In this document: positions 1-64,000 of the stretch, piece by piece
Numbering within the stretch: the stretch's first letter is position 1
Layout of the letters: every line of letters starts with the position of its first letter
DNA from: Phycisphaerae bacterium
GTDB taxonomy: Bacteria; Planctomycetota; Phycisphaerae; SM23-33
Length of the DNA: 64,000 nucleotides
Direction of reading: 5' to 3'
Assembly (NCBI GenBank): GCA_041661865.1
Contig: JBAZTO010000004.1
Coordinates: 614 to 64,613 of the forward strand
Notes under the pieces: generated by a model
Told to the model about the DNA's origin: nothing
The model's input: the letters and a program-made list of their open reading frames with translations, nothing else
The model's database searches: none
Position numbers and translations under genes: made by a program

Positions 1-343
1 TCGGCCGTTCGATCACGCCCGCCTGCTGGCGGCTACGCTGGCCGGCGCCTTGGACCTGCCCCTGGGCGATGAGCTGGTGCGCACCCGACACACCCCGCCG
101 CAGGTGCACCTGGCCCGCAGCCGACGGATCGAAAACGTCCGCGGCGCCTTCGGCCTGGTCAGGCCCGCGTCGCTGGCCGGCGCGCATGTGCTGCTGGTGG
201 ACGACGTCACCACCACCGGCGCCACAGCCAACGAGGCCACCCGGACGCTGCTGGAGGGCGGAGTCTCAGCCGTGACGCTGACCGTCATCGCCAAGAGCGA
301 ACCGCCCACCGCGTATGCCGATCACTGGCGAACGACTCCTTGA
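1..343 (+). CDS. ComF-family phosphoribosyltransferase, C-terminal part (5' end lies upstream of window)
   Basis: Frame of ORF 50..343 stays open to position 1; PRTase motif HVLLVDDVTTTGAT typical of ComFC. Confidence 0.7.
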   Translation, partial: RPFDHARLLAATLAGALDLPLGDELVRTRHTPPQVHLARSRRIENVRGAFGLVRPASLAGAHVLLVDDVTTTGATANEATRTLLEGGVSAVTLTVIAKSEPPTAYADHWRTTP

Positions 344-402
344 GACAAGTGCGAAGATCGAAGTGCGAAGTAACATCAAGAGGCCAAGCCGGCCCCTTCG
401 CA

Positions 403-864
403 CTACGCACTACGCACTTTTTTTCCAAGGAACCCCTCCAGCAGTTCTTCCTCTCTCGCGTGCATCTTGGCGGCGCCGCGGATGGAGCTGTCTTCGTAGC
501 CCATCAGGTGCAGCAGGCCGTGAGTGACGTAGAGCAGCAGCTCGCGCTGGGCGGGCAGGCGGCGGGCGCGGGCCTGCTGGGCGGCGACGTCCCCGCAGAC
601 GACCAACTGGGCGCTGATGCCGCCCCGGCCGCTCTCGGAAATGTCGAAGCTGAGCACGTCCGTCGGCCCGGCGTGGCTGAGGAAGCGGCGGTTAAGCGAT
701 GAGATTTCGCTCGAGGCCACCACGGCCAGGTCGATCTCCGCGATGCGGGCGCCCTCAGCTCTGGCGACGAAGGCCACCAGCTCGGCGATCTTCTTACGCG
801 GCACGCGAATGGCCTTCTGGGAGGAGGAAATCGCCACTTTCGGTTTCATTGCTCTGGCTGTCAT
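403..864 (-). CDS. ybeY: endoribonuclease YbeY (rRNA maturation factor)
   Basis: 153-aa ORF with zinc motif THGLLHLMGYED (HGxLHLxGYDH) characteristic of YbeY. Confidence 0.85.
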   Translation of the reverse strand: MTARAMKPKVAISSSQKAIRVPRKKIAELVAFVARAEGARIAEIDLAVVASSEISSLNRRFLSHAGPTDVLSFDISESGRGGISAQLVVCGDVAAQQARARRLPAQRELLLYVTHGLLHLMGYEDSSIRGAAKMHAREEELLEGFLGKKVRSA

Positions 865-1012
865 TATCGATGACCTTTGTCTTGGGGGTTGTGACAGGTT
901 AGAGGTTAGAGAACCTCACTCAGCGGCCCGCTCCCGCCTGCCTGTAGCCTTTTCACTCTTCGCAACCTGCTATTCTCAAGATCGAAGATTGGAATATCGA
1001 CGGTAAGCCAAC

Positions 1013-1441
1013 CTACTTCTCTGGGCCTCTTGCTGCACCAGGCAGGTCTATCTTCCAGCCTCGCAGCAATCTCCTTCGTCCATACGGCTTGGTGCTGCCA
1101 TCCGGCATGAATTGCGAAAGTATCGTGTCCTCGATCATCAACCTGTGGCCGCAACGACATTTGCCAACAAATGAGTTAGCCTGTCCCGGTGACCATTCAA
1201 TATCGTCATGCCGACATCTTCCCGAGGGGCAAGTCAAAGGTGACGCCATGTATATCACGATCCAGTACATTCCCTTTAGCAGCAATATGGCCCCCACAGC
1301 TCCAACAACGGCTCCAGCGATTGCCCCAGCCCAGCCAAAACGCGAATACCCGGCCCGCCCCAAGGCAATACCAGCTGCCACCCACAGGAAAAAGGCGAAT
1401 AGCTCGATTAGCGTGAATCCTTTTTTCTGAGTTTCCGGCAT
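1013..1441 (-). CDS. hypothetical membrane protein with Cys-rich C-terminal region
   Basis: 142-aa ORF, two predicted TM helices (WVAAGIALG..., AVVGAVGAILLL), CxxC pairs; no recognisable family. Confidence 0.4.
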   Translation of the reverse strand: MPETQKKGFTLIELFAFFLWVAAGIALGRAGYSRFGWAGAIAGAVVGAVGAILLLKGMYWIVIYMASPLTCPSGRCRHDDIEWSPGQANSFVGKCRCGHRLMIEDTILSQFMPDGSTKPYGRRRLLRGWKIDLPGAARGPEK

Positions 1442-1457
1442 TTATTTCCCTTCCTAC

Positions 1458-3212
1458 TCATTGCTCTGTTGTGACCACATCTGATTTACGACTCTTATTG
1501 TTTTCATCCCCGCCGGGTATTGTCGTTGGAATCAGCGACTGCCCATCCAGACCCGGCGGGACGGGCCGGCCCAGCAGTTCCAGCAGCGTGGGCATCAGGT
1601 CCACCGTTCGGGCGATGGTCTGCTGTGTGTGCGGCACGCCAGGCCCGGCCAGCAGCATCGGCACGTACATGTCCTGCGGGAACGTGCCGCCGTGGCCGGC
1701 GCGGTGGGTTCGGTTGAAGTCCCAGCCGGGGGCGGCAAAGGCCACCAGGTCGCCCGCGCGCGGCGAACGGAAATACGCCAGGATCTGCGCGGGCAGGTCC
1801 GGGTAAGCTGTGCCCGCCGTCGCCTCCAGCCATTGGCGTGGCGTGGCGGGCTGGCCGGCTAACAGTTCGGCGGGCACCTTGCCGCTCCAGCCCAGCACGT
1901 CGGTCCCGGAGATCGCGCGGAAGGTGATGGGCTTGCCCCTGCCGCCGTCCTGGCGGAACTCCACCAGGCCGTTCTTGCGGATCACGCGGATGCAGTCGGT
2001 ATCGGTCTGGTAGGCCACCGAGTCGATGGCCTCCTGCCGGACCAGGCGATCGGGCAGGTCCACGCCGCCATCGCGGGCGGGATACTTGCGGAGATCCTCC
2101 GCCGAGGGGCGAACCGGCCAGGGCTCCCAACCGGCGGGTTGACTGGCCTTGAGGAGAGGCTTTCGCATGCACAGGGCGAAATACCGGTCGCCGCTGCCGT
2201 AGGAGACGACGGTGATCTTACGGTGGTCAGCCAGCCGCCGCTCGAAGGGAATGTCCTCCGCCCATTCCTTGTCGTTGACCGCCAGGCCGATCTGCTCGCG
2301 GAGAAATTCCTTGAACTCAAAGTGCCGCGTCACGTCGCTCATGCCGTGATCGCTGACAAGAGCAATGACCACCTTGTCCAACTCTCCGGCGCGATCCAGG
2401 TCGCCCAGCACGCGCCCGATCTGGCGATCGCTGTGGAGCAGGGCCTCGCGATACTGCGGGCTGCTGACGCCGCACTGGTAGGCCCGCATGTCCGGGGCGA
2501 GCAGGTAGACGAACGTGACGGCTGGGAATTGGTGGTACTCGCGGGCGATGTCCATGGCTGCACCCAGCCGGTGAAGGCTGATGCGGTCGACGAATTCATA
2601 CCAGCCGAAGAAAAACGGCGGGCCCGCGGAGGTCCAGTTCTCATAGAACTTGGTGGTCCCGCGGTGCGGCTGAAAGAACAGCGAGAAGGTCAGCGCGTCG
2701 GGGAATTGCTCGTAGAGGTTGGCGGCACGGTAATCGCTGTCCAGCTCGTTCTTCTGCGCGATGGTGTCGTAGTCGCGCCAGATGAGCTGGTTGCGGTCGA
2801 ACCAGTTCACGCCGGTGATGTTGTGGTGCCCGGGGAAAAGCCCCGTCACGACGCTGGTCTCGTTGGCCAGTGTGACCGAGGGAATGTTGGCAATGGCGTG
2901 GGGGGCATAAAGCCCGCGGTCCACGAAGTATTTCTGGATGGCTGGCAGTTGCCCGGCGGCGAGCATCTGCTGGAAGGTTTCGGTATCGACGCCGTCGACG
3001 AAGAATACGATCGCGCCCTTCTGGACTGACTGGGGCGGAAGCGAAAAATCCACGCCGAAGCTGTCGGCTTTGCCCTGGGCGGCTGGGACGCCGCAGCCGC
3101 AGGCGGACATCAGGACCAGGGCGCACCAGGCCGCCGCCCCGACCAGGGAACGCAGCCGTGTCTGGGAACACGCCCAAACGCCGCCGGATGTCCGATGCCT
3201 GCTGCCGATCAT
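1458..3212 (-). CDS. alkaline-phosphatase-superfamily nucleotide pyrophosphatase/phosphodiesterase, probable lipoprotein
   Basis: Motifs GLFPGHHNITG, LVSDHGMSDV typical of type I phosphodiesterase/NPP; lipobox LMSAC after internal Met; ORF extends to 3290 so start is uncertain. Confidence 0.75.
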   Translation of the reverse strand: MIGSRHRTSGGVWACSQTRLRSLVGAAAWCALVLMSACGCGVPAAQGKADSFGVDFSLPPQSVQKGAIVFFVDGVDTETFQQMLAAGQLPAIQKYFVDRGLYAPHAIANIPSVTLANETSVVTGLFPGHHNITGVNWFDRNQLIWRDYDTIAQKNELDSDYRAANLYEQFPDALTFSLFFQPHRGTTKFYENWTSAGPPFFFGWYEFVDRISLHRLGAAMDIAREYHQFPAVTFVYLLAPDMRAYQCGVSSPQYREALLHSDRQIGRVLGDLDRAGELDKVVIALVSDHGMSDVTRHFEFKEFLREQIGLAVNDKEWAEDIPFERRLADHRKITVVSYGSGDRYFALCMRKPLLKASQPAGWEPWPVRPSAEDLRKYPARDGGVDLPDRLVRQEAIDSVAYQTDTDCIRVIRKNGLVEFRQDGGRGKPITFRAISGTDVLGWSGKVPAELLAGQPATPRQWLEATAGTAYPDLPAQILAYFRSPRAGDLVAFAAPGWDFNRTHRAGHGGTFPQDMYVPMLLAGPGVPHTQQTIARTVDLMPTLLELLGRPVPPGLDGQSLIPTTIPGGDENNKSRKSDVVTTEQ

Positions 3213-3320
3213 CTTCCTCGCCGCCGTGAGAACGCGAAACCGCACGAAGTGGGGAAGTCTACCGGGGCCTTGCCCGTGCGGCCAACTCAAAAACGGACGA
3301 CCACGGATGCCTCCGGGCTG

Positions 3321-4184
3321 CTACTTGGGCATCTTCATATCGTTGGCGGTGGGCAGGAAGTCGCTGGGGGTCAGGCCCATGTTGAACTTGATGTTGCGGA
3401 AGATGTACCGCGAGGAAAGCTTCTGCTCCCAGTCGTATCCTTCGATGGCGATGGGAACGAGGTATTCCATGTCGATGAAGGTGACGGTCTTGCAGGAGGG
3501 GTATTGGTCCCTGGGCGGCAGGTGGCGGACCAGGACGATGCTCTTGCGCCCGTCCACTTCGGCATAGCCGCCGAAATCTTCCTTGAGTTCCCCGGCGGCC
3601 TGGGCCTGCCGGTAAACCGTCAGCAGCGCCTCCAGCGAGTTCTTGAAGCCGAACTTGTTGACCGGGCGAAGCGTGTTCTTCATGGCCTCGGCGCCGTCAG
3701 GCTGGCGCATGACCGTGCCGACCAGTTGCCCCAGCATGCCCTTGGGCCGCACGAGCATCTGGTTGCCGTATTTGCCCTCGACGTAGACCACGCGGTCGCC
3801 GACGGGGGCCGTCTCAGGCGTCCATTTCATCGCCACGCTGAAGGGGGCGTCCAGGAACTTCACGTCCATCTGCTGTTCCTTGCCGACGACGTGATTGATC
3901 TGCTCCTGCTTGATCAGCGTGCAGGTGTAGTCGTGATAGCGGCCTTCGTAGTTCTTCAGGCAGTATTCCAGCAGGGCGACGTGGTCGGTCCTGGCCAGTT
4001 TTTCGACGGTGGCCTGGACGCTCAGGGCGTTCTCGCCGACGGCCTGCCCCGCGACAGCCACCAGCAGGTGCGACTGGCGGAAGGCTTCGGTTCGGGAGCA
4101 CAGGATGCAGAAGAGGGAGGCGACCAGAACCCCCACGAGGACGCGAACATGGCGGTTCGTCGGGCGGAATAAGCGCTTTGTCAT
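3321..4184 (-). CDS. hypothetical exported protein
   Basis: ORF 3321..4223; start taken at Met14 (MTKRLF) before a hydrophobic signal-like segment VLVGVLVASLFCIL; co-oriented upstream of the phosphodiesterase gene. Confidence 0.5.
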   Translation of the reverse strand: MTKRLFRPTNRHVRVLVGVLVASLFCILCSRTEAFRQSHLLVAVAGQAVGENALSVQATVEKLARTDHVALLEYCLKNYEGRYHDYTCTLIKQEQINHVVGKEQQMDVKFLDAPFSVAMKWTPETAPVGDRVVYVEGKYGNQMLVRPKGMLGQLVGTVMRQPDGAEAMKNTLRPVNKFGFKNSLEALLTVYRQAQAAGELKEDFGGYAEVDGRKSIVLVRHLPPRDQYPSCKTVTFIDMEYLVPIAIEGYDWEQKLSSRYIFRNIKFNMGLTPSDFLPTANDMKMPK

Positions 4185-4430
4185 ACGGCACCTCGTCTCA
4201 GCGAACTTCGCGGGCCTGCACATACTTACGTCGGCCAGGGGGCAAAACCAACTTTAATTTTTTCGTCAAGTCGGCGTGAGACTGGGGTCAGTGTAGGGAT
4301 GTAGGGGGGGGCAATCAAGAAAAAAACAGACCGAAGCCCTTGGCAGCGAGACAGCCAGCCTTTGGCTCCGGCTCTCAATCGTAGCCTAACAACATATCTT
4401 GCAAAGTGTTACATCCACGACCCGGACGGA

Positions 4431-4661
4431 TCAGGCCGGCCGGACATGCGGGGTTTCGTGGAGGAATGTCGGTGCCCGCACAATCAGGTATACTCCTGCC
4501 AGTCCGACAATTGTGTAAATCACCCTGGCGAGGGCCTCGTAGGGGCCGCAGAGGGTCGAAACCAGGTTAAAGTTGGCTATCCCCAACAATCCCCAGTTCA
4601 GCCCGCCAATACACAATAACGCCAATACCACCAAATCCAGAATGTGCAGTTTGGATGACAT
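4431..4661 (-). CDS. DUF378-family small membrane protein
   Basis: 76-aa, two TM helices, GLNWGLLG motif typical of DUF378. Confidence 0.65.
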   Translation of the reverse strand: MSSKLHILDLVVLALLCIGGLNWGLLGIANFNLVSTLCGPYEALARVIYTIVGLAGVYLIVRAPTFLHETPHVRPA

Positions 4662-4796
4662 GGTTTTTTATCTCCTTGCATCAGTTAGTCTTGCTTCTTG
4701 CCCGGCAGCTTACATAGCTGGGCGTTTCTCCCCTGTCAGGACATTATAGCGCGCCGCAAGGCTGGGTAGGGCCCGCGTCCGGTTCTGCCAACGCTC

Positions 4797-7589
4797 TTGC
4801 CCTCGCAGCGGCGGTGGCCTATGATCGCCGGCGTGAATACAGAGGGCAGCGAGCAACTCGATACCCCCGCGATGCGCCAGTACCGCGGCTTCAAGGAGCA
4901 GTACGGCGACTACCTTCTGCTGTTCCGCATGGGCGACTTCTATGAGATGTTCTACGAGGACGCCAAGACCGCCTCGCGCGTGCTGGGACTGACGCTGACT
5001 TCCCGCTCCAAGGGCCCCACGGCTGTGCCGCTGGCGGGCATTCCCTATCACGCCCTCGACGGCTATCTCGCCCGCATGGTCAAGGCCGGACTGAGGGTGG
5101 CCATCTGCGAACAGGTCGAAGACCCCAAGCAGGCCAGCGGCGTGGTGCGTCGCGACGTGACGCGCCTGGTCACCCCCGGCACGCTGACGGACCAGGCCCT
5201 GCTCGACCAGCGCGAGGGCAATTACCTTGCGGCGATTTTCGCGTTGGGTGGAGGGAAATCCCCCAGCAATGCTGGGGGCTTGAACAACCGCATGCCCTCG
5301 GCGTCGACGGAACAAACCCATGCTCTGAAGCCCCCGGCATCGTCGGGGGATTCTGGGAGCGTTTCGTCACGAATTGCCGGCCGCGATTCGCGCGCTGCCG
5401 AGCCGGCCGGACTGGCATGGGTGGAGCTTTCCAGCGGGACTTTCTGGGCGATGAAGCTCTCCAGCGAGCACCTGCTGGACGAGCTGGTCCGCATCGGCCC
5501 CTCGGAGGTGATCCTGGCTGAGGGCAGCAGCCTGGACGGTCCCACCTTCCGCGCCGCCCTGGGCCAGAGCACTTCCACCGCAGTCACCAGCCGCCCGCCG
5601 TGGGCCTTCGACGCCCGCGCCGCCACCGAGGCCCTCAATCAGCATTTCGGCACAGCCACGCTGGAGGGCTTTGGCTTTGACGGCTGGGATGAATCGCTCT
5701 CGGCGGCCGGGGCGGTCATCGAGTACCTCCGCGAGACGCAGAAAACCGCCCTGGGCCACATCCGTGCCCTGCGGCGTTTCGAGCGGGCCGACCACATGAT
5801 TATCGACGGCAACACGCTCCGCTGCCTGGAGGTCCACCGCACGCTTCGCACCGGCCAGCGGGCCGGCTCGCTGCTGGCCTGCATCGACTGCACCGCCACC
5901 GGCATGGGCGCGCGCCTGCTGGAGCGTTGGCTGACCTTCCCGCTCAACGGCTACAGCGCGATTTTAGCCCGCCAGGACGCCATCGAGGAACTGACCCTTG
6001 ACCGGCCGCGGCTGGGGGAGATCCGCGCGACCCTGGCGGAGATGGCCCAGGTGGACCGCATCGCCTCGGCCATCGCCCTGGCGCGCGTGCGCCCGCGCGA
6101 ACTGCTGGCCCTGGGCGACAGCCTGGCCCTGCTGCCCCGGCTGGCTGCTGCCGTCGCGCCCTGCCAGAGCGATCTCGTGGCGGCGTTGGCCCCCAGGTTG
6201 ACCGGGTTGGAAGAGCCCGCCGCCCGTATCGCCGCCGCCATCGACCGCGACTGCTCGCACGCCATCCGCGACGGCGGGGTCATCGCCAACGGCTTCCACG
6301 AGGAACTCGACCGCCTCCGCCGCATCGGCAGCGACGGGGCGAGCTGGCTGGCGGACTACCAGGCCGCCCAGGCGGCGCGGGTGGGAATCCCCAACCTCAA
6401 GGTCGGCTACAACCGCGTCTTCGGCTACTACATCGAGATCACCAACGCTCACGCCGCAAAGGTTCCCGGCGACTACGTCCGCAAGCAGACGCTCAAGAAC
6501 GCCGAGCGATACATCACCGACGATCTGAAGCGATACGAGTCGGAGGTGCTCTCCGCCGGCGAGCGGGCCAAGGCGCTGGAGGCCCAGCTTTTCGAGCAGC
6601 TCCGCAACGAGTTGTGCGCGCACATCCCGGCCCTGCAAGCCGCCGCCGAGGCCATCGCCACGCTGGACGTGCTGGCGGGGCTGGCGCAACTGGCCGTCGA
6701 ACGCGACTACCGCCGCCCGACCCTCACGCAGGACAACGTGCTGCACATCGTCGATGGGCGGCACCCGGGCCTGGCCCTCCAACTCCGCGAGCAGTTCGTG
6801 CCCAACGACGTCCACATGGACGCCAGGGACAACCGCCTGCTCATCATCACCGGACCCAACATGGCCGGCAAGAGCACCTACATCCGCCAGACCGCCTTGC
6901 TGACGCTGCTGGCCCAGATCGGTAGCTTCATCCCCGCCTCCGAGGCGACCATCGGCCTGGTGGACCGCATCTTCACCCGCGTGGGCGCCGCCGACGAACT
7001 GGCCCGCGGGCTGTCGACCTTCATGCTGGAGATGGTCGAGACGGCCAACATCCTCAACAACGCCACCTCGCGCTCGCTGGTGATTCTCGACGAGGTGGGG
7101 CGCGGCACCAGCACCACCGACGGCCTGGCCCTGGCCTGGGCCATCTGCGAGTACATCGCCCTCCACGCCCGCTGCCGCGCGCTGTTCGCCACCCACTACC
7201 ACGAACTGACCGAACTGGAGAGCCTGCTGGACGGCACGACCAACCTCAACGTGGCTGTCCGCGAATGGGCCGACGAGGTCATCTTCCTCCATAAGATCGT
7301 CCCCGGCGGCACCGACCGCAGCTACGGCGTCCACGTGGCCCGCCTGGCGGGAGTGCCCAAGGAAGTCATCGACCGCGCCCGCGCCATCCTGCCGCAGATC
7401 CAGGCCCACCTGGCCGAGGGGCTGGACATGCCGGCACTGGCGGAGCGGGCACGGGCTGCCGCCGCCCAGATGGAACTCTTCGCCGACCCCGCCACCCGCG
7501 TTGCACGCGAAATCAAGGCCGTCGATCTGGACAACCTGACCCCCCTGGCCGCCCTGGACCTCCTCCGCAAGCTCAAGTCAGATCTGTAA
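4797..7589 (+). CDS. mutS: DNA mismatch repair protein MutS
   Basis: 930-aa ORF; N-terminal mismatch-binding motif LLFRMGDFYEMF; Walker A GPNMAGKST; C-terminal HTH; alternative start at 4821. Confidence 0.95.
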   Translation: MPSQRRWPMIAGVNTEGSEQLDTPAMRQYRGFKEQYGDYLLLFRMGDFYEMFYEDAKTASRVLGLTLTSRSKGPTAVPLAGIPYHALDGYLARMVKAGLRVAICEQVEDPKQASGVVRRDVTRLVTPGTLTDQALLDQREGNYLAAIFALGGGKSPSNAGGLNNRMPSASTEQTHALKPPASSGDSGSVSSRIAGRDSRAAEPAGLAWVELSSGTFWAMKLSSEHLLDELVRIGPSEVILAEGSSLDGPTFRAALGQSTSTAVTSRPPWAFDARAATEALNQHFGTATLEGFGFDGWDESLSAAGAVIEYLRETQKTALGHIRALRRFERADHMIIDGNTLRCLEVHRTLRTGQRAGSLLACIDCTATGMGARLLERWLTFPLNGYSAILARQDAIEELTLDRPRLGEIRATLAEMAQVDRIASAIALARVRPRELLALGDSLALLPRLAAAVAPCQSDLVAALAPRLTGLEEPAARIAAAIDRDCSHAIRDGGVIANGFHEELDRLRRIGSDGASWLADYQAAQAARVGIPNLKVGYNRVFGYYIEITNAHAAKVPGDYVRKQTLKNAERYITDDLKRYESEVLSAGERAKALEAQLFEQLRNELCAHIPALQAAAEAIATLDVLAGLAQLAVERDYRRPTLTQDNVLHIVDGRHPGLALQLREQFVPNDVHMDARDNRLLIITGPNMAGKSTYIRQTALLTLLAQIGSFIPASEATIGLVDRIFTRVGAADELARGLSTFMLEMVETANILNNATSRSLVILDEVGRGTSTTDGLALAWAICEYIALHARCRALFATHYHELTELESLLDGTTNLNVAVREWADEVIFLHKIVPGGTDRSYGVHVARLAGVPKEVIDRARAILPQIQAHLAEGLDMPALAERARAAAAQMELFADPATRVAREIKAVDLDNLTPLAALDLLRKLKSDL

Positions 7590-7970
7590 CGGGCTTCGGA
7601 GGATGTTTTGACAGAGCCTATGACATAATACTTTGTAAATAAGAGTGTTATGTTTATGTTTCTTCTTGGGCACACGTTGCGTAACGTCAACATTCAAGCC
7701 CCCTAGGCCATGAATCAGGGAATTCCTGAGCCTCATTTCCAAGTCAGCCGCTGTGCGGCCGCCTTCCATGTTTCTCATATGCAACATGCCCACACATCCG
7801 GACCAGCTAGCCCGTGTTAATAATCGAGTTTTACGATTGTAACCACCTATAAAAAAATCACTTATAATGTGCTAAATCGCTTACATTTTTCCGCCGCTAT
7901 TGGCATTGTCGTTGCCTATAGTGGAATAGGGAAGTCACCGAGAAGGTCTACATAGTTGAGGGAGGCTGCC

Positions 7971-8246
7971 ATGAACGAGGCGGCGCTTAAGAAGAGGATC
8001 GATGAGTTGAACGAAGCCTTGGCCCATGCCCCGGTCGAGCCCGGAAAGCTCGCATCCGAGGATGTTTTGCTGCATTCATCCGGCAAAGGCAAGGAGAGTG
8101 TGGATGACCTTTTGGACTACCTGCGGTTGCAGGTGAAGTATCTGATGTTCGACCTGGAGGCCACCAAACGCGAGAACAGCTACCTTCGGCGGATGCTGGA
8201 AGCCCGGCAAAAGCCCGGCGACGACGGCGACGGATCCAAATGGTAG
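7971..8246 (+). CDS. small coiled-coil protein, hypothetical (91 aa)
   Basis: ATG 7971 preceded by GAGGGAGG SD; upstream 350-bp AT-rich region; downstream hairpin + T-tract terminator (8340-8383); coding-like GC3. Confidence 0.5.
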   Translation: MNEAALKKRIDELNEALAHAPVEPGKLASEDVLLHSSGKGKESVDDLLDYLRLQVKYLMFDLEATKRENSYLRRMLEARQKPGDDGDGSKW

Positions 8247-8339
8247 CCCAAGCACGATAGAGCAGTTGCCAGGAGCCCTTGGAGCGCTGCGCCCGAGCGA
8301 CCTGCCCGGTAGTGTTCGGACGCCAGCGCAGTTAGTGAG

Positions 8340-8383
8340 AGCACGGCCTCTTACTCCCCCCTGAGAGTGCCGTGCTTTTTTAT
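8340..8383 (+). terminator. rho-independent terminator of the small 7971-8246 gene
   Basis: stem AGCACGGC/GCCGTGCT followed by TTTTTTATTT. Confidence 0.5.
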
Positions 8384-8710
8384 TTCTTTGTCTTCGCGGG
8401 GGTTGCAGCCGGTGGCCAGAACACCTCAAGCCCGCTCCGTCAGGCAGTCGATAATCAAGTTGTTGGGATGATCGACGTGCGATGCCCCAACCTATGGTGT
8501 GTGGCCTCATTCCTGGGTGTGATGCGGTGCCGCCTAGGAAGGAGTGCGAGGCGACCGGAAAAGTTCAGAAAAACGTTCATGTTCGGCTTGACGTTCGGCC
8601 GATGTTAGGCTACCATGCGACAAACAAAGACCAAACAGTTATTGTCGGGCCTGCTCTCAAGGACGCTGAGCAAGGCAAAGAAATGCGGGCCTGTGCAGGG
8701 AGGTGGGATT

Positions 8711-9343
8711 ATGGCGACAGTGGCAGCGGCTTGCCAGTTCGGCCCCGGCGGCGACTTCGTCCGAACCTGGCCGAAGGGATCGCTGGCGCGGTGCGGTCAG
8801 GTGGCCATTGACCTGGTCAAGCTGGCGCGGTTCAGAGGCTTGGAATCGCCGGTGACCAGCTTTGGCCCGGCGGGGATCGCCTGGCAGCGCTCGGCCGTCG
8901 AAGGCGGCGCAACCGCTTCGCCGGTCTCAGCCGACGGAGTCCTGGCCAGCGGCGCGATGCCGGTCTCGGCCTTGAGCGTCCCCGGCAGGAAAGATACGAC
9001 ACTGCCCTCGCTGGAGTCGGTGACTTCCAGCCTGGCTAACCTGCTTGAGCCCGATCTGGCCAGGCAAAACTTCAAGGCCCCCAGCGGCCTGTACGTCTCC
9101 CAGGAGACGGCGGAGGAGCATGATGCGCACACAAGCTACTGTCACGCCGAGGCAACTGGAGATTCTTCGCTTCATCGGAGACTTTCGCAGGCAGAACGGC
9201 TTTTCCCCGACGATGCAGGAAATTGGCGACCACTTGCACCTGACGAAGGTCACCGCCTTCGAGCACGTCGAGGCCCTCGTCGAAAAGTCGCTGCTCATCC
9301 GTGGCCCCAAGCACAGGGCTCGCTCTTTACGGGTAGCCTCTGA
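8711..9343 (+). CDS. hypothetical Ala/Ser/Gly-rich protein with no stop codon before lexA (possible frameshifted gene/pseudogene)
   Basis: ATG 8711 with strong SD GGGAGGTGGG; high GC3 from 8711 to about 9120, then GC3 collapses where frame overlaps lexA (9120-9343); true 3' end unresolved. Confidence 0.25.
   Translation: MATVAAACQFGPGGDFVRTWPKGSLARCGQVAIDLVKLARFRGLESPVTSFGPAGIAWQRSAVEGGATASPVSADGVLASGAMPVSALSVPGRKDTTLPSLESVTSSLANLLEPDLARQNFKAPSGLYVSQETAEEHDAHTSYCHAEATGDSSLHRRLSQAERLFPDDAGNWRPLAPDEGHRLRARRGPRRKVAAHPWPQAQGSLFTGSL
9094..9109 (+). promoter_or_regulatory. inverted repeat CGTCTCC-CA-GGAGACG overlapping the lexA ribosome-binding region; candidate LexA autoregulatory operator
   Basis: Perfect 7-bp arms, 11-26 nt upstream of lexA ATG; motif identity for this phylum unknown. 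Confidence 0.3.
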
Positions 9344-9737
9344 TTTTGAGCTTCCCGACGAGCGGCCGACCAAGATGCCGCTGGTGGGCAAGGTCGCAGC
9401 CGGCCTGCCCATCGAGGCGATGGAGGACCGCCAGACCTTTGACATGGAAGAACTGTTCGAGGGCAGCGGCGAATCGTTCGTGCTCCAGGTGACCGGCAAC
9501 AGCATGATCGACGAGCACATCCAGAACGGCGACTACGTCATCTGCCGCCGCGGGCGCGAACCGCGAAATGGCGAGACGGTGGTGGCCCTGCTCGAAGAGG
9601 GCCAGGCCACGCTGAAGAAGTTCTACCGCGAGAAAGGCCGCATCCGCCTCCAGCCGGCCAACCCCGCCTTCAAACCCATCTACGCCCAGCAGGTGGACGT
9701 CCAGGGCGTCGTCGTCGGAGTGGTGAGGAAAGTCTGA
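9120..9737 (+). CDS. lexA: LexA repressor (SOS regulator, S24 peptidase)
   Basis: N-terminal winged HTH (TPRQLEILRFI...), Ala-Gly cleavage site VAAGLP, S24 catalytic Ser (GNSMID) and Lys (ATLKKF); start at MMRTQ; ORF track begins at 9045. Confidence 0.9.
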   Translation: MMRTQATVTPRQLEILRFIGDFRRQNGFSPTMQEIGDHLHLTKVTAFEHVEALVEKSLLIRGPKHRARSLRVASDFELPDERPTKMPLVGKVAAGLPIEAMEDRQTFDMEELFEGSGESFVLQVTGNSMIDEHIQNGDYVICRRGREPRNGETVVALLEEGQATLKKFYREKGRIRLQPANPAFKPIYAQQVDVQGVVVGVVRKV

Positions 9738-9740
9738 AGC

Positions 9741-9790
9741 CAATGACGAATGACGAAGTGCGAATGACGAATCAATGACGAAACGTCACG
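9741..9790. repeat. GAATGACGAA-family repeat arm (forward orientation) directly after lexA stop
   Basis: caatgacgaatgacgaagtgcgaatgacgaatcaatgacgaaacg; inverted partner at 11368-11420; complete IR copies at 30786-30909 and 34249-34380. Confidence 0.7.
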
Positions 9791-9977
9791 TGCCACATCC
9801 AAGCGAGGCAACGCGCAAGTTGGGGGTGTTCATCTTCGCCCCAAGCACACAACGCTTCTTGGGACGCCCAATCGAACATTTGCCCAGGCCACCTGCCGCC
9901 GTGCTGGCCGTGCATAACGACGGACCGGTTCTGGGCATGGAACTGCCATAGATACTGAACAAGAGGGGTGCAAAATC

Positions 9978-11168
9978 GTGAGATCAGAGAATGTAACGAT
10001 ATGGAAGAGAATACAGATCACCCTTCCTCACGCTTTTTGCATCGTGGTTCTGACGGCTACTGTCTTGCCCGCGCTTCATACTGTCGCCGGTTGGCTGCCC
10101 CAAGGTGTAGATGAAGACGGCGATAGAATTGATCCTTCCGTTGCCGTGGCCTTCTTTTCGCTGATTTTTTCGGTTTTGGTCTATTGGTGGCTGATTAGTC
10201 GGCTGCGAAAAGACGCAAAGCAAATTCGCGACCTGCGAACAGCCATTCAAATTGTGGCGTGCGACCAGCATGTCGATTGGCAGTCAGTGCCAGACCTCGA
10301 CACTTACCGCGAATCCCGAAATTTGCCGTTGGCAATGGCACTCGAAACGGCTGGAATCATACGGCCCAAACTCGAACTCGACGAACGCGAACGAGTGATC
10401 GCGTCTTGGCGTGCTCAACTCGATGAACCAGATCACGTGCGGGCTGTCAAAGAGGCACTCGAACACGGTCCATACAGCGGCATGTACTGGTCCTTCCAGA
10501 TTGTCAGCAGCGAATTCCGTAAGCTCATTCATCGTGAAACGCGGGAGCGATTTCCAAGAGAGTGCTACTTTGCAGAGCTTCACATTCTAATAGCGTACCG
10601 CGCAAGCGTGTTCCGGAAAGTGGCGTTTGCTGAAATGGCCAAAGATGTCGGGAATCCTTGTCTTGCGACCTTGATACATGCCATTGCCGAAATGGTGGAC
10701 AAGCCAGGCAATCCAAAGGAGATTGAAGAATCGACGCGTCGCGAACTCAATGAAGCCTTTGCCAGAGAAATAGAGCTTGAGTTACTCGAAGACGAAATCA
10801 AGAACTACGTGAAACTCCACCTAGAAGAAGCTGTGGTTCGCTGGCTAGCGAGATACAAGGATGATGCGGGTACGGTGGCCATATTCGACCGTTGGAAGCG
10901 ACTTCGCGACGGAGTTTCCAAGATGGCCGAATACCTTGGGCAAGCTAGGGGTTTCGCCACCGAAAGGCACGACATGGAGATGAACCTAAAGATTGACCGA
11001 TACGAATGGCTCAAGAATATGCAGGTTGGCAATGGAGCCAGACCTCGGAGTATCACCTGGGAGATGTACGAGGCGGCTAATAGGGGACTTGCCGCCTTCG
11101 CCAAGAGCGAGGCTGCTTTACCGGTCGACGAACCGAACAAGCCGACGTTGCCGCAAGAGCAGGATTAG
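9978..11168 (+). CDS. hypothetical membrane-anchored protein (low-GC cargo gene downstream of lexA)
   Basis: GTG start with AAGAGGGG SD; two N-terminal TM helices then about 300-aa soluble acidic/helical domain; GC clearly lower than neighbours; no recognisable family. Confidence 0.6.
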   Translation: MRSENVTIWKRIQITLPHAFCIVVLTATVLPALHTVAGWLPQGVDEDGDRIDPSVAVAFFSLIFSVLVYWWLISRLRKDAKQIRDLRTAIQIVACDQHVDWQSVPDLDTYRESRNLPLAMALETAGIIRPKLELDERERVIASWRAQLDEPDHVRAVKEALEHGPYSGMYWSFQIVSSEFRKLIHRETRERFPRECYFAELHILIAYRASVFRKVAFAEMAKDVGNPCLATLIHAIAEMVDKPGNPKEIEESTRRELNEAFAREIELELLEDEIKNYVKLHLEEAVVRWLARYKDDAGTVAIFDRWKRLRDGVSKMAEYLGQARGFATERHDMEMNLKIDRYEWLKNMQVGNGARPRSITWEMYEAANRGLAAFAKSEAALPVDEPNKPTLPQEQD

Positions 11169-11169
11169 T

Positions 11170-11420
11170 CCGTTTGCGGAAGGGCATGTTGATCGTGATG
11201 CCGTGGGCGGGTGCCGTGGTCGCGGCGTTTGCGACCACGAGCAGAAACGACGATACCCGCTCGCTTCGCGCTCGCGGCTAGTGCGCCAAGGCGCGGGCCT
11301 TGGTGCCTGCCTGCCGGTAGGCAGGTTGCGCGCCCTACATTCCGCTTAGTTCGTCCCCGCTGTCTTGGTCATTTGTGCTTCGTCATTGATTTGTCATTCG
11401 AGTTTCGTCATTCGTCATTC
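11170..11420. repeat. mosaic cluster of REP-like modules (BIME-like)
   Basis: Contains GGGTGCCGTGGTCGCGGCGTTTGCGACCACG (11210-11240, identical 31-mer at 56963), right half of CTAGCCGCGAGCGC element (11265-11295), CTGCCKGTAGGCAGGTTGCRCGCCCT module (11315-11345, also at 36519-36547) and inverted GAATGACGAA arm (11368-11420). Confidence 0.7.
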
Positions 11421-12277
11421 AAGACGGCGAGTCTTTCCGCCGTACGTTCGATCATCGTCACGCTGACGCGGGGGTGGCCCAGTTGGACGGCGGGCTTGCC
11501 CAGGCCGTGGAAGTCCGAGCCGCCGCTGGGCAGCAGGTTCAGCTTTGTCGCCAGCTCCAGGCACAGCCGCGTCTGCTGCGGCGAGTGATCGGGATGGTAC
11601 ACCTCGATGCCGTCCAGGCCCGCATGGGCCAGATCCCGCAGGACTCGCTCCAGTTGGAGGCGGTTGGCGCAGCGCAGTTGCGAGGGGTGGGCCAGCATCG
11701 CGATCCCGCCGCCGCCGTGAATGGCGTCGATCACCTGTCTCGGCCGCCAGCGATCCTTGGGCACAGCCGCCGGCCCGCCGTCGCCGAGGTAACGGTCGAA
11801 GGCCTCGGCAGGGCAGCGGACATGCCCCTTGGCCGCCAGGGTCTGGGCGATGTGCAGGCGTCCCAGGATTCGTTGGTCGCCGCCGCCGGCCTGGGCCAGC
11901 ACGTCGGCCAGGTCGATCGCCAGTCCCAGCGCCTGGAGCTTGGCGATGATCCTGGGGTTTCGCCCAGCCCGCGCCGCCTGCATCTCCCGCGTCAAGGCCT
12001 GCAGGCTCGGGGCATTCTCATCGATGCCCAAGCCAAGGATGTGCATGGTCCCGCCGGCAAAGGCGGCTGAGACCTCGATGCCGCTGACCAGGCGAAGCTG
12101 GGGAAACTCCGCCGCCGCCTGGCGCGCGGGGGCCAGTCCCTCGGTGGTGTCGTGGTCGGTCAGCGCGATAACGGCCAGCCCCGCGGCGTCGGCCTCGGCC
12201 AGCAGACGCTGGGGGCTGACCGAGCCGTCGGAGGCGGTGCTGTGGGTATGCAGATCGACCCAGCGACGGGCGCTCAT
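11408..12277 (-). CDS. PHP-domain metal-dependent phosphoesterase (TrpH/YciV-like)
   Basis: [12 protein letters not shown]-terminal PHP motif; start ATG overlaps cysK stop as ATGA (12274-12277); last codons and stop codon lie inside the GAATGACGAA repeat arm. Confidence 0.8.
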
Positions 12278-13218
12278 CGCAGGTGCTCGAACAATGGCGT
12301 GGACAGGTAGCGCTCGCCGAAACTGGGCACAATGACGACGATGCACTTGCCGGCGGACTCGGGGCGATGGGCGACCTGGTGGGCCGCGGCCAGGGCGGCG
12401 CCCGAAGAAATGCCGACGAACAGGCCCGCGTCCTTGCAGGCGCGGCGGGCCCAGTCGATGGCCTCATCCTGGTCGATCGCGACCACCTCGTCGATGGCCT
12501 GGAGGTTGAGAACCTTGGGCACGAAGCCGGCCCCGATGCCCTGGATCTTGTGGGGCCCGGGCGTGAGGGCCTGTCCCGCCAGCGTCTGGGTGAGCACGGG
12601 GCTTTGTTTGGGTTCCACGGCGACGGCCCTGAAGCCCGCCCGCCGCTGCCGGATCACCTCGCTGATGCCTGTGATGGTGCCCCCGGTCCCGACGGCGGAG
12701 ACGACGACGTCCACCTTGCCATCGGTTCCGGTCCATATTTCCTCAGCCGTGGTGCGGCGGTGAATCTCGGGGTTGGCGGGGTTCTCGAATTGCTGCGGCA
12801 CGAAGCTGTTGGGCACGACGGAGGCCAATTCCCGGGCCTTCTCGATGGCCCCGGCCATGCCGCTGGCTGCGGGGGTCAGCGAAACCTCGGCCCCCAGGGC
12901 GCGGAGCACCTTGCGCCGCTCGATGCTCATGGAGTCGGGCATGGTGACGATGCAGCGGTAGCCGCGCACGGCGCAGACGAAGGCCAGCGCGATGCCCGTG
13001 TTGCCGCTGGTGGGCTCGATAATGGTCGAGCCTTCCTTGATCGCTCCGCTCCGCTCGCCCGCATCGATCATCGCCAGGCCGATGCGGTCCTTCACCGAGG
13101 CCATGGGGTTGAGGCTTTCCATCTTGGCCAGCACGGTGGCCTTGGAGCCGATGAGCTTGTGGATGCGAACCAGCGGGGTGTTGCCGATGGTCTGCGAGAT
13201 ATCGTCGAAGATGGGCAT
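12274..13218 (-). CDS. cysK: cysteine synthase A (O-acetylserine sulfhydrylase)
   Basis: 314-aa; PLP lysine motif SVKDR, GNTG, GTGGT loops typical of CysK. Confidence 0.92.
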
Positions 13219-13351
13219 GTCCGATCCTTTCGTGACCCCGCTCTTGAAGATCGACGCGACAGCCGATCCTGCCGGGGTCCGCTGCCAGGTAATGATACAC
13301 CGTCATCGACGGGCCGTCACCAGGCTCTGTCACTCTTCAACCGACGGATCG

Positions 13352-13422
13352 GGTGCCACTGCTGCGGTGTTTGCAGCAGTGTTGAAGCTATGCACGGCTG
13401 CACACGACGCAGCCGTGGCACC
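13352..13422. repeat. 71-bp structured repeat: GGTGCCAC - hairpin - hairpin - GTGGCACC
   Basis: ggtgccactgctgcggtgtttgcagcagtg...cggctgcacacgacgcagccgtggcacc; near-identical copy at 32419-32489 and architectural variant at 32640-32712. Confidence 0.65.
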
Positions 13423-13454
13423 AGGTCAGATCAAGAGAGGGTGGAAAGCTGGAG

Positions 13455-14114
13455 TTATCGAGGCACGGGCTGGTTGGCGCTTCGGAAGGGGGCGGCGGGT
13501 TTGGTGCGAGCCGGGAGGATGATTTTCTCGGTGGGGGCGAAGATGACGCCCTTGGCCTCCATCCGCCGGAAGGCCATCTCGATCTTCTCGCCCGGCAGCG
13601 CCAGGACCGCGTCAGAGGCCAGGATCACGCCGAAGCCGCGGCTGCGGAGCCCGACGGCTGCCTCCACGATGCCGTGTGCCAGGCCCGCGCCGCAGATCAC
13701 AAAGGTGCCGCCGCCCAGTTCGGTAATCATCCGCTCAGCCCGGCTGTGGGCGAAGATGTCGGTGACTCGCTTTTCAAAGATCACCTGGCGATATTGACTG
13801 AACAGATCCCTGGGCAGGTCCGTCACGTTCCGAAGGCCAAAGTCGATGTGACGCGGCAGGATCGTCCTAGCCAACCTGAGTTCGCCCCGCGTGCCCTCGA
13901 CACAGTGGGGCGTTGCGCCCAATGGCCCAGGCCGGTTGGGCTGCACGCGCAAGACAGTGCTCACCACCGGGATGTGACCGGCGCGCGACCAGGCAAAGAG
14001 TCGCCTGATCTGCCTGGCTATCGCGGGAGAGAGTTCGGGGGAGTAAAAACTCCCACCCGATTCAAAGAAGTCGCATTGAACTTCAACGTCCAACAGGATT
14101 CGCTCGTATACCAT
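13455..14114 (-). CDS. isochorismatase-family (cysteine) hydrolase
   Basis: N-terminal LLDVEVQCDFF (DxQxDF) motif, catalytic Cys region FVICGAGLAHG. Confidence 0.8.
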   Translation of the reverse strand: MVYERILLDVEVQCDFFESGGSFYSPELSPAIARQIRRLFAWSRAGHIPVVSTVLRVQPNRPGPLGATPHCVEGTRGELRLARTILPRHIDFGLRNVTDLPRDLFSQYRQVIFEKRVTDIFAHSRAERMITELGGGTFVICGAGLAHGIVEAAVGLRSRGFGVILASDAVLALPGEKIEMAFRRMEAKGVIFAPTEKIILPARTKPAAPFRSANQPVPR

Positions 14115-14263
14115 GCCGCGCCTTCCCTTACGGCGTTACTTGGGGGCCGCTACTTCATTCTATGCTACGAGCAGGGAGCGTCCTTGGATTGACCTGGCGC
14201 GAGGAAGAAACGCTAAAAAGTCATAAGGGTTTGTCAGAAAAGCAATTAGAGGCAAGGCCCGGT

Positions 14264-14485
14264 TCAGGCCAGGCAGCGGGTGACCAGCCAAAGCCCCACG
14301 CCGACCCCCAGAAGCCCCAGGAGGATGTAGCCGAACAGGGCCAGGATCTCCAGCGGCAGGCGCGAGAGGTTGGTGGTTCGAATGGTCTTATAGATGATGG
14401 CCAGCGACGCGCAGAGCGGAAGCAGCAACCAGAGGAGTTGCTGTGAGCCAAGGGGCATCGGGTGGTGGAAAAGTGTCGCCAGCAT
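14264..14485 (-). CDS. small membrane protein, hypothetical
   Basis: start at internal Met (MLATLF...), two TM helices; stop of upstream gene 3 nt away. Confidence 0.35.
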   Translation of the reverse strand: MLATLFHHPMPLGSQQLLWLLLPLCASLAIIYKTIRTTNLSRLPLEILALFGYILLGLLGVGVGLWLVTRCLA

Positions 14486-14487
14486 CG

Positions 14488-15009
14488 TTAGGGCTTCGTC
14501 TCCTTGGCGGCAGCAGGGCGGGGTTCGCCCCTCAGGCCCATCATGCCCAGCATCAGGGCGTCGAAGATGCACATCAGGTTCATCAGGCCCGCCACGCCGG
14601 CATAGGCCCGGGCGATGGTGTCGGTCGGGCTGACCAGGGCCAGGCCGGCCTGGTCATACTTCTGGTCCATGATGACTTGCTGGCCGAAGTCCAGCCCGCC
14701 CGGGTTGCTGAGGGGGATGTTGGCCTCGGCGGCCAGGCGGGAAGTGACCTTCTCCGACAGGCGCCAGGCGGCCAGGCCATGAACGCCCGTGAACATCTCG
14801 GCGATGTACCACCATCGCTCATTGCGGCTGTCGACGGTCATCACTCCGCCCATGGCCATGCCGGCCCAGAAGGTCGCGCCGATGGTCAGGAAAATGATGG
14901 CGGCGCGGACGGGCCGGCCGACGCAGAGATGCCCGGCCCCGGGAATCAGCCACGCCAACGCCATGGCCAGCAGCGCCACGAGTCGAAAGTGAGCGTTCTT
15001 TTTTGTCAT
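14488..15009 (-). CDS. membrane protein, hypothetical
   Basis: 173-aa ORF with 4 predicted TM helices; no motif recognised. Confidence 0.5.
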   Translation of the reverse strand: MTKKNAHFRLVALLAMALAWLIPGAGHLCVGRPVRAAIIFLTIGATFWAGMAMGGVMTVDSRNERWWYIAEMFTGVHGLAAWRLSEKVTSRLAAEANIPLSNPGGLDFGQQVIMDQKYDQAGLALVSPTDTIARAYAGVAGLMNLMCIFDALMLGMMGLRGEPRPAAAKETKP

Positions 15010-15085
15010 AGACTCTCGCGGCGAATCGCACGCGAAGGGGCAATTTCGCCGACATCGCGCGGACTGTCAAGCTTTATCGCCTTTT

Positions 15086-15128
15086 GGTGGCACAGGCGCC
15101 TCGGGTAGCACAGGCGTCTCGCCTGTGC
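15086..15128. repeat. CACAGGCG-nGA-CGCCTGTG palindromic REP (two adjacent copies) upstream of prfB
   Basis: ggtggcacaggcgcctcgg + gtagcacaggcgtctcgcctgtgc; same palindrome at 19131-19156, 62947-62972 and in the 63018-63158 tandem. Confidence 0.6.
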
Positions 15129-15209
15129 ATGGGCCGGCGCTCCATTCGTCCGCCGGGCCTTGCTTTGGTCGCACGGATAGTGTTACGATGGCCGGCCAGG
15201 AGACGTCTA

Positions 15210-16335
15210 ATGCCACAAGAGCTTAATCTCAAGGATACCATCGAAGCCCTTCGCACCCGGATTCACGCCATCCGGGACTCTCTTTGACGTCCCTGCACGC
15301 CAGCAGAAAATCTCCGAACTTGAGCTGAAGATGGCCGTCCCGGGCTTCTGGAACAACAACGAAGCCGCCCAGCCGATCATCGGCGAGCTCAAGGCCCTCA
15401 AGGCCATCGTCGTTCCCATGGGCGAGCTGATCCGGCGGATCGACGACCTGGAGGCTCTCCACGGCCTGGCCGTCGAGGAAAACAGCGACGAGACGATCGC
15501 CGAGGCCGCCGCCGAGGCTGAGAGCATCCGCGCCGACGTGGAGCAACTGGAACTCCGCACGCTGCTGTCGGGGACTCACGACGCGGGCAACGCCTATTTC
15601 TCCATCCATGCCGGGGCCGGCGGCACCGAGAGCTGCGACTGGGCCCAGATGCTCCTGCGGATGTACGTGCGCTACTTTGAACGCGCCGGCTACAACGTCG
15701 AGGAAATCGACCGCCTCGACGGCGAGGAGGCCGGCATCCGCTCGGTGTCGCTGCGGGTCCGCGGGCCCTACGCCTACGGCTATCTCGCCTGCGAGCGCGG
15801 CGTGCACCGCCTGGTGCGGATCAGCCCGTATGATTCGCAAAGCCGCCGGCATACCAGCTTCGCCTCCGTCGACGTGCTGCCGGAGCTGGAGGAAGTGGAG
15901 ATCGACATCGACTTCGCCAAGGACGTTCGCGAGGATGTCTTCCGTGCCAGCGGCGCCGGCGGCCAGCACGTCAACAAGACCTCCTCCGCCGTCCGGCTGA
16001 CGCACCTTCCCACCGGCATGGTTGTCCAGTGCCAGAACGAGCGCAGCCAGCACAAGAACCGCGCCGAGTGCCACAAGCTCCTGGCGGCCAAGCTCTACCA
16101 GCTCGAACAGTCCAAGCGCGACGCCGAACTGGCCAAGATGTACGGCAACAAGGGCGAGATCGCCTTCGGCTACCAGATCCGCTCCTACGTGCTGTATCCC
16201 TACCAGTTGGTTCGCGACGAACGCACCGAACTCAAGAGTTCCCACACCGACAACGTGCTCGACGGCGAAATCCAGCCGTTCATCGATTCCTACCTGCGCT
16301 TCCGCGCAGCCCAGGAACGCGCGGCGAAGACCTAA
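15210..16335 (+). CDS. prfB: peptide chain release factor 2, translated via programmed +1 frameshift (join 15210..15284,15286..16335)
   Basis: ORF0 MPQELNLKDTIEALRTRIHAIRDSL ends at in-frame TGA within CTT TGA C; +1 frame continues DVPARQQKISELELKMAVPGFWNN...; SPF and GGQ motifs present; SD AGGAGA before ATG 15210. Confidence 0.93.
15279..15288 (+). other. prfB: prfB programmed +1 ribosomal frameshift site (CTT TGA C)
   Basis: tct CTT TGA Cgt; UGA at 15285-15287, shift onto GAC 15286-15288. Confidence 0.9.
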
Positions 16336-16351
16336 CAGGTATCTCGACGCA

Positions 16352-16429
16352 CTAGCCGCGAGCGCAAAGCGAGCGGACTATTTCCTCTTCTGAACCGACA
16401 ATCCCCGCTCGCTTTGCGCTCGCGGCTAG
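16352..16429. repeat. 78-bp inverted-repeat element CTAGCCGCGAGCGCAAAGCGAGCGG - loop - CCGCTCGCTTTGCGCTCGCGGCTAG, 17 nt after prfB stop
   Basis: perfect 25-bp arms, loop ACTATTTCCTCTTCTGAACCGACAATCC; second full copy 21712-21779 after trpB; partial copies at 11265-11295 and 62836-62862. Confidence 0.7.
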
Positions 16430-16545
16430 TGCGTCAATGGCGGGCGATGCGGTGTGCGCGATCAAGAACCAGCGAGCCGTCTGAGGGGCTTGGGATCGCA
16501 TTGATGCGTTGACCCTGTCGGAATGTGCGGTTAAGCTGGCCGGCC

Positions 16546-17412
16546 ATGGCGAAGACAGGAGTTTCATTCAGGCATATCACGATCGTCGGCGTGGGGCTGC
16601 TGGGCGGCTCAGCCGGGCTGGCCCTCAAGCGCGCCTGGCCGGGCGCAGTCGTCGCCGGCGTGGGGCGCTCGCAGGCCAATCTCGACCAGGCCCTCAAGAT
16701 GGGCGCGATCGACGCCGCCTATTCCGATGTGGCTGAGCCGGCCGGCCAAAGCGATCTGATTATCCTCGCCACGCCCGTCTGCTCGTTCGCCCAACACATT
16801 GCCGCCATTGCGCCGGTGCTGCGGCGCGGCGTGCTGGTGACGGATGTCGGCTCGACCAAGGCCGCCGTCGTCCGCCAGGCCCAGCGGATCCTGACGCGCG
16901 GCGGGCCCTTCGTGGGCAGCCACCCGATGGCCGGCAGCGAACGCAAAGGCGCCGCCCACGCCCAGGTGGACCTGTTTGAAGGGGCCACCTGCATCCTGAC
17001 GCCCACGCCGTCCACCCCGCCGGCACTGCTGGCCAGGACGCGCGGGCTCTGGCAGAGCCTGGGCATGAGAACCGTCGAAATGTCGCCGGCTGCCCATGAT
17101 CGCGCCGTGGCGGCGGTTTCGCACCTGCCGCACGTGCTGGCCGCGATGCTGATGCTGCTGCCGCGCGAGGCTGAACTACAGGTCAGTGCCCGCGGCTTTG
17201 CGGACATGACGCGGCTGGCCGGCGGGGACGTGGAAATGTGGCGGGACATCCTGCTGACCAACCGCTCAGCCATCCTCGGCCGCATCGACGACTTCGACGA
17301 GCGGCTGATGCTCCTCCGCGACCTGGTGGAACTGGGCGACGCCGGGCAGATCACTCGCTTCCTCCGGGCGGCCAAGAAACGCCGTGACGGGCTGAAGAAC
17401 AACAGGTCGTAG
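16546..17412 (+). CDS. tyrA: prephenate dehydrogenase
   Basis: Rossmann motif IVGVGLLGGS, conserved SHPMAG and HD(R/H)AVAAVSHLPH motifs of TyrA. Confidence 0.85.
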   Translation: MAKTGVSFRHITIVGVGLLGGSAGLALKRAWPGAVVAGVGRSQANLDQALKMGAIDAAYSDVAEPAGQSDLIILATPVCSFAQHIAAIAPVLRRGVLVTDVGSTKAAVVRQAQRILTRGGPFVGSHPMAGSERKGAAHAQVDLFEGATCILTPTPSTPPALLARTRGLWQSLGMRTVEMSPAAHDRAVAAVSHLPHVLAAMLMLLPREAELQVSARGFADMTRLAGGDVEMWRDILLTNRSAILGRIDDFDERLMLLRDLVELGDAGQITRFLRAAKKRRDGLKNNRS

Positions 17413-17444
17413 TTCGCAGGGGAAGAGACCGGAATACCGAATTT

Positions 17445-17474
17445 GTAGGGCGTGCAACTTGTTGCACGCGGAAT
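17445..17474. repeat. GCGTGCAAC-TT-GTTGCACGC palindromic REP
   Basis: gtagggcgtgcaacttgttgcacgcggaat; copies at 35286-35313, 36487-36512 (inverted), variant 19086-19112. Confidence 0.6.
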
Positions 17475-17603
17475 ATTGGGACGTTATCGTTTGGGGCGCG
17501 ACCAGCCATCGGCGGAACTGCATTGGAGAGATGTTCTTCTTCGCGCGGGTGGCGCAGGGCGGCAAACGGAGCCCAGGCCGGCAACGCCTATCGGAAACGT
17601 GAA

Positions 17604-19052
17604 ATGGATACTCCAAACGAGGACGCCAAACTGAACGCCTCCCCCAACGGTCCCGCTTCCAATGCGGGGTTCCTCGAAAAACGCTTTGCCATACGAGCGC
17701 GAGGCAGCACGGTAGGTCGCGAGGTTGTCGGCGGCCTGGCCACATTCCTGACGCTCTCGTACATCCTGTTCGTCCAGCCGGCGGTGATGGGGGCGGCTGC
17801 GCGGGACGAAACCCCGGCCTTTCATGCCTCGGTCCTGACGGCCGTCTGTTTGGCCAGCGCCCTGGCGTGCCTGTTGATGGGCCTTCTGGCGAACTTTCCG
17901 GTGGCGCTGGCCCCGGCCATGGGGCACAATTTTTTCTTCGCCTATATCGTCTGCCTGGGCATGGGCTTCACGTGGCAGCAGGCGCTGACAGCCAACCTTA
18001 TCGCGGGCGTCATGTTCCTGGCCCTGAGCCTGCTGGGCCGGCTGTCCTCGCGGCTGGACGTGCGGACGTTGCTGTTCTACGCAATTCCCGCGAGCCTGCG
18101 GAACGCCATCGGCGTGGGCATCGGCCTGCTGATTGCCGTGGTCGGCCTGAAGTACGCGGGCGTCGTGCTCGCCGCGCCGGGGGTGGGGCTGGCGCTGGGG
18201 ATCGGCAAGGTTCCCTGGACGCCGGTGATCGTGACGGCCGTTGGCCTGGCGGTCTTCGGAGTGCTCTGGGCCCGCAAGATCATGGGCGCCCCGCTGTGGG
18301 CGATCCTGGCTTCGGCCCTGACCGGTGCGGCGCTGGGCATCGTGCGAATGCCCGAGCAGGTGACGGCGGCGCCGACGCTCTGGGCCACCGCGTTCCATCT
18401 CGATTTTTCCGGACTGTTTCAGCTCAAGGCCGAGGCGGTGTTGGTCGTGATCGCCACGTTCCTGTTCCTGGTTGTTTTCGACACGGTAGGGACACTGGCG
18501 GCTGTCTGCCAGCGGGCCCACCTGGTCTCGCCGGACGGCAAGATCGACAAGGGCATCGTCCCGGCCTTCATCGCCGACGCCGGCGGCACGGTGGCCGGGG
18601 CCCTGTTGGGAACCTCCACGATCACAAGCTATGTCGAGAGTCTCTCGGGCATCCAGGCCGGCGCGCGGACCGGGCTGGCGGCCGTCGTTGTGGCGGGCCT
18701 GTTCGTGCTGGCGGTCTTCTTCTCGCCGCTCTTTGCCGTGGTGGCGGCGCCCTACATGCTGCCGGGCGAAGCGGCCCCGGTCTATCCATGCCTGGCCGCG
18801 GTGCTGATCGGGATCGGGGCCCTGATGATGTCGGTGGTCAGGCAAATCGAATGGGACGATGCGACGGAGGCGCTGCCGGCCTTCCTATGCATGATTATGA
18901 TGCCCCTGACGCTGTCCATCACGGACGGCATCGCGGTTGGCTTCATCTCCCACGTGGTGCTGAAGGTTCTCTCGGGCCGATGGCGCGAGGTGCATCTGTT
19001 CATCGCGGTCTGCGCGGTGCTGCTGGCGGCGCGATACGTGTATCTGATGTGA
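17604..19052 (+). CDS. NCS2-family nucleobase (purine) permease, AzgA-like
   Basis: about 12 TM segments; N-terminal FLEKRF...GLATFLTLSYILFVQP typical of adenine/guanine/hypoxanthine permeases. Confidence 0.85.
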   Translation: MDTPNEDAKLNASPNGPASNAGFLEKRFAIRARGSTVGREVVGGLATFLTLSYILFVQPAVMGAAARDETPAFHASVLTAVCLASALACLLMGLLANFPVALAPAMGHNFFFAYIVCLGMGFTWQQALTANLIAGVMFLALSLLGRLSSRLDVRTLLFYAIPASLRNAIGVGIGLLIAVVGLKYAGVVLAAPGVGLALGIGKVPWTPVIVTAVGLAVFGVLWARKIMGAPLWAILASALTGAALGIVRMPEQVTAAPTLWATAFHLDFSGLFQLKAEAVLVVIATFLFLVVFDTVGTLAAVCQRAHLVSPDGKIDKGIVPAFIADAGGTVAGALLGTSTITSYVESLSGIQAGARTGLAAVVVAGLFVLAVFFSPLFAVVAAPYMLPGEAAPVYPCLAAVLIGIGALMMSVVRQIEWDDATEALPAFLCMIMMPLTLSITDGIAVGFISHVVLKVLSGRWREVHLFIAVCAVLLAARYVYLM

Positions 19053-19085
19053 GGCGTGGCAGCGGTGCGTGCGACAATAAGTCAG

Positions 19086-19156
19086 TAGGGCGTGCTTACC
19101 AGCACGCGGAATGCGGTTGTGCCAGGACAGCCACAGGCGGGACGCCTGTGGTACCC
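19086..19156. repeat. two REP palindromes (GCGTGC-TTACCA-GCACGC variant and CCACAGGCG-GGA-CGCCTGTGG)
   Basis: tagggcgtgcttaccagcacgcggaat ... ccacaggcgggacgcctgtggtaccc between convergent permease and NRDE genes. Confidence 0.6.
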
Positions 19157-19182
19157 GCGCGTGCGGCCACGAGAACGCCATC

Positions 19183-19932
19183 CTACTTGCCCAGCATGCC
19201 TGAGAGGTCGTGGTATTCGCGCTGGCAGGGGTTGCCGTCGGCGAAGAAGTAGAGGCTGCGGGCGAACAGGCCGTCGCGGAGGGCGATGATCGTCGAGGAC
19301 ACCGTGCCGTGTCGCTCGCCGTGGACACAGAGGGCGTCGGGGCCGGTCGTCGTGCCGGCGTCCCGATCATTCCCGCTGCCGTGGTCTCGGCAGGCGGCCA
19401 TCAGCGTCCCCAGGGCCTCGTGAATGTCCAGCGGCGGGTGGATAAGCTTGCCCGCCCGCTGCACCTTGGGGTCGGAGTGTTCCTCCGGCAGGCCGTTGCC
19501 GACGAAGTGGATGCCGCTGGAGAGTTCGGCGATCCCCAGTTCCCCGCCGTTATAGGTGGCCACCCAGGCGGCCCCCTCCTCGGCCAGCAGCAGGTTGAAC
19601 TCGCTGTAGCGATGTTCCAGCACATAGGATTCCAGCACGCCCTGGCAGTCACGGTGGGGGGGCAGTTTGAGCAGGTCCAGGCAGAGCAGGCCTCGGGAGC
19701 GGGCGCCAGGAACCGGCGCGGGCCGGGACAGGATGTTGGTGATGGCGACCACCCGCCCGCCGGCGCCGACGCCCAGCCAGGTGCCCCCGGCCCGGGCGTC
19801 CTGCCCGCCCCAGACGCCCTCGCCCAGCCGATGCGGCGGCAGGCTGGGGCGGTCGAGGAACTCGTCGCGATTGGCCGCCAGGACCACCGCGTGGCCGGGC
19901 ACCACCTTGTACATCAGGGTGATAAAGCACAT
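19183..19932 (-). CDS. NRDE-family protein (TANGO2-like)
   Basis: canonical MCF N-terminus at internal Met20, NRDE motif (VLAANRDEF); longer ORF to 19989 runs into repeat region. Confidence 0.75.
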   Translation of the reverse strand: MCFITLMYKVVPGHAVVLAANRDEFLDRPSLPPHRLGEGVWGGQDARAGGTWLGVGAGGRVVAITNILSRPAPVPGARSRGLLCLDLLKLPPHRDCQGVLESYVLEHRYSEFNLLLAEEGAAWVATYNGGELGIAELSSGIHFVGNGLPEEHSDPKVQRAGKLIHPPLDIHEALGTLMAACRDHGSGNDRDAGTTTGPDALCVHGERHGTVSSTIIALRDGLFARSLYFFADGNPCQREYHDLSGMLGK

Positions 19933-19952
19933 CGCCGCTCTCCAAACAGAAT

Positions 19953-20065
19953 CACCAAGACCACAGAGAGCACAAAGATCACAAAGCACGCCAAATCAGG
20001 AACAGAAAGGCTGAGGTTCGTGCGGTTGCCTTTCTTTGAGGTCTTTGTGGCCTTCGTGGTTGTTC
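19953..20065. repeat. 9-bp-periodic inverted-repeat element (CACRRAGNN)x4 / spacer / (NNCTYYGTG)x3
   Basis: caccaagac cacagagag cacaaagat cacaaagca ... gtctttgtggccttcgtggttg; spacer contains AAAGGC/GCCTTT hairpin; lies in divergent NRDE/trpB promoter region. Confidence 0.65.
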
Positions 20066-20213
20066 AAACGAAAAAAAGCCCTGCAAAATCCGCGTCAGCC
20101 ATTATCATAGCAGGGACGTTCGTATCTTGCGACGGTCCCCGGCCTGGCGGGATGCGGGCAAGACGTGAAATTGCCGTGTGCCTCAGCCGGTCAGATCGGA
20201 CTTGGAGATTGTA

Positions 20214-21605
20214 ATGGAACAGATCAAGGTTCAGTTGGATGAGAAGGACATGCCCCATGAGTGGTACAACCTGGCCGCCGATTTGCCGACGGCCATGCTG
20301 CCGCCCCTGGGGCCCGACGGCCAGCCGGTCACGGCCGAGCAACTGGCGCCGGTCTTCCCGATGAACCTCATCGAGCAGGAAGTCTCCACCGAGCGATGGA
20401 TCAAGATTCCCGACGAGATTCAGCAGTTGCTGGCCCTGTGGCGTCCGGCGCCGCTGTACCGTGCCCGCCGGCTGGAGGCGGCCCTCAAGACCCCCGCCCG
20501 CATCTACTACAAGCACGAAGGCTTCTCGCCGGCCGGCAGTCACAAGCCCAACACGGCCATCCCGCAGGCTTGGTACAACAAGCAGTTCGGCATCAAGCGC
20601 CTGGTCACCGAGACCGGCGCGGGGCAGTGGGGCTGCGCGCTGGCCTTTGCCACCTCGCTGATCGGCCTGGAGTGCAAGGTGTACATGGTGCGGATCAGCT
20701 TCGAGCACAAGCCCTTCCGCCGCCTGATGATGGAGACCTGGGGCGCCAAGTGCGTGCCCAGCCCGTCGCCTACGACCAAGGCTGGGCGCGACGTGCTGGC
20801 CAAGTTCCCCGACACGCCCGGCTCGCTGGGCATTGCCATCAGCGAGGCCATCGAGGAGGCGGTCAGCGACCCAACCGGCCAGACGCGCTACAGCCTGGGC
20901 AGCGTGCTCAACCACGTGCTGCTGCACCAGACCGTCATCGGCCTGGAGGCCAAGAAGCAGTTGGCCAAGATCGGCGAGAACAAGGTGGACGTCGTCATCG
21001 GCTGCGCCGGCGGCGGCTCGAACTTCGCGGGCCTGGCCTTCCCGTTCGTGGCCGACAAGATCCACGGCGCCAAGATCGACATCTACCCCGTCGAGCCGAT
21101 GAGCTGCCCGAAGATGACGCGCGGGCCATTCTCCTACGACCACGGCGACGTGGCCGGCATGACCCCGCTGCTGCCGATGCACTCGCTGGGACACGCCTTC
21201 GTGCCCGCGCCCATCCACGCCGGCGGGCTGCGCTACCACGGCATGGCCCCGCTGGTCAGCCAGGCCTGCGTCGAGGGGCTGCTGACGCCCAGGGCCTACC
21301 ACCAGATCAAGTGCTACGAGTCAGCCGTCACGTGGGCGCGGACCGAAGGGTTCATCCCGGCCCCCGAGACCTCCCACGCCATCGCGTGTACCATCGACGA
21401 GGCCGTCAAGGCCCGCGAGGAAGGCAAGGAAAAGGTCATCCTGTTCAACTGGTCGGGCCACGGGCTGATGGACCTGACCGGCTACGACAACTACTTCCAA
21501 GGTAAACTGACCGACCATGCCCTGCCGGAAGAAGAACTGCAAAAGAGCCTGGCCGCCATCAAGCACCAGCCCAAGGCCCCGGTCCGCAAGAGCGGAAAGT
21601 GGTGA
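20214..21605 (+). CDS. trpB: tryptophan synthase beta chain, TrpB2 type
   Basis: 464-aa, long TrpB2-type N-terminus (WYNLAADLP), PLP lysine region [18 protein letters not shown] motif. Confidence 0.9.
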
Positions 21606-21711
21606 TTGAACAACAGTGCGAAGTGCGTGGTGCGTAGTGCGAAGAACAACAACAGTGCGAAGTGCGTGGTGCGAAGAACAGCGGCGCCGCGCCAAGACGA
21701 ACTAGCCGCGA

Positions 21712-21779
21712 GCGCAAAGCGAGCGGATTATTTCCTCTTTTGAAACGACCACACCCGCTCGCTTTGCGCTCGCGGCTAG
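21712..21779. repeat. second full copy of the CTAGCCGCGAGCGCAAAGCGAGCGG inverted-repeat element, downstream of trpB
   Basis: same 25-bp arms and similar loop (ATTATTTCCTCTTTTGAAACGACCACAC); preceded by 24-bp direct repeat caacagtgcgaagtgcgtggtgcg x2 (21611-21671). Confidence 0.7.
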
Positions 21780-21863
21780 TTTGCCTTGGCACAGATCATG
21801 GTCGCAAACGCCGCGGGCCAGGGCACTCAGCCCTCTTCCCGGCTACTGACCACAGACTACCGG

Positions 21864-22082
21864 CTACTTCATTTCCTGGTTGAACTGGAAGACATCCTCG
21901 ACCGTCGTGCTGAAGAACCGCGCGATGCGGAAGGCCAGCGTCAGCGAGGGGGCGTACTTGCCGGCCTCGATGGCGAGGATCGTCTGTCGCGTCACACCCA
22001 CACGGTTGGCCAACTCCTGTTGGGTAATCTCCCCGGCGTCAAACCTCAGCCGCCGGATTCGATTGGTCAGTTCATCGGACAT
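21864..22082 (-). CDS. XRE-family helix-turn-helix transcriptional regulator
   Basis: ITQQELANRVGVTRQTILAIEAGK HTH_3 signature; start at MSDEL with SD AGAGGGA; low-GC, AT-rich upstream region. Confidence 0.75.
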   Translation of the reverse strand: MSDELTNRIRRLRFDAGEITQQELANRVGVTRQTILAIEAGKYAPSLTLAFRIARFFSTTVEDVFQFNQEMK

Positions 22083-22497
22083 GCTGTTCCCTCTCGCCTC
22101 GGCCATAGAGGACCAGCAGGATGATCGCCCGCGAGACGAACAGCACGATAAAGCCGCTAAACGTGATCAGCGGAAGGATTTCAATCGACACCGTCGTCTG
22201 CCCGCGGTGGTAGAGAATGTACCACGGGACGAAACTGGTCAGGACAAAGGTCAGGTACGACAGCATTCCGCCGCCAACGGTGGCCCGGCGGGCGATGTCC
22301 ACATCCCGCTCGTCGGCGGACACAATATCGGCCGAGGTTCTGCGAAAGAGGATTGGCCCCAGCCCGGCCAGACCGCACAGCCCAAATGCGCCCGTGGCGC
22401 CTTTCGGACCGACAAAAAGAAGAAGCGTTAGGAATCCCGTTAGAGCCAACGCGAATGCTCCCACAATTAGCCACGCCATCTTCTGCTCTCTGTTCAT
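22072..22497 (-). CDS. DUF2178-like membrane protein co-transcribed with the XRE regulator
   Basis: 4 TM helices; start at Met10 with SD AAGGGG; 3' end overlaps XRE start by 11 nt; a membrane protein paired with a short HTH protein is a common two-gene arrangement. Confidence 0.55.
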   Translation of the reverse strand: MNREQKMAWLIVGAFALALTGFLTLLLFVGPKGATGAFGLCGLAGLGPILFRRTSADIVSADERDVDIARRATVGGGMLSYLTFVLTSFVPWYILYHRGQTTVSIEILPLITFSGFIVLFVSRAIILLVLYGRGEREQHVR

Positions 22498-22800
22498 GTC
22501 GTACCCCTTCTGGCGATAAAACAATGATCTCTTTTGGAATGCTTAATACGGCAAAATAGTATACTATTACATACTTTATGTCAAGTATATAGTACATTTA
22601 TACGAATAAAATTGTTTGTGAATATAACTTGTTCCCAAGATAGGAGTTACAACCTAGAATCCCCCGACTAAGGACTACGGATTACCAAGAGATGCAACCC
22701 AATTGAGGATTGATAGTAGTTTCGCATGTCCGCAAACCTGCCGCAGTCATCGGACACAAGTTGCCACCTTGCCTGTGTCTGCTTACACAACGAGATGTTG

Positions 22801-22844
22801 CTGTTCTTTGTGGTCTCTGTGGCCTTCGTGATCTTCGTGATTTC
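22801..22844. repeat. 9-bp-periodic repeat arm (CTYYGTG orientation) overlapping rmuC stop codon
   Basis: ctgttctttgtggtctctgtggccttcgtgatcttcgtgatttc. Confidence 0.55.
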
Positions 22845-23890
22845 TATTGGTCTTTGCTGATGCGGAGTTGCTCGATGCGGTCGAGGGGTTTTTCGAGCTG
22901 ATTGCTGCGGGTGCCGCGGAGGGCGGCGAACTGGGCGGCGGTCTGGTCGATCTTTTGCCCCAGCTTGTCCATCTCCTCTTTGTACTTCTGCCACTGCTTG
23001 TTGAACTCTTCGAGGAACGCGGCGATCTGGTCGGCGCGGGCGGTGACGTTGGCGTTCTCGGCCGCCTGGCGGATGACCGCGAGCATGGCGTAGAGCGTCA
23101 GCGGGCTGGCCAGCACGATCCGCTTGGCCAGGGCCTCGTCGATCAGGTCGCGCTGGCTCTCCATGACCAGGGAGAATAGCTGCTCGCTGGGCATGAACAG
23201 GATGACGTAGTTGACGGTGGAGGCCTTGGGGTCGATGTAGCCGCGCCTGGCCACCGCGGCGATGTGGGTCCGCACGGCGGTGGTCAGTTGGCCCAGCTCC
23301 GCGGCCCGGGTGGCCTCATCGGCGGCGTCGAGGTAGCTCTTGTAGCGTTCGAGGGGAAACTTCACATCCATGTTGGCCTTGAGCCCGTTGGGCAGCAGGA
23401 AGGTGAAGTCAGGCCGCCCGTCGGCGACGCTCTCGGAGGACTGCTTGATGTAGTTGACCCCCTCCTGCATGCCCACCAGGCGGAGCACGTCCTCGGCCAT
23501 CCGCTCGCCCCAGGCCCCGCGGCGCTGCGTGCTGGCGAGCATCTTGTGCAGCTCGCCGGCGGTGGCCGACAGAGAGGCCACGCTCGAGCCGAGCGTTCCG
23601 AAGTCCTGCCGCCGCGACGACTCGATCTGCGCCAGCAGCGTGCGGACCTTTTCCAGTTCCTCGCCCATCCTGGCCTGGGACTGGTCGATCAGGGCCTTGC
23701 GGCCGTCCAGTGCGGCGGCGGCTGAGTCGCCCAGGCGTCGCGCGTTGGCGTCGAGGGCCTCGCCGGCCAAGGCCGCGAAGGTCTCGCGCAGACGCTGGTC
23801 AGCCACGCGGCTGCGAAGCTGGTAGATCACGACGGCCAACACCGCGCCGATGACTGCCCCGATGACCAGGCCAATTGCGAATTCCATCAT
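22844..23890 (-). CDS. rmuC: DNA recombination protein RmuC
   Basis: N-terminal TM helix, long coiled coil, C-terminal RmuC nuclease-like region (NYVILFMPSEQLF, LASPLTLYAML); start MMEF. Confidence 0.85.
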   Translation of the reverse strand: MMEFAIGLVIGAVIGAVLAVVIYQLRSRVADQRLRETFAALAGEALDANARRLGDSAAAALDGRKALIDQSQARMGEELEKVRTLLAQIESSRRQDFGTLGSSVASLSATAGELHKMLASTQRRGAWGERMAEDVLRLVGMQEGVNYIKQSSESVADGRPDFTFLLPNGLKANMDVKFPLERYKSYLDAADEATRAAELGQLTTAVRTHIAAVARRGYIDPKASTVNYVILFMPSEQLFSLVMESQRDLIDEALAKRIVLASPLTLYAMLAVIRQAAENANVTARADQIAAFLEEFNKQWQKYKEEMDKLGQKIDQTAAQFAALRGTRSNQLEKPLDRIEQLRISKDQ

Positions 23891-23937
23891 GATAGTGCTC
23901 TCCCGTACTGGGGGCATTGTAAACGCAACGAGGCGGC

Positions 23938-24099
23938 AAAGCACGGAGAACACGGAGACCGCAGAGAGCACGGAGCAAACCATCGTCGAGAAAAAGAAAC
24001 ACCCCGCGAAAGGCGGGGTGCTGGATTGCTCTTTGGGTCTTGTTCAGACTCTTGGACTGTTCTCTGTGGCCTTTGTGTTCTCTGTGATCTTTGTGATGG
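23938..24099. repeat. 9-bp-periodic inverted-repeat element flanking the rpoD terminator
   Basis: cacggagaa cacggagac cgcagagag cacggagca [spacer with terminator] ctgttctctgtggcctttgtgttctctgtgatctttgtgatgg. Confidence 0.65.
23986..24020 (-). terminator. rho-independent terminator of rpoD
   Basis: hairpin CACCCCGC-GAAAG-GCGGGGTG followed on minus strand by TTTCTTTTTCTC. Confidence 0.6.
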
Positions 24100-24108
24100 A
24101 TGTTTCTT

Positions 24109-25770
<1,662 letters not shown>

Positions 25771-25904
25771 TCATAAACTCCCGGAGATCGCTCAAAGGGA
25801 AGAGTTCCTTCAACCTAAGGTACGAAATCGTGTCATTATAACCATGAGCATTGGGTTGTCAATGCGATGCGACGGCCACATTTCGCGAGCAGCACAATCC
25901 TTTA

Positions 25905-27698
25905 TTACGTTATGTTAGGCCGCTTTCGCGCATCATCCTGACGAAATCGCTGCCCCAGGGCCCGCAGGGAATCATCATTAAGTTCTGACGATCTAAGGTC
26001 TTGTAGCTCACGGCGGTGCCGCCAATAAAGCAGATTTTTTACTGCATCTTCCAGCGTGGCCTCGAAATTACCCCTTTTTTCGCCCGTCCGGGACAATTCG
26101 ACCACCAGCGGCCCGGCAGAGGACATTTCCTCCCGGGCCAGTAATTCGTCGATGGTCAACCTGCCGGCCTGCCCGAGTTTCCAGACGGTCGCGGCGATGG
26201 CAGCCAGGAAGCTGTCGGTGAAATCGCCGGCGTCGATCTTCTCCGCCACGTGGTCGAAAAGGTCGGGGCGATTGAGTAGGACCTCGAGGATATGGCGTTG
26301 CGGGTCGCCCAAGGCGCCGCCCTGGCCGGCCGGGGCGCCTTGCGGTGCCGCGGCCGTGACGGCGGGGCGCTGAATGTTGCGCGCCAGCCGCCGCATCTGC
26401 TGCTGGAGTTCGCCGGAGGAGATATTGAGCAGGTGCCCGATGTGCTGGGCCAGTTGGCCGCGGCGGACTTCATCGATGGCGCCGTAGGCCTGCGAGGAGG
26501 CGACCAGGCGAAGGAAGTCCTCGATGGCCCGCCGTCTGCCGGCCAGATCTCCGCCGGCCGACTGCACCGCCTGGTATCGCCGCGCCCAGATGTACTCCAG
26601 CGCGTCGGGGGCCTGCTTGACCAGTTCGGCAAAGGCCGGCCCGCCGTGGGCGAGGCAGTAATCGCAGGGGTCCTTGCCGTCGGGAATGCTCACCACGCGG
26701 ACGTGAATCTGCTGGGCCAGGAACAGTTCCAGCGCCCTCTCCGCGGCGGCGGCGCCGGCTACGTCGGCGTCGAAGACCAGCACGATCTCCCGGGCATAGC
26801 GCGAGAGGAGGCGCACGTGGCGGTCGGTCAAGGCCGTGCCCAGCGTGGCCACCACGTTGCCCACGCCGCACTGGATGGGCATCAGTGCGTCGAAGTAGCC
26901 CTCGACGACGATGGCCTGGTCGCTGGAGGAAATGGGCTCGCGGGCCCAGTTGAGGGCGTAAAGCTGGTTGGACTTGTCGAACAGCGGCGTATCGGGGCTG
27001 TTGAGATACTTGGCCCGCTCGTTTTCCGCCAGCGCCCGCCCGCCGAAGCCCACGACCTCGGCTGCGGGGCTGAGGATGGGGAACATCAGGCGGTTGCGGA
27101 AGCGGTCATAGCAGCCGGCCCGCTCTTCGCGCCGGGCCACCAGCCCAGCCGCCACCAACTGGTTCTCGCCGATGCGGTCCCGCATGGCCGAGCGCAGGAG
27201 GGCGTCCCACGAGTCCGGCGCATAGCCGAGCCCAAAGCGTGCGATGGACTCGTCGCTCAGGCCGCGCTTGCGGACGTAGGCCAGCGCTTCCGCCCCGGCC
27301 GGCGTGTGGAGCTGGCTGCGGAAGAAACGCGCGGCGTAGGTGGTCACGGCGATCAGGTCGCTGCGCGACAGGCCCCCTTCGGGAGGCGGGGCGGTGACCG
27401 ATTCCCGCGGCAGGGGGATGTTGGCCCGCTCGGCCAGCGTCTGCACGGCCTCGGGGAAGGAGAATTTTTCGTAGAGCTGGAGGAACTGGAAGACCCCGCC
27501 GCCGGCCCCGCACGCAAAGCACTTGAAGATCTGCTTGGTCGGCGAGACGTTCATCGATGGCTTCTTGTCGTCGTGGAAGGGGCAGAGGCCCAGGAACTCC
27601 TTGCCGCGCTTCTTCAAGGCGACGTACTGGCCGATCAGGTCGACGATGTCCGTCGCCTGGGCCACCTGCTGAATGAACTGTTCGGTAAACCGGGCCAT
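25905..27698 (-). CDS. dnaG: DNA primase
   Basis: Zn-finger CPFHDDKKPS...FKCFACGAGG, TOPRIM region EGYFD; upstream of rpoD in classical dnaG-rpoD arrangement. Confidence 0.93.
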   Translation of the reverse strand: MARFTEQFIQQVAQATDIVDLIGQYVALKKRGKEFLGLCPFHDDKKPSMNVSPTKQIFKCFACGAGGGVFQFLQLYEKFSFPEAVQTLAERANIPLPRESVTAPPPEGGLSRSDLIAVTTYAARFFRSQLHTPAGAEALAYVRKRGLSDESIARFGLGYAPDSWDALLRSAMRDRIGENQLVAAGLVARREERAGCYDRFRNRLMFPILSPAAEVVGFGGRALAENERAKYLNSPDTPLFDKSNQLYALNWAREPISSSDQAIVVEGYFDALMPIQCGVGNVVATLGTALTDRHVRLLSRYAREIVLVFDADVAGAAAAERALELFLAQQIHVRVVSIPDGKDPCDYCLAHGGPAFAELVKQAPDALEYIWARRYQAVQSAGGDLAGRRRAIEDFLRLVASSQAYGAIDEVRRGQLAQHIGHLLNISSGELQQQMRRLARNIQRPAVTAAAPQGAPAGQGGALGDPQRHILEVLLNRPDLFDHVAEKIDAGDFTDSFLAAIAATVWKLGQAGRLTIDELLAREEMSSAGPLVVELSRTGEKRGNFEATLEDAVKNLLYWRHRRELQDLRSSELNDDSLRALGQRFRQDDARKRPNIT

Positions 27699-27715
27699 AG
27701 CACGAGATGAATCTT

Positions 27716-27935
27716 ATCACAGAGGGCACGGAGATCACAAAGATCACGGAGAATGGCAAACAGGGAAAGCACGAAGCCAAGGTACGACGAATCGTGCAAA
27801 GGTCAGGAACCGGACACTGCAAAGCCACCAGGCTCGTTGTTCTTTTTTCTGGTTTTTTCTGGCTTTCCGATAGGCACTATTCTCTCTTCAGCTTCTCTTT
27901 GTGATCTCTGTGTCCTTCGTGAGCTTTGTGATAGC
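27716..27935. repeat. 9-bp-periodic inverted-repeat element between dnaG start and rnhA end
   Basis: cacagaggg cacggagat cacaaagat cacggagaa [130-bp spacer with T-rich run] ctctttgtgatctctgtgtccttcgtgagctttgtgatagc. Confidence 0.65.
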
Positions 27936-27941
27936 TGTTGT

Positions 27942-28358
27942 CTATTCCGCCGCGTCGCCGACGGAGCGTTTACTGTCCAGGGCCTGGTTGACCAGGGCGT
28001 CGGCATCGACGTTTTCCTCGCGGCGCACGTGGCGGTAGGTGCAGCGGGCAAAGCCGCGGGCCAGTTGCTGCGCCTCCTGGTAGAGCGGCTGGAGGCCGGC
28101 GTTCTTGACCCGGTATCGCCCGGTCATCTGGCGCACCAGCAGCTCCGAATCGCTGACGACCTCGACCTCGCGGGCGCCGAGCTTGCCGGCCGCCTTCAGG
28201 CCGCCCAGCAGCCCGCTGTACTCGGCAACGTTATTGGTGGCCTGGCCGAGAAAAAGGCCGGCCTCGTGAATGACCGTGCCGTCGTCGGCCGTGATGACGA
28301 TGCCCGCAGCCGCCGGCCCTGGATTTCCCCTGCTGCCTCCGTCGATATGGATGGTCAC
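27942..28358 (-). CDS. rnhA: ribonuclease HI
   Basis: TIHIDGGSRGNPGPAAAG...NNVAEYSGLL...VVSDSELLVRQM RNase H fold motifs (DEDD); start taken at GTG (VTIHID); ORF track extends to 28403. Confidence 0.8.
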   Translation of the reverse strand: MTIHIDGGSRGNPGPAAAGIVITADDGTVIHEAGLFLGQATNNVAEYSGLLGGLKAAGKLGAREVEVVSDSELLVRQMTGRYRVKNAGLQPLYQEAQQLARGFARCTYRHVRREENVDADALVNQALDSKRSVGDAAE

Positions 28359-28568
28359 ATGCAAGATACTTCTCCGCTGAATAACTGACTTAAGAATAGC
28401 CACGAATTGCGAAAATTACGCAAGTCCTTCGTAGTTCGAAGAAGGCCTATCCGCCCTGTCTCCTCGCCCAACTATAGGGGATGATGGTAGCGGGAGCAAC
28501 CCTGGCCGCAGTAGAATTGAAAGTATTCATACAATTCGCGTAATTCGCGTCTAAGGCTTTCTTGGCGG

Positions 28569-29321
28569 CTACTGGGTCCGCGACCCCTCAACCTGTGGCT
28601 GGAGATACAGGATTTTTCCGCAGTTGTCGCAGGTGCGAAGCTCGTCTCGCGTTTGCAGGACGTTGGCATGTTCGGCATTGAGGCTCATGTAGCAGCCGCC
28701 GCAGATGTACTCGTGTGGAGGCTTGCGGCCGTGGATTTCAATCACGGCCATTCCTTCGCCGTCGTTGCTCTCGGCGATGCGGTCAAAGATGCTCAATGCC
28801 GTCCGCGGCACGACCTTGGCGGCCTCGTCGCGCTTGGCCTGAAGGTCGGCCATCAGGGCCTCGAGCTTGGTCACTTCGGCGGCGCTGGCCTGCTCGATTT
28901 CCGCCAGGCGGCCCTTTTCGACCTCCGTCAGTGCGGCGGCCTTTTCCACCTCGGCCTTGAGGGTGTCGCAGTCTCCCATGACCCGCAGGGCTTCCTCTTC
29001 GGTCTTGGCGTTGTCGGCCTTGTAGGTGTTGATCTGCGTGAGGATGGCCGCGTATTCCTTGTTGGTCTTGGCCGAGTTGAGGGACGTGCGGAGCTTGACG
29101 ACCTGCTCTTCCTTGACCTTGAGATCCAGGGAGAAGCGGTCCCCATCCTTGCGGCGGTTCATGAGCTTTTCGTTGAGGGCGGCGTGGTTGGCGGCCAGTT
29201 GCTCCAGGCGATTCTTCTGGGCGGTGACCGCGTTCTTCCGGCTCGAAAGCCTTGACCGCACGGTCGCCAGTTGGCGTTCAATGGATTGCAGATGGAGTAA
29301 AGCCTCAAGCATCTTGGCCAT
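28569..29321 (-). CDS. zinc-ribbon / coiled-coil protein (COG1579 family)
   Basis: long coiled coil followed by C-terminal CGGC...CDNCGK zinc ribbon. Confidence 0.75.
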   Translation of the reverse strand: MAKMLEALLHLQSIERQLATVRSRLSSRKNAVTAQKNRLEQLAANHAALNEKLMNRRKDGDRFSLDLKVKEEQVVKLRTSLNSAKTNKEYAAILTQINTYKADNAKTEEEALRVMGDCDTLKAEVEKAAALTEVEKGRLAEIEQASAAEVTKLEALMADLQAKRDEAAKVVPRTALSIFDRIAESNDGEGMAVIEIHGRKPPHEYICGGCYMSLNAEHANVLQTRDELRTCDNCGKILYLQPQVEGSRTQ

Positions 29322-29550
29322 GCAATTGCCCTCTTTACTTGTGATGGTTGTCCAAACAGTGCATTATCAGTCTTGTGAGGATGAAATTCAAGGTCTTTTC
29401 TCCAGAGAGGCTAAAGTCGCAAAACTCCGCGAGAGAAAGACCGGCGTGCGATCCGTCCGCCGCATGAATTGCGGCCTTGGCCTTGTATGTGACGGTCCGG
29501 GGCCGTTATCATCGCAAACTCACAGGTATCAGGGCCAAGGAGTTCACCAG

Positions 29551-30780
29551 ATGGTTCGCGTGGCGTTGGTCGGTTTCACAGGATACGGGCACAGCCTGGC
29601 GCGGCAGGTCATAACGGCCTCGGCGGAGGTGGATTGTCGCCTGGTCGCAGCCGCCGACAACCAGATGCACCTCGCCCCTCGTCGCGCAGCAGAACTGAAG
29701 GCTGCGGGCGTGGAGCTGTTCGACGATGCCCTCAAGATGTTTGCCGACCTCCGCGGCAAATGTGAAGCGGTCTGCATCGCCACGGGCATCAACTCTCACG
29801 CGCCGTTGACCATCGCCGCCCTCAAGGCGGGCTACTTCGTACACCTGGAAAAACCTCCCGCAGCCACCGTCCAGGAAGTCGACCAGATGCTGGAGGTATT
29901 GGAAACGACGGGCCTGTTCTGCCAGGTGGGATTCCAGGCGGTGCATGGCATCGACCTGGCGTGGGTGAAGGACAAGCTCGTCGCCGGCGCGCTGGGGAAG
30001 GTTAGGACCATCGTCTGTCGCGCCGGCTGGCCGCGCGACGCGAAGTATTACGCCCGAACTGACTGGGCCGGCAAGCTCCGCAGCGGCCGAAGCTGGGTGC
30101 TCGACGGCCCGGCCATGAACGCCCTGGCCCACCAGACCAACAACATGATGTGGATGGCATCGAGCGAGCCGCTGGGCTACGGGACGCCCGTGCAGGTTCG
30201 GGCCGAGCTTTACGCCGCCGGTCCGGTAGAGTCGCACAACACCGCCGCCATCGAGATTCGCACGGCGGAGGGGCCGACGGCCTACTTCCTGGGCAGCCAC
30301 ACCACCGCCGGCAGGTTCGGACCGATCATCGAGGTTCAGGGCGAACGGGCGCGGCTGAGATGGGAGTATGACATCGGCGCGACGATTCATCATTCCGACG
30401 GCAGGAGCGAACGCTCGCCGGAGGGGTCCGACAAGGCCCGAGAGCGAATGATCGCCAACTTCATCCAGGCCGTTCGCACGCGCGACGGGTCGATCCTGCG
30501 CTGCCCGCTGGCCAAGGCCCGGAGCTTTGTCCTGGCCCTCAACGGCGCGCACGAATCCAGCGGCGAGATTCTCCGCATCGACGAGAAGTTCGTCAGCACT
30601 CATAAGCCCGGCACACCTGAGGCCTGGACGGTCGTGGACGGAATGGACGAACTGCTCATCGCCGCGGCCGCACAGCCGGGCCTCCTGAGCGACCTGCCCA
30701 ACGCGCCATCCTGGGCGCGGAAGACTCAGGCCTTCGACCTGGCCGGGTACAAGAGCTTCCCGCAACGGTTCAAGGGCTGA
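29551..30780 (+). CDS. Gfo/Idh/MocA-family NAD(P)-dependent oxidoreductase
   Basis: ATG 29551 with AAGGAG SD; N-terminal Rossmann VRVALVGFTGYGH and EKP motif; ORF track extends upstream to 29026. Confidence 0.8.
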   Translation: MVRVALVGFTGYGHSLARQVITASAEVDCRLVAAADNQMHLAPRRAAELKAAGVELFDDALKMFADLRGKCEAVCIATGINSHAPLTIAALKAGYFVHLEKPPAATVQEVDQMLEVLETTGLFCQVGFQAVHGIDLAWVKDKLVAGALGKVRTIVCRAGWPRDAKYYARTDWAGKLRSGRSWVLDGPAMNALAHQTNNMMWMASSEPLGYGTPVQVRAELYAAGPVESHNTAAIEIRTAEGPTAYFLGSHTTAGRFGPIIEVQGERARLRWEYDIGATIHHSDGRSERSPEGSDKARERMIANFIQAVRTRDGSILRCPLAKARSFVLALNGAHESSGEILRIDEKFVSTHKPGTPEAWTVVDGMDELLIAAAAQPGLLSDLPNAPSWARKTQAFDLAGYKSFPQRFKG

Positions 30781-30785
30781 TAGAA

Positions 30786-30909
30786 ACAATGACGAATGAC
30801 GAAATGCAAATGACGAATCAATACTCGAATGCTCGAATATCCCAAACAGAATCCCGTGGACCCTGTTGGGTTATTCGTCATTGACTCGTCATTCGAGTTT
30901 CGTCATTTG
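30786..30909. repeat. complete about 125-bp inverted-repeat element of the GAATGACGAA family between gfo and mnmE
   Basis: acaatgacgaatgacgaaatgcaaatgacgaatcaatactcgaatgctcgaatat [central cccaaacagaatcccgtggaccctgttggg] ttattcgtcattgactcgtcattcgagtttcgtcatttg. Confidence 0.7.
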
Positions 30910-30926
30910 TATTGGGTGGTCTCTTC

Positions 30927-32345
30927 ATGTTCGACTCCAGCGACACTATCGTGGCGATTTCTTCCGCTGCCGGCCTGGCGGCCCGGGCGATCGTGCGGCT
31001 GAGCGGCCCGGCGGCGCTGAGCCTGGCCTGCCAGGTCTTTCACCCCAGCGGTGCGAGCCTGCTCGATAGTCCCGGGTTTCGCCGACGGGAGGGTGTCATT
31101 GACCTGGGCTCTCGCGACATTTCGTTGCCCGCCCGCGCGTATGTCTTTCGCGCCCCGCGAAGCTACACGCGGCAGGACCTGGTGGAGTTTCACATCCCCG
31201 GTTCGCCCATCGCGGCCTCGGCATTGACGGCCGCCCTGATCGAGCTTGGCGCCCGAGCGGCGGGTGCGGGGGAGTTCACCGCGCGGGCCTTCTTCTCCGG
31301 GCGGATCGACCTGTCGCAGGCCGAGGCGGTGGCCGACGTGATCGACGCCGCCGATGAGGCGCAGCTTCGCTCGGCGGTCTGGGCCCTGGGCGGGCAGGTG
31401 CGCCGACTTTGCAGCCAGGCCGCTGCCAAGCTGACCGACGCACTGGCCACCGTGGAGGCGTCGATCGATCTGGAGGAAGAGGGCATCGTGCTGGAGTCTC
31501 CCGCGGCGCTGGCGGGCCGGTTGAAGGCCCAGGCCGGGCATCTGCGGCAGATCGCCCAGCAGGCCGGCGACATGCCCGACAGGGCATCCTGTCCGCACGT
31601 CACCATCGTCGGGCGGCCTAACGTGGGCAAGAGTTCGCTGCTCAACGCCTTGAGCGGCACGGACCGGGCCATTGTCTCGGCGCTGGCCGGCACGACGCGC
31701 GATGTGCTCAGCGCGCCGCTGCACCTGCAAGGCGGCTCGGTCACGCTCCAGGACGCCGCCGGCTTCGGCCAGGTGACCGACAGCATCGCGCGGGCCGCCG
31801 ATCGCGCGGCGCGGGCCGCCATTGCCGCCTCCGACGCCATCATCTTTCTCTGCGACATTTCCGCCGACAGCTTCGGGCCTGATGCATCCCTGCTGGCAGA
31901 GGTGCGAACGCACAACGGACGCTGCCCGCTGATCGCCGCCGCCAACAAGTGCGACCTGCTGGACGCCGAGGCGCTGCGGCAACGCGTGGCGCAGTTGGCG
32001 GCGCTGCCGGGCAACGGCGACGCGGTCCTGGCCGTCTCTGCCGCCAGCGGTCAGGGTTTGGCGGAACTGAAGGCCGCCCTGGCCGAGCGATTGAGGCTCT
32101 CTGCCGAGCGGAGCGGGTCGGCGCTGGGGCTCCCCCAGCGGCAGAAGCGGTGCCTGCGCGAGGCGGCCGCCGTGGTCGATGCCGCCGCGGACTCCCTGGC
32201 CGCTGTCGCCAGCCTGGCCCAGCGGGCCGAACTGGTGGCCATCGACCTGCGGAGCGCGCTGGCCCAACTGGGCCTCATCAGCGGGCAGGTCGTCACCGAG
32301 GATGTCCTGGGCCGGATTTTCGAGCGATTCTGCGTGGGCAAGTAG
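30927..32345 (+). CDS. mnmE: tRNA modification GTPase MnmE (TrmE)
   Basis: G-domain [15 protein letters not shown]-terminal FCVGK; start at MFDSS. Confidence 0.92.
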
Positions 32346-32418
32346 AAGTCAGCCTCTTGGAGTGTGCGATTCGATGCGGTACTCTCAACCGGTCGAAGAA
32401 CGATGCAGACAATGGATC

Positions 32419-32489
32419 GGTGCCACTGCCGCGGTGTTTGCAGCGGTGTCGGCCCCAAGCACGGCTGCACACGACGCAGCCGTGGCACC
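32419..32489. repeat. second copy of 71-bp GGTGCCAC-hairpin-hairpin-GTGGCACC element
   Basis: ggtgccactgccgcggtgtttgcagcggtg...cggctgcacacgacgcagccgtggcacc. Confidence 0.65.
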
Positions 32490-32639
32490 CATCGGATCAG
32501 ATGTTTGCTGATATGCAGGTGAACCCTTGAAACATCATCGAGCGGCGTTGATCGTCGCAGCCATCCTGGTCCTGGCCGGCGCAGCCTGCCTGGCGGTGCG
32601 GCTGCATCACTGCGGCGCTGGCAGGCCGAGTGCTTGCAG

Positions 32640-32712
32640 GGTGCCACCCCCAAACTCCGTTTGGGGGTGTGAAACGTTGGAACACCCCCAAGACAAACTT
32701 GGGGGTGGCACC
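32640..32712. repeat. architectural variant of the GGTGCCAC...GTGGCACC element with two different internal hairpins
   Basis: ggtgccac CCCCAAAC-tccg-GTTTGGGGG ... CACCCCCAAG-acaaa-CTTGGGGGTG gcacc; lies inside the predicted N-terminal extension of ORF 32527..33354. Confidence 0.55.
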
Positions 32713-32745
32713 TCCGAATTGCCGGCTGCCACATCAAATTGCGCC

Positions 32746-33354
32746 GTGGCCTGGCTGCTGATCCTGCCCCTGGGCGCGCTGGTCACCTCGATCATCCGCA
32801 ACGTCGTCGGTGTGCAGACCTATGGCACGCTGACGCCCAGCCTGCTGGCCATCAGCTTTCTCCAGGCCGATTGGCTCAGCGGCGGGCTCGTCTTTGGCCT
32901 GGTGATGGGCCTGGGCCTCGGCGGCCGGGCGTTGCTGGGCAGGCTCAAGCTCCTGATGGGCCCGCGCCTGGGCCTGGTGCTGACCTTCGTCGTGCTGGGC
33001 CTGGCCGGTGCGCTGAACCTGGCCGGCCGGCGCGGTTACCATACCGACCCGGCGGCCCTCATCCTGCCGCTGGTGGTGCTGACGATGATCGTCGAGCGTT
33101 TCTATATTTCCATCGAGGAAAACGGCCTGGGCCTCTCGCTGCGGCTGCTGGCGGGCACGCTGGGCGTCGGCGCCCTGTGCCTGGCCCTGCTGCGGTGGCG
33201 ATGGCTGGGACAATTGGCTGTGAGCTATCCCGAGGCGCAGCTCTTCGTGGCCGCGGCGCTGGTCTGCGTGGGCCGCTACAGCGGCTACCGGCTGACCGAG
33301 CTGTGGCGATTCCGCGAACTGGCTGCGCCGAAGCAACTGGGAGAAGACCGGTGA
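32746..33354 (+). CDS. polytopic membrane protein (6-7 TM) partnered with the ATP-grasp ligase
   Basis: ORF track starts at 32527 but 32527-32745 is occupied by REP hairpins; in-frame GTG at 32746 (VAWLLILPLG...) is the preferred start; stop overlaps next gene as GTGA. Confidence 0.6.
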   Translation: MAWLLILPLGALVTSIIRNVVGVQTYGTLTPSLLAISFLQADWLSGGLVFGLVMGLGLGGRALLGRLKLLMGPRLGLVLTFVVLGLAGALNLAGRRGYHTDPAALILPLVVLTMIVERFYISIEENGLGLSLRLLAGTLGVGALCLALLRWRWLGQLAVSYPEAQLFVAAALVCVGRYSGYRLTELWRFRELAAPKQLGEDR

Positions 33355-34289
33355 GCGCGCCCGCGCGTAACGGCTGGCTGCCCGCCTGGCCGGGGCATCT
33401 GCGGCGGGCTGGCGTGCTGGGCATGAACGCCCGCAACACCCAACTGCTCGTGGCGCTGAACCCCAGGCGGCTCTACGACCTGGTCAACGACAAGATCCAG
33501 ACCAAGGAACTGTGCCTCCGCGAGGCGATCCCCACGCCGCGAACCTACGCGATCCTCGACCACCCCGCGCAGGTGCCCGCGGCGGCGGAGATCATGCGGC
33601 AGGCCGGCCAGTTCGTGGTCAAGCCCTCGCGCGGCAGCGGGGGCCGCGGTGTGCTGGTCATCGCCGGCAGCGAAGAGGGCGACTTCCGCACCTCCAGCGG
33701 CGTCGCGATGAGCTGGGACGAGATGCGGTACCACCTGCTGATGACGCTGGCCGGCGCGTTCTCCATCGGCGGCCGGGCCGACCGCGTGATCATCGAGCAG
33801 CGCGTCAGCCGCCACGCCGCCTTTGAAGGCCTGGCCGTCAACGGCACGCCGGATGTGCGACTGATCGTCTATCGTGGCAGCGCCATCATGGGCATGCTTC
33901 GCCTGCCGACGCTGGCCTCGGGCGGCCGGGCCAACCTCCACCAGGGCGCGCTGGGGCTGGGCCTGGACATCGCCACGGGCGTGTCCACCGGCGGCTTCTG
34001 CCGCGACCGCAGCGTGGAAGTTCATCCCGACACCGGGGCGGCCCTGACCGGCGTGGCTGTGCCGCGATGGAAGGAAATGCTGGCCGTGTCGGAGAAACTG
34101 TCAGCCGCGGTGGGCCTGGGCTACCTGGGCGTGGACATCGTGCTGGGCGAGGAGGGCCCGCTGGTCCTGGAGGCCAACGGCCGGCCGGGACTGTCCATCC
34201 AGATCGCCAACCGCTGCGGATTGATGACGCGGATCGCCGAAGCCGAGAATCGAATGACGAATGACGAAACTCGAATGATAAATCAATGA
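33351..34289 (+). CDS. ATP-grasp alpha-L-glutamate ligase-like protein (RimK-related)
   Basis: ATP-grasp motifs VVKPSRGSGGRGV, LGYLGVDIVL, LEANGRPG; GTG start overlapping upstream stop; last 13 codons ([13 protein letters not shown]) are encoded by the GAATGACGAA repeat arm. Confidence 0.8.
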   Translation: MSAPARNGWLPAWPGHLRRAGVLGMNARNTQLLVALNPRRLYDLVNDKIQTKELCLREAIPTPRTYAILDHPAQVPAAAEIMRQAGQFVVKPSRGSGGRGVLVIAGSEEGDFRTSSGVAMSWDEMRYHLLMTLAGAFSIGGRADRVIIEQRVSRHAAFEGLAVNGTPDVRLIVYRGSAIMGMLRLPTLASGGRANLHQGALGLGLDIATGVSTGGFCRDRSVEVHPDTGAALTGVAVPRWKEMLAVSEKLSAAVGLGYLGVDIVLGEEGPLVLEANGRPGLSIQIANRCGLMTRIAEAENRMTNDETRMINQ

Positions 34290-34380
34290 CGAATAACCCC
34301 ATACGTTTCGCGTGTTTCTGTTTGGGGCATTCGAGCATTCGAGTATTGATTCGTCATTCGAGTTTCGTCATTCGTCATTA
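34249..34380. repeat. complete inverted-repeat element of the GAATGACGAA family overlapping the 3' end of the ATP-grasp gene
   Basis: atcgaatgacgaatgacgaaactcgaatgataaatcaatgacgaataacc ... cattcgagcattcgagtattgattcgtcattcgagtttcgtcattcgtcatta. Confidence 0.7.
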
Positions 34381-34400
34381 TTGAGCGAAGGACTTACAGG

Positions 34401-35252
34401 ATGCACATTCTGGCCACCATCGTTCCCGCCGAGATCAACAACGTCTACGTCTTCCTGATCCTGGGCAGCCTGTCGGCCATGCTGGTGGCCGTCGCCAAGG
34501 CCGGCTTTGGCGGCAGCATCGGCATGCTGGCCTACCCGGTGATGTTGTACGCCTTCGGCGGCGACGCGTTCCTGGCCGCCGGCACGCAGTTGCCGCTGCT
34601 GATCGCCAGCGACATCCCAGCCCTGGTGCGGTGGTGGCGCAAGTGGAACGGCCACGCCGTGCGAATGCTGCTGCCCGGGGCGCTGGCCGGCATCGGCCTG
34701 GCGTGGTGGGCGCTGTGGATGCTCATCGGCGATGGCCGCACCGCCGAGCAGGTCAAGGTCGCCAAGGCCCAGGCCAACGGCGTGCTCCTGCTGCTGGTGG
34801 GCGTGATCGCGCTGGCCTTCGTCAGCCTGCAGGTGATCCGCTACCTTCGCCGGCGGGCGCTGGCCTTTCGCCCGGTCCCCTGGCAGGGCGCGGTCGCCGG
34901 CGGCCTGACGGGCGTCTGCTCCATGCTGGCCAATGCCGGCGGGCCCATTACCACCATGTTCCTGCTGCCCCAGGAAATGCCCAAGGGCATGTATGTGGCC
35001 ACCACCGTCCTGCTCTACGCCGTCATCAACGAGGTCAAGATCGCGCCCTTCTGGCATCTGGGGATGATGACGCCGCACACGCTGTGGGCCGGACTGCTCC
35101 TGCTGCCCGCGGCGGTGGCCGGCACGTTCCTGGGCCTCTACCTCCACGACCGCGTCGGCCAGAAACAATTCAACGGCATCGCCTACTCGCTGCTGTTCCT
35201 GGCCGGCATCGACATGGTGCACAAGGGCGTCAGGATCCTTTGGTTCTCATAG
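34401..35252 (+). CDS. TSUP (TauE/SafE) family anion exporter
   Basis: 283-aa, 7-8 TM, duplicated 4-TM halves with GGxxG/PLL motifs typical of TauE/SafE. Confidence 0.85.
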   Translation: MHILATIVPAEINNVYVFLILGSLSAMLVAVAKAGFGGSIGMLAYPVMLYAFGGDAFLAAGTQLPLLIASDIPALVRWWRKWNGHAVRMLLPGALAGIGLAWWALWMLIGDGRTAEQVKVAKAQANGVLLLLVGVIALAFVSLQVIRYLRRRALAFRPVPWQGAVAGGLTGVCSMLANAGGPITTMFLLPQEMPKGMYVATTVLLYAVINEVKIAPFWHLGMMTPHTLWAGLLLLPAAVAGTFLGLYLHDRVGQKQFNGIAYSLLFLAGIDMVHKGVRILWFS

Positions 35253-35313
35253 TGCGAAAGTGCGAAGCGGCAGGTCGTAGCGAAGTAGGGCGTGCAACTT
35301 GTTGCACGCAGGA
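35253..35313. repeat. composite REP: GTGCGAAAGTGCGAAG module + GTAGGGCGTGCAACTTGTTGCACGC palindrome
   Basis: immediately after TSUP stop; inverted counterparts at 36487-36575 on the other side of the methyltransferase gene. Confidence 0.6.
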
Positions 35314-35341
35314 GAGACTGCAAGAAGCAAGGAATCCGGTG

Positions 35342-36382
35342 TTACTCCCGCACCAAGTCCGCAACAAATCGCCGTCCCATCTGGTCTGGCTCGCGAGAGG
35401 TCGTGACGACCTTCTTGACGCAGAACCCGCTCTTCACCGCAAGGTGGAGCATATGGGTCTTGTCCACGAATATGTCCGCTTTCCGGGCAATTCGCCGGTA
35501 ATTATTTGCGGATACATTTGGAACTAGCCAGGGCTTTTCGCTATGGCATAACAGGAAGTGCCCACCGGGGCGGAGAACACGATGAGCTTCCTGAAACATA
35601 GTCGATATGCCGGCAAGTTCGCCGAAGGCATTAGAACAGGTCGCCACATCAAACGCTTCCGTCATGAGCGGCAACGCGCGAACATCACCACCGACGGCGT
35701 CGGCTCGTTGTTCTGCTTTTGCAACCCTGAACTTGTACTGCAACGTCCACAGGCATCGCAAGTCGCGCTCCACAGATATAGTTCTTTGAATGCTCCGGCA
35801 GTTGTGCAGCAGCCTGCTGATGAACCATCCACCGCCCGAGGCCAGATCGACGACAGAATGCGGCGACAGGTTACGAACTTGGCACACCATTTCCTCTACT
35901 TCGGAGCGCAAGCTTTGCTTCGTCGCTATCGGCCTTGAGATTGTTGCGACTCCGGAGATTGGCTTGCTCTTCGCGGCCCAACCGAGTAACCGGCTGCGAG
36001 CCTCACGAACTTGGCTAGGTGTGATCCGCCAAAGCCTCCGGCCCGACCGAAGATTCTCCCAAGGCCGTCGGAGATCTAGCTTGGAGCCGCGGCATACAGC
36101 TTGAACCAGTTCAGCGACGCGAGAATCTGTACAAGAGCCGGGCTGGTCGCTCAACACCTCGGCTAATGCGCATGACCATGTATTGCGGGCGCCTGGCGGT
36201 AGCAGGACCGGCCGCCCCAGCACTATGGGGTATCGTGTTCTGCATTCCTCGCATCGCAGGTGTCGGCCTCTTGTCTGCGGGCCAGACATACTCGCGATGC
36301 GCAGCGATCCCATACAGGCTGGACAGGCTAGGTAAGCGATGCTTTCTCTTCTCATAAGGCCACCCCGTTTCTGTTCGCTCAT
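35342..36382 (-). CDS. Trm112-like zinc ribbon fused to class I SAM-dependent methyltransferase
   Basis: N-terminal CPAC...CEECRTRYPI ribbon; MTase motif I VVDLASGGGWF and post-I VLRPGGHFLL; GC lower than flanks. Confidence 0.8.
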   Translation of the reverse strand: MSEQKRGGLMRRESIAYLACPACMGSLRIASMSGPQTRGRHLRCEECRTRYPIVLGRPVLLPPGARNTWSCALAEVLSDQPGSCTDSRVAELVQAVCRGSKLDLRRPWENLRSGRRLWRITPSQVREARSRLLGWAAKSKPISGVATISRPIATKQSLRSEVEEMVCQVRNLSPHSVVDLASGGGWFISRLLHNCRSIQRTISVERDLRCLWTLQYKFRVAKAEQRADAVGGDVRALPLMTEAFDVATCSNAFGELAGISTMFQEAHRVLRPGGHFLLCHSEKPWLVPNVSANNYRRIARKADIFVDKTHMLHLAVKSGFCVKKVVTTSREPDQMGRRFVADLVRE

Positions 36383-36426
36383 TCTACATGGATTGGCCGG
36401 AATTGAACAGTGGGATCAGACTTGGT

Positions 36427-36575
36427 AAGGCGTGCAACGAGTCTGCCACGGCGGCCAGGGTTCTGCACGCGGAAGAAACAATTCCCCGCGTGCAACGAGT
36501 TGCACGCCCTACTACCAACTGCCTGTAGGCAGGTTGCACGCCCTGCCAATTTCGCACTTCGCACTTTCGCACTGC
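36427..36575. repeat. cluster of REP modules inverted relative to 35253-35313
   Basis: aaggcgtgcaac[insert]gcacgcggaag; cgcgtgcaacgagttgcacgccctac; ctgcctgtaggcaggttgcacgccctgcc; aatttcgcacttcgcactttcgcactgc. Confidence 0.6.
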
Positions 36576-36585
36576 ATCCTCGGCA

Positions 36586-38640
36586 CTACGCCTTGAAGAT
36601 TCTTCCTTCCCGGTACTCCGTCCAGGCCGGCTCGAAGGCGATATTGCGGTCGGGGATCGGCCGGGGCGGGGCGTCGGCCAGATCGAACAGGTCTGCCGCC
36701 GCCGGGTTGTACCGCAGGCTCAGGATGCTGTTGCGGAGAGCGGTGTTCTCGGGGCGGAAGCGGTAGGGTTTGCCGGTGTCGGGGTCGATCAGGGCGGGGT
36801 GCATCGCGATGCCGTCCGAAGCCAGGATGCAGTGACTGCCGCGGCTGCCCACGCCGCGGCCGAACATGCCGCAGATGGCCTTGAGCATCGCCACGTGCGT
36901 CAGGCACTGCTGGACGGTGACCAGGTAAGCGTGAAGCTGCCTGGGATTGGCGACCTTCAGGCCTTCCTCCAGGCAGCGGCGGTACTGCGCCTTGGCCTCG
37001 GCGAGCGCCGCGGCGGCGCCGGCCTGGCTGCGAAGGTGCGCGCCGTGGCGGGTCATGCGTGCGGCGATATCGGCCATCGCGTCGTTGGGGCTGACCTTGG
37101 CGCGGGCGCCGCTCTCCATCGCCCGTCGCAATTCCTTGACGATCCGGCCCAGGCCCGCCTGTACCAGGCCGGTCCGCGCCGCAAAGTCCGGCCCGTCGCT
37201 GCTGTAGACGTGCGCGATGAACTCCGCCGCCCGCATCGCCCCGACCTGCCCGGCATTGAGCGCCGAACCGCCGGGACGCTTGACGCCGTGCGTGCCGGCC
37301 ATCTCGCCGATGACGAACGTGTGGGCGACCGAACTCTCCCACCACTTGTTGACCGCAAATCCGCCGTTGTGGTGCTGGGCGCACACGGCGATCTCCAGGG
37401 GCTCGCGATGGAGGTCGATGCCGTTTTCCTTGTAGATGTCGATGGCCGGCCCGTTCATGTGCAGCAGGCGGTCGATGGGCAACGCCTGCGTCGCTCCGGT
37501 CTTGTCGAGGTAGTCCAGCGCCTCGGGCCGCAATTTGCGGAGGTCGAACTTCTCCCACCCGCTCTTGCCGACGGGGTTGGACAGGAAGTCCATCCACACG
37601 CGCCGTCCGCGGACGACGGTTTCCATGTGGACGGCCATGTCGATCAGCGAGGACTGGGCATCGGTGATCCGCTGGGCGTCGAAGGGCCACTGGTAGCCCT
37701 TGAGGAAGATATTGGTGGCCAGGGTGGCCATGTCGTCGAAATACTCGGTGAGGAATTCGCGCGGGTCGTTGCCGTCGGCGTCGGTGGAGAAGATGCGCGG
37801 CACCACCTGCATGTAGGTGCCCGAGACGTTCCAGCGGAACTTGATGGAGGCCAGGCCGTACTGCGACTCGGTCATGTTGCAGGCTTCCAGTCCAGCCTTC
37901 AGCGCCGGGCTGTGGATGCCGTACTGCCCGCGCGGGTAGACGGTGTCGGCGTAGATTTCTCCGGGCCCGCCGGCCGCCAGCACCCAGTTCTCGGCCACGA
38001 AGGCCGACAGCCCCATCTCGCTGTCGCTGGTGCGGGCCATGTCCAGGCACACCATCGCGACGATGCGTTTGTCGGCCCCGCTGCCGTCGGTGAGAAAATC
38101 GACGACGACGTGCTTGTCGACGATCTCGACGCCCTCGCGCTGGGCCTGGGCCTGGAGCGACTGGGCCATGAACCTGCTGGTCTTTGGGCCGGCGGAGGTG
38201 GCGCGCTCGTAGGGGTCGTGGTCGGTCTTGTAGCCGATGAAGGCGCCCTGCGGATCGTGCGGGAACGGCACGCCCACTTCCACCAGGTGGTAAAAGCCGC
38301 GGAGCGAGCCGATGCCCTCGGCCAGAGCGTTGTCGCCGTTGCAGCAGCCGAAGGCCGTCAGCGTCCGGGCGAAGTCCTCAGCCGTGTCGGACACGCGCGG
38401 GCTGGTGCCCATCTTGTAGTAGGTCTGCTTGTCCGAGCCGCTCATGCGCGACGCGCCCAGGCCCAGCCCGCCGGTGACCACCCGCAGGTGCGAGGCCGGG
38501 TCGGCCACGCCGCGAACGCGCCAGAACTCCACCAGCTTGACCGCGCAGTTCATCGCCGCCGCTCCAGCCCCGACGATCACGGTGTTGACGCAGGTGACGG
38601 GTATCGAAAGGCCGTCAATGGTGAGAGTATTCTTCAACAT
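36586..38640 (-). CDS. FAD-binding oxidoreductase (fumarate reductase/succinate dehydrogenase flavoprotein-like)
   Basis: N-terminal VIVGAGAAAMNCA dinucleotide-binding motif; 684 aa with FAD-binding 2-like regions. Confidence 0.8.
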   Translation of the reverse strand: MLKNTLTIDGLSIPVTCVNTVIVGAGAAAMNCAVKLVEFWRVRGVADPASHLRVVTGGLGLGASRMSGSDKQTYYKMGTSPRVSDTAEDFARTLTAFGCCNGDNALAEGIGSLRGFYHLVEVGVPFPHDPQGAFIGYKTDHDPYERATSAGPKTSRFMAQSLQAQAQREGVEIVDKHVVVDFLTDGSGADKRIVAMVCLDMARTSDSEMGLSAFVAENWVLAAGGPGEIYADTVYPRGQYGIHSPALKAGLEACNMTESQYGLASIKFRWNVSGTYMQVVPRIFSTDADGNDPREFLTEYFDDMATLATNIFLKGYQWPFDAQRITDAQSSLIDMAVHMETVVRGRRVWMDFLSNPVGKSGWEKFDLRKLRPEALDYLDKTGATQALPIDRLLHMNGPAIDIYKENGIDLHREPLEIAVCAQHHNGGFAVNKWWESSVAHTFVIGEMAGTHGVKRPGGSALNAGQVGAMRAAEFIAHVYSSDGPDFAARTGLVQAGLGRIVKELRRAMESGARAKVSPNDAMADIAARMTRHGAHLRSQAGAAAALAEAKAQYRRCLEEGLKVANPRQLHAYLVTVQQCLTHVAMLKAICGMFGRGVGSRGSHCILASDGIAMHPALIDPDTGKPYRFRPENTALRNSILSLRYNPAAADLFDLADAPPRPIPDRNIAFEPAWTEYREGRIFKA

Positions 38641-38720
38641 TCTTCGTCCCTATGAATCGTGAACCACGAATCGCGAGCCACCAGCTACTGCCGATAGGGA
38701 TGTCTGGAACACCCGTAACC

Positions 38721-38808
38721 CAACACAGAGGTCACAGAGCGACAGAGCAGAACACCCTTGTATTCAAAATATGTTGTCTCTGTTTCTCTGCGACTCTGTG
38801 TCGCGTAG
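38721..38808. repeat. 9-bp-periodic inverted-repeat element with 16-bp spacer
   Basis: cacagaggt cacagagcg acagagcag aacaccc ttgtattcaaaatatg ttgtctctgtttctctgcgactctgtgtcgcgtag + TGTTTTTCGG. Confidence 0.6.
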
Positions 38809-38868
38809 TGTTTTTCGGAAGTCTTGGTTTCAAATCGCCAATTCAACTGCCAAGGAACGCTGGCGGCG

Positions 38869-38908
38869 GATCAATCTGCAATCTGCAATTGGCAATCTTC
38901 AATCTACA
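38869..38908. repeat. tandem heptamers CAATCTG x5 in the promoter region of the FAD-oxidoreductase gene
   Basis: gatCAATCTGCAATCTGCAATTGGCAATCTTCAATCTACagg; coordinates +/-2 nt. Confidence 0.45.
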
Positions 38909-39671
38909 GGATTCTCAGGTGGTAGCCGCCATCGACGTTGATAACCTCGCCGGTGGAGAACTTCAGGTCGCCGCGGGCGGCCGCCGCCACCGCGCAGGCG
39001 ATATCCGCCGGCTGGCCCCAGCGCTTGATGGGGGTGATGCCCTCGGCGATCAGCTTGTCGTACTTGTCCTTGACCGTCGAGGTCATGTCCGTGGCAATGA
39101 TGCCCGGGCGAATCTCGTAGACGCCGATGCCAAACTCCGCCAGGCGGGCCGCCCACAACTTGGTGGCCATCGAAACCCCGGCCTTGGAGATACAGTACTC
39201 GCCCCGGCCGGTGCTGGCCGTGTAGGCGCTCATCGAGGAAATGTTCACCACGCACATCCAACTCTCGGGCCGCTGCCGGCGCTGGCGAACCATCCAGTTG
39301 GCCGCCGCCTGGGTCAGGAAGTAGGGGCCCTTGAGGTTGATGGTCATCACCCGGTCGTAGCTCTCTTCGGTGGCCTCCAGAATGTCGGCCCGCACCTTGG
39401 GCGCCACCCCGGCGTTGTTCACCAGCACGTCCAGCCGCCCGAAGGTCCGCTCGATTCGCTCCAGGGCCCCGGCCCGGTCAGTCGCGGAGGTGACGTCGCC
39501 GGTAATGGCCAAGCCGCGCCGGCCGATCGATTCGATCTGGGCCACGGTCTCGTCGGCAGCGATGACGTCAAAGACCGCCACGTCCATGCCGTTGCGGGCC
39601 AGTTCGGCGGCAATGGCTGCCCCGATACCGCGGGCGGCCCCCGTCACCAGTGCCACAGGTTGATCGCTCAT
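38904..39671 (-). CDS. SDR-family oxidoreductase (3-oxoacyl-ACP reductase-like)
   Basis: TGAARGIG cofactor motif, NNAG, catalytic YxxxK (YCISK). Confidence 0.9.
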
Positions 39672-39967
39672 TGCATCTCCATTTTTGTCTGCCTGGGGAA
39701 GCCGAAAGTATGACTGTCCCCGCCGAGGCTGTCAAATCCATTGTGGTTGGAGTATGGGATGGGCCGCCAGCAAACCCCCTTCGCAGCCGCCTCCCCTGCC
39801 CCAGTCGCTTGGCGGCAGAAACAAGTCCGTCGGCCCGTATTACCCTCGCAATAATCATTGAGAAAAATACACAAGATTTCGCTTAACATATCGCGGGGTC
39901 TCCCTGATAATGAGATTCGGTACTGGTTACAGTGGCTTGTTCAATCCTGAATGTAACCGCCAAAACC

Positions 39968-40534
39968 ATGAAAGATAATCTATCTACCTTCGCCATCGCC
40001 GAATTGTTGCACGTGGATCCCGGTTCCATAGCCAATTGGATTGACCAGGATATCCTCAAGGCCTACAGGACGCCCGGCGGTCACCGGCGGGTACAGGTCG
40101 GCGACTTGCTCAATTTCCTGCACCAGCACAAGATGCCTGTCCCGCCCGAGTTGAACTGTCATCCGCATCGAGTCCTGATCGTCGATGACGAGCCCGGCAT
40201 TACCCAACTGGTCGCCAAGACGATCAAGACATCTTATCCCGAAGTCGAGGTTCTGGAAGCCAACGACGGATTCCTCGCCGGCGCCTTGGTCGCAACGCTC
40301 AAGCCCAATGTGGTGATCCTCGACCTGCGGATGCCCGGCATGGACGGTTTTGAGGTCTGCCGCCTTATCAAGTCACAGGACCAGACCAAAAATATCGATG
40401 TGGTGGCCATGACGGCCTTTCCCTCGCCTGACAGCGAGAAGAGCATCCTGTCCTGCGGGGCGAGGGTCTGCCTGAGCAAGCCTCTGGACATGGGGGTACT
40501 CTTGAAGGAACTGCGCACGTCCTTCTCGGCCTGA
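39968..40534 (+). CDS. response regulator: N-terminal MerR/excisionase-type HTH fused to REC receiver domain
   Basis: FAIAELLHVDPGSIANWI HTH; receiver with VLIVDDEP, phospho-acceptor Asp in VVILDLRMPGMDG, conserved K in LSKP. Confidence 0.8.
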   Translation: MKDNLSTFAIAELLHVDPGSIANWIDQDILKAYRTPGGHRRVQVGDLLNFLHQHKMPVPPELNCHPHRVLIVDDEPGITQLVAKTIKTSYPEVEVLEANDGFLAGALVATLKPNVVILDLRMPGMDGFEVCRLIKSQDQTKNIDVVAMTAFPSPDSEKSILSCGARVCLSKPLDMGVLLKELRTSFSA

Positions 40535-40564
40535 AGATCCGCCGATACGCATCATATTTCCGGT

Positions 40565-41569
40565 TCAGCAGGCGTTGTTATCCAGGCACCACTTGACCGA
40601 CCGGGCGATGCCCTCGTCGTATCCCACCGTCGGCTGCCAGCCCAGCTCGCGACGGGCCTTGTCGCAGGAGAAGAAGCACCTCCGCCCCATCAGCCAGACG
40701 GCGTAGCGGGTGACCAGCGGGGGCTTTTTCGTCGCGAGCAGGTGCCCGAAGAGTTCCATCAGAAAGGCGGCGTTGTAGGCGACCTTGTAAGGGACTTTGC
40801 GGGTGACGGGCTTGGCCCCGATGCACTGGGCGATCTTATTGAAATACTCCGCCTGCGTGATGACGCCGTCGTTGGACAGGTTGTAGGTTTCTCCGACGGC
40901 CTTGTCGCTGGTGGCGGCCAGGATGCAGCCCTCGGCCTCGTTGCCGGCGTAGGTGAGGTTGAGGCGGTTGCCGCCGTCGCCCAGGAGCTTGCACTTGCCG
41001 GCGCGGATGGCGCGGATGAGCCGGGGCATCGAGGCCCGGTCGCGCGGCCCGTAGAGCCAACTGGGCTTGACGATCGTGACGGGGAAGTCCCCGCGGGCGG
41101 AGGCCTCGCGGATGAGATTCTCGGCTTCCACCTTGGCCCGGCTGTAGTAGCTCCAGCGATGCAGGTTGACTCCCAGGGGGGCCGTCTCGTCCAGCACCAG
41201 GCCCGCCCCGTCGGGATGGCCGTAGCTGGAGATACTGCTGATATGCAGGAAGCGCCCCACGCCGGCGGCGCGGGCGGCCTGGATCATGTTCCGCGTGCCT
41301 TCGATGGTGACGGCCACGAAACGCTCCCACGGGCCCCAGTCGCCCACCTGGGCGGCGGCGTGGTAGACGGTCTTGACGCCCTTCATGGCCGCCTGGAGAC
41401 TGGCTGGGTCCGTCACGTCGCCGGGGGCTTTTTCAACGCCCCAGGAGTCCAGCAGCGCCGTATCGCTGCCGGGGCGGCACAGCACGCGAACGTCCTGGCC
41501 CGAGGCGCGAAGCTTCTCGACAATGTGGCTGCCCAGCAATCCGGTTCCGCCAGTAACCAAGTTCATCAT
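40565..41569 (-). CDS. NAD-dependent epimerase/dehydratase family protein
   Basis: N-terminal VTGGTGLLGSHIV Rossmann motif; YxxxK region (YSRAK). Confidence 0.85.
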   Translation of the reverse strand: MMNLVTGGTGLLGSHIVEKLRASGQDVRVLCRPGSDTALLDSWGVEKAPGDVTDPASLQAAMKGVKTVYHAAAQVGDWGPWERFVAVTIEGTRNMIQAARAAGVGRFLHISSISSYGHPDGAGLVLDETAPLGVNLHRWSYYSRAKVEAENLIREASARGDFPVTIVKPSWLYGPRDRASMPRLIRAIRAGKCKLLGDGGNRLNLTYAGNEAEGCILAATSDKAVGETYNLSNDGVITQAEYFNKIAQCIGAKPVTRKVPYKVAYNAAFLMELFGHLLATKKPPLVTRYAVWLMGRRCFFSCDKARRELGWQPTVGYDEGIARSVKWCLDNNAC

Positions 41570-41894
41570 TCACCTGCCGTCGATGTAAAAGGCCAGTGCG
41601 TCGTTCAAATCCCCCCGGGGAGGCCCGAATCCTACGCACGGGCCGCCGGGCCGTCAAGGGATTGTCTTGGGCAAGGTCTTGGGCAAGGGACTTCCCATTG
41701 CTTCCTGCCCCCGAAATTCATTGACAGCCCCGGCAGGCCTTCCTACACTGCAACCTCGTTTTTCGCCAAAAAGGCGAATAGGACGGATGTATCTCCGCCA
41801 GAAGCGCCCCGCCCGAGTGAGACCTTCTCTACGATCCACTGGGCGGAGTTCTCCCGGCGAAGCGGAAATCCCTTAATCCATGGAGATTGATTCA

Positions 41895-44603
<2,709 letters not shown>

Positions 44604-44626
44604 GCTGAAAACCCGCTGCATTTTCA

Positions 44627-44664
44627 AGAGCCCCGGTGGCCCAGAGCCATCGGGGCTCTTTTGT
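44627..44664 (+). terminator. rho-independent terminator after ppdK
   Basis: AGAGCCCCG...CGGGGCTCT stem followed by TTTGT. Confidence 0.55.
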
Positions 44665-44926
44665 ATGCGCAGATCCCAGCCGGACCCATGCTTGACAGGG
44701 AGGTGGAGTTCCTACTCCACCTCCTGCTTGCCTCTCCTCTTACCGCGGCGGGGTATGCAACCCTGTTTTGGCCTTGGCTTGCCCGGCTAAACAGCAGTTT
44801 TGTGTCGCCAAAAGGCGTTCGCGGCGGTACAATACATGCAGATCGGAAGTTCATTTCGCGCAGGGAATTGACCGTCGATTCAGGCTGCGAACATGTCTTT
44901 TTGCGGGTTCGGCGAGGTGGTGGCTT

Positions 44927-46051
44927 ATGCGCTTGCGCCAGGTGCTATGCCCGAGCTGTGGGACGATCCTCGAAGTGCCGCCAGGGAAGGCGGACTGTTT
45001 CGTCCGGTGCGGCAAGTGTCACACCCGATTCCGCCTGCCCAAGCGGATCGCTGTCACCGACGACGCGGTCACCGACTGGCTGAGCGAAGAGCACGACGAG
45101 GAGGCGAAGGAGCACGCCGTCGCCGCGGCCCTGCGTCCGCATGAGGAGGCGGCCTCTGGAACAGGCACGTTCGTCCTGCCGGCGGTGCATGAGCCGATCC
45201 GCCTGGTCAAGAGCGACGCCAGCGGCGTACTGTTGGAATTCGCCGCCTCGCGCCTGACCGATCCGGCCTTCCGCTGCTGCATGCCTCGCAAGTGCCTCCG
45301 CTGCGGCGGCCAGTCGAACCTGGGGGCCCACGCCATCATCTATTCAACGACGCTGGTCGATGAGTCGTCCCTGGAGGCTGAGCATTCCGACGGGGCGTTG
45401 TCGCTGAAAGGGCCGGGAATCGCCGACCTCAGCGACGAGGAATTGCTCAATCGCATGCCCAAGGTTCCCAACGTGCCGCCGCCGGCCAACCTGCCCATGC
45501 CGTACTGGCTGTGCGACATGTGTACCTCCCGTGATATCCTCTCGGGGCAGATCCGCATGACTACCCAGGGACTGGGGCTCTGTCGCCTGTGGATCGGCAA
45601 TTTGCGGCGGGCCGAGGAGTTCCTGGTCGCCGCCGGCGGCAAAGACACCGCCGCGTACACCGAGATTCATCGCCGCATCCACGCGATGGCCGAGAACCCC
45701 TGGAGCAGCCTGCCCCCGGTCGTGCAGAACCGGCTTCAGCAGTGGTTCCGCCCGCAAAACGGCGAACACTTCATCGCCTATGTGGCCGACCGCGACCGTG
45801 CCCGCTCCGAGCAGGGCCTGGCCGGCATCGTCGTGACCAGCAAGCGTTTGATCTGTCACACCCTGTCGCGGCACAAAGAGACCGCGGCCACGGATAAAGT
45901 GGAGTTCGATGAGGTTCTGGCCTACGGAAAGCAGTGCCTGCTTATCCGCTGCCCGGCCTGGGAATTCAAGTACATGACCGTCGACCGCGAAGGACTGGCC
46001 ATCCTGCGTCACGCCTTGACCAAGGCCAAGATCCCGGCGGCATGGCACTAA
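44927..46051 (+). CDS. zinc-ribbon domain protein, hypothetical
   Basis: ATG 44927 with GAGGTGG SD; N-terminal CPSCG...CGKCH ribbon and second Cys cluster CCMPRKCLRCGG; high GC3. Confidence 0.6.
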   Translation: MRLRQVLCPSCGTILEVPPGKADCFVRCGKCHTRFRLPKRIAVTDDAVTDWLSEEHDEEAKEHAVAAALRPHEEAASGTGTFVLPAVHEPIRLVKSDASGVLLEFAASRLTDPAFRCCMPRKCLRCGGQSNLGAHAIIYSTTLVDESSLEAEHSDGALSLKGPGIADLSDEELLNRMPKVPNVPPPANLPMPYWLCDMCTSRDILSGQIRMTTQGLGLCRLWIGNLRRAEEFLVAAGGKDTAAYTEIHRRIHAMAENPWSSLPPVVQNRLQQWFRPQNGEHFIAYVADRDRARSEQGLAGIVVTSKRLICHTLSRHKETAATDKVEFDEVLAYGKQCLLIRCPAWEFKYMTVDREGLAILRHALTKAKIPAAWH

Positions 46052-46053
46052 GC

Positions 46054-46081
46054 TGGCTGCAATGAAGCTTGCAGCCAGCCA
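46054..46081. terminator. bidirectional hairpin between convergent genes
   Basis: GCTGGCTGCAA-tgaagc-TTGCAGCCAGC. Confidence 0.45.
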
Positions 46082-46235
46082 GAGCAGGAGAGCAGTAGAA
46101 AGTGGATAGGAGAGAAGACCAAGATGCACCTTTGATGAGTGGCGGCCCTTACAGGTGAGCTATTCGCTCTCCTGCGGTCTTCTTCCTCCTCTCAACTCTC
46201 TGATAACGCACTGCGCAAACAGGGGCGAAAGCAAT

Positions 46236-47489
46236 TCAGCCATTGGCTCGGCGGCGCCGTCCCGCCAGCACCATCGCCCCGATGGCCAGTAGTGACGCGC
46301 TGAGCGGTTCAGGCGTCAGCACCACGTCCCACGCCACGGATTCCTGTAAGAGGTTTCGCTGAGAGCGAACCCAGTCGGTCGGGTCATACGCCAACGCCAT
46401 GACGTTGTAGCTGCCGGCTGTATAGCCCCAGTCGGCTGGGTCGAACGTCTCGCCCGTCGCCCCGACGACCCGTCGCCCGTTGACGTACCACTTGACCGAG
46501 AGGACGTTGGGGTCGACCAGGTCCACCCAGAGGTTGTTGGGGTCCGTCAGCGGTTCGGAATCGTCGAGGAAAGAATCTATGGGCCGGACGATCCGATAGA
46601 TGTCCTGGATGATCTTCTCGCGGCAGACGGCGTTGAACGCATAGCCCAGCGATCGCATCTTGGAGTTGGCCGTGGGGCGGTAGATCCCGGTGTCATAGGT
46701 GCCGCCGCCCTCGTAGGCCCCGACCACGCCCAGATTGCCGTCCTCGTATCCCAGCCAGGACGACCATTGCTCTCCGCTGGCCGAGGTGGTGATGTTGGCC
46801 TGCCACGTCGGTCCGTAGGGGTACGCGCCGCCTCCGCCGTACTCGTCGGCCAGGTCGCTGAACTGGTGGCCCAGTTCGTGCAGCGCCAGTTCCCCCGTCC
46901 AGGTGTTGCTGCCGGCAAAGGCTGCGTACCGGGCGCCGCCGCCGCCGTAGGTGGATGCGTTGACGGTGATCAGGCGCATGTCTGCGTTGATGTCGGCCTG
47001 GCCGAAGTTGGCCGACATGGCGGCATTGGCCTTGGTTTCATCGATGTACAGCAGGCGCTGCGGCCCGCCGCCGTAGGCGTAGGAGGCATCCAGGGCCGTG
47101 TCGCGATAGATGCCCTGGTTGGGGTCATCAGCGCCGCTCTGATTGGACACCACATTGATGCGATAGGCGTTGAAGAAGTTGTGGTAGCGGGCGAAGGGGT
47201 CTTCTCCCTGATCGAACATGTGGGTCAGGACGGTGTCGATGTCGTGGGTGTAGGTGGTCTCGATCTGATCGGCGGTGTAGCCGTCGCCCATGAAGACGAT
47301 GTTGACGCGGTTGCCCGGATCGCCGGTTTGGCTGAAAACGGAGTAGTCCGCCCTGGCCGATCCAGCCAGCAAGACAGCGGCCACCGCGCAACCTGCCGCA
47401 GCCAAACCCAGGCCCCGTCGCAGCCGGCCCAGGGCGGCCCTTGCCGCCCGCAGCCAGAGGCCCGCAATTCCTCCGATACCATCGAACAT
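46236..47489 (-). CDS. M64-family (IgA-peptidase-like) zinc metallopeptidase with PEP-CTERM sorting signal
   Basis: signal peptide, HELGHQF zinc motif, C-terminal TPEPLSASLLAIGAMVLAGRRRRANG (PEP + TM + Arg cluster). Confidence 0.8.
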   Translation of the reverse strand: MFDGIGGIAGLWLRAARAALGRLRRGLGLAAAGCAVAAVLLAGSARADYSVFSQTGDPGNRVNIVFMGDGYTADQIETTYTHDIDTVLTHMFDQGEDPFARYHNFFNAYRINVVSNQSGADDPNQGIYRDTALDASYAYGGGPQRLLYIDETKANAAMSANFGQADINADMRLITVNASTYGGGGARYAAFAGSNTWTGELALHELGHQFSDLADEYGGGGAYPYGPTWQANITTSASGEQWSSWLGYEDGNLGVVGAYEGGGTYDTGIYRPTANSKMRSLGYAFNAVCREKIIQDIYRIVRPIDSFLDDSEPLTDPNNLWVDLVDPNVLSVKWYVNGRRVVGATGETFDPADWGYTAGSYNVMALAYDPTDWVRSQRNLLQESVAWDVVLTPEPLSASLLAIGAMVLAGRRRRANG

Positions 47490-47653
47490 GTGCCTGATCC
47501 TCTCTTGGATCGGCTCCCTCCGCCGGCAGCGTCGTCCTACCTCGTTGAGGCCGCCTCTGCTGCATCTGCCGGACCAGCCTTCATAAACTGATCCGGACCG
47601 CCAAAGAACCCTCTGGTCCTTCCTGGCCCATAGGCCATGTTACCTATTATACA

Positions 47654-49303
47654 TCAATGTCGCCTTCTGCGCCTTCGGCGTCTTCCGCCGCCCTGACCGC
47701 CCTGACCCTGCCCGTCGCTTGGGCCCTGGCCGGCTGGCGGGCCGCCGGCTTGTCCGGTGGCGCCGAGAGGGCTGCTCTGCGGCGAGGTGGGGTTGGGCGC
47801 TGCCGTGCGAGCCGGCTGCGATGGGGCGGCGTTGCCGCCCTGGCCGTCGCGACGCTCCCCGCCGCGCCGCCTGCGACCCCTGCGATGCCGCCGTCTCTGA
47901 GAGTCCTCCTGTCCCGGAGATGCGGGCGTCGAGGCACGCTGCACCTCTGAGGGCACCGCGGGCTGCCCCTCGCTCGGAAGGGCTGGCTGGTCGTCGTTCT
48001 CTGCCGCGACGTCCCCGTCGGCCGTTGGCGGCGTTTGGGTTTTCGGCGCCGCCTCGGGCAGGTCGGCCAGGCGCACATGCACCTTGGGCGGTTCGGCGGG
48101 CCGAGGCGCAGCCGGCGGCTGGATGGATACCGGCGGCACGTCGCGTTGCACGATCTCGTCGTTGCCGATGACCACCTGCGTGCCGTCCTGGAGTAGCAGG
48201 CGGACCAGTTGGGTGAGAATCTGGCCGTCGATGACCTTGCCCACGGCCGTGGCCGTCCGGACAAAGGTGTTCTTGCGGGGCAGGCGGGCGCGAAGCTCCT
48301 CGTAGCCGGCATCCTCGTAGCGCAGGCAGCACATCAGCCGGCCGCAGCGGCCGGAAATCTTGGCCGGGTCCAGCGTGGCCTTCTGCGTCTTGGCCATTCG
48401 CATCGAGATGGGCTTGAGATCCTTGAGAAAACCCTGGCAGCAGCACGGGCGGCCGCAACGCTCGAAGTCGCCCACCAGACGGGCCTCGTCGCGGGCGCCG
48501 ACCTGTCGCATCTCGATCCGCGTGCGGTACTGGGCGGCCAGGCGGCGGACCAGGTCGCGGAAGTCCACCCGTGTTTCGGAGGAGAAGTAGAAGATGATCC
48601 GCTCGCCGCCCAGCAGGTGCTCGACGGTCACAAGCTTCATCGACAGCTTCATCGCGCGGATTTCCTTGCGGCAGTAGGTGGCCTCTTCGTGGGCGTTGCC
48701 GTCCAGGTGCCGCTGGTCCAGCAGGTCCTGCGAGTTGGCCAGGCGGAGGAACTTGCCGTCGCGCATGAAGGGGTAGTCCGGGCCGCAGGAGCGGATGAAG
48801 TCCATCAGCTTGGCCGGCGTGACCAGGCCCGGCCCGCCTTGTTCGGACACGATCGCCACGACCTCGGCCAGTTCCACGCCGCGCTCGGTCCTGGCCACCA
48901 CCTTGGCCCCCGGCAGCAGCCGGCGTTCCAGGTTGTGGCTGAACCCCCCCAACGCCCGCATCACGCCGTAGCGTGCGACGACCTTGCCTACCAGGGCGGC
49001 AAGCTCCGGCGGCAGCGAGGCCTTCTCGGCAGATGCCTCTTCCTGCTCGGCAAGTTGGTCAGCATGGCACTGGGAGCAGCCGCACAGGCCCAGGGCCTGG
49101 CCTGGACAGGCCTCGGCGACATCCTCGCCGGCGGGGGGGGCAGACGGGGAAAAGCCGTTCGGCTCGGCCATGGGCTGGCCCTCAGGCATGGAGGCGGCGG
49201 GGGATTGGGCAGCGCCGATGGGCGCGGATTCTGCCGGGTCGGTCGGGAGCGATGAATCCGACATGCGGGTTCCGTTCTGTAAGCCGCGGCGGCCCGCGGG
49301 CAC
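47654..49303 (-). CDS. PSP1 C-terminal domain protein (RicT/YaaT-like) with long Pro-rich/Arg-Gly-rich tail
   Basis: CGRPCCCQGF and GRCGRLMCCLRYED motifs of PSP1/YaaT; about 170-aa low-complexity C-terminus ending RRRRRRRRH. Confidence 0.8.
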   Translation of the reverse strand: MPAGRRGLQNGTRMSDSSLPTDPAESAPIGAAQSPAASMPEGQPMAEPNGFSPSAPPAGEDVAEACPGQALGLCGCSQCHADQLAEQEEASAEKASLPPELAALVGKVVARYGVMRALGGFSHNLERRLLPGAKVVARTERGVELAEVVAIVSEQGGPGLVTPAKLMDFIRSCGPDYPFMRDGKFLRLANSQDLLDQRHLDGNAHEEATYCRKEIRAMKLSMKLVTVEHLLGGERIIFYFSSETRVDFRDLVRRLAAQYRTRIEMRQVGARDEARLVGDFERCGRPCCCQGFLKDLKPISMRMAKTQKATLDPAKISGRCGRLMCCLRYEDAGYEELRARLPRKNTFVRTATAVGKVIDGQILTQLVRLLLQDGTQVVIGNDEIVQRDVPPVSIQPPAAPRPAEPPKVHVRLADLPEAAPKTQTPPTADGDVAAENDDQPALPSEGQPAVPSEVQRASTPASPGQEDSQRRRHRRGRRRRGGERRDGQGGNAAPSQPARTAAPNPTSPQSSPLGATGQAGGPPAGQGPSDGQGQGGQGGGRRRRRRRRH

Positions 49304-49550
49304 ACGTGCGTTTCCGGTCCTCGGTCCGTCGCCGAGGCTCTAGACGCCCCGAAGGGCCGGCCGGCCTTACGCTCGTCGATGGAGGCCAACCGTCGACCGC
49401 CACACCCGCAAACCCTTTGCCAGCGGAAAGCGGCAGCAGCGGTACCCACGAATTATACGGTATTTCGCCTTCCGCGTTAAGTCCTTTTCCGCAGACCCCG
49501 TCCGGGGCGAGGCATTGTATAATGAAGCAGTGGAGGTAACGAAGTAGCGA

Positions 49551-50870
49551 ATGGAAACTGGCGAAAGAACTGAACTGTCGGTGCAGGCCGAGAAGGCCCT
49601 GCTCGTGACGGTCATGCTGCCGGGTTCGACGGCTGACCCCATGGACCCGGTGGGGGAACTGCGGAGTCTGGTCAAGACGGCAGGGGCGGCGGTGGTTGAC
49701 GAGATGCTCGTCAGGCGCCAGGCGGTAAGTCCCTGCCTTTACGTCGGTTCGGGCAAGGCCGAAGAGATTGCCAACCGCGCCGACATGAACGAAGCCAACG
49801 TGGTGATCTTCGACAACGACCTGTCCCCCGGTCAAATCCGCGAGCTTGAGACCATCGTTCGCCGCAAGGTGATCGACCGCAGCGAGCTGATCCTGGATAT
49901 CTTCGCCGCCCACGCCCGCACGGCAGAGAGCAGCCTCCAGGTCGAATTGGCCCAACTGGAATACACCTATCCACGCCTGACGCACATGTGGAGCCACCTG
50001 GAGCGCATGGCCGGCGGCGCCGCCGGCGCGGGCCAGAGCGGCGGCGTCGGCACGCGCGGCCCGGGCGAGAAGCAGATCGAAATCGACCGCCGCCTGGTCC
50101 AGAAGCGCGTCAGCTCGCTCAAACGCCAGATCGCCGAGATCGACCAGCGGAAGATGCGCCAGGTCAGGAGCCGACAGGAAACCTTCGGCGCCTGCCTGGT
50201 CGGCTACACCAACGCCGGCAAGAGCACGCTGATGAACCTGCTGACCGGCGCGGACACCTACGTGGCCGACAAGCTCTTTGCCACGCTGGACACCAAGACG
50301 CGGCGCTGGGACCTGGGCGAGGGGCAGTCGGTGCTGTTGTCGGACACCGTCGGTTTCGTCCGCGACCTGCCGCACCACCTGGTGGCCAGCTTCCGCGCCA
50401 CGCTGGAAGAGGCCATCAACGCCCAACTGCTCATCCACGTCGCCGACGCCTCGCACGACCGCGTCGAGCAGCAGATCCGCGCCGTCGAGGGCGTGCTGGA
50501 TGAACTCCATTGCGACCGCCAGCGCGTCCTGCTGGTGCTCAACAAGATCGACCGCATCAACGACCCGACCGTCCGCACGATCCTGGCCGGCAAGTATCCG
50601 CGAGCGATGTTTGTCTCTGCCGCCACCGGGGCGGGGGCCGCGGAATTGGCTGCCCAGGTCGCCCTTCGCTCCGCCGGCGCGCCCGTCCGCGTGACGCTCA
50701 AGGCCAACTGCGCCAATGGCCGGCTCATGCAGTACATCGCCCAGCACGCCCAGGTGCTCAGCCAGAGCTTCAGCGACTCCACCGCGCTGATCGAGGCCAC
50801 CATTCCCGCCAAACGCCTCGCGCAACTGACGACCTTCGGCAACGACGTGGAGATCCTCGTGAGGTCGTAG
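49551..50870 (+). CDS. hflX: GTPase HflX
   Basis: HflX N-terminal domain, G-domain GYTNAGKSTLMNLLT, DTVGF, NKID. Confidence 0.92.
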   Translation: METGERTELSVQAEKALLVTVMLPGSTADPMDPVGELRSLVKTAGAAVVDEMLVRRQAVSPCLYVGSGKAEEIANRADMNEANVVIFDNDLSPGQIRELETIVRRKVIDRSELILDIFAAHARTAESSLQVELAQLEYTYPRLTHMWSHLERMAGGAAGAGQSGGVGTRGPGEKQIEIDRRLVQKRVSSLKRQIAEIDQRKMRQVRSRQETFGACLVGYTNAGKSTLMNLLTGADTYVADKLFATLDTKTRRWDLGEGQSVLLSDTVGFVRDLPHHLVASFRATLEEAINAQLLIHVADASHDRVEQQIRAVEGVLDELHCDRQRVLLVLNKIDRINDPTVRTILAGKYPRAMFVSAATGAGAAELAAQVALRSAGAPVRVTLKANCANGRLMQYIAQHAQVLSQSFSDSTALIEATIPAKRLAQLTTFGNDVEILVRS

Positions 50871-50885
50871 GCTGATGAAAAAAGC

Positions 50886-50913
50886 TTGGCAAACGACGAA
50901 GTTGCCCTATAAT
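50886..50913 (+). promoter_or_regulatory. near-consensus sigma-70 promoter TTGGCA-N16-TATAAT driving the low-GC two-gene module
   Basis: aagcTTGGCAaacgacgaagttgcccTATAATacg, about 90 nt upstream of ATG 51006. Confidence 0.55.
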
Positions 50914-51005
50914 ACGAAAGGGTAGGTAGGTGTTCGTCAACAAATAGGCCGGTTTTCCCTCGGTGTTCGGCCCGAGTTTGCCGATGACAAAAAGGGAAAA
51001 GAGCG

Positions 51006-51479
51006 ATGATGGACCCGATCAAGGACAAGCCGAGAACAATCCAACTCGACTATTATAGCGAGCATGAGTGTAAGGTTGTGGTCAAGCCGAAGGACCATGA
51101 CGTATTCATGGACAGTCTCCAGAATGTGACTACCGCTTGTCAACTTGGGAACAAGAGCATAAAGTTTTTTGAGCAATTTCGTCTGCTCCTGCAGAAGTTA
51201 GCACAGTGGTTGAGTCAGCGGCGCGGCCTTGCGCGGCACGCCTATATCACACTCAAAGAAGGTGGGTTTCTATTCATCGTGGTCAGATTGACTGCTGAGT
51301 ACAACCGTCAGTTTGAAGACGATTTGACGAAGCTGGACATCGAAGTGGCAACTGATCCCGAACTGGATTTGGTGAACTTGGAGGTTCTGGCGCTCCCCAA
51401 CGGTTCCACGGACTCACTAAGATCGTTTCTTGATCCTGATACCACTATGGAGTTTTCTCCGCGTGCCGAGCAAGACTGA
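51006..51479 (+). CDS. hypothetical protein (gene 1 of low-GC two-gene module)
   Basis: 157-aa, GC about 47% versus about 65% in flanks; no family recognised. Confidence 0.5.
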   Translation: MMDPIKDKPRTIQLDYYSEHECKVVVKPKDHDVFMDSLQNVTTACQLGNKSIKFFEQFRLLLQKLAQWLSQRRGLARHAYITLKEGGFLFIVVRLTAEYNRQFEDDLTKLDIEVATDPELDLVNLEVLALPNGSTDSLRSFLDPDTTMEFSPRAEQD

Positions 51480-51888
51480 CCACCTTACGCTGGCTCAGCA
51501 CAATCAGGACACCATCGAGTTTCTCGGGGCATCGCACTCTGACTTTTCAGACTGGGTGGCAACCATTGCCTTTTACCGGGCGCTGCACCTAGTAGAATCG
51601 CTCTTCTATCAAGATCCGTCGATCGTGCATGGGTGTGACCATAAGACAAGAGAAGCAATTCTGAAAAGACGTTACAGTATGATTTATGTGCATTACAGGC
51701 CGTTGAAGTCAGCATCGATGATTGCGAGATACCTGATGGATAGTGGTGGCACCGCATACAGGAGATTCAGTGACTACCTCAAGCCGACGGAGGTAAAGAG
51801 CGAACTCTTGGAGTTTCGGCTGAAGGAACTCGAAAAACTCGTGCAAATGCTCCTAGTTGTTAAGCCATCTGGTAGCACCGGTGTCTAA
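51463..51888 (+). CDS. hypothetical protein, possible HEPN-like (gene 2 of low-GC module)
   Basis: overlaps gene 1 by 17 nt in another frame (GTG 51463; ORF track starts TTG 51430); contains R-x6-H-Y stretch (RYSMIYVHY) loosely resembling HEPN Rx4-6H motif. Confidence 0.45.
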   Translation: MPSKTDHLTLAQHNQDTIEFLGASHSDFSDWVATIAFYRALHLVESLFYQDPSIVHGCDHKTREAILKRRYSMIYVHYRPLKSASMIARYLMDSGGTAYRRFSDYLKPTEVKSELLEFRLKELEKLVQMLLVVKPSGSTGV

Positions 51889-52139
51889 CGCAGTCGTGCT
51901 GCATCGCCATCTCCGCCGCGGAAGCCACTCACCCGCCACCAGCAGGGGGAAGTTGTACAAGCCGGCAAGGATCCTGCTAGCACGCCCGGCCGATCACGCC
52001 CTGGAACCGGAAGGACAGGTCGTTCATCTACCGCCAGAACGCGCATGCCGCGCGGGCATTTTGCAGGCTCGGCCATGTCGTCGCGGCGGGGGCGGCGATA
52101 TAATCGCCCGTGCGTGGCGCATCCTTAAAGGAACCCTTC

Positions 52140-53168
52140 ATGGCCGACAACACTTACAGTGATCTTCTGCGGCGACTGCTGGCCGGCGAGAGCCTGTCGC
52201 GCGAGCAGTCGCACTGGGCCTTTTCGCAGATCATGGACGGGCAGTGGACCACCGCCCAGGTGGCCGGGCTGCTGGTGGGCCTGGCGGCCAAGGGCGAGAC
52301 CAGCGACGAAATCGCCGGCGCCGCCTCGGCCATGCGAGAGCACGTGGTGCCCATCGACACCGGCGGGGCGGACGTGATCGACACCTGCGGCACGGGCGGC
52401 ACGGGCCTGGCGACTTTCAACATTTCCACGGCCGCCGCGATGGTCTGCGCGGGCGCGGGCGTGAAGGTGGCCAAGCACGGCAACCGCACCCACACGCGGA
52501 CCTCGGGCTCCGCTGACGTGCTGGCGGCGCTGGGCGTGAACATCGACGCCGCGCCGGAAGTGGCCTCGGCCTGCCTGGCGCGGGCGGGCGTGTGCTTCTG
52601 CTTCGCCGTCCGCTGCCACCCGGCCATGAAGCACGCAATGCCCGTCCGCCGCGAGCTGGCTGTGCGGACGATCTTCAACCTGCTGGGCCCGCTGACCAAC
52701 CCCGCCGGGGCCCGGCGGCAGATGATGGGCATCTTCCGCGCGGACCTGACCGAAACGATCGCGAAGGTGCTGGCATCCCTGGGCGCCCTTCACGCCATGG
52801 TCATGCACGCCGAGGACGGCCTGGACGAGTTTTCGACGACCTGTGGCACCAAGGTCACCGAGTTGCGCGGGCCGAGCATCTCCACGCGGACGGTGCATCC
52901 GCATGATTTCGGCCTCCCCACCGCGCGAATGGCCGACCTGCTGGTCAGCAGCCCGCAGCAGTCGGCGGAGGTGATCCGCGGCGTGTTGGCCGGCAAGAAG
53001 GGCCCGGCGCGCGACATCGTGGTCCTCAACGCCGCCGCCGCCATCGCGGTGGCTGACCGAGTTGAGTCCATCGCCGCCGCCATTCCGCTGGCCCAGGAGG
53101 CCATCGACTCCGCCGCCGCCGCCGCCGCTTTGGACAAGCTCATCGGCGTGAGCAACGGAAGAGGATAG
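52140..53168 (+). CDS. trpD: anthranilate phosphoribosyltransferase
   Basis: GTGGDG-like motif CGTGGTGLATFNIST, KHGNR, NPAG motifs; TATAAT at 52099-52104 upstream. Confidence 0.92.
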   Translation: MADNTYSDLLRRLLAGESLSREQSHWAFSQIMDGQWTTAQVAGLLVGLAAKGETSDEIAGAASAMREHVVPIDTGGADVIDTCGTGGTGLATFNISTAAAMVCAGAGVKVAKHGNRTHTRTSGSADVLAALGVNIDAAPEVASACLARAGVCFCFAVRCHPAMKHAMPVRRELAVRTIFNLLGPLTNPAGARRQMMGIFRADLTETIAKVLASLGALHAMVMHAEDGLDEFSTTCGTKVTELRGPSISTRTVHPHDFGLPTARMADLLVSSPQQSAEVIRGVLAGKKGPARDIVVLNAAAAIAVADRVESIAAAIPLAQEAIDSAAAAAALDKLIGVSNGRG

Positions 53169-53191
53169 GAGACGCGACGATCGAAAAAGAA

Positions 53192-53212
53192 ACGCCCCCT
53201 TAGAGGGGGCGT
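53192..53212 (+). terminator. GC hairpin after trpD (no clear U-tract)
   Basis: ACGCCCCC-ttaga-GGGGGCGT. Confidence 0.4.
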
Positions 53213-53322
53213 CGGCCCAGAGATCCTATCCCTGGGGGGGTTCTTCAATGAATTATATCGGAGCCCGCGAGGCAAGAAACAAGAAAAAAGAAGAAAAAGC
53301 GAACCCCAGGGAATAACACTAA

Positions 53323-53973
53323 ACCATACAAAGAGTTATCGCGTACATTGACGGGTTTAACTTGTACTTCGGCCTACGCGAAAACAAGTGGCGAAGGTAT
53401 TACTGGCTCAACTTATGGGCCTTGGTACTCAGTCTACTGAAGCCTGACCAGAAGCTCGTCCTCACGAAGTATTTTACTGCCCGAATCGCTGGTGCTCGGC
53501 AAGGGGATCCTCCGATGCTAGCGCGTGAACTCGATGCCAAAGTCAAGCGGCAAGGCCTGTTTCTGGATGCCCTGAGTACTCTGCGAAACTTACAAGTCTT
53601 TGAAGGACACTATCTTGGGAAAACCGTGGAATGCTTCCGCTGTGGGGGGACGTGGCGAACCCACGAAGAAAAGATGACAGATGTGAACATCGCCACCGAG
53701 ATCTTGACGGATGCATTCAATGATCACTTTGACACGGCGATTCTGATCTCCGGGGATAGCGATCTTGTTCCTCCAGTACTGGCCGTAAGGCAGTATTTTC
53801 CCGGGAAGAAGATTGTTGCGGCCTTCCCACCGTCACGGACCTCCGAACAATTGAAGCGAGCGGTCAATGCCTATTTCGTCATCGGTGAAGCGAAGCTTCG
53901 GCAAAGTCAGTTCCCGGATTACGTCAAGAAATCAGATGGTTTCACTCTTGTTAGGCCACAGGAATGGCGATAG
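53323..53973 (+). CDS. NYN-domain (PIN-like nuclease fold) protein
   Basis: Frame opens at 53323 (stop at 53320); translation ..RVIAYIDGFNLYFGLR matches NYN N-terminal motif; no ATG/GTG before TTG 53362, so start codon is non-canonical or unresolved; low GC. Confidence 0.65.
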   Translation, partial: TIQRVIAYIDGFNLYFGLRENKWRRYYWLNLWALVLSLLKPDQKLVLTKYFTARIAGARQGDPPMLARELDAKVKRQGLFLDALSTLRNLQVFEGHYLGKTVECFRCGGTWRTHEEKMTDVNIATEILTDAFNDHFDTAILISGDSDLVPPVLAVRQYFPGKKIVAAFPPSRTSEQLKRAVNAYFVIGEAKLRQSQFPDYVKKSDGFTLVRPQEWR

Positions 53974-54024
53974 ACGGACCGCGGCCGGCGCTATGAACAA
54001 AGCGTACTTGACGCGACCGAACCG

Positions 54025-54777
54025 TTACTCTTCCCAGTATTTCGGGCGGCCGTAGTAGTCGTACAGACGAATCTCGTACTCGCGGTTGATCGGCGTCGAG
54101 GGATCAAAATGAGTACTGTGGCGGATCTGCTCGCGTGTCAGATCGACGCGCACTTCCCGGTCGGGCCAGTCCACCGATGTCACCCACGCCGGCGAGACCA
54201 GGACCTTCCGGCCGGGAATCCAGTTCCGCGTGTCGACGATCATGTAGCGGAGTACCCAGCCGTCGGTCTGGACCAGGAAGTCGGTGACGTGACCGACCTC
54301 CCCGTCGGTGGCGTGGATGTGATAGCCGGTCACCTCCTTGATGCTGCGAAGGTGCGGGTCGCCGGTCGTCGGCTTGGCCACCTCGGTGCCTGTCCGCGGC
54401 ACCGTTCCAATCGGAAGGATCATGCCCGTCATCGGCACGCCCAAGGGTGAAATCCAGTAGGGGGCCCAGTCGTAATAAATGGCCAACTGCTCCTCGTGCT
54501 GGCGTGAGACGGGCTGATGCGACTCGATGCCGGGACTGTTGGCCACCTTTTCCCTGGTCAACGCGACGGGAAGGATCGCCTGCGACCACTGGGGCTGGCT
54601 GATCACCAGCGGCGAGAGCAACACCTGCCGGCCGGTCAGCCACCCGCCGGACTCGACCGTCAGATAGCGAATGGCCCACGAATGATCGTCAAACAGGAAG
54701 TCCCTGGCGTGGCCCAGCGGGCCGTCGGTGGCCTCGATTCGATACCCGATGATTTCCTTGACGCTGCGAAGCATCAT
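54025..54777 (-). CDS. tandem PRC-barrel domain protein
   Basis: two repeats of KEIIGYRIEATDG.LGHARDFL / KEVTGYHIHATDGEVGHVTDFL PRC-barrel signatures. Confidence 0.8.
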   Translation of the reverse strand: MMLRSVKEIIGYRIEATDGPLGHARDFLFDDHSWAIRYLTVESGGWLTGRQVLLSPLVISQPQWSQAILPVALTREKVANSPGIESHQPVSRQHEEQLAIYYDWAPYWISPLGVPMTGMILPIGTVPRTGTEVAKPTTGDPHLRSIKEVTGYHIHATDGEVGHVTDFLVQTDGWVLRYMIVDTRNWIPGRKVLVSPAWVTSVDWPDREVRVDLTREQIRHSTHFDPSTPINREYEIRLYDYYGRPKYWEE

Positions 54778-54999
54778 AGTCTCCTGACCGGCGGGGTTGC
54801 CCTATGGACCTCTCGCCTCTAAACAATGGTAGGGGGCCTGATCGCCAGTGGCGAATCGCCGACGACGAATTCAGCAATCGCCGATTTTTCGATGCGGTGG
54901 AAGATGTGGCCGCCGGGCTGGTTGCCGCTTTCCCGTTACCTCTTCCTTTTCCCTTTTTTCGGGGCCTTGGGGTATAATCCGGTCTCGCAGGAGAACGCC

Positions 55000-56259
55000 A
55001 TGGATGCCGTCGCATACATCAACACGATTGCCCGCTCTGCCCGCAAGGCTGCCGCCGAACTGGCCCGCACCGCCGGGGCCGAGCGCAACGCCGCCCTGGC
55101 CGCCTGTGCCAAGGCCTTGCGCGAAGGGGCCGAGGCGATCGTTCAGGCCAACGCCAAAGACCTGGCCGCCGCGCAGGAGGCCAAGCTGCCCGCCGCCATG
55201 GTCGATCGTCTGCGCCTCAGCCCGGCGGGGATAGAGTCCATGGCCGCCGCCGTCGAACAGATCGCCGCCCAGAGCGACCCGGTAGGGCAGGCCATCGCCG
55301 CTTACAATCGGCCTAACGGCCTGCGGATCGAGAAGCGCCGCGTGCCCATCGGCGTCATCGGCATCATCTACGAGTCCCGTCCCAACGTGACGGCCGACGC
55401 GGCGGCCCTGTGCCTCAAGAGCGGCAACGCGTGCATTCTGCGCGGCGGCAAGGAAGCCCTGCACTCCAACGTGGCCATTGGCAAGATCCTCGCCCAGACC
55501 CTGGCCGCCACGGGCCTGCCCGCCGGCGCCGTCACCGTCATCGAGACAACCGACCGCGCCGTGGTGCCCGCGATGGCCACGGCTGAGGGGCTGATCGACC
55601 TGATTATTCCGCGCGGCGGCGAGCAGCTCATCCGCGCCGTCGTCCAGGCGGCCACCATTCCGGTCATCAAGCACTACGCGGGCAATTGCCACGTTTACGT
55701 CCACAGCCAGGCCGACCTGGAGATGGCCCAGCGCATCACCGTCAACGCCAAGTGCCAGCGGCCCGGCGTCTGCAACGCCGCCGAGACGCTGCTGGTCGAT
55801 GCCGCGGTGGCCGAGAAGTTCCTGCCCCTCGTGGCAGCCAGGCTGACCGCCGCCGGCGTGGAACTCCGCGGCTGCGAGCGGTCGCGCAGGATCGTGCCCT
55901 CGATGAAGGCCGCCTGCGAGGAAGACTGGCGGACGGAGTACCTGGACCTGATCCTGGCCGTCCGCGTGGTCGATGGCCTGGACCAGGCCGTCGAGCACAT
56001 CAACGCACATGGCTCGGGCCACACCGACGCCATTGTCACCGAGTCGCTCTCGGCGGCTGAGCGGTTCGTGGCCGCGGTGGACTCCTCCAGCGTGATGGTC
56101 AACGTCTCGACGCGTTTCAGCGACGGCGGGGAGTATGGCCTGGGGGCCGAGGTGGGCATCAGCACCGACAAACTCCACGCCCGCGGCCCGATGGGCGCCG
56201 AGGACCTGACCACCTACAAGTGGATCGTCACCGGCCACGGTCACCTTCGCGGACAATAG
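55000..56259 (+). CDS. proA: gamma-glutamyl phosphate reductase
   Basis: ATG 55000 with AGGAGA SD; catalytic Cys in NAKCQRPGVCNAAET; TATAAT at 54973-54978. Confidence 0.92.
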   Translation: MDAVAYINTIARSARKAAAELARTAGAERNAALAACAKALREGAEAIVQANAKDLAAAQEAKLPAAMVDRLRLSPAGIESMAAAVEQIAAQSDPVGQAIAAYNRPNGLRIEKRRVPIGVIGIIYESRPNVTADAAALCLKSGNACILRGGKEALHSNVAIGKILAQTLAATGLPAGAVTVIETTDRAVVPAMATAEGLIDLIIPRGGEQLIRAVVQAATIPVIKHYAGNCHVYVHSQADLEMAQRITVNAKCQRPGVCNAAETLLVDAAVAEKFLPLVAARLTAAGVELRGCERSRRIVPSMKAACEEDWRTEYLDLILAVRVVDGLDQAVEHINAHGSGHTDAIVTESLSAAERFVAAVDSSSVMVNVSTRFSDGGEYGLGAEVGISTDKLHARGPMGAEDLTTYKWIVTGHGHLRGQ

Positions 56260-56355
56260 CCCCGCCCTGCCTATCCGTCCTGCCTAGAATGTCGCACCAG
56301 CGAATCGGCCGCCACGGCATTGGGGCGGGGGTGCGGCTGGCCAGGGAGCACAAAA

Positions 56356-56631
56356 ATGACCATCTGGAGCGACTTGTTCCTGGGGCTTGTGGAGGTGGGT
56401 AAGGCCCACTACTGCCAGGCCGTCCACAAGGTCCGAAGCGTCGGGCCGGCGATCCTGCTGACCGTGATGGCGGCCATCGTGACGCTGTGGGGCCTGGGCC
56501 TGCTGGTGGCGTCGGTGTTCATCGGCGTCGCAAGTTGCATGGGATGCGTCTGGGCCGCGGTCATTTCGGCGATGCTCGCCTTTGCCATCGCCTCGGTCCT
56601 GGCCCTGATCGCCGTGCGAGTCCGCCGGTAA
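56356..56631 (+). CDS. small membrane protein, holin-like
   Basis: 91-aa from internal Met, two TM helices. Confidence 0.4.
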   Translation: MTIWSDLFLGLVEVGKAHYCQAVHKVRSVGPAILLTVMAAIVTLWGLGLLVASVFIGVASCMGCVWAAVISAMLAFAIASVLALIAVRVRR

Positions 56632-56725
56632 GCCGCCGCGGCAAGGCTTTCACTTCCCGCGACCCTATAATGGAGTGACCGCACGGGAGACGCATCTCCG
56701 TGCTTTGGGTCCAGGAGTGTGAACC

Positions 56726-56908
56726 ATGTTGTACTGGGCCGTTGTATTCTTCGTTGTGTCGATCATCGCAGCGATATTCGGATTCACGGGGTTCGCTATG
56801 GGCGCCGCCATGGTTGCTCAGGTTCTGTTCTTCGTATTCCTGGCCATGTTCCTGGCGACCCTTATCATGGGGCTCAGCGGACGCCATACGCCGCATCCTC
56901 GTATGTGA
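56726..56908 (+). CDS. DUF1328 small membrane protein
   Basis: MLYWAVVFFVVSIIAAIFGFTGFA...VLFFVFLAMFL typical of DUF1328/YtjA. Confidence 0.65.
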   Translation: MLYWAVVFFVVSIIAAIFGFTGFAMGAAMVAQVLFFVFLAMFLATLIMGLSGRHTPHPRM

Positions 56909-56962
56909 GCATCCGTGCCCCCAGGACGCGACCAAGACCAGGTTCTAGCCTGGCGCAAGGGC

Positions 56963-56993
56963 GGGTGCCGTGGTCGCGGCGTTTGCGACCACG
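56963..56993. repeat. GGGTGCC-GTGGTCGC-ggcgttt-GCGACCAC palindromic REP (identical 31-mer to 11210-11240)
   Basis: followed by GGCCCTGTTT...AAACAGGGCC hairpin (57000-57045). Confidence 0.55.
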
Positions 56994-57198
56994 TGGCTGG
57001 CCCTGTTTATTGGCGGCGTGGGGCAAGTCCAAACAGGGCCGATTGCGAGGAATATAGGCGCACACGTCAATGAGAGCTATATTTCCACCTCTTGGGTTTT
57101 TCGCTGCCGCCGTGTGCCTAGAATTCGACAAAAGGGAACAGGCCTGGGATAGGTGCGGGCCCTGGATCTTGGTTCCCGGAAAGAAGACAAGGTGACAC

Positions 57199-57774
57199 AT
57201 GGCGACGACTTTGGGGAAGTTTCGATGGGCGTCAGCCTTACGCGGACTGGCCGCAATTGCGTTCGGCATACTGGCACTCACCTGGCCGGCTATCACCGTG
57301 ATAGTGCTGCTGGCCCTGTTCGGGGCTTATGCCATTCTGGACGGTCTTTTTGCCCTGGTGGCTTCGTTTCAAAGACGCACGCGAGTGTTTCGTGAAGGAT
57401 GGCTGGTGCCGCTGGTGGGCATATTGAGCATCGCGATCGGCGTGCTCGCGTTCGCCCGGCCGGGGATCACCGCGATCGTGCTGCTGCTGGTGATTGCGGC
57501 TCGCGCCATCTTCGCGGGAGTGCTGGAGATTGCCGCAGCCATCCACTACCACAAGAGGATTCGGGGCGAGTGGCTCCTGGCGCTGGGCGGGGGGCTGTCG
57601 GTGGCCTTCGGCCTGCTGGTGTTCGCCTACCCGCTGGAAGGCGCCCTGGCGGCCCTGTGGCTGATCGGCGTGTATGCGATCCTGGTCGGGTCGGCGCAGA
57701 TCGTTTTCGCCCTGTCGGCCAAGACGTTGGTCGAAGAGATCGAGCGGCCCACCAGCCCACCGCTGCCGGCATAA
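57199..57774 (+). CDS. HdeD-family (DUF308) acid-resistance membrane protein
   Basis: repeated GxxxIxxGxxxI helices, 191 aa, 6 TM. Confidence 0.8.
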   Translation: MATTLGKFRWASALRGLAAIAFGILALTWPAITVIVLLALFGAYAILDGLFALVASFQRRTRVFREGWLVPLVGILSIAIGVLAFARPGITAIVLLLVIAARAIFAGVLEIAAAIHYHKRIRGEWLLALGGGLSVAFGLLVFAYPLEGALAALWLIGVYAILVGSAQIVFALSAKTLVEEIERPTSPPLPA

Positions 57775-57916
57775 GCGGCGCGGGCGGGCTGCGAGAGTGT
57801 GTGTTTGCGCCCTGGGCTACAGGGATCGGAGCCTTGTAGCCCAGGGCAGCGTCGCTGAGTAATGGCGGCGCGCAAAATCGATCTGGCGGGCGGGGGCAGC
57901 GGGGGGTGCGAGTGGT

Positions 57917-58111
57917 TTACTCGACGATTTCCAGCAGACGCTGGGCCAGGCGGACGTGGCGCTGCTTGTCAGCCAGGAGTTGCTCCAGCTCTTGCGCGGC
58001 GTGGGGGTCTCGGACACCTGCATGGATTAGCCCGGCGTAGGCCTGCTCGGCTTCCTGCGCCTTGGCCAGGAGTTGCGAGAACTGCTCGCGAAGCAAGGCC
58101 TGCTCAAGCAT
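57917..58111 (-). CDS. hypothetical small helical protein
   Basis: 64-aa ORF overlapping the upstream small gene by 8 nt. Confidence 0.3.
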   Translation of the reverse strand: MLEQALLREQFSQLLAKAQEAEQAYAGLIHAGVRDPHAAQELEQLLADKQRHVRLAQRLLEIVE

Positions 58112-58346
58112 CGCCGATCCCGCCTTTCAGCCGCCGCGACAGCAGGTCCACGGCACTGCGGTGGGCCTCGTTGTCCAGACGCAGGGCCTGGAGAATGGCG
58201 AAAACCTCCGCCCGCTGCTCGTCATCGAAACATTCAACGTGCTGGACTTCATCGGTGGTCTCGGCGAGTTTCTGGGCCAGTTGCTGTTCCAGGCCAGCCA
58301 GAAGCGATACGGAGGGATTGATGATTTCCGCGGCCGCCATGTCCAT
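58104..58346 (-). CDS. hypothetical small helical protein
   Basis: 80-aa from MDMAAAEI; ORF track extends to 58460 into tRNA-flanking DNA. Confidence 0.3.
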   Translation of the reverse strand: MDMAAAEIINPSVSLLAGLEQQLAQKLAETTDEVQHVECFDDEQRAEVFAILQALRLDNEAHRSAVDLLSRRLKGGIGDA

Positions 58347-58482
58347 GGTTCCATCCACAATGTTCAAGAGGTGCATACCCCTCGTCCAAATGGGCATTAT
58401 CACGCAAAATGGCCGAAAATTCAAGGAAAATCCGAAAAAACGCCATGTAAATCCAGCCAAACAACCTCACAAAAGACCTGAC

Positions 58483-58567
58483 TGCCCGGGACAGGAGTTG
58501 AACCTGCATGGGACAAAGTCCCACCAGCCCCTCAAGCTGGCGCGTCTGCCAATTCCGCCACCCGGGC
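58483..58567 (-). tRNA. tRNA-Leu (anticodon GAG)
   Basis: 85-nt cloverleaf: acceptor GCCCGGG/CCCGGGC, D-arm GCGGAATTGGCAGACGC, anticodon stem CCAGC/GCTGG with loop TTGAGGG, long variable arm GGGAC-TTT-GTCCC, T-loop TTCAACT, discriminator A; close to E. coli tRNA-Leu D-arm. Confidence 0.85.
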
Positions 58568-58644
58568 CTTGGGTGAACCCGCTAAACTATTCTACTTGCC
58601 GGCCAAAGTCAAGTCGCTCAATTCGGGCTTTGGCCTGGGCTGCC

Positions 58645-60402
58645 TCAGGCGGGCTTGTCCTCGCTGGGCGGAGGAGTGGCGTCCTGGGGCGCGGGGCTCT
58701 GCGCGGGCGGATTGCCCTGCTCAGTGGCGGAGGAAGCGTCAGACGGAGCGGCCTGCTGGATATCTTCCTCGATGTAGACCTCGTTCATCTCCGTCGCGTC
58801 GACTTTGCGGCGAAGCAGGCAGTAGATGATCGTCGTGCTGCTGGCGATGTAGGACAGCAGGAAGGCGCCCAGCAGGGCACTGACCAGGTAGACCCAGAAG
58901 GCCACCAGGAAGGCGCCGGCCTTCTCGCCGCCGCTCATGATCGCCCAGTTGAACGGGCCGTGAAGGTCCATCAGCGTGGGGGCGCTCCAGAGTACGTCCA
59001 GGCGTGTGGCGCCCTCGCCCAGGCCCTTGCCGCCGGTGAAGACGCCCCAGTTGGCGAAGTAGTGGGCCGAGGCCAGGGCCAGCCAGGCGAACACGCGGAC
59101 GACCAGGTACCAGACCGAGCCGAAGACCACCGCCACCAGGCCGTACCACGCGGCCCGCCACGGGCGATCGAAAACGTAGCTGAAGCCGCGGCTGATGGCG
59201 TCGAAGTTGTCCGAGCCCTCCACCGCGATGGCGGGGTACATCAGGCTCGATCCGCAGACCAGGCCCACGATCAGGAACGCGATGGCGAAGCCGGCGATGA
59301 TGGCCAGGAAGAACAGCAGCCCTGCGATGAAGGCCCCTACGCCCCAGAGGTTCAGGACCAGCCCGCCGATGGCCAGCAGCAGACCCAGCAGCAGGATCAG
59401 GCCCAGCGGAATCAGCGGGGCACTGAAGAAGCTGATGAACTTGCCGGAGGAGAATCTCAGCGCCTGGGACATGGACATCTTCTCATCGCGGGCGAACTGG
59501 AGCGCGGCGATGCGGTGAATGGCTCCGCCGAACAGGGCCCACGCGGCCAGTGCGACGGCCAGGAAGATGATTCCGAACACACAATGCTGCGAGAGCATCC
59601 AGGCGGCGCCTTTGACGCCGCGAATGACCCAGTAGAGGAAGCCGCCGGCTTCGCCTTCGACGATCAGGCCGCCCAGCAGATTGGCATGCCAGACCGACGA
59701 AATGGCATTATTGATGCACGTGGCTTCGTGGATCAGCAGCGACTGGAAGATCCCGTTGCCCCGGATGGCCTGGGCCTGCTCGGTGAAGGCCTTCTCGCGG
59801 GCGGTCAGCAGTTGCATGCCCTTGTTGTAGTCGGCGTCGTATTCCTTCTTCTCTTTGCGGGTCTGGGCCAGCAGGTCGCTGATCCTGTCGGCCTCGTCGT
59901 CGGCATCTCTCCTCGCCGCGACGTACACCTTCCGCCAGCTCTTCCTGGCGTCTTCGAGATAGAAGGACGCGCTGCGGCTCTCGTACTGCCCGGCCTTTTC
60001 GTCGGCGTTGGCCTTGGCCAGTTTTTCGCGGAAAGCATCGCTGAACGGGCCATAGGGGAGGCTCTGGGTGAAGGCCGTCAGGTCATGCGCCTCGCGGTGG
60101 GCGTCGGCGGCCAGGCGCGCGACGGCCTCGATTCGTCCGTTCTTCCAGTCGGCCTTGGCCGCGGAAAACTCGCCGGCGGGCACGGCCAGGTATTTGTCGA
60201 TCTCGCCGCGCATCGCCCGGCTGCCGGCGGCGCCCCACATTCCGTCCATCACCCGCCCGCAGAAGTACACCAGCACGACGGCCGCCAAGGCCAGCATCAG
60301 CTTGCTGGGGTGCATGGCGATGCGGAAGCTCTTGAAGATGTGCGTGAAGGGAAAGACCTCATTCCAGTTGATGCCGCGTAGCTCATGGGGGTCATTGGCC
60401 AT
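58645..60402 (-). CDS. large polytopic membrane protein, hypothetical
   Basis: 585-aa, N-terminal helical domain then about 8 TM segments, acidic Pro-rich C-terminus. Confidence 0.65.
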   Translation of the reverse strand: MANDPHELRGINWNEVFPFTHIFKSFRIAMHPSKLMLALAAVVLVYFCGRVMDGMWGAAGSRAMRGEIDKYLAVPAGEFSAAKADWKNGRIEAVARLAADAHREAHDLTAFTQSLPYGPFSDAFREKLAKANADEKAGQYESRSASFYLEDARKSWRKVYVAARRDADDEADRISDLLAQTRKEKKEYDADYNKGMQLLTAREKAFTEQAQAIRGNGIFQSLLIHEATCINNAISSVWHANLLGGLIVEGEAGGFLYWVIRGVKGAAWMLSQHCVFGIIFLAVALAAWALFGGAIHRIAALQFARDEKMSMSQALRFSSGKFISFFSAPLIPLGLILLLGLLLAIGGLVLNLWGVGAFIAGLLFFLAIIAGFAIAFLIVGLVCGSSLMYPAIAVEGSDNFDAISRGFSYVFDRPWRAAWYGLVAVVFGSVWYLVVRVFAWLALASAHYFANWGVFTGGKGLGEGATRLDVLWSAPTLMDLHGPFNWAIMSGGEKAGAFLVAFWVYLVSALLGAFLLSYIASSTTIIYCLLRRKVDATEMNEVYIEEDIQQAAPSDASSATEQGNPPAQSPAPQDATPPPSEDKPA

Positions 60403-60573
60403 GGTCTGTCCTTTCTTTTCTGTTCCCGCCTCGGATCCTGAGTCGCCCGCGACGCGAGCTTCCCGGACGCCGCCGCGCCCGATCAGCGCCGACAGCGACC
60501 CGTTGACAAAGGATTATAGGTGAGCCAACCCTTGTTGCAACGCTTTTTGGCAGCCCAGCCTATGAAAGCGGGC

Positions 60574-60897
60574 CTACTTGTCCTTCTTCTTGGGCTTGGC
60601 GGGGGTGGAGTCCTTGGCCTTGGAATCGCCCGTCGAGGCGGCGGAGGAGGAGGACGAGGAGGACGAGCCGGAAGAATCGCTCTTCTCCTTCTCGGCGCCC
60701 TTGCGGTAGGAATCGCTGCGATAGTCGGTCTGGTAGAAGCCGCTGCCCTTGAAGATGATGCCCGCCCCCGTGCCGATCAGGCGGCGGACCTTGTTCTTCT
60801 TGCAGGCGGGGCACTTGCGGATAGGCAGTGCGACGATCGATTGAAACTGTTCAAACTTCTCGCCGCAGGCCTGGCACTCGTAGTCGTATGTCGGCAT
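60574..60897 (-). CDS. FmdB-family zinc-ribbon regulatory protein
   Basis: MPTYDYECQACGEKF...CPACKK (CxxC-x-CxxC) followed by Ser-rich tail; start at internal Met with GGATGGAG SD. Confidence 0.75.
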   Translation of the reverse strand: MPTYDYECQACGEKFEQFQSIVALPIRKCPACKKNKVRRLIGTGAGIIFKGSGFYQTDYRSDSYRKGAEKEKSDSSGSSSSSSSSAASTGDSKAKDSTPAKPKKKDK

Positions 60898-60904
60898 AGA
60901 CAAC

Positions 60905-61000
60905 TCCATCCGATTGCAAATTGTTGAACTGCAAATCGCCCATTGCTCAACGCTGAGGAGAGAACTCTTTAACTTGCAATTTGCGATCGGCAAATACCCA
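60905..61000. promoter_or_regulatory. TTGCAAAT-type repeats/palindromes upstream of fmdB
   Basis: gaTTGCAAATtgttgaacTGCAAATcgcc ... aacTTGCAATTTGCgatcgGCAAATacc. Confidence 0.3.
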
Positions 61001-61011
61001 ATCGTCTTGTA

Positions 61012-61599
61012 TCACTTCTCGCCGGACTCCTGGGCCGTTTCCCCGGCCTCATCGGGCAGCTTGGAAACCACCACCGCTGCCGGGCGGATGGTCCGGCCCT
61101 TGAGTTGGAAGCCCCGCTGAAGCTCGGTCAGCACCGTGTTGGGCGGGCACTTGTCCGACGGCTGCTGCATCAGGGCCGAGTGTTTCTCCGGGTCGAAATG
61201 CTCGCCCTCAGCCTTGATGACGCTCAGGCCGTAGCGGCCGAGGATCTCGAAGGCCTTGTTGTAGACCAGTTCCATGCCCACCAGCAGCGGATCGTCGGCG
61301 GCGTGGTTGACCATCGCGGCCTTGAGGCCCCGGTCCATGTCGTCCAGCACGACCAGGAAACTCTTGATCAGGTCGGCGTTGGCGTATTCGCGGGCCTCGG
61401 TGATGTCCCGCTGGACGCGCTTCTGGTAGTTCATGAACTCCGCCGAGACGCGTTGGAGGCGCGCTAGCAGGTCGTCCCGCTCGGCCTGGAGTTTGTCCAG
61501 ATCGCCGGCCGGTTCCCGCGGCGCGGCGGCTGCGGGCTGGTCGGGGCTGGGTTGAGAGGCCGGCTCAGCCGAATCGTCCTGTTTGTGTTTCTTGTTCAT
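61012..61599 (-). CDS. grpE: nucleotide exchange factor GrpE
   Basis: coiled-coil N-terminus, FMNYQKR... GrpE signature. Confidence 0.92.
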   Translation of the reverse strand: MNKKHKQDDSAEPASQPSPDQPAAAAPREPAGDLDKLQAERDDLLARLQRVSAEFMNYQKRVQRDITEAREYANADLIKSFLVVLDDMDRGLKAAMVNHAADDPLLVGMELVYNKAFEILGRYGLSVIKAEGEHFDPEKHSALMQQPSDKCPPNTVLTELQRGFQLKGRTIRPAAVVVSKLPDEAGETAQESGEK

Positions 61600-61632
61600 G
61601 TCGCACCGATTCGTGATGTCCCCATGACCATG

Positions 61633-62775
61633 CTAGGGCTTGTCAGGGGCGAAATAATCTTTCAGCTTGTCCAGGAAGCCCTTCCGCTGCGGCGTCACGT
61701 GGGCCTCTTCGGTCTTGGCGTAGGCGTCGAGCAGCTCGCGCTGCTTGCCGGTGAGCTTTTTGGGCACCTCGATGAGCACCTGCACGTGCTGGTCGCCGAC
61801 CCTGCCGCTTCGGCCGATGGAGGGCAGCCCGCGCTTCTTGAGCATGTACACGTCGCCATGCTGCGTGCCGGGGGCGATGTCGATCTCTTCGGGCTGGTGG
61901 CCCAGCGTGGGCACGGCGATCCGTCCGCCCAGTGCCGCCTGGGAAAAACTGATGGGCACCTGGCAGTACAAATCGTCGTCCTGGCGGACCAGCAGCGGGT
62001 GGGGCTTGAGGCGGATATAGCAGTGCATGTCGCCGCGGCTGGTGCCGTTGGCGCTGGGCTCGCCCTCGCCGCGAACGCGAATGACCTGGCCTTCCTGCAC
62101 GCCGGGAGGCACGTGGACGCTGAGGATGCGCTTCTTGCGCTTGCGGCCGCTGCCGCGGCAATCGGTGCAGGGGTCGCTCACCAGCGTGCCCTTGCCCTTG
62201 CACTTGGGACAGGGAACGATCCGCACCGACATGCCGAAAAAGCCCTGCATCTGCTGCTGCATCTGGCCGTAGCCGCCGCAGTTGGCGCATCGCTGGGGCG
62301 ACGTCCCAGGCCGGGCGCCCTTGCCCGAGCAGGTCTCGCAGAAGTCCATCCGCTCAAACTCCAGCGTCTGGTCGACCCCGGTGGCCACCTGTTCGAGGGT
62401 CAGGACGACCTCGGTCTCCAGGTCGTAGCCGCGGTCCATGGCGGATCGCGCGCCGCCCCCGCCGAAGCCTCCGCCCAGGATGTCCTGGAACATCGAGAAA
62501 ATGTCCCCGAAACCCATGCTGGAGAAATCGTGCACGCCCGCGCCGCGCAGCCCCTCGTGGCCGAAGCGGTCGTACTGCTCCCGCTTGCCCGGGTCGGACA
62601 AGACTTCGTAGGCCTCGGCCAGCTCCTTGAACTTGGACTCGGCTTCGCTCTTGTCGCCCTTGCAGTTGTCAGGGTGGAACTTCAGCGCGCCGCGGCGGTA
62701 GGCCCGCTTGATCTCGTCGGCGCCGGCCGAGCGCTCCAGCCCCAACACTTCGTAATAGTCACGCTTCTGAGACAT
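61633..62775 (-). CDS. dnaJ: molecular chaperone DnaJ
   Basis: J-domain with HPD, G/F region, four CxxCxGxG zinc repeats. Confidence 0.95.
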
Positions 62776-62946
62776 TACCTGGTTATCGACTTCCGGTTTC
62801 TTGATTTTTCGATTTCAGCCGCCGCGGGTGCCCAGATCAAACCAGCCGTGAGCGCAAAGCGAGCGGAAATCCTGGCGACACTTTCCGGCCTCGCGAGCAA
62901 AACAGTCTACAACGTCGCCCGGCGGTTTGCACTCTCATTGCGTTCT

Positions 62947-62972
62947 GGTAGCACAGGCGTCCCGCCTGTGCT
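62947..62972. repeat. inverted single copy of the CACAGGCG palindromic unit
   Basis: ggtagcacaggcgtcccgcctgtgct. Confidence 0.6.
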
Positions 62973-63017
62973 CTGGAACCCTATCGGCGATTGTTTGTAG
63001 TCTTACGGCCTTACACC

Positions 63018-63158
63018 CACAGGCGAGACGCCTGTGCTACCACACTCACAGGCGAGACGCCTGTGCTACCACACTCACAGGCGAGACGCCTGTGCTACCA
63101 CACTCACAGGCGAGACGCCTGTGCTACCACACTCACAGGCGAGACGCCTGTGCTACCC
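63018..63158. repeat. tandem array of five 29-bp units CACAGGCGAGACGCCTGTGCTACCACACT (no spacers)
   Basis: exact 29-nt period at 63018, 63047, 63076, 63105, 63134 (last unit truncated); each unit contains the CACAGGCG-AGA-CGCCTGTG palindrome. Confidence 0.8.
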
Positions 63159-63224
63159 ATGACGTTTCAGGGGCGCCGCGGCCTTGGCCACAGCGCCCCT
63201 GAGTTTCTTCGCTAATTGCTGTTC

Positions 63225-63256
63225 ACGTGGTCGCAAACGCCGCGACCACGGCACCT
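63225..63256. repeat. CGTGGTCGC-aaacgcc-GCGACCACG palindromic REP
   Basis: cacgtggtcgcaaacgccgcgaccacggcacc; preceded by CAGGGGCGC...GCGCCCCTG hairpin (63169-63202). Confidence 0.5.
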
Positions 63257-63296
63257 GCGGCCATCCGATCGATGGCCACGGGAGTTGGCAATCGCT

Positions 63297-64000
63297 TTAA
63301 TGCACTGCGGCGGCGTTCTGCACGTCGGCCTTTTCGTCGTACTCGGCCACCATCAGGTCGGTCGTCAGCATCATGGAGGCCACCGACGCGGCGTTCTGCA
63401 AGGCCGTGCGGGAAACCTTCGCCGGGTCGATGATGCCCGCGGCGATCATGTCCACGTACTCGCCGGTGGCGGCGTTGTAGCCGATGTTGTTGCCGCGTTC
63501 GAGGATCTCGGCCACGATCACGTCGCCGTCCTCGCCGGTGTTGGCGACGATCTGCTCGGTGGGGGCCGTCAGGGCCCGGGCCACGATGTCCACGCCGATC
63601 TTCTCGTCGCCCTTGGCCTTGTCACGGGACTTCTTGACCGCCGCGATGGCGTGCAGCATCACCACGCCGCCGCCGGGGACGATGCCTTCCTGGCTGGCAG
63701 CGCGGGTCGCATGCACCGCGTCGTCGATGAGGTCCTTGCGTTCCTTCATCTCCGCCTCGGTGGCAGCGCCGGCATAGATCACCGCCACGCCGCCGGTCAA
63801 CTTGGCCAGGCGCTCGTTGAGCTTTTCCTTGTCATAGTCGCTGGTGGTCTTGGCGATCTGGCCGCGAAGGGTCTCGCAACGGGCCTGGATTTCCTTCTTC
63901 GTGCCCGCGCCCTCGATGAGGGTGGTGGTTTCCTTGTCCACGACCACTCGCTTGGCCGTGCCGAGCATGTTCAGTTCCACGCTCTCGAGCTTGAGGCCCA
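63297..64000 (-). CDS. groEL: chaperonin GroEL, C-terminal part (5' end beyond window)
   Basis: ORF open to window end; GroEL apical/equatorial motifs (GGGVAVIYAGAATE, VEEGIVPGGGV, IIDPAKVSRTALQNAAS). Confidence 0.93.
   Translation of the reverse strand, partial: GLKLESVELNMLGTAKRVVVDKETTTLIEGAGTKKEIQARCETLRGQIAKTTSDYDKEKLNERLAKLTGGVAVIYAGAATEAEMKERKDLIDDAVHATRAASQEGIVPGGGVVMLHAIAAVKKSRDKAKGDEKIGVDIVARALTAPTEQIVANTGEDGDVIVAEILERGNNIGYNAATGEYVDMIAAGIIDPAKVSRTALQNAASVASMMLTTDLMVAEYDEKADVQNAAAVH

Follow-up and report, generated by a model that had tools for sequence, protein, structure and literature searches.

A short-form RloB-like membrane protein gene and an overlapping RloC-like ATP-grasp ligase gene form a minimal rlo-type pair in a Phycisphaerae genome

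The DNA analyzed here (the window) is a stretch of 64,000 nt from a Phycisphaerae bacterium (Planctomycetota; assembly GCA_041661865.1, contig JBAZTO010000004.1, positions 614 to 64,613, forward strand), and coordinates below are positions within it. Two adjacent genes are the subject of this analysis: a short-form RloB-like membrane protein gene at 32527..33354 (+ strand, 275 aa), assigned from its PF14402 match, conserved N-terminus and AlphaFold2 (AF2) model, and an RloC-like ATP-grasp ligase gene at 33351..34289 (+ strand, 312 aa), with a GTG start at 33351 and a TGA stop at 34287-34289. Both proteins are present in NCBI, from a Phycisphaerae MAG. A sequence-only reading had described the genes as coupled through GTGA, and this was borne out: they are two same-strand ORFs, and the stop codon of the membrane ORF (TGA, 33352-33354) and the ligase start share the GTGA at 33351-33354. 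The junction as read from the sequence (33340..33354, + strand) consists of GGAG, a 7-nt spacer and the GTG overlapping TGA, and no alternative in-frame ligase start was found ahead of the conserved WxxWP motif. From this arrangement, both genes are predicted to be made from one transcript by coupled translation.

The start of the membrane gene had been placed at 32746, a GTG that gives a protein of 202 aa and that is also the call made in the NCBI annotation. The true start is a TTG at 32527, 219 nt earlier, which gives 275 aa with an N-terminus conserved in homologues and which is preceded by a Shine-Dalgarno-like AGGTGA and a 4-nt spacer (32517..32529, + strand, from the sequence). The 73 residues overlooked include the conserved first transmembrane helix, TM1, encoded at 32527..32610 (+ strand; residues 1-28 by alignment, hydropathy segment 3-27). 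Homologues of 245-257 aa align across residues 1-28 as MxxxR followed by a TM helix; a TTG lies at the equivalent position in both closest relatives, L083 and L087, and gives a similar N-terminus there (MKRDR in L083, and MGQHR in our reading of L087, for which the JGI start call is later); and an equivalent N-terminal TM helix is found in 63 of 69 full-length RloB homologues. AF2 models of the membrane protein (pLDDT 82.7, pTM 0.75, with pLDDT 85-96 in the TM1 helix) and of the ligase are both confident. The earlier count of 6-7 TM segments is replaced by 7-8 from hydropathy, comprising TM1, six more strong segments and one weak segment (99-113).

The membrane protein matches the Pfam family 7TM_transglut (PF14402) with an E-value of 3.6e-43 and 148.3 bits against a cut-off of 25, and all of the family-invariant residues of the 7TM core are found in it. 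The invariant polar residues (R91, R134, R147, E190/R191, E197/E198, R250-R263) lie on or beside the cytoplasmic face predicted from hydropathy-based topology and on the C-terminal helix. The RloB model NF052267 aligns only over model positions 306-505 of 508 (129.4 bits, cut-off 900). Between TM1 and the 7TM core there is no Pfam match to a periplasmic transglutaminase-like domain (PF14400/PF01841), and a custom HMM of the RloB N-terminal domain matched nothing anywhere in the 64 kb window. The outside segment is ~40 aa long and is modeled at pLDDT <50; among 69 full-length homologues its median length is 286 aa. The membrane partner is a polytopic inner-membrane protein composed of TM1, the 7TM_transglut core and, between them, a short loop on the outside, in whose lineage the periplasmic inactive-transglutaminase domain (~290 aa) has been lost.

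The ligase had been described as an alpha-L-glutamate-ligase-like ATP-grasp enzyme, and a RimK-related yet non-RimK ATP-grasp ligase is supported: it matches ATPgrasp_ST (PF14397; E 1.5e-71, 241.3 bits, cut-off 31.4), falls one bit short of the cut-off for TIGR02291, 'alpha-L-glutamate ligase-like' (313.2 bits, cut-off 314.2), and fails the RimK models. It has the ATP-grasp fold, conserved Lys, glycine-rich loop and Mg-binding Asp/Glu/Asn, and its catalytic residues are intact by sequence. In structure comparison its fold is closest to ArgX, LysX and RimK, enzymes that add an amino acid to a peptide carboxylate, and D-Ala-D-Ala ligases are also among the close matches. It is a cytoplasmic ATP-grasp amide ligase in the RimK/LysX structural neighborhood.

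Repeat sequences have entered both genes. A 73-nt perfect-stem hairpin (32640..32712, + strand, from inverted repeat and fold; -52 kcal/mol, z -5.2) lies in frame in the region coding for the loop (residues ~39-62), a loop that varies in homologues and that the hairpin makes the longest among its relatives. A palindromic repeat element of ~145 nt (34244..34388, no strand assigned; fold -63.5 kcal/mol, z -7.3), with arms built on AATGACGAATGACGAA (34253-34287 and 34345-34379, 94% complementary), sits between the ligase gene and a TauE gene and is absent from the same site in L087. Its left arm provides the last codons and stop of the ligase gene. The earlier statement that the last 13 residues of the ligase come from a repeat arm is correct insofar as the arm spans the last 11-13 codons and the stop; only ~8 residues (DETRMINQ) are clearly derived from the element, because a relative without it ends in ...EAETQMTNS*. 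A further hairpin with termini GGTGCCAC...GTGGCACC occupies the intergenic region between mnmE and the membrane gene (32415..32493, no strand assigned, from inverted repeat and fold). Searches of both hairpins and the repeat against known RNA families returned only sub-threshold chance matches, and scans for sigma-70 promoters and intrinsic terminators gave nothing informative.

The gene 3' of the ligase gene encodes a TauE/SafE-family membrane transporter (34401..35252, + strand; PF01925, E 3.8e-22). It occupies this position in L001 and L087 (12 nt each) and in L002 (71 nt), but neither L083 nor L084 has it, nor does any of the 80 species loci apart from the L002 duplicate. Since it is found only beside the closest relatives (L001, L002, L087), we treated it as local synteny and not as an established component of the system; the upstream mnmE was likewise set aside as local synteny only.

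To place the pair within its family, we surveyed 80 species loci from Planctomycetota, Verrucomicrobiota, Omnitrophota and Alpha-, Beta-, Gamma- and Deltaproteobacteria. The ATP-grasp gene lies directly 3' of a same-strand 7TM gene in 78 of the 80, and the coupling to a membrane gene is conserved. Among the 79 pairs in which overlap was scored, 24 overlap by 4 nt and 8 by 1 nt; 4-nt overlaps are also seen at L001, L002, L083, L084, L086 and L087. Across the 80 species genomes, the 7TM gene nearly always encodes ~510-560 aa with a ~290 aa periplasmic inactive-transglutaminase domain. In planctomycete full-length proteins the nucleophile Cys of this domain is replaced by Ala; His and Asp are kept, and we therefore consider the domain still inactive, not an active transglutaminase. 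The short form, in which a short loop replaces the domain, makes up one monophyletic, diversified clade containing the window protein and its close relatives, and its architecture occurs in 18 of the 150 nearest 50%-identity clusters. At identities down to 45-55%, every invariant residue is still there in short-form members, as are TM1 and the overlap of 4 nt, and at the distant short-form locus L084 the pair and its overlap are kept while every neighbor is different. Six other apparent short forms were rejected: L054, L057 and L069 are full-length genes disrupted by an in-frame stop or frameshifts, and L035, L036 and L048 are cut by contig ends.

Natural fusions bear on the arrangement of the parts. 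P0248 and P0256 join a short 7TM protein to ATPgrasp_ST through linkers of roughly 60-100 aa, and P0220 joins transglutaminase domain, 7TM core and ATP-grasp; these 7TM-ATP-grasp fusions imply that the 7TM core ends on the cytoplasmic side of the membrane, where the ligase also lies. In P0037, a signal peptide and a retropepsin-like protease domain occupy the usual transglutaminase slot, with an overlapping ATP-grasp gene next, so that a protease of the polyglutamate type is brought to the outer face of this 7TM core. Together, the 7TM-ATP-grasp and protease-7TM fusions support a single membrane machine.

Pairs of this kind reportedly go back to an original bioinformatic proposal made by Iyer et al. 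in 2009, and the sequence-only reading regarded them as purely bioinformatic, with function unknown. That view is outdated by genetic work on RloB and RloC, which are encoded by rloABC in P. aeruginosa (Lormand et al., mBio 2025, PMC12239564). In P. aeruginosa, the only organism covered by that work, genetic evidence links the operon to tolerance of hypo-osmotic conditions and of beta-lactams, to cell shape and to biofilm (PMC12239564). The RloA proteases sit in the periplasm and can cut polyglutamate in vitro; an rloA1-3 triple mutant dies under hypo-osmotic conditions, and this lethality is fully suppressed when either rloB or rloC is deleted (PMC12239564). RloB and RloC therefore make or deliver something for RloA to process. 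A Shewanella RloB-type mutant over-produces membrane vesicles (PMC12096838).

We are highly confident that the window genes are an RloB-core/RloC pair. They share with P. aeruginosa RloB/RloC the same two Pfam families (7TM_transglut and an ATPgrasp_ST/TIGR02291-type ligase), the same gene order on one strand, with junctions that are tight or overlap, and an N-terminal TM helix before the outside segment. They differ in having the ~40 aa loop in place of the ~290 aa periplasmic inactive-transglutaminase domain, in lacking an adjacent RloA gene or one within the 64 kb, and in their host, a member of Phycisphaerae (Planctomycetota) rather than a gammaproteobacterium. The pair is a minimal version of the RloB/RloC module in which the periplasmic domain of RloB is gone, and this suggests that membrane core plus ATP-grasp ligase is the working unit of an rlo-type system. 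An inactive transglutaminase had been expected as a separate partner; it is normally a domain of the same membrane protein and is missing in the window, and neither a GNAT nor a separate transglutaminase partner was found in the window's flanking genes or at loci with Pfam-annotated neighbors. Half of the surveyed species loci (40 of 80) have an RloA-type protease gene next to the pair. No retropepsin-like RloA gene (PF05618) was detected in the 64 kb window with filters off at E<=10, and no RloA-like gene lies near the other Phycisphaerae loci examined, so a product that needs trimming may not exist here. PADLOC anti-phage defence models did not match the membrane protein, the ligase or the TauE neighbor.

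Comparison with other amide-forming systems sets the pair apart. LysX/ArgX-LysW ligases are ~20% identical to the window ligase (LysX model 35.4 bits, cut-off 275.6), and unlike them the window pair has no LysW-like carrier or lysine or arginine pathway genes near it. Cyanophycin synthetase is likewise an ATP-grasp amino-acid polymerase, and its PDB chains are weak matches of the window ligase (E 1e-8 to 1e-9); it is, however, large, soluble and multidomain, has no membrane partner, and its family cut-offs are far from reached. In function only, and not in ancestry, the pair would resemble the poly-gamma-glutamate synthetase PgsBCA/CapBCA, in which an ATP-dependent amide ligase and a small polytopic partner make and export polyglutamate, whereas PgsB is a Mur-ligase-type enzyme and the window ligase an ATP-grasp. 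The 7TM core was also tried as a PgsC/CapC (PF14102) homologue and rejected, as the alignment is collinear and not significant (hhalign E 0.65 and 0.52, probability ~0.1%); a Pfam match to PF14102 at E 0.3 appears in 2 of 29 7TM-core members, and the PDB holds no PgsC structure. Significant PgsC homology would have backed polyglutamate handling.

We favor a reading in which a glutamate-rich product is made by the ligase, on the cytoplasmic face of the 7TM core, and passed outward by that core; we hold it tentatively, as plausible and a little short of probable. The ligase would dock where the 7TM core is conserved and rich in arginine and glutamate, at its cytoplasmic face and C-terminal helix, with the N-terminal segment of the ligase (residues ~12-57) contacting the GRYSGYRLTELWRFR helix and the cytoplasmic loops of the membrane protein. 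It would then spend ATP building a glutamate-rich, poly-alpha-glutamate-like peptide or tail, which the 7TM core would pass on to the periplasm; there, in full systems, it may be handled or trimmed by the periplasmic domain and by retropepsin-like proteases of the RloA type. A stronger version, possible but doubtful, is that the short 7TM protein and its ATP-grasp partner are a self-sufficient synthase-translocase, which would polymerize glutamate into an anionic, alpha-linked peptide and move this through the inner membrane, with the transglutaminase-like domain and RloA as optional periplasmic accessories. It counts against synthesis and export that the literature searched reports no substrate or product for any RloC, as do the lack of significant PgsC homology, the missing RloA-like genes and the repeat-derived sequence in both genes. 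The name given to the ligase family in Pfam ('sugar-transfer associated') goes back to a different, earlier idea of the substrate and also counts against this mechanism.

The 7TM protein might instead only tether or gate the ligase at the membrane. The ligase would then modify a cytoplasmic or membrane-proximal target, for example attaching glutamates to the C-terminus of a protein in the manner of RimK and LysX/ArgX, and nothing would be exported. We consider this unlikely: the ligase is without the N-terminal domain found ahead of the ATP-grasp core in RimK/LysX-type enzymes, most family members carry a large periplasmic domain, the partner protease RloA is periplasmic and genetically downstream (PMC12239564), and protease-7TM fusions locate this kind of enzyme at the outer face of the membrane protein itself. 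The C-termini of the membrane proteins are themselves unlikely substrates, because they are not conserved and are not free in fusions. Also to be weighed is a ligase that amidates or aminoacylates a membrane-bound or lipid-linked envelope precursor (a peptidoglycan stem peptide, polysaccharide or lipid head group) presented or flipped by the 7TM core. The name 'sugar-transfer associated ATP-grasp', the D-Ala-D-Ala ligases among the close structural matches and the reported phenotypes (cell shape, beta-lactam sensitivity and hypo-osmotic lysis, PMC12239564; vesicle over-production, PMC12096838) point this way; at loci with annotated neighbors, however, the pair has no linked genes for glycosyltransferases, Mur enzymes or polysaccharides, and the recurrent partner, adjacent in half of the surveyed loci, is a polyglutamate-cleaving protease, which leaves such a role improbable.

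Repeat-derived sequence in both genes makes some decay of the pair possible, and its extreme form would be a pair becoming a pseudogene after losing the periplasmic domain and protease and receiving repeats at both ends. The hairpin inside the 5' coding region, the repeat-derived 3' end of the ligase gene and the truncated NCBI call of the membrane protein would fit this. Both frames are nevertheless open, both models are confident, both insertions fall in segments variable among homologues, and the short form is a diversified monophyletic group spread over 18 of 150 clusters that keeps its invariant residues at 45-55% identity, so we regard such decay as very improbable. Finally, RimK and RimB act in the poly-alpha-glutamylation of ribosomal protein S6, RimB being the retropepsin-like trimmer, and an ordinary RimK modifying S6 beside an unrelated membrane gene would account for the weak RimK-domain matches of the ligase (PF08443, E 3e-7; TIGR00768, 48.5 bits). 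This explanation is ruled out by model scores far under the cut-offs (TIGR00768, 48.5 against 143.4 bits; PRK10446, 18.8 against 331), by the missing N-terminal domain and by the 7TM adjacency kept across phyla, sometimes as a fusion. Neither outcome that the sequence-only reading had named as refuting it, grouping of the ligase with ordinary RimK proteins or a lack of conserved coupling to the membrane gene, was seen. Ligase residues 34-110 align to RimK 87-161, leaving the first ~86 residues of RimK without a counterpart, and the window ligase has a conserved helical N-terminal segment of ~57 residues and is tied to a membrane protein rather than to the ribosome.

Three observations point to the 7TM-ligase unit and its two faces as the seat of the essential rlo chemistry: a natural, diversified lineage has nothing beyond TM1, the 7TM core and the ligase, 7TM core and ligase occur fused in other natural proteins, and in others a protease occupies the transglutaminase-like slot. 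The short form also provides a more compact target, of two proteins or even one, for reconstitution and structural studies of a system that in P. aeruginosa affects hypo-osmotic survival, cell shape, biofilm and beta-lactam tolerance. Should the two-protein synthase-translocase prove true, non-ribosomal homopolymers would have a secretion machine of a new class, found widely in Gram-negative phyla and exporting through a membrane fold without a solved relative. In a published survey, Proteobacteria contributed 96% of RloB hits; in the survey made here, full-length RloB-type proteins are also common in Planctomycetota, Verrucomicrobiota and Omnitrophota.

The pair comprises a membrane-protein gene at 32527-33354 (+ strand; PF14402 '7TM_transglut', E 3.6e-43) and the gene for a 312-aa ATP-grasp ligase at 33351-34289 (+ strand; PF14397 ATPgrasp_ST, E 1.5e-71), with mnmE (30912-32345) upstream and a TauE-family (TauE/SafE-family anion) transporter gene (34401-35252) and a convergent methyltransferase gene downstream. 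GTGA at 33351-33354 is common to both ORFs, and the sequence and the Pfam matches bear out the proposal, made in the sequence-only reading, of a membrane-protein gene and an ATP-grasp gene overlapping by these four nucleotides. The ligase scored 313.2 bits against TIGR02291 ('alpha-L-glutamate ligase-like protein'), one bit below the cut-off, and the membrane ORF had a single NCBIfam match, RloB (NF052267; 129 bits, cut-off 900), in which just the C-terminal 200 of the model's 508 positions were aligned. Both proteins have identical NCBI entries from a Phycisphaerae MAG, where the membrane protein (202 aa) is called '7TM domain-containing protein' and the ligase 'sugar-transfer associated ATP-grasp domain-containing protein'. 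The pair is no new kind of system, and both its domains already have names in public annotation. It represents the RloB/RloC module, named recently and so far undiscussed in Planctomycetota, in a form that has lost a domain, and its worth is that it indicates the minimal working unit of a system with unsolved chemistry.

The start of the membrane gene was placed at GTG 32746 by the sequence-only reading and by NCBI; we replace it with TTG 32527, the earliest start codon in the open frame, on several lines of evidence. The 73 residues encoded upstream of 32746 align with homologues of 245-257 aa, every one of which has an N-terminus of the form MxxxR followed by a hydrophobic helix (window MKHHRAALIVAAILVLAGAACLAVRL vs MKRDRPTLLLAAVLVVAGLACIALRA in the homologue P0003). 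AGGTGA lies 4 nt 5' of this TTG, and the two nearest relatives have TTG at the equivalent position and a similar N-terminus. In an AlphaFold2 model computed from a 29-sequence alignment (pLDDT 82.7, pTM 0.75), the N-terminal helix has a pLDDT of 85-96. The membrane protein is therefore 275 aa long. The NCBI model (P0001, 202 aa) is short by 73 N-terminal residues (window 32527-32745) and misses a conserved transmembrane helix; in the JGI annotation of a close relative (L087), the membrane homologue likewise starts too late and the ligase start is placed 3' of a conserved WPxxLRR motif.

To survey the pair, the ligase profile was searched against one genome per GTDB species, and the ORFs of the 80 loci returned (Planctomycetota, Verrucomicrobiota, Omnitrophota, Alpha-, Beta-, Gamma- and Deltaproteobacteria) were then searched with purpose-built HMMs. 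In 78 of these loci the ligase gene came directly after a 7TM gene of the same strand, so that the coupling read from the window is kept elsewhere; the exceptions were L019, at a contig end, and L027, with a DUF1570 lipoprotein gene upstream. Of 79 scored pairs, 24 had a 4-nt overlap and 8 a 1-nt overlap, with the majority of the remainder ≤20 nt apart. The pair is real, beyond chance, and its coupling is conserved. In nearly all loci, other Phycisphaerae and Sedimentisphaerales (L004-L006) included, the 7TM gene product has 505-600 aa, laid out as an N-terminal TM helix (63/69), an outside domain of ~286 aa matching transglutaminase (TGase) models, and the 7TM core. The RloC-like gene of L027 (6026-7966), behind its lipoprotein gene, represents an alternative wiring of the ligase family. 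Among the best-matching species genomes (L003-L082), full-length RloB-type genes were common in Planctomycetota, Verrucomicrobiota and Omnitrophota; in a published survey, 96% of RloB hits came from Proteobacteria. On the core tree, L060, labelled a Lactobacillaceae MAG, clusters with the alphaproteobacterial locus L014, and it is perhaps mis-binned.

The products of P. aeruginosa rloA, rloB and rloC are, respectively, a secreted retropepsin-like protease, an inactive-transglutaminase 7TM protein and an ATP-grasp protein; RloA cleaves polyglutamate in vitro, low-salt medium is lethal to an rloA1-3 triple mutant, which is also defective in cell shape, biofilm and antibiotic tolerance, and deletion of rloB or rloC relieves these defects, completely in the case of hypo-osmotic growth and in part for the rest (PMC12239564). 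Mutation of a Shewanella RloB-type gene gives excess membrane vesicles (PMC12096838). Our literature search found no later biochemical study of the Rlo system. A Pfam-confirmed RloA-type protease gene (PF05618) adjoins the pair in 40 of the 80 loci, the proteobacterial copies being upstream and co-oriented and those of several Pirellulales divergent; none was found in the 64-kb window, even at E≤10, or near L001-L006. Three close relatives also have the TauE/SafE-family gene after the ligase gene, L001 (9896-10747) and L087 (2600-3451) with a gap of 12 nt and L002 (9721-10569) with one of 71 nt, and it could be co-transcribed with the pair there. This linkage was absent from L083, L084 and all other loci examined, and, as it was found only in the closest-relative subclade, we treated it as local synteny and not as membership of the system. 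L084, a distant short form, retains just the pair and its 4-nt overlap.

Among species genomes, the short architecture (without the TGase domain) occurred only in L003, a close relative of the window and the same contig as L002; L054, L057 and L069 were rejected as broken full-length genes, and L035, L036 and L048 as cut by contig ends. When 1.84 billion cluster representatives were searched exhaustively, 1375 relatives were returned, the top 150 of which comprised 115 proteins with TGase domain and 7TM core, 18 short forms and 17 fragments or unclear cases. Metagenomic short forms are diversified (43-69% identity to the window protein). On a neighbour-joining core tree without bootstrap, the short-form group is monophyletic and sister to the full-length Planctomycetota/Verrucomicrobiota clade, and P0026 (L085 1840-3540), whose gene is immediately preceded by that of a PF05618 protease, sits as an independent short form within proteobacterial full-length proteins, which suggests that loss of the periplasmic domain occurred more than once. 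The full-length Planctomycetota/Verrucomicrobiota proteins (L004, L005, L006, L008, L010, L011 and others) match Transglut_core in this domain, retaining the triad His and Asp with Ala at the nucleophile Cys position; in the aligned proteobacterial domains the His motif is lost as well, and the Asp in most.

Natural fusions define the architecture further. P0248 (680 aa) and P0256 (684 aa; L088 2235-4289) join a short-form 7TM part to an ATP-grasp domain through linkers of ~60-100 aa, a length that a simple frameshift at the overlap would not give, and P0220 (880 aa) carries TGase domain, 7TM core and ATP-grasp domain in a single chain. In P0037 (L086 813-1811), a signal peptide and a retropepsin-like protease domain precede the core, with the protease in the usual TGase place; the next gene overlaps that of P0037 and encodes an ATP-grasp protein. 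From these fusions and the short forms, the interval between TM1 and the core is a variable outside slot, holding a TGase-like domain, a protease or nothing, and the constant parts of the system are core and ligase. The window protein consists of TM1, a poorly conserved loop (residues ~28-66) and the core, and its hydropathy profile has TM1, six more strong segments and one weak one; we favour a predicted topology of 1+7 helices because the fusions need a core that starts outside and ends inside. With this topology, the invariant polar core residues would fall on or near cytoplasmic loops and the C-terminal helix GRYSGYRLTELWRFR. Homology of the core to PgsC/CapC, the membrane subunit of poly-gamma-glutamate synthetase, was unsupported (Pfam E 0.3 in 2 of 29 members; hhalign E 0.5-0.65): window residues 76-230 are collinear with PgsC 6-149 and some motifs are similar (RNxVGxxTFGxxxPxLLALSF ~ EKTGIxPAGLVVPGYLALVF; LLMGPRL ~ ILYGRRK; ISIEENGL ~ NTIQKQGL), a likeness without statistical support.

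The nearest solved proteins to the ligase by sequence are RimK and cyanophycin synthetase (E ~1e-9), its AlphaFold2 model has a pLDDT of 86.5, and the ATP-grasp catalytic residues are invariant in the family alignment. That it is an ordinary RimK, part of the outcome that would have undone the sequence-only reading, we rule out as vanishingly improbable: it scores far below the RimK cut-offs, and the first ~86 residues of RimK have no counterpart in it, their place being taken by a conserved helical segment (WxWPxxLRRxGVLGxNxRN...). A conserved, sometimes fused, unit of membrane core and ligase, with an outside slot able to carry a protease and an intact ATP-grasp active site, is established. 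We tentatively prefer, at somewhat short of an even chance, a scheme in which the ligase would make a glutamate-rich product at the core's cytoplasmic face, the core would convey it outward and, in full systems, accessory periplasmic parts would bind or trim it. A 7TM protein acting as tether or regulator, with a cytoplasmic target, is the less probable next choice, modification of an envelope precursor is somewhat less probable again, and a decaying remnant is improbable.

A palindromic element of ~145 nt at 34244-34388 (arms 94% complementary, fold z -7.3) keeps the ligase and TauE genes 111 nt apart, and its left arm contains the last codons and stop of the ligase gene. The arm thus encodes the C-terminus, as had been read from the sequence, but of the 13 residues attributed to it just ~8 are clearly new, because L087, which lacks the element, ends in ...QMTNS* 12 nt ahead of TauE. 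The conserved left arm (~45 nt, AATGACGAATGACGAA(A/G)NNCGAATGA...AATCAATGACGAA) has four copies in the window (9742-9766, 11395-11419 on the minus strand, 30787-30913 and 34244-34388), the last two being complete palindromic elements of ~130-145 nt. Three copies (9742, 30787 and 34244) start where the preceding ORF ends or just inside it, and the fourth (11395-11419) overlaps the 3' terminus of an ORF on the minus strand; the family may be terminator-like or MITE-like. Within the loop-coding region of the membrane gene there is an in-frame hairpin of 73 nt (32640-32712, z -5.2), and the segments that carry the two insertions are variable among aligned homologues. This hairpin and those at 13352-13422 and 32419-32489 are 71-73 nt long with identical 8-nt termini (GGTGCCAC...GTGGCACC); the latter two are near-identical and the in-frame one is internally different, reminiscent of palindromic elements that insert into coding sequence.

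Follow-up and report, generated by a model that had tools for sequence, protein, structure and literature searches.

AATGACG-heptad palindromic repeats that supply stop codons and C-terminal residues at gene ends in a Phycisphaerae bacterium

Among the bacterial repeats that invite comparison with the one described here are Correia/NEMIS in Neisseria, ERIC/IRU in enterobacteria and RPE in Rickettsia, which are MITEs, that is, non-autonomous elements of 100-170 bp with inverted, defined ends and many copies. They form long RNA hairpins when co-transcribed and can occur at or inside gene ends, where residues may be added or replaced; in the case of Correia elements, a TA target is duplicated and processing by RNase III is known. 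Of a different kind are the cyanobacterial STRR, which are heptanucleotide tandem repeats. TAACTGA repeats, which are intergenic in Beggiatoaceae, Cyanobacteria and Bacteroidetes, form direct arrays located mostly just 5' of start codons, with one inverted case only (MacGregor 2015, PMC4679880).

Repetitive extragenic palindromes (REPs) are shorter, being 20-40 bp long with an 8-9-bp stem, a 4-5-nt loop and an unpaired GTAG or CGTC tag (PMC3733652). Most lie in codirectional and convergent spacers, usually with under 20 bp separating them from the 3' end of the preceding ORF (PMC3733652). For the ORFs on either side, their termini 'often provide the stop codon', some copies being coding (Di Nocera, De Gregorio and Rocco 2013, PMC3733652). 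Donation of stop codons and C-terminal residues by palindromic repeats is thus already documented and, by itself, ordinary. What is new in the present case is the architecture of the repeat--that is, a 7-nt unit presenting TGA in three frames toward both neighbours--and its reach across phyla. A literature search for the repeat sequence returned no relevant paper (12-mer matches were unrelated, apparently primer or marker sequences), and the AATGACG heptad family was not found in the literature searched.

The repeat is a palindrome of ~125-130 bp that occurs, within the 64-kb stretch of Phycisphaerae DNA analysed here (the window), as two full copies, termed A and B, and two half copies (Table 1). 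Its arms are runs of 7-nt units with the consensus AATGACG, when read from the outside toward the centre; the window arms have only two perfect units, followed by variant units (AAACTCG, AATCAAT). With at most one mismatch allowed, GAATGACGAA has 23 matches in the window versus 3.2 expected, a count that none of 100 shuffles reached, and 20 of these 23 fall within four clusters (9741-9782, 11379-11420, 30787-30908 and 34252-34380). The arms measure 35-45 nt overall; the matched arms of the full copies are 31-35 nt long with 57 nt in between and are 94% complementary over 35 nt in copy B and 84% complementary over 31 nt in copy A (30792-30822 and 30880-30910). Copies A and B, which are oppositely oriented, are 86.7% identical over 120 nt and have in common both a non-heptad, asymmetric 16-nt segment and the stem of a central hairpin; such identity, extending through an asymmetric centre, requires copying between loci 3.5 kb apart. 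Predicted RNA folds have energies of -63 kcal/mol on both strands of copy B (z of -8 and -10) and of -53 and -59 kcal/mol for copy A. The repeat is a small (<~300 bp) non-coding element with terminal inverted repeats and several copies. Only these two full copies of the window's subfamily are known: a scan of metagenomes with the centre sequence recovered the window's own locus and two chance matches, adding no further locus, and a plasmid collection searched for the element gave no match.

Table 1. Positions, within the window, of the heptad elements and of the genes that adjoin them
Feature	Position	Strand	Remarks
Copy B, a full palindromic element oriented oppositely to copy A	34250-34383	.	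occupies ATP-grasp/TauE spacer
Left arm of copy B: AATGACG AATGACG AAACTCG AATGATA AATCAAT	34253-34287	+	codes last 11 residues and TGA of ATP-grasp gene
Right arm of copy B: same units, minus-strand reading	34345-34379	-	end 21 nt 5' of TauE ATG (34401)
Variable small central hairpin CCCCATACG...GTTTGGGG, adjoining 16-nt asymmetric segment ATTCGAGCATTCGAGT	34296-34330	.	
ATP-grasp (alpha-L-glutamate ligase-like) CDS, 312 aa	33351-34289	+	PF14397; P0001, 100% identical
TauE/SafE-family CDS, directly 3' of copy B	34401-35252	+	synteny in L123, L134, L001
Full palindromic element, copy A	30787-30914	.	occupies gfo/mnmE spacer
Half copy, single arm	9741-9782	+	start 3-4 nt past lexA stop (9735-9737)
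Single-armed half copy in inverse orientation to 9741-9782 (38/42 identical by eye)	11379-11420	-	same arm subtype
Low-GC (50-55%) 1.6-kb insert between half copies	9783-11378	.	cargo, outside the element proper
PHP-domain phosphoesterase CDS, 289 aa	11408-12277	-	P0121, 100% identical
lexA CDS, start codon uncertain	9045-9737	+	
GFO/IDH/MocA oxidoreductase (gfo) CDS, start codon uncertain	29026-30780	+	

Because each AATGACG unit contains TGA and because its period of 7 is not a multiple of 3, translation entering either arm from outside encounters a stop whatever its frame. In a perfect array the distance to this stop is 5, 12 or 19 nt; in the imperfect arms of the window it is 5-37 nt, reaching 97 nt at most. 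The opposite (outbound) strand of the arms is open, without stops. An initial annotation of this DNA had claimed that such arms encode the ends of two proteins, and this is the case. The stop codon of the ATP-grasp gene (34287-34289) lies inside the left arm of copy B, and the gene takes its final 11 codons, too, from the element; the PHP ORF, whose C-terminus reads ...LAVLNDE*, has its N, D and E codons and TGA (11408-11419) inside an arm. Both junctions are reproduced in two independent Logan assemblies of the same sample (L002 and L128). The arms next to lexA and gfo were likewise said to begin a few nucleotides past the stop codons, and they do so (by 3-4 and 6-7 nt, respectively), the earlier coordinates being correct within 1-3 nt; copy A, which starts beyond the gfo stop at 30778-30780, ends ~12 nt before the mnmE ATG (30927).

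Like REPs and BIMEs, the heptad element is an intergenic palindrome that lies mostly between codirectional or convergent genes, close to 3' ends--a location shared by all four window copies and predominant among the loci listed in other genomes--and, as with these, target duplications are absent. In these respects, and in stop donation, the label 'REP-like' holds, though only loosely: the element falls outside the definition of a REP because it is 125-130 nt long, has arms of 35-45 nt that consist of tandem 7-nt units, and carries no unpaired tag, GTAG being absent and CGTC being present in every CGTCATT unit, where it is base-paired and repeated rather than terminal. Moreover, its stop is TGA in three frames, whereas that of REPs is a single terminal TAG. 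We know of no RAYT association for the heptad element. The window also has a genuine GTAG-REP array, beside which no RAYT was found, its neighbours being groEL and dnaJ. In contrast to Correia, ERIC and RPE elements, no target duplication or cognate transposase was found for the heptad element, its arms are internally periodic (7 nt), and its arm motif is common to several phyla. With TAACTGA repeats and STRR it shares a 7-nt period, an intergenic position within a few nucleotides of gene boundaries and a patchy occurrence in phyla that are far apart, for which no mechanism of transfer is known; the TAACTGA unit, when read directly, also carries stops (TAA and TGA), as AATGACG does, but AATGACG units mostly form inverted arms that make hairpins and lie against stop codons.

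To survey other genomes, loci were chosen by an exact 16-mer, and genes were called by an in-house GC3-frame heuristic. The 16-mer is widespread, occurring in at least 120 stretches from other genomes. Across the at least 120 loci listed, inbound arms facing a gene 3' end (75 arms) lie at a median of 5 nt from the stop, which, among the matches listed, is contained within the arm in 29/75 and is at most 30 nt away in 49/75. On the CGTCATT-first side the median distance is 101 nt with overlap in 0/23 (again among the matches listed); within the subset having both neighbours called, the two sides differ (Mann-Whitney p=3e-6). The gap on the stop side is narrower than that on the start side in 16/19 cases among the matches listed (p=0.004), and the intergenic contexts of the listed matches comprise 52 codirectional, 18 convergent and 9 divergent gene pairs. 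Nine of ten sampled ORFs that end inside arms contain Pfam domains. Alignment of the family, which spans Phycisphaerae MAGs, a short contig (L111) and a 'Chloroflexi' MAG, reveals conserved arms of ~36 nt around variable centres; related copies are found in L027, L075, L111 and L018. Other genomes contain pure AATGACG arrays of 4 to more than 15 units, and pure arrays are present in cyanobacteria and Bacteroidota too; one-armed CGTCATT arrays are located just 5' of start codons. Planctomycetota, Verrucomicrobiota, Chloroflexi, cyanobacteria, Bacteroidota and some viral contigs all have the AATGACG unit lying against stop codons, and cultured carriers include Humisphaera borealis, Prosthecobacter debontii and Gemmata. 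The window element probably belongs to a Phycisphaerae branch of a far broader class, comprising AATGACG-heptad hairpins and arrays that occur where genes end in Planctomycetota, Verrucomicrobiota and other phyla.

The feature is probably a copy of a non-coding, non-autonomous palindromic repeat of ~125-130 bp, whose built-in stops make positions at gene ends tolerated. An element that abuts, expands over or becomes fused to the last codons of a gene would alter no more of that gene than its stop codon and a few residues that are not conserved. Elements at such positions would be tolerated, and copies would persist there, their survival at gene ends being due to arms that carry stop codons in all three frames. 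The element may have spread through a trans-acting enzyme combined with local slippage and deletion, and may be transcribed into a long hairpin with which the upstream message ends. Conservation of the arms between phyla suggests a constraint--either a function or a conserved enzyme--that lies outside this explanation.

Whether the element-coded tails are acquired or ancestral is addressed by comparing homologues. Neither the length nor the sequence of the C-terminal tail is conserved among 60 ATP-grasp and 60 PHP homologues, and orthologues that are 56-65% identical lack the AATGACG element at the ATP-grasp and PHP sites. The AATGACG hairpin is absent from the orthologous sites in L123, L125, L126 and L127. 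The proposal, in the initial annotation, that these elements remodel C-termini is to this extent upheld; the closest orthologue (L001, 70% identical) partly triggers the refuting case that the initial annotation had itself named, inasmuch as the hairpin is absent there and yet AATGACGAAT is kept, coding for MTN in the same frame. Because this orthologue ends in ...MTNS*, with ATGACGAAT in frame, it could be argued that the tails are ancestral coding sequence and that their likeness to the repeat is due to chance. This is exceedingly improbable, however: the tail DNA is an arm sequence that also occurs in non-coding copies at three other loci; MTN is absent from homologues of at most 62% identity, and family tails are unconserved; a 10-nt identity at that position would arise by chance with a probability, by our own estimate, of ~1e-5; and none of the 60 aligned homologues combines a window-like tail with a lack of heptad DNA. 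For the motif in L001, descent from a former copy of the element is the better reading. Judging from these alignments, the element-coded ATP-grasp and PHP tails are not ancestral, non-conserved tails having been replaced.

Other relatives have different repeats at these junctions. L123 has either a solo TTCGTCATT or a different heptad hairpin at the orthologous sites, the latter being at the ATP-grasp/TauE junction, while L134 has an 8-nt tandem repeat bearing TGA (TGACTGGT TGACTCGT TGACTCGA), the first base of which is exactly at the stop codon. That relatives carry a solo AATGACGAAT, another heptad hairpin or a TGA tandem repeat where the window has its element points to a junction long occupied, with turnover, and not to one precise insertion, and the ATP-grasp and PHP junctions would fit a long occupancy marked by expansion, deletion and replacement. 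For the same reason, vertical persistence and in-situ evolution may be as important as insertion. The claim that the elements insert precisely at gene 3' ends, which the initial annotation had made, did not gain support: no target-site duplication was seen at any of the four window copies, the flanks of which, read directly, are aaac/attg, atcg/attg and agcc/caag and contain no direct repeat; no transposase lies in or beside the window copies, nor was a Y1 transposase found among the 18 window ORFs scanned; and the relatives compared provided no clean empty site. The outer flanks of 175 arms exhibit purine and G richness only, with no fixed motif.

The missing target duplications are also what would be expected if such repeats arose in place, through slippage that duplicates a stop-bearing 7-8-mer at a gene end, expansion of the array and template switching into a palindrome, similar sequences at different loci then being due to convergence or gene conversion. 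The L134 repeat beginning exactly at the stop, the solo heptads at orthologous sites and the long pure arrays (up to more than 15 units) in other genomes are consistent with this, as is the statement, cited in a later paper, that, of all long simple repeats in prokaryotes, heptanucleotide tandem arrays are the most common (Mrazek 2007, cited in PMC4679880). The window copies, however, are 87% identical over 120 nt, including the non-heptad 16-nt segment and the central stem, and the same 36-nt arm 'grammar' occurs in different genera, which independent slippage would not yield. Origin in place rather than by insertion is therefore unlikely.

The half copies raise the alternative of a larger mobile unit, in which a 1.68-kb transposon, its gene being the ORF at 9978-11168, has the arms at 9741 and 11420 as its terminal inverted repeats, the short palindromes being internally deleted MITE derivatives of it. 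Indeed, the half copies are inverted, are 38/42 identical by eye, are of one arm subtype and bound a low-GC segment; furthermore, lexA and PHP are adjacent in L123, without the insert, so that the entire 1.68 kb is extra in the window. The insert, however, carries an orphan ORF (9978/10044-11168, plus strand; termed ORF396) and fragments of other repeat families, of which its right part is a patchwork. This ORF has no match in Pfam, NCBIfam or PADLOC; by a reading of its translation, it begins with two predicted membrane helices; it has a single homologue among 5.8 billion proteins, located within an unrelated island without heptad arms; and it had no tblastn match to the fetched loci, including at least 120 that bear heptads. 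Where elements are paired elsewhere, the genes that they enclose are housekeeping ones (MetRS and MraY, recognised by their translations). Thus the sole candidate for an autonomous element, 9741-11420, contains an orphan ORF without a transposase signature, and no full-length autonomous element having the same ends and a transposase was found among the at least 120 heptad-bearing loci listed. The transposon reading is already largely refuted and accordingly highly improbable. As a composite transposon carrying ORF396 it was rejected, given the absence of any family match and a sole homologue that lacks arms. The half copies make better sense as a single element, situated between the convergent lexA and PHP genes and later split by the 1.6-kb insert.

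The tolerance of gene-end positions proposed above overlaps with, and does not exclude, a further possibility that is credible but less than probable--namely, that these elements are selected gene-end modules, rather than merely tolerated DNA, with a role either at the mRNA end or in translational coupling. In one variant, the transcribed long hairpin ends, protects or processes the upstream message (as a 3' stabiliser, a terminator without a U tract or an RNase III site); in another, a ribosome that terminates in the 5' arm opens the stem, thereby exposing the pyrimidine-rich 3' arm just 5' of the next start codon. Consistent with a selected role, the arms are conserved across distant taxa while the centres vary; the 5' arm abuts or contains the stop (at the median of 5 nt given above for the matches listed); in many codirectional pairs, the next start lies 3-50 nt beyond the end of the 3' arm (12 and 21 nt in the window); few elements lie between divergent genes (9/79 among the matches listed), as with transcribed REPs; some hairpin or TGA repeat occurs at the ATP-grasp/TauE junction in four lineages; and the one-armed CGTCATT arrays adjoin start codons on the 5' side. 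Against it, U tracts, terminator-like sites and an Rfam family are absent; arm pairing is not kept in copy A (84%), the variant units being uncompensated; complementarity of variable units is not significantly higher within than between elements (0.59 versus 0.53, p=0.1), by a crude test in which the arms are often out of register; and L001 and L125-L127 lack any hairpin.

Two specific identities for the hairpin were rejected. It is not an intrinsic (Rho-independent) terminator: there is no terminator-like site within 30500-34700, and the element stems are AT-rich and followed by ATTATTG or TTTGTATTG, rather than being GC-rich and followed by a U tract. Nor was a known RNA family found for it, as the best Rfam match is to a generic hairpin, mir-5360, at 24 bits versus a threshold of 79.

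For annotation, these observations mean that C-terminal extensions such as MTNDE... in carrier phyla are repeat-derived; for assembly, contigs tend to break at heptad elements (L002 and L128 end within or beside repeats). If these repeats are more than tolerated DNA, then they would be a candidate means by which gene ends are marked, or neighbouring genes coupled, in phyla that have been little studied. In its boldest and rather improbable form, this idea would make AATGACG-heptad palindromes a functional, cross-phylum 'gene-end cassette' that is recognised by a conserved trans-acting factor and combines two-sided stops in all frames, coupling through an RNA hairpin and horizontal spread. Were this true, then the terminating ribosome, on entering the 5' arm, would tie termination in the upstream gene either to processing of the mRNA or to how the next gene is translated. 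The phyla concerned would be ones that rely little on Shine-Dalgarno sequences, and the cassette would have spread on phage-like contigs as well.

The window, with a G+C content of 63.7%, contains 23 matches to GAATGACGAA (at most one mismatch) versus 3.2 expected--a count attained in none of 100 shuffles--and 20 of these fall into four clusters. Two full imperfect palindromes, termed here copies A and B, lie in opposite orientation, are 86.7% identical over 120 nt, have the same inter-arm distance (57 nt) and share both a non-palindromic 16-nt segment, ACTCGAATGCTCGAAT, and a small central hairpin stem; inbound (i.e., from the outside to the centre), both arms read AATGACG AATGACG AAACTCG AATGACG AATCAAT. 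Each strand of the element folds into a long hairpin (-53 to -63 kcal/mol; z -5.7 to -10). No U-tract or terminator-like site was found at the element by a terminator scan of window 30500-34700, and no Rfam family attained threshold when compared with it. Copies that are 87% identical around a common asymmetric centre demonstrate copying between loci and contradict an in-situ origin by slippage alone. Coordinates of these arms, of other repeats in the window and of heptad repeats elsewhere are collected in the table.

Coordinates of heptad elements and of other repeats (L-handles denote loci fetched from other genomes or assemblies)
Feature	Position	Description
Full palindrome, copy A arms	window 30792-30822 / 30880-30910	31 nt, 84% complementary
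Full palindrome, copy B arms	window 34253-34287 / 34345-34379	35 nt, 94% complementary
Single-arm clusters (half copies)	window 9741-9782 and 11379-11420	mutually inverted
Second heptad-period hairpin	window 347-419	units AAGTGCG AAGATCG AAGTGCG / CGCACTA x3, then eight T; begins 3 nt past stop of plus-strand ORF ending at 343; contains TAG stop (403-405) of minus-strand ORF 403-864; right arm inbound, (AGTGCGT)n, has TAG in all three frames
GTAG-tagged REP array	window 62946-63157	one GGTAGCACAGGCGTCCCGCCTGTG at 62947-62970; five inverted copies CACAGGCGAGACGCCTGTGCTACC, 29-nt period, 63018 to 63157; located between groEL 3' end (63297, minus) and dnaJ start (62775, minus); no RAYT gene adjoining (neighbours groEL, dnaJ)
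Palindromic family …CTAGCCGCGAGCGCAAAGCGAGCGG / CCGCTCGCTTTGCGCTCGCGGCTAG…	window 16346-16435, 21691-21790, partial 11255-11290	31-36-nt arms, 28-nt loop; copy 16346-16435 begins 11 nt past the stop of release-factor gene 15331-16335
Small hairpin repeat GTGGTCGC-N6-GCGACCAC	window 11213-11240, 56958-57004, 63228-63250	one copy within low-GC insert, another beside REP array
Palindrome GGTGCCACCCCCAAAC… / …GGGGGTGGCACC	window 32640-32712	31-nt arms; spacer between mnmE and 7TM transglutaminase-like gene
Imperfect inverted repeat	window 27717-27922	27-nt arms that match at 85% complementarity, separated by 152 nt; in a spacer, downstream of RNase H-like gene 27942-28403 (minus) and upstream of gene 25905-27698 (minus)
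Heptad hairpins	L018 5116-5238, 7019-7182	consecutive intergenic spacers, bracketing housekeeping gene MetRS
Heptad hairpins	L062 5994-6220, 7406-7511	consecutive intergenic spacers, bracketing MraY
AATGACG hairpins and one-armed arrays	L136 9230-9330; L137 680-1330; L138 7581-7602, 8950-8975	predicted viral contigs (IMG/VR)

Pfam domains of the flanking genes (LexA, PHP, GFO/IDH/MocA, MnmE, ATP-grasp (PF14397) and TauE) agree with the gene names of the initial annotation, whose observation of arms at four gene ends likewise stands. The ATP-grasp stop codon (34287-34289) falls within the left arm of copy B, the annotated protein (P0001, 312 aa) being 100% identical to the window ORF; the PHP ORF ends ...LAVLNDE*, of which NDE and the TGA are arm sequence; and the lexA and gfo stops precede arms by 3-7 nt. 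The ATP-grasp and PHP junctions recur in two Logan assemblies built independently from the same sample, in contigs (L002 and L128) that both terminate inside or beside repeats. Because AATGACG contains TGA and because its period of 7 is not a multiple of 3, a perfect array halts every inbound frame: one after 5 nt, one after 12 and one after 19, with respective peptides *, NDE* and MTNDE*. No stop occurs on the complementary strand, (CGTCATT)n. The supply of stop codons is therefore a built-in sequence property of both sides of the palindrome. Within the window's imperfect arms the three inbound frames end after 5, 12 and 19-97 nt; PHP enters in the NDE* frame, and the ATP-grasp gene in the least favourable one, which yields an 11-residue tail. 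With one stop codon, and the NDE plus TGA of another gene, inside arms, the earlier proposal that arms donate stops and C-terminal residues is supported.

In an alignment of 60 homologues, ...GLLxRIxE marks the approximate end of the ATP-grasp domain, past which point tails are free in length and sequence, and PHP tails vary as much (...RLLAPSR* in L123, a syntenic 168-kb contig, versus ...RLAVLNDE* in the window); element-coded residues therefore replace non-conserved tails, and those of the window's ATP-grasp and PHP proteins are non-ancestral. Orthologous junctions differ. In L123 (ATP-grasp protein 56% identical to the window's) the 237-nt ATP-grasp-TauE spacer contains an imperfect hairpin of another kind, ~165 nt long and with a fold of -74 kcal/mol (z -3.7), that begins 15 nt past the ATP-grasp stop and has units AAATCCG / AAATACG / AAGCACG / AAATTCG; its arms align with those of the window element (MAFFT). 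The 61-nt gfo-mnmE spacer of L123 has a single TTCGTCATT and then CCCCC, 15 nt upstream of the ATG. The closest orthologue, L001 (ATP-grasp 70% identical), has no hairpin and 11 nt from stop to TauE ATG; its ATP-grasp end, ...AETQMTNS*, is coded by CAAATGACGAATAGCTGA and thus includes one AATGACGAAT in the same frame as the window, so that this MTN is probably an arm remnant, judging from a chance of ~1e-5 for a 10-nt identity at that position. In L134 (a 59% identical orthologue), an 8-nt tandem repeat at 1287-1312, TGACTGGT TGACTCGT TGACTCGA, starts with the ATP-grasp stop codon and has TGA in all three frames, without a hairpin.

The claim that C-termini are remodelled thus fares well in part--tails are non-conserved and three orthologues (L125, L126 and L127, 59-65% identical) have junctions without any such repeat--but L001 keeps the MTN motif in frame without a hairpin. 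The L123, L001 and L134 junctions therefore indicate that, in several lineages, short-period repeats bearing TGA occupy the same junctions, be they relatives, remnants or analogues. Prolonged occupancy, during which repeats expanded, were deleted or were replaced, fits better than one recent, precisely targeted insertion; indeed, precise insertion at gene 3' ends, as initially annotated, is not demonstrated, given these repeats and given that no target-site duplication was seen at any of the four window copies, whose flanks were read directly.

In L123, PHP and lexA are adjacent and convergent, with a 72-nt spacer lacking heptads; window 9741-11420 is therefore extra DNA. The 1.6 kb separating the half copies (9783-11378) has a G+C content of 50-55%, and its right part includes pieces of other repeat families. 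An orphan ORF of this segment (9978/10044-11168; 374-396 aa) has two N-terminal hydrophobic helices. This ORF has no match in Pfam, NCBIfam or PADLOC and a single homologue among 5.8 billion proteins: P0242 (56% identical), which in a different island (L132/L133) adjoins Schlafen-like ATPase and ParA-like genes, without heptad arms. The half-copy arms could be taken as the ends of a transposon; however, an ORF with no family match, whose sole homologue has no arms, makes this unlikely. The best reading is a single palindrome between convergent lexA and PHP, with an arm against each stop, later split by insertion into its centre.

An exact 16-mer, AATGACGAATGACGAA, was used to choose further loci and matched at least 120 genome stretches; carriers among the matches listed are Gemmataceae, Phycisphaerae, Tepidisphaerales, Pirellulales, many Verrucomicrobiota and some Chloroflexi, cyanobacteria and Bacteroidota. 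Most of those listed are hairpins whose (AATGACG)n / (CGTCATT)n arms are mixed with variant AANNNCG units; a number are one-sided arrays, the longest exceeding 15 units. Humisphaera (L027), a Phycisphaeraceae MAG (L075) and L111 have elements that can be aligned with the window's along their full length, at 70-75% identity, and a 'Chloroflexi' MAG (L018) has a 36-nt arm nearly identical to the window's; across related elements arms are conserved and centres variable. The arm motif is also present in three predicted viral contigs of IMG/VR, where hairpins and one-armed arrays are wedged between one gene's stop and the next gene's start (in L138, one stop lies within the array).

Throughout this class arms are packed against stop codons. 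With genes called by a GC3-frame heuristic that was checked on the window and that leaves start codons uncertain, the inbound arm (AATGACG first) faced a gene 3' end in 75 cases among the matches listed, at a median of 5 nt from the stop (49 at ≤30 nt, 29 with the stop within the heptad run); the CGTCATT-first side did so in 23, at a median of 101 nt (three and none, respectively). The sides differ in distance at p=3e-6 (Mann-Whitney, 66 vs 22, the subset of listed matches with both neighbours called), and in codirectional spacers the stop-side gap was the smaller in 16 of 19 non-overlapping cases listed (p=0.004). Listed gene contexts were codirectional (52), convergent (18) or divergent (9). 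Pfam domains were found in nine of ten sampled ORFs ending inside arms. The outer flanks of arms have G/purine richness and no fixed target motif.

STRRs are heptanucleotide tandem repeats of cyanobacteria. Another such repeat, TAACTGA, occurs in Beggiatoaceae, cyanobacteria and Bacteroidetes (PMC4679880); both form direct arrays, mainly upstream of start codons, whereas AATGACG elements are mostly hairpins against stops. According to Di Nocera et al. 2013 (PMC3733652), REPs are found chiefly in the spacers of codirectional and convergent ORFs, as a rule <20 bp from an ORF's 3' end; their termini frequently supply a flanking ORF with its stop codon, and some copies are coding. The phenomenon first annotated, stop and tail donation included, was therefore already known for REPs. 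The element departs from the REP definition in size, stem/loop geometry and unpaired tag, and from MITEs in its lack of target duplication; it has no known cognate transposase. No searchable paper was found to describe the AATGACG family or its cross-phylum reach, 12-mer matches occurring in unrelated papers only.

A putative enzyme, together with local slippage and deletion, may have spread the element, copies of which would persist at gene ends because such positions presumably cost the host almost nothing. There it would be co-transcribed and form a long 3' hairpin, and a selected role, either as an RNA end or processing site or in a ribosome-melted coupling to the next gene, would be compatible with the conservation of the arms and with their geometry.

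Follow-up and report, generated by a model that had tools for sequence, protein, structure and literature searches.

The window, i.e. the whole stretch of 64,000 nucleotides that was analysed, contains a minus-strand methyltransferase gene (positions 35342 to 36355) bracketed by inverted REPs and heptamer arrays. Our best explanation, to which we give a probability of about 55%, is that a horizontally acquired gene came to lie in the middle of a palindromic composite of REPs and heptamer arrays. The host is a Phycisphaerae genome of roughly 70% GC and the locus is where two convergent conserved gene blocks meet, 7TM - ATP-grasp - TSUP running rightwards and FAD - SDR - response regulator running leftwards. 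Each of the converging genes ends in the 3' decoration that is common here: a short heptamer or octamer array begins at the stop codon and a GTAG-type REP comes next, its GTAG head towards the gene. The two decorations are mirror images because TSUP and FAD converge, and together they make up one palindromic composite of the BIME or REPIN type. The foreign methyltransferase gene would have been acquired horizontally and have lodged in or between these palindromic repeats, and it fills nearly the whole interval from one innermost REP to the other. The REPs are substrates of a RAYT-type (IS200-like Y1) transposase family.

The sequence-only reading had placed the same modules, in inverse orientation and order, on either side of the gene, and its repeat coordinates held to within 2 nt. 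The outer module AGTGCGAAAGTGCGAAG (35251-35267, plus strand, and 36557-36573, minus strand) was complementary at 17 of 17 positions and the 29-nt inner module AGTAGGGCGTGCAACNNGTTGCACGC (about 35284-35313, plus strand, and 36484-36513, minus strand) at 27 of 29 (93%), and the module order was mirrored about the gene, the palindrome on each side lying nearer to it than the array. Between 35150 and 36700, no perfect inverted repeat was longer than 17 nt, compared with a maximum of 15 nt in 300 first-order Markov resamples. Nine copies of GCGTGCAAC were present in the window (1.0 expected) as were three copies of the 24-nt palindrome pattern (0 expected), and the GC content was 0.55-0.61 over 35250-36600 versus 0.63-0.74 on either side.

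On the left, the outer module (35251-35267, plus strand) consists of two 8-nt units, AGTGCGAA AGTGCGAA G (TRF period 8), and starts at the TSUP stop codon, which it overlaps by 2 nt. The left REP (35285-35313, plus strand; GTAGGGCGTGCAACTTGTTGCACGCAGGA; two mismatches to GTAGGGCGTGCAACNNGTTGCACGCGGAA, the 29-nt consensus built from metagenome copies) lies 32 nt 3' of that stop codon with its GTAG head towards TSUP, and 28 nt separate it from the methyltransferase gene. The right flank, 42-69 nt from the gene depending on the start codon, proved more complex than had been described, and adds a loop-insertion REP and a chimeric REP. The former (36425-36476, plus strand; GTAAGGCGTGCAAC-...-GTTCTGCACGCGGAAGAA) carries a 21-nt insertion in its palindrome loop and forms a doublet with the right REP (36484-36512, minus strand; reverse complement GTAGGGCGTGCAACTCGTTGCACGCGGGG; two mismatches to the consensus), whose GTAG head points towards FAD. 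The chimeric REP (36513-36549, minus strand) reads GGCAGGGCGTGCAACCTGCCTACAGGCAG on the reverse complement, a unit that recurs at 11303-11338 beside the other bracketed gene of the window, downstream of lexA; the loop-insertion and chimeric REPs have their own nested hairpin (z = -4.75). The right outer module (36550-36573, minus strand; reverse complement AGTGCGAA AGTGCGA AGTGCGAA) is sense to FAD and begins 12 nt past the FAD stop codon.

That the palindromes are true REPs, as had been proposed, was borne out by the GTAG head and by the finding of a cognate RAYT in other contigs. The architecture GTAG + GGCGTGCAAC NN GTTGCACGC, that of GTAG-type REPs, was found at 35285, at 36512 (reverse strand) and at 17445, where a third full copy (17445-17473, plus strand) shows no mismatch to the consensus and lies 32 nt 3' of the prephenate dehydrogenase stop codon. 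The 64 kb contain three full and three variant REPs, counted in the window only, all extragenic and adjoining gene 3' ends, and more than 120 metagenome contigs contain the pattern. L102, L109, L125, L136 and L154 show the consensus as well as short +/- doublets, in which the 29-nt units are 18-29 nt apart, and a variant in L179 (GCGAGCAAC..GTTGCTCGC) has changes on both sides that preserve the stem. An IS200-like RAYT gene is enclosed by a +/- REP pair in L091 and L127 (tblastn) and in L184, and RAYT genes are adjoined by REPs in L121 and L149 (tblastn); the L091 protein matched Pfam Y1_Tnp with 29.1 bits (cut-off 23). No RAYT was found within the 64-kb window by tblastn with RAYT, and the locus is not a REPtron, the enclosed gene being a methyltransferase and not a RAYT.

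These features are shared with the GTAG REPs, BIMEs and REPINs associated with RAYTs (Nunvar 2010, PMC2817692; Bertels & Rainey 2011, PMC3116915; Di Nocera 2013, PMC3733652): the GTAG head followed by a 20-bp palindrome, the extragenic site just 3' of ORFs, the inverted doublets with GTAG ends outside, the cognate IS200-like RAYT between +/- REPs (here in other contigs) and the compensatory stem change in one variant. Planctomycetes are among the bacteria that have GTAG REPs; most of these repeats are found 3' of ORFs, where the adjoining genes are unidirectional or convergent, and they frequently provide the stop codon and make dimers that carry the GTAG ends outside (PMC3733652). Our locus differs in that the gene between the +/- REPs is the methyltransferase rather than a RAYT, that the REPs are joined to stop-codon-proximal heptamer arrays and that the host belongs to an uncultured Phycisphaerae lineage.

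The methyltransferase is 337 aa long when translated from the ATG at 36355, as it is called in L081, or 346 aa from the ATG at 36382, and its ORF is intact. A Trm112-like zinc ribbon at its N-terminus is joined by a linker to a class I SAM methyltransferase domain. The latter matched Pfam Methyltransf_11 (E 6e-11), whereas the CxxC...CxxC ribbon remained sub-threshold, both with Pfam Trm112p (19.1 bits, cut-off 22) and with NCBIfam Trm112_arch (E 3e-7, under its cut-off). The alignment with homologues showed that C11, C14 and C35 are invariant and that GRP, D170, G174/G176 and the DxxxGGG motif are kept. The identification as a Trm112-like methyltransferase stands, on the SAM domain found in Pfam and on the ribbon cysteines conserved in homologues; with its ribbon and its Rossmann-fold SAM-binding motif, the protein belongs to the Trm112-ribbon-fused class I SAM methyltransferases. 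A PDB search returned matches to TAL effectors, in which no stretch passes alone; in our reading these reflect no homology but a local similarity at the SAM-binding motif VVDLASGGG that adds up over many repeats. A role in defence or restriction-modification was rejected, the only match being a generic methyltransferase-domain match to PADLOC mad2.

The lower GC content that had been noted for this gene was also found: its GC1, GC2 and GC3 are 0.60, 0.51 and 0.61, respectively, while the GC3 is 0.94 for TSUP and 0.91 for FAD. Homologues numbered 16 among 5.8 billion clusters, the best full-length one having 46% identity, and 12 clusters at E<=1e-30 were found among 1.84 billion representatives. 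They lie in unrelated contexts, on contigs that also bear DDE_5 and Phage_integrase genes. The exact 337-aa protein was on record only for the same contig, the FAD, SDR and 346-aa methyltransferase proteins were not on record in exact-protein look-ups, and the search for further copies gave no plasmid or phage match. The gene looks imported: its composition is foreign, its family is very rare and it is absent from every related locus.

The position of the gene was then compared with the corresponding loci of relatives. The TSUP/TauE-family transporter gene (34401-35252, plus strand; Pfam TauE, E 4e-22) is the last of a 7TM_transglut - ATP-grasp - TSUP block that is conserved in L209. The FAD-binding oxidoreductase gene (36586-38640, minus strand; Pfam FAD_binding_2, succinate dehydrogenase / aspartate oxidase flavoprotein superfamily) is the first of a block that some of the relatives retain; its adjacent SDR-FAD pair is a widely conserved core, present in more than 60 of them, and the block 36586-41569 is conserved in L001, L002 and L025, and in L011 with one gene inverted. 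The methyltransferase gene lies exactly where the two blocks meet. Among 80 genome loci (relatives of at most 74% identity), neither TSUP nor the methyltransferase ever followed FAD, and the genes after FAD differed between L001/L002 and L025. In L207 and L209, convergent genes of other kinds came 4-21 nt after TSUP, whose best distinct relative (56% identity) had other convergent neighbours. TSUP was directly adjacent to FAD in no relative. As no empty site was recovered, we infer the order of events (palindrome first, gene second); the pre-existence of the palindromic composite and the mode of expression are inferences as well. In strain P0017, where TSUP is 99% identical and lies on a 1749-nt contig of ENA assembly ERZ1426824, a plus-strand gene is called 219 nt after TSUP, which hints at polymorphism at this locus. 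If this plus-strand gene were FAD sequence called on the opposite strand, the site would be empty, and a search for such a match gave none. Two assemblies stop at 35911. The TSUP C-terminus of P0017 is one residue shorter, which could be a simple 3-nt indel.

These comparisons also bear on the flanks as substrates or scars of rearrangement, recombination between inverted REPs and arrays having joined the TSUP and FAD blocks with the methyltransferase gene carried along. Relative to L001 and L002, the block 36586-41569 and the genes at 44768-49354 are in opposite orientation to each other, and relative to L025 about 7 kb of additional DNA separates FAD from the genes at 24-29 kb of the window; the FAD 3' end is therefore a recurrent breakpoint. 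However, the other inferred breakpoint (44604-44767) carries neither a REP nor a heptamer array, and recombination leaves the foreign composition of the gene unexplained, so that we consider this origin very unlikely.

Arrays of the kind seen in the outer modules are not confined to this locus. All heptamer arrays of the window (8/8) start between -13 and +12 nt from a stop codon, sense to the gene concerned, and all of the array-bearing convergent gene pairs (3/3) carry the same array type on both sides; such arrays, and inverted pairs of them, are also present in relatives. The outer module is one of many heptamer arrays beginning at stop codons in this genome, and the mirror symmetry is largely explained because TSUP and FAD are convergent, each having its usual stop-proximal array and REP oriented to itself. 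The left and right REPs are no more similar to each other (27/29) than any two members of the family, the left REP being equally close to the 17445 copy, and they are 1.17 kb apart, which does not make a REPIN. They need not be partner arms, because the right flank already has a complete REP doublet; the doublet at 36425-36512 consists of two inverted REPs but, with regard to the short spacer of REPINs, one of its units carries the 21-nt loop insertion. The repeats could have colonised two new intergenic spaces independently after the arrival of the gene, the two flanks sharing no origin and the mirror arising from orientation rules and chance. The generic REP similarity and the separate doublet are in keeping with this, as are the abundance of REPs and arrays in intergenic DNA here and the occurrence of repeats of both orientations around low-GC segments. 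What is specific to the pair speaks against it, namely the 17/17 array identity, which covers an 8-nt spacing variant found nowhere else, and the GGCAGG motif that follows the array on both flanks. So does the lexA-downstream locus, where each side has one hairpin-family arm only and not a whole element. We regard independent colonisation as rather unlikely. A short, uninterrupted 'array-REP-loop-REP-array' form of the composite was looked for and none was found.

The sequence-only reading had treated the gene as cargo carried by the repeats. The segment 35251-36573 would then be a non-autonomous mobile cassette, with array and REP as terminal inverted repeats (17 nt perfect, 29 nt at 93%) and a passenger gene. 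A RAYT or some other transposase would mobilise it in trans, which would make it comparable to a mobile insertion cassette or to a REPIN whose spacer is oversized. The composite ends are indeed mirrored and abut both neighbouring stop codons, as expected for an insertion into a tiny convergent spacer (4-21 nt in relatives); RAYT genes hold the same position between +/- REPs, as do other non-RAYT genes in L098 and L179, and the lexA-downstream gene lies between the arms of a 126-nt hairpin family. However, no target-site duplication was found outside the ends (...TTCTCAT on the left versus GCATCCTC on the right, with a direct repeat of at most about 3 nt, out of register), there is no second copy, and the homologous methyltransferase genes in L084, L085 and L086 have neither REPs nor flanking inverted repeats. 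The lack of a RAYT in the window also counts against a cassette, as does the fact that IS200/IS605-type enzymes act on directly oriented rather than inverted ends. In L008 it is the core FAD gene that has inverted REP pairs on its two sides (in L004 it is flanked by a non-REP hairpin-repeat pair), and gene-sized non-RAYT REP pairs are more often in the same orientation (about 7) than +/- (3). A tie between inverted pairs and low-GC cargo did not hold up either: segments between direct pairs were low in GC about as often, and an orientation-specific link was rejected. Repeat-driven movement of the unit is not supported, and we judge the cassette unlikely.

Mobile insertion cassettes and MITEs with passenger genes likewise have inverted repeats around a non-transposase gene, and as with them the segment fills a two-gene gap, but here there is no target-site duplication, second copy or identified transposase, and the ends are generic genome-wide repeats. 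A single, apparently promoterless ORF beside an imperfect palindrome is also a feature of integron gene cassettes with attC sites; the palindromes of our locus are, however, GTAG REPs linked to a Y1 transposase and found on both sides in inverted order. An integron cassette was rejected, since the boundaries are perfect GTAG-headed palindromes and, by direct reading, an attC architecture (R''-L''...L'-R') was not recognised and GTTGCAC does not fit the GTTRRRY core; Pfam scans of the 7TM, TSUP, FAD and SDR genes showed no integron integrase. Insertion sequences that target REPs (Tobes & Pareja 2006, PMC1525189; ISPpu9, PMC8450116) similarly place foreign DNA inside a REP cluster, but our segment has no transposase gene or IS ends and contains the methyltransferase ORF only.

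Under the preferred explanation, a gene lodged within a REP/heptamer composite, read-through expression across the REP hairpins is probable, since the gene is oriented like FAD and has no promoter-like site; a search of 34200-36800 found no sigma-70-like promoter, and the terminator scan was likewise uninformative. The REP hairpins would then modulate its expression, as REPs do in other bacteria.

If true, this explanation has descriptive value: it puts on record a GTAG-REP/RAYT family that is widespread in uncultured Phycisphaerae, shows this family combining with stop-codon-proximal heptamer arrays, and places accessory genes within repeat clusters at synteny junctions, which would aid annotation and the recognition of islands in metagenome-assembled genomes. 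If foreign genes inserted into hairpin elements, or if passengers were mobilised by REP pairs, REP/RAYT systems, usually regarded as domesticated and cargo-free, would be tied to gene acquisition.

The tandem arrays resemble the STRR repeats of heterocystous cyanobacteria, short tandem intergenic heptamers of several types per genome that often form inverted pairs capable of hairpins. The arrays of our window are likewise tandem 7-nt intergenic units of several types, often in inverted pairs; they differ in sequence (AGTGCGA, AATGACG) and in phylum, start at stop codons and combine with REPs. STRRs are mentioned in PMC5088731.

The second low-GC gene, downstream of lexA, was found to be bracketed likewise, as the sequence-only reading had claimed, with an arm on each side of it from a family of hairpin elements that are 126 nt long when intact. 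With the methyltransferase gene, this makes two cases in the 64-kb window, and similar ones occur in L098, L148 and L179. It is conceivable, though we hold it to be doubtful, that in Phycisphaerae single foreign genes preferentially land in the palindromic intergenic elements (heptamer hairpins and REP doublets) at convergent-gene junctions. The gene may enter the loop of such an element while the arms stay on either side of it; once transcribed, the arms could base-pair into a panhandle of 17-41 bp around the complete ORF, with a possible insulating or tuning effect on the new gene. The lexA-downstream ORF was also considered as a transposase with the 126-nt hairpins as its MITEs, which was rejected as it had no Pfam, PHROG, PADLOC or PDB matches. 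Its translation, by our own reading, has a hydrophobic N-terminus and looks largely helical.

Comparison of the two flanks of the minus-strand methyltransferase gene (35342-36355), which lies between the genes of a TSUP/TauE-family transporter (34401-35252, plus strand) and a FAD-binding oxidoreductase (36586-38640, minus strand), bore out the composite repeats, mirrored in order, of the sequence-only reading. The outer module (AGTGCGAAAGTGCGAAG) at 35251-35267 forms an inverted pair with its perfect reverse complement at 36557-36573, as does the inner module (AGTAGGGCGTGCAACTTGTTGCACGCAGG) at 35284-35312 with a 93% match at 36485-36513. The longest perfect inverted repeat was 17 nt, against a maximum of 15 nt in 300 resamples of the region, and the palindrome of the inner module was strongly over-represented within the window. 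The right flank (FAD side) carried the modules claimed for it but held more than had been described: a REP whose loop has a 21-nt insertion (36425-36476) is followed by a chimeric REP (36513-36549), and there is a third array unit. By itself this flank folds into a nested hairpin (z = -4.75). The 27/29 identity between the left and right REPs is the generic level of the family; what is specific to the pair is solely the 17-mer, 8-nt spacing included, and the GGCAGG after the array. Both plus-strand REP copies begin exactly 32 nt past the stop codon of the preceding gene, after spacers (17413-17444 and 35253-35284) with no obvious likeness.

The inner module has the format of a GTAG-type REP. 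A scan of metagenome contigs with GTAGGGCGTGCAACNNGTTGCACGC returned at least 120 stretches from many samples, with the consensus GTAGGGCGTGCAACNNGTTGCACGCGGAA. Short REPIN-type +/- doublets, with 18-29 nt separating the 29-nt units, occurred at loci L102, L109, L125, L136 and L154, while +/- pairs at L091, L127 and L184 enclosed an ORF whose HUH and Y motifs are those of a REP-associated tyrosine transposase (RAYT); the L091 protein passes Pfam Y1_Tnp, and the REPs of L121 and L149 adjoin ORFs related to these. The earlier label of REP for these palindromes was therefore right. The stem is preserved through changes on both sides in the variant of locus L179 (GCGAGCAAC...GTTGCTCGC), and the repeats at the methyltransferase locus classed as GTAG REPs on the membership tests. 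GTAG REPs are reported from Planctomycetes; such REPs lie chiefly 3' of ORFs, between unidirectional or convergent genes, and often supply the stop codon (PMC3733652). No RAYT was found in the 64-kb window, and the locus differs from a REPtron (a RAYT gene and its flanking REPs) in that the gene it encloses is no RAYT. In some REP copies the main loop contains another small palindrome or an insert of 14-21 nt (L091 1730-1760, L202 1135-1179, window 36425-36476); small insertions, too, are thus tolerated or attracted by the loop. A second GTAG-REP family (GGTAGCACAGGCGTCTCGCCTGTGAGTGT), at 62946-63157 and 15086-15121, comprises five copies arranged head to tail, with a period of 29 nt and 99% identity, and a single copy in inverse orientation 47 nt upstream.

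The outer module is of another class than the REPs, that of short arrays of tandem 7-8 nt units (AGTGCGA, AATGACG), which resemble the STRR repeats of cyanobacteria. All eight arrays in the window start between 13 nt before and 12 nt after a stop codon and are oriented in the sense of the gene that it ends. Several pair into hairpins occupying an entire intergenic spacer (347-418, 30785-30910 and 34253-34382), and related Phycisphaerae contigs also carry such arrays and inverted array pairs. The last two hairpins are copies of a 126-nt element, 86% identical and mutually inverted, whose arms are irregular AATGACG arrays; the ATP-grasp gene takes its C-terminus and stop codon from one of the copies. 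The behaviour of this element is MITE-like. A third hairpin family (16346-16435, 21691-21790 and 11257-11290) has arms of 31-36 nt (..CTAGCCGCGAGCGCAAAGCGAGCGG) and a 28-nt loop; a lone half copy adjoins the lexA-downstream ORF. Nonamer arrays (ATCACAAAG / CACGGAGAA and complements) occupy several intergenic regions (19951-19986, 23942-23975, 24058-24095, 27716-27752 and 27897-27931), some as inverted pairs.

The GC of the methyltransferase gene was, as previously noted, below that of its neighbours (GC3 0.61 versus 0.94 and 0.91), the regional dip being limited to about 35250-36600. Its ORF encodes a class I SAM methyltransferase domain, preceded by a linker and, at the N-terminus, a Trm112-like ribbon (CxxC...CxxC), the start called in another assembly (ATG 36355) giving 337 aa. 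The gene appears intact, since every invariant position of its family is kept. The family is very rare: 16 homologues were found among 5.8 billion clusters (best full-length identity 46%) and 12 clusters at E<=1e-30 among 1.84 billion representatives. There was no plasmid or phage match. The gene neighbourhoods of the homologues are unrelated, DDE_5 and Phage_integrase genes being present on the same contigs, and the closest homologue likewise has a low GC3 for its own contig. In a PDB sequence search, residues 137-186 (about 35800-35950) matched numerous repeat proteins of the TAL-effector type (E about 1e-8); no single stretch passes alone, and the match appears to be a local resemblance around VVDLASGGG and not homology.

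The bracketing reported for the gene downstream of lexA was recovered as a low-GC ORF (9978-11168; 396 aa, GC3 0.56, hydrophobic N-terminus, no family match) between separated arms of a hairpin family. It is flanked by convergent lexA (plus) and a PHP-domain-like gene (11408-12346, minus; recognised by eye from the sequence), beside whose stop codons stand the two arms of the 126-nt family, the left one as array 9742-9789 and the right one as array 11365-11420. The right side retains part of the hairpin loop, and the right arm encodes the last codons of the PHP-domain-like gene. At both loci the right arm has the same chimeric REP immediately on its inner side. The arrangement of a palindromic element divided by a low-GC gene, with convergent genes on either side, is thus present twice in 64 kb; brackets of this kind were absent from three other low-GC3 regions of the window.

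We favour, at a probability of roughly 55%, a reading in which the convergent genes bear mirror-image 3' decorations that would together make one palindromic composite, in the middle of which lies a methyltransferase gene gained by horizontal transfer; the REPs would be RAYT substrates rather than carriers, and the gene would probably be expressed through read-through from FAD. That hairpin elements serve as landing pads for foreign genes is speculative. The mirrored ends, which abut the stop codons of both neighbours, would also suit a cassette mobilised in trans, and elsewhere the same position between +/- REPs is taken by RAYT genes and by two other genes, for an FGE-sulfatase-like protein between convergent genes (L098) and a low-GC T5orf172 protein (L179). 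However, the locus lacks key marks of a mobile insertion cassette, as neither a target-site duplication nor a second copy was found and homologous methyltransferases have no surrounding repeats, and the "cargo" role described earlier was not supported. Moreover, the core FAD gene is flanked by a REP pair of another family in L008 and by a non-REP hairpin-repeat pair in L004, gene-sized pairs not around a RAYT were about 7 in the same orientation versus 3 +/-, the GC deficit inside repeat pairs was alike for direct and inverted pairs, and the REP identity is generic; we consider the cassette improbable. Independent colonisation of the flanks after acquisition of the gene is unlikely, if slightly less so.

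The host is a Phycisphaerae relative; the best FAD identity was 74% among 185,579 species representatives. SDR-FAD is kept in more than 60 loci, in which FAD is never followed by a TSUP, methyltransferase, ATP-grasp or 7TM gene. The block 36586-41569 is kept in L001, L002 and L025, and in L011 with one gene inverted. In L001 and L002, the two closest relatives, homologues of window genes 44768-49354 come past FAD; with respect to these genes, the block FAD-SDR-response regulator-(40565-41569) is therefore in inverse orientation in the two loci as compared with the window. In L025, FAD is followed by homologues of window genes 29354 down to 24130, collinear with the window but without about 7 kb that includes 7TM, ATP-grasp, TSUP and the methyltransferase. 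The 7TM-ATP-grasp-TSUP trio is kept in L209, and another convergent gene lies 4-21 nt after TSUP in L207 and L209. The methyltransferase gene therefore sits exactly at a two-block junction, a recurrent breakpoint. The other inferred breakpoint (44604-44767) had no REP and no heptamer array, and a rearrangement scar is the least probable origin of the structure.

The same DNA was present at 100% identity in three other assemblies. Two contigs 100% identical to the window (L082 and L083, from JGI and ENA assemblies) both end exactly at base 35911, midway through the methyltransferase gene; no repeated 12-mer accounts for these ends, which may reflect strain variation or a gap in coverage. The TSUP protein P0017 of a close strain (ENA ERZ1426824) is 99% identical to that of 34401-35252 and ends in ..ILWF* instead of ..ILWFS*; the spacer upstream of its gene is 16 nt shorter and a plus-strand gene was called 219 nt downstream, which suggests that this strain carries different content after TSUP.

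What the first reader, a model, noticed from the sequence alone, without database searches (positions are those of the whole stretch)
50886..51888. Low-GC two-gene module with a near-consensus sigma-70 promoter inserted between hflX and trpD
TTGGCA-N16-TATAAT lies 15 nt after the hflX stop and precedes two overlapping small ORFs (157 aa and about 141 aa). Their GC is about 47% in a window that is about 65% GC overall. Neither matches a family I can name. Gene 2 has an R-x6-H-Y stretch reminiscent of HEPN RNase motifs. Overlapping small gene pairs with their own strong promoter are typical of toxin-antitoxin or abortive-infection modules. This is the best candidate here for an uncharacterised small defence/addiction system.
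Basis: partly seen in the sequence, partly recalled or inferred. Interest (0 to 1): 0.65.

Follow-up and report, generated by a model that had tools for sequence, protein, structure and literature searches.

The report
Unannotated HEPN-fold two-gene toxin-antitoxin-like module
A small, foreign-looking pair of overlapping genes with its own strong promoter sits between two housekeeping genes; the second gene encodes a HEPN-fold (RNase-type) protein, the first encodes a partner of no known family, and the same pair recurs in about 90 environmental bacterial and phage sequences, so it is most likely an undescribed toxin-antitoxin or phage-exclusion module.

Summary
A low-GC islet (49.4% GC; window 63.7%; GC3 0.60 against 0.88-0.91 in the neighbours) lies between hflX and trpD. 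It carries an 11/12 sigma-70 promoter match and two overlapping ORFs of 157 and 141 aa. Neither protein matches Pfam, NCBIfam, PADLOC or PHROGs.

Instead R89-Y90, H60-x2-R63 and E45 are near-invariant. This fits the "alternative active site" that Anantharaman et al. 2013 described for AF0298-like HEPN-T and AbiV.

Gene 1 belongs to a new alpha/beta family. It has only weak, non-specific fold similarity, including to MNT, and no nucleotidyltransferase motifs.

The pair is strictly conserved. Of 98 fetched loci, 86 have gene 1 directly upstream of gene 2, and the genes overlap in 68 of 85 distinct pairs. It occurs in several phyla and in phage contigs, often next to a terminase gene. Gene 2 alone carries nonsense or frameshift mutations in 4 independent loci; gene 1 alone in none.

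Best reading: a new HEPN-based toxin-antitoxin or abortive-infection family. Function is untested.

The parts
50871..51900 (.). Low-GC islet between hflX and trpD that contains the whole module
   Evidence: GC 0.494 against 0.664 (hflX) and 0.703 (trpD); GC3 0.60 against 0.88-0.91. No flanking direct repeats of note, no tRNA nearby, no Rfam hit.
50886..50913 (+). Sigma-70-type promoter match TTGGCA-N16-TATAAT
   Evidence: 11/12 match. One of only two sites of >=11/12 in the 64-kb window, with 0.075 expected; about 0.0007 expected in this 136-nt spacer. Consensus match only; transcription was not shown.
50989..51003 (+). Purine-rich Shine-Dalgarno-like stretch (AAAAAGGGAAAAGAG) ahead of the gene 1 ATG
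   Evidence: Read from the sequence. The 5'UTR 50920-51010 has no significant structure (z 0.11).
51006..51479 (+). Gene 1, 157 aa: new alpha/beta protein family, proposed antitoxin or regulator partner
51449..51452 (+). GGAG Shine-Dalgarno for gene 2, embedded in the 3' end of gene 1
   Evidence: Lies 10 nt before GTG 51463. A TGGAGT(A/T) motif recurs at the same place in many homologous loci.
51463..51888 (+). Gene 2, 141 aa: HEPN-fold protein with a non-canonical conserved site, proposed toxin/effector

Best explanation
This is a horizontally mobile two-gene operon of the toxin-antitoxin / abortive-infection type. It is transcribed from its own near-consensus sigma-70 promoter and translationally coupled through a 17-nt overlap.

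Gene 2 is a divergent HEPN-domain protein of the AF0298-like (HEPN-T) / AbiV-like kind. It lacks the canonical Rx4-6H histidine. It keeps an invariant basic residue at the end of helix 3 (R89, followed by Y90), an invariant histidine and arginine in the insert between helices 2 and 3 (H60-x2-R63, plus H56), and an acidic residue in helix 2 (E45).

I infer that gene 2 is the growth-inhibiting effector, most likely a metal-independent RNase or an RNA-binding translation blocker. I infer that gene 1, a new alpha/beta family without nucleotidyltransferase motifs, holds it inactive by direct binding (type II-like neutralisation).

The biological role would be addiction of the carrying element and/or exclusion of competing phages.

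Shown here: the anatomy, the conservation of the pair, the fold of gene 2, the motif status, the mobility and the decay asymmetry.

Inferred: toxicity, RNase chemistry, neutralisation by binding, and the defence role.
For: 1. Real genes. Both families are conserved, with median dN/dS of 0.57 and 0.46. Gene 2 has 1997 clusters.

2. Obligate pairing. Gene 1 lies directly upstream on the same strand in 86/98 loci, and 6 of the 12 exceptions are contig-edge cases. The stop and start codons overlap in 68/85 distinct pairs, with modes of -11, -8 and -17 nt.

4. Conserved site. The conserved residues match the alternative site described for 2hsb-like HEPN-T and AbiV in PMC3710099. 2hsb is the top structural hit.

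5. Mobility. The module has lower GC than its flanks in all 7 loci tested. It occurs in Phycisphaerae, Gemmataceae, Isosphaeraceae, Planctomycetales, Anaerolineales and Omnitrophica, in 8 IMG/VR contigs, and next to terminase-like genes in 9 loci.

6. Decay asymmetry. Gene 2 alone is inactivated in 4 independent loci: W31stop, S57stop (with intact sister contigs) and two frameshifts. Gene 1 alone is inactivated in none.

7. Partner swap. In L058 an XRE-type HTH protein (HTH_31, E 3e-8) occupies the upstream position, as is typical of antitoxins.

8. Defence link. One family member (P0123) is fused to a Shedu SduA_C nuclease domain.

9. Promoter. The match is strong and far beyond chance.
Against: - No experimental data exist.
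- The canonical Rx4-6H catalytic motif is absent, so the domain could be non-catalytic.
The active-site mapping rests on helix positions and on the literature.
- Gene 1 has no recognisable DNA-binding or known antitoxin domain, and its fold matches are weak.
- The decay asymmetry is 4 versus 0, which is suggestive only (one-sided sign test p about 0.06). The two frameshifts could be assembly errors.
- No profile in PADLOC, Pfam or PHROGs supports a defence or TA label.
- There are no matches in cultured phages or plasmids.
- The window copy is not in a recognisable defence island, apart from an unproven NYN/HEC-09 gene beyond trpD.
Confidence: 0.5

Rival explanations
1. The pair is a non-toxic regulatory pair. 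Gene 2 is a catalytically inactive HEPN domain that binds RNA or nucleotides, as proposed for human sacsin HEPN or MtlR. Gene 1 is its ligand or partner. Phages and islands carry the pair to modulate host or phage gene expression rather than to kill or arrest cells.
For: - The canonical Rx4-6H is absent.
- The second-best structural hit is the sacsin HEPN domain.
- PMC3710099 notes that HEPN families lacking the motif may act non-catalytically.
- The module sits at a fixed place next to terminase-like genes in many phage contigs.
Against: - Near-invariant H60, R63, R89, H42, H7 and E45 look like a catalytic or ligand site rather than a decayed one.
- The same paper proposes an alternative active site for exactly this configuration.
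- Selective loss of gene 2 in 4 loci fits a costly or toxic product.
Confidence: 0.2
2. It is a type VII-like system. Gene 1 is a highly derived MNT-type nucleotidyltransferase that neutralises the HEPN protein by covalent modification, for example AMPylation of the invariant Y90 next to R89, as MntA does to HepT.
For: - The gene order, sizes and overlap resemble MntA-HepT modules.
- An invariant tyrosine follows the invariant arginine in gene 2.
- The AF0298-like HEPN-T clade is nucleotidyltransferase-associated.
Against: - Gene 1 has no conserved G[SG] or DxD/E motif. The strand where the DxD would sit is uniformly hydrophobic, with consensus LLFLVV.
- No Pfam NTP_transf_2/Polbeta hit occurs in any of 66 members.
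Confidence: 0.07
3. The roles are reversed. Gene 1 is the effector or toxin and the HEPN protein is its regulator or antitoxin, as was once predicted for MNT-HEPN pairs.
For: - In most TA operons the antitoxin gene comes first, but exceptions exist.
- Gene 1 has conserved polar residues of unknown role: C45, D111, E104 and R84.
- PMC3710099 recounts that the first prediction for MNT-HEPN had the roles this way round.
Against: - Gene 2, not gene 1, is the one found inactivated alone.
- In L058 the upstream partner is replaced by an HTH protein while the HEPN gene is kept.
- HEPN proteins are the toxins in all characterised pairs.
Confidence: 0.08
4. It is a chance ORF pair or annotation artefact in an AT-richer spacer.
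For: None beyond the absence of database family matches.
Against: - Dozens of distinct homologous pairs exist, with conserved order, overlap and residues.
- The structure predictions are confident.
- dN/dS is below 1.
Confidence: 0.01

Closest known systems
AF0298-like HEPN-T proteins (PDB 2hsb; Pfam HEPN PF05168 clade) as described by Anantharaman et al. 2013 (PMC3710099)
   Different: The window protein has no significant sequence match to PF05168, and only 3/85 relatives touch it weakly. The partner is not an MNT nucleotidyltransferase. Extra conserved residues (H7, N14, H42, R63, Y90) are not described for that clade.
HepT-MntA (HEPN/MNT) type VII toxin-antitoxin systems, e.g. SO_3166/SO_3165 (5yep) and Aphanizomenon HEPN/MNT (7ae2)
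AbiV (lactococcal abortive-infection HEPN protein)
   Same: [quoted passage not shown] Its role is phage exclusion.
   Different: AbiV is a single-gene system of about 200 aa. No Pfam or PADLOC Abi profile matched either protein here. The module here has an obligate upstream partner.
Shedu (SduA) defence nucleases with variable N-terminal domains
   Same: One relative of gene 2 (P0123, 335 aa) carries this HEPN-like domain at residues 1-123 in front of a SduA_C nuclease domain (E 1e-16). This links the domain family to defence proteins.
   Different: The window module has no SduA_C domain, and this is a single fusion among 85 sampled relatives.

Membership tests
HEPN superfamily (fold level) | [quoted passage not shown] | tested here: met
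HEPN superfamily (catalytic type) | Conserved Rx4-6H motif at the end of helix 3 / start of the following loop | tested here: not met
R89 is conserved in 84/85, but positions 93-96 hold no conserved H; D93 occurs in 34/85.
AF0298-like HEPN-T / AbiV-type HEPN (alternative site, PMC3710099) | Basic residue kept at the motif's R position, plus a strongly conserved His N-terminal to it in the helix 2-3 insert, plus an acidic residue in helix 2 | tested here: met
   R89 84/85; H60 84/85 (H56 67/85) within the 51-70 insert; E45 is E or D in 83/85.
AF0298-like HEPN-T / AbiV-type HEPN (alternative site, PMC3710099) | These residues are juxtaposed in three dimensions and superpose on those of 2hsb | not testable with these tools
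Pfam HEPN (PF05168) by sequence | Profile match above the gathering score | tested here: not met
   The window protein has no hit at E<=1. 3/85 relatives hit, with best E 5.2e-5.
HepT-MntA type VII toxin-antitoxin | HEPN toxin with an RX4HXY motif whose tyrosine is AMPylated | tested here: not met
   The motif is absent. AMPylation itself is not testable here.
HepT-MntA type VII toxin-antitoxin | Partner is a minimal nucleotidyltransferase with G[SG]-x9-13-DxD/E catalytic residues | tested here: not met
Toxin-antitoxin modules in general | Two small adjacent co-directional genes, overlapping or abutting, with their own promoter | tested here: met
   17-nt overlap in the window; overlap in 68/85 pairs; 11/12 promoter match.
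Toxin-antitoxin modules in general | Patchy, horizontally spread distribution, on mobile elements and in variable chromosomal sites | tested here: met
   Found in several phyla, in IMG/VR contigs and next to terminase-like genes. The flanks differ (hflX/trpD here, ispG/CBM9 in L104). GC is below that of the flanks.
Toxin-antitoxin modules in general | The toxin arrests growth and the cognate antitoxin neutralises it | not testable with these tools
   Only indirect support: gene 2 alone is inactivated in 4 loci, gene 1 alone in 0.
Known anti-phage defence systems (PADLOC-DB 2.0) | Profile match to a component of a known or candidate system | tested here: not met
   No hit for either window protein. 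No recurrent hit among 66 gene 1 and 85 gene 2 relatives, apart from the single Shedu fusion.

The most novel reading that the evidence does not exclude
The pair is a new, widespread family of phage-exclusion (abortive-infection) systems, with roughly 2,000 sequence clusters for the HEPN component. It is carried by uncultured phages and chromosomal islets. A non-canonical HEPN RNase uses an H60/R63/R89 site instead of Rx4-6H. It is held in check by a previously unseen alpha/beta-fold inhibitor or sensor protein that may descend from a catalytically dead MNT. If so, the pair would link type VII (enzymatic) and type II (binding) neutralisation of HEPN toxins.
Probability: 0.25. Interest if true: 0.65.

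Novelty: new variant of a known kind. Interest (0 to 1): 0.47.

Why it matters
HEPN RNases are the effectors of many toxin-antitoxin, abortive-infection and CRISPR-associated systems.

A large family (1997 clusters at 50% identity) with an obligate partner of unknown fold family is missing from Pfam, NCBIfam, PADLOC and PHROGs. It is therefore invisible to current defence and TA annotation pipelines.

If gene 2 is an active nuclease, it would give an experimental handle on the "alternative active site" that was predicted in 2013 for AF0298-like and AbiV-like HEPN domains.

Gene 1 would define a new antitoxin or regulator fold.

The module's frequent position beside terminase genes of uncultured phages suggests a role in conflicts between phages.

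Tried and rejected
- **Single-sequence profile searches.** Both proteins against Pfam, NCBIfam, PADLOC and PHROGs: nothing.
- **PDB sequence searches.** Profiles of both families found only noise.
- **Word-index homology search.** It found only 3 relatives of gene 2 and none of gene 1. This under-estimated both families, and the exhaustive HMMER search and locus mining corrected it.
- **Fold search for gene 1.** The AFDB50 library was not available. BFVD gave no hit at E<=0.001.
- **GenBank phages and PLSDB plasmids (tblastn of gene 2).** No match.
- **Distant viral branch (L015, L017, L018).** hhalign of the gene 1 profile against the upstream ORFs was not significant. Homology of those partners is unproven.
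- **Presence/absence polymorphism.** Exact-protein look-up of HflX returned only the island-bearing contig.
- **Insertion scars and RNA elements.** No convincing flanking repeats, no tRNA within 6 kb, no Rfam family, no structured leader, no intrinsic terminator after gene 2.
Rejected on conservation and position.

Full report
**1. The observation**

The sequence is as described.
- hflX (49551-50870) ends 15 nt before TTGGCA-N16-TATAAT (50886-50913), an 11/12 match to the sigma-70 consensus.
- In my own scan, only two sites of 11/12 or better occur in the whole 64-kb window on both strands. A first-order Markov model expects 0.075. About 0.0007 are expected in the 136-nt spacer at island composition.
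- Two ORFs follow. Gene 1 is 51006-51479 (157 aa).
- Gene 2 starts at GTG 51463 and ends at 51888 (141 aa), overlapping gene 1 by 17 nt. A GGAG lies 10 nt upstream.
- Independent gene calls on the same contig give the same two products. All homologues start at the equivalent M-P-S position.
- The islet is 49.4% GC against 63.7% for the window. GC3 is 0.60 against 0.88-0.91 in hflX and trpD.
- The contig is from a Phycisphaerae MAG.

**2. The genes are real and obligately paired**

- The word-index search found no relative of gene 1 and three of gene 2. Each of those three is preceded by a gene 1 homologue.
- An exhaustive HMMER search with the gene 2 profile found 1997 clusters (50% identity) at E<=1e-3, and 493 at <=1e-10. 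Nearly all are single-domain proteins of about 140 aa.
- Scans of GTDB genomes, IMG/VR and JGI metagenomes, together with the five contigs fetched earlier by exact-protein look-up, gave 98 loci.
- In 86 of them a gene 1-family ORF lies directly upstream on the same strand. Six of the 12 exceptions have gene 2 at the contig edge. With the deeper gene 1 profile, some of these edge cases show gene 1 remnants.
- In 68 of 85 distinct pairs the gene 1 stop overlaps the gene 2 start, with modes of 11, 8 and 17 nt. The remaining pairs are within 47 nt.
- Median pairwise dN/dS is 0.57 for gene 1 and 0.46 for gene 2. This indicates purifying selection on fast-evolving proteins. The values are rough because many pairs are near saturation.

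**3. Gene 2 is a HEPN-fold protein with a non-canonical site**

- The AF2 model (pLDDT 85, pTM 0.81) is all-alpha, with helices 4-24, 28-50, 60-70, 72-94 and 108-132.
- Further down come the HepT toxin SO_3166 (9.0), LsoA/RnlA, Csm6, and AbiA among the lower-ranked hits.
- Three of 85 relatives weakly hit Pfam HEPN PF05168 (best E 5.2e-5). The window protein itself does not.
- In an 85-sequence alignment the near-invariant residues are H7, W31, Y38, H42, H60, R63, R89, Y90 and F102. E45 is E or D in 83/85 and H56 is conserved in 67/85.

Anantharaman et al. 2013 (PMC3710099) make three relevant statements:
- The Rx4-6H motif lies at the end of helix 3.
- AF0298-like HEPN-T proteins and AbiV typically lack the motif histidine but keep the basic residue. 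They have a second strongly conserved histidine from the helix 2-3 insert that could form an alternative active site.
- An acidic residue in helix 2 lies near the site.

Gene 2 fits this description point by point. R89 is at the end of helix 72-94, H60/H56 are in the 51-70 insert, and E45 is in helix 28-50. AF0298 is its best structural match.

The three-dimensional juxtaposition is my inference from helix register.

**4. Gene 1 is a new family**

- None of 66 members gives a recurrent Pfam or PADLOC hit. There is no PHROG and no PDB sequence hit.
- The AF2 model (pLDDT 83) has an N-terminal beta-hairpin plus helix, then an alpha-beta-beta-alpha-beta(-alpha-beta) domain.
- The conserved residues are W68 (66/66), A44-C45, L61, L65, L107, L110, D111, A115, P131 and F141. 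There is no G[SG] or DxD motif.
- A catalytically active MNT is therefore unlikely. Descent from an MNT is possible but unproven.

**5. Mobility and context**

- In all seven loci tested, the module has 4-11 points lower GC than its flanks.
- Hosts include Phycisphaerae, Gemmataceae, Isosphaeraceae, Planctomycetales, Anaerolineales and Omnitrophica.
- Flanks differ between loci: hflX/trpD here, ispG and a CBM9/GSDH gene in L104.
- Eight IMG/VR contigs carry a gene 2 relative, and four of them carry the full pair.
- A terminase-large-subunit-like gene is a recurrent upstream neighbour in nine loci.
- There is no match in GenBank phages or PLSDB plasmids. Carriers are therefore uncultured.

**6. 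Evidence on which gene is the harmful one**

- Gene 2 is inactivated while gene 1 stays intact in four independent loci:
  - L035-37, a stop at the invariant W31.
  - L047, S57stop, while sister contigs L043 and L045 are intact and differ at 5 of 430 nt.
  - L084 and L009, frameshifts.
- The reverse case was not seen. Two loci (L068, L092) have both genes decayed.
- In L058 the upstream position is taken by an XRE-type HTH protein (HTH_31, E 3e-8), a classic antitoxin type.
- One relative, P0123, fuses the domain to a Shedu SduA_C nuclease.

These observations favour gene 2 as the toxin/effector and gene 1 as the neutraliser. The numbers are small.

**7. Verdict**

- This is a real, conserved, horizontally mobile two-gene module. 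Its downstream gene is a divergent HEPN protein of the AF0298/AbiV-like "alternative site" type, and its upstream gene is a new family.
- The most likely function is a type II-like toxin-antitoxin or abortive-infection module (confidence about 0.5).
- The rivals are a non-catalytic regulatory pair, a derived type VII system, and reversed roles.
- The module is not a member of HepT-MntA, AbiV, Pfam HEPN by sequence, or any PADLOC system.
- I rate it a new variant of a known kind, of moderate interest.

Noticed in passing
window 53362-53973 (+), within a second low-GC islet 53100-54100 just after trpD: The ORF is a NYN-domain protein (Pfam NYN, E 3e-11) that matches the PADLOC candidate HEC-09 over its full length (E 5.5e-79). 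trpD is therefore flanked on both sides by small low-GC islets that each encode a predicted RNase-fold protein. Gene callers used a later start (152 aa, window 53515-53973), but the HEC-09 profile match covers residues 1-203 of the ORF from TTG 53362. HEC-09 gave no protection in the one published test (bioRxiv 10.1101/2024.01.29.577857).
   Followed up: partly
window 25835-25862 (- strand): This is a perfect 12/12 sigma-70 consensus (spacing 16), the only better promoter match in the window than the one in the finding. It lies in another low-GC islet (25601-26201) with no convincing ORF of >=55 aa beside it.
   Followed up: no
window, about 13 segments (e.g. 7501-8201, 9701-11201, 22201-23001, 38501-40301): The window is peppered with short low-GC segments (400-nt windows below 56% GC, against 63.7% overall). 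Several coincide with 10/12 promoter-like sites (22556-22584, 39707-39735, 39883-39911). Most look intergenic. One holds a 396-aa ORF of 52% GC at 9978-11168 with no assigned function.
   Followed up: no
P0123 (335 aa, from the representative library): A gene 2-like HEPN domain (residues 1-123) is fused to a Shedu SduA_C nuclease domain (181-322, E 1e-16). In this fusion the otherwise invariant W31 is replaced and R89 is K. These changes might mark residues used for contact with gene 1 in the two-gene form.
   Followed up: partly
L058 3480-4450 and L068; also L008/L102, L011, L022, L052, L066, L075, L076: A terminase-large-subunit-like gene recurs just upstream of the module in nine loci. In L058 the gene 1 position is occupied by an XRE-type HTH protein. 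In L068 both genes are decayed remnants.
   Followed up: partly
L015/L016, L017, L018 (IMG/VR contigs), around 4440-5440: A distant, AT-rich branch of gene 2 (119-146 aa) is preceded by abutting ORFs of 160-186 aa. These show no significant similarity to gene 1 by hhalign, although their C-terminal halves look similar by eye. In L015 the pair lies between an NB-ARC/TPR STAND NTPase (871 aa) and a DUF6602 protein.
   Followed up: partly
L047 839-1249 versus L043 4001-4429 and L045 1952-2380: Near-identical contigs from related samples differ by a nonsense mutation (S57stop) in gene 2. This is a natural loss-of-function polymorphism of the HEPN gene with gene 1 untouched.
   Followed up: yes
L090 3457-4008 and L094 234-632: A sub-lineage of gene 1 lacks the usual N-terminal beta-hairpin and A-C motif and matches the family profile only from position 52 on. 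The C-terminal alpha/beta domain therefore seems to be the conserved core.
   Followed up: no
window 47654-49303 (- strand): A PSP1-domain protein (Pfam PSP1) has long proline/glycine/arginine-rich low-complexity tails at both ends. It is transcribed divergently from hflX, with a 10/12 promoter-like site at 49452-49480.
   Followed up: no
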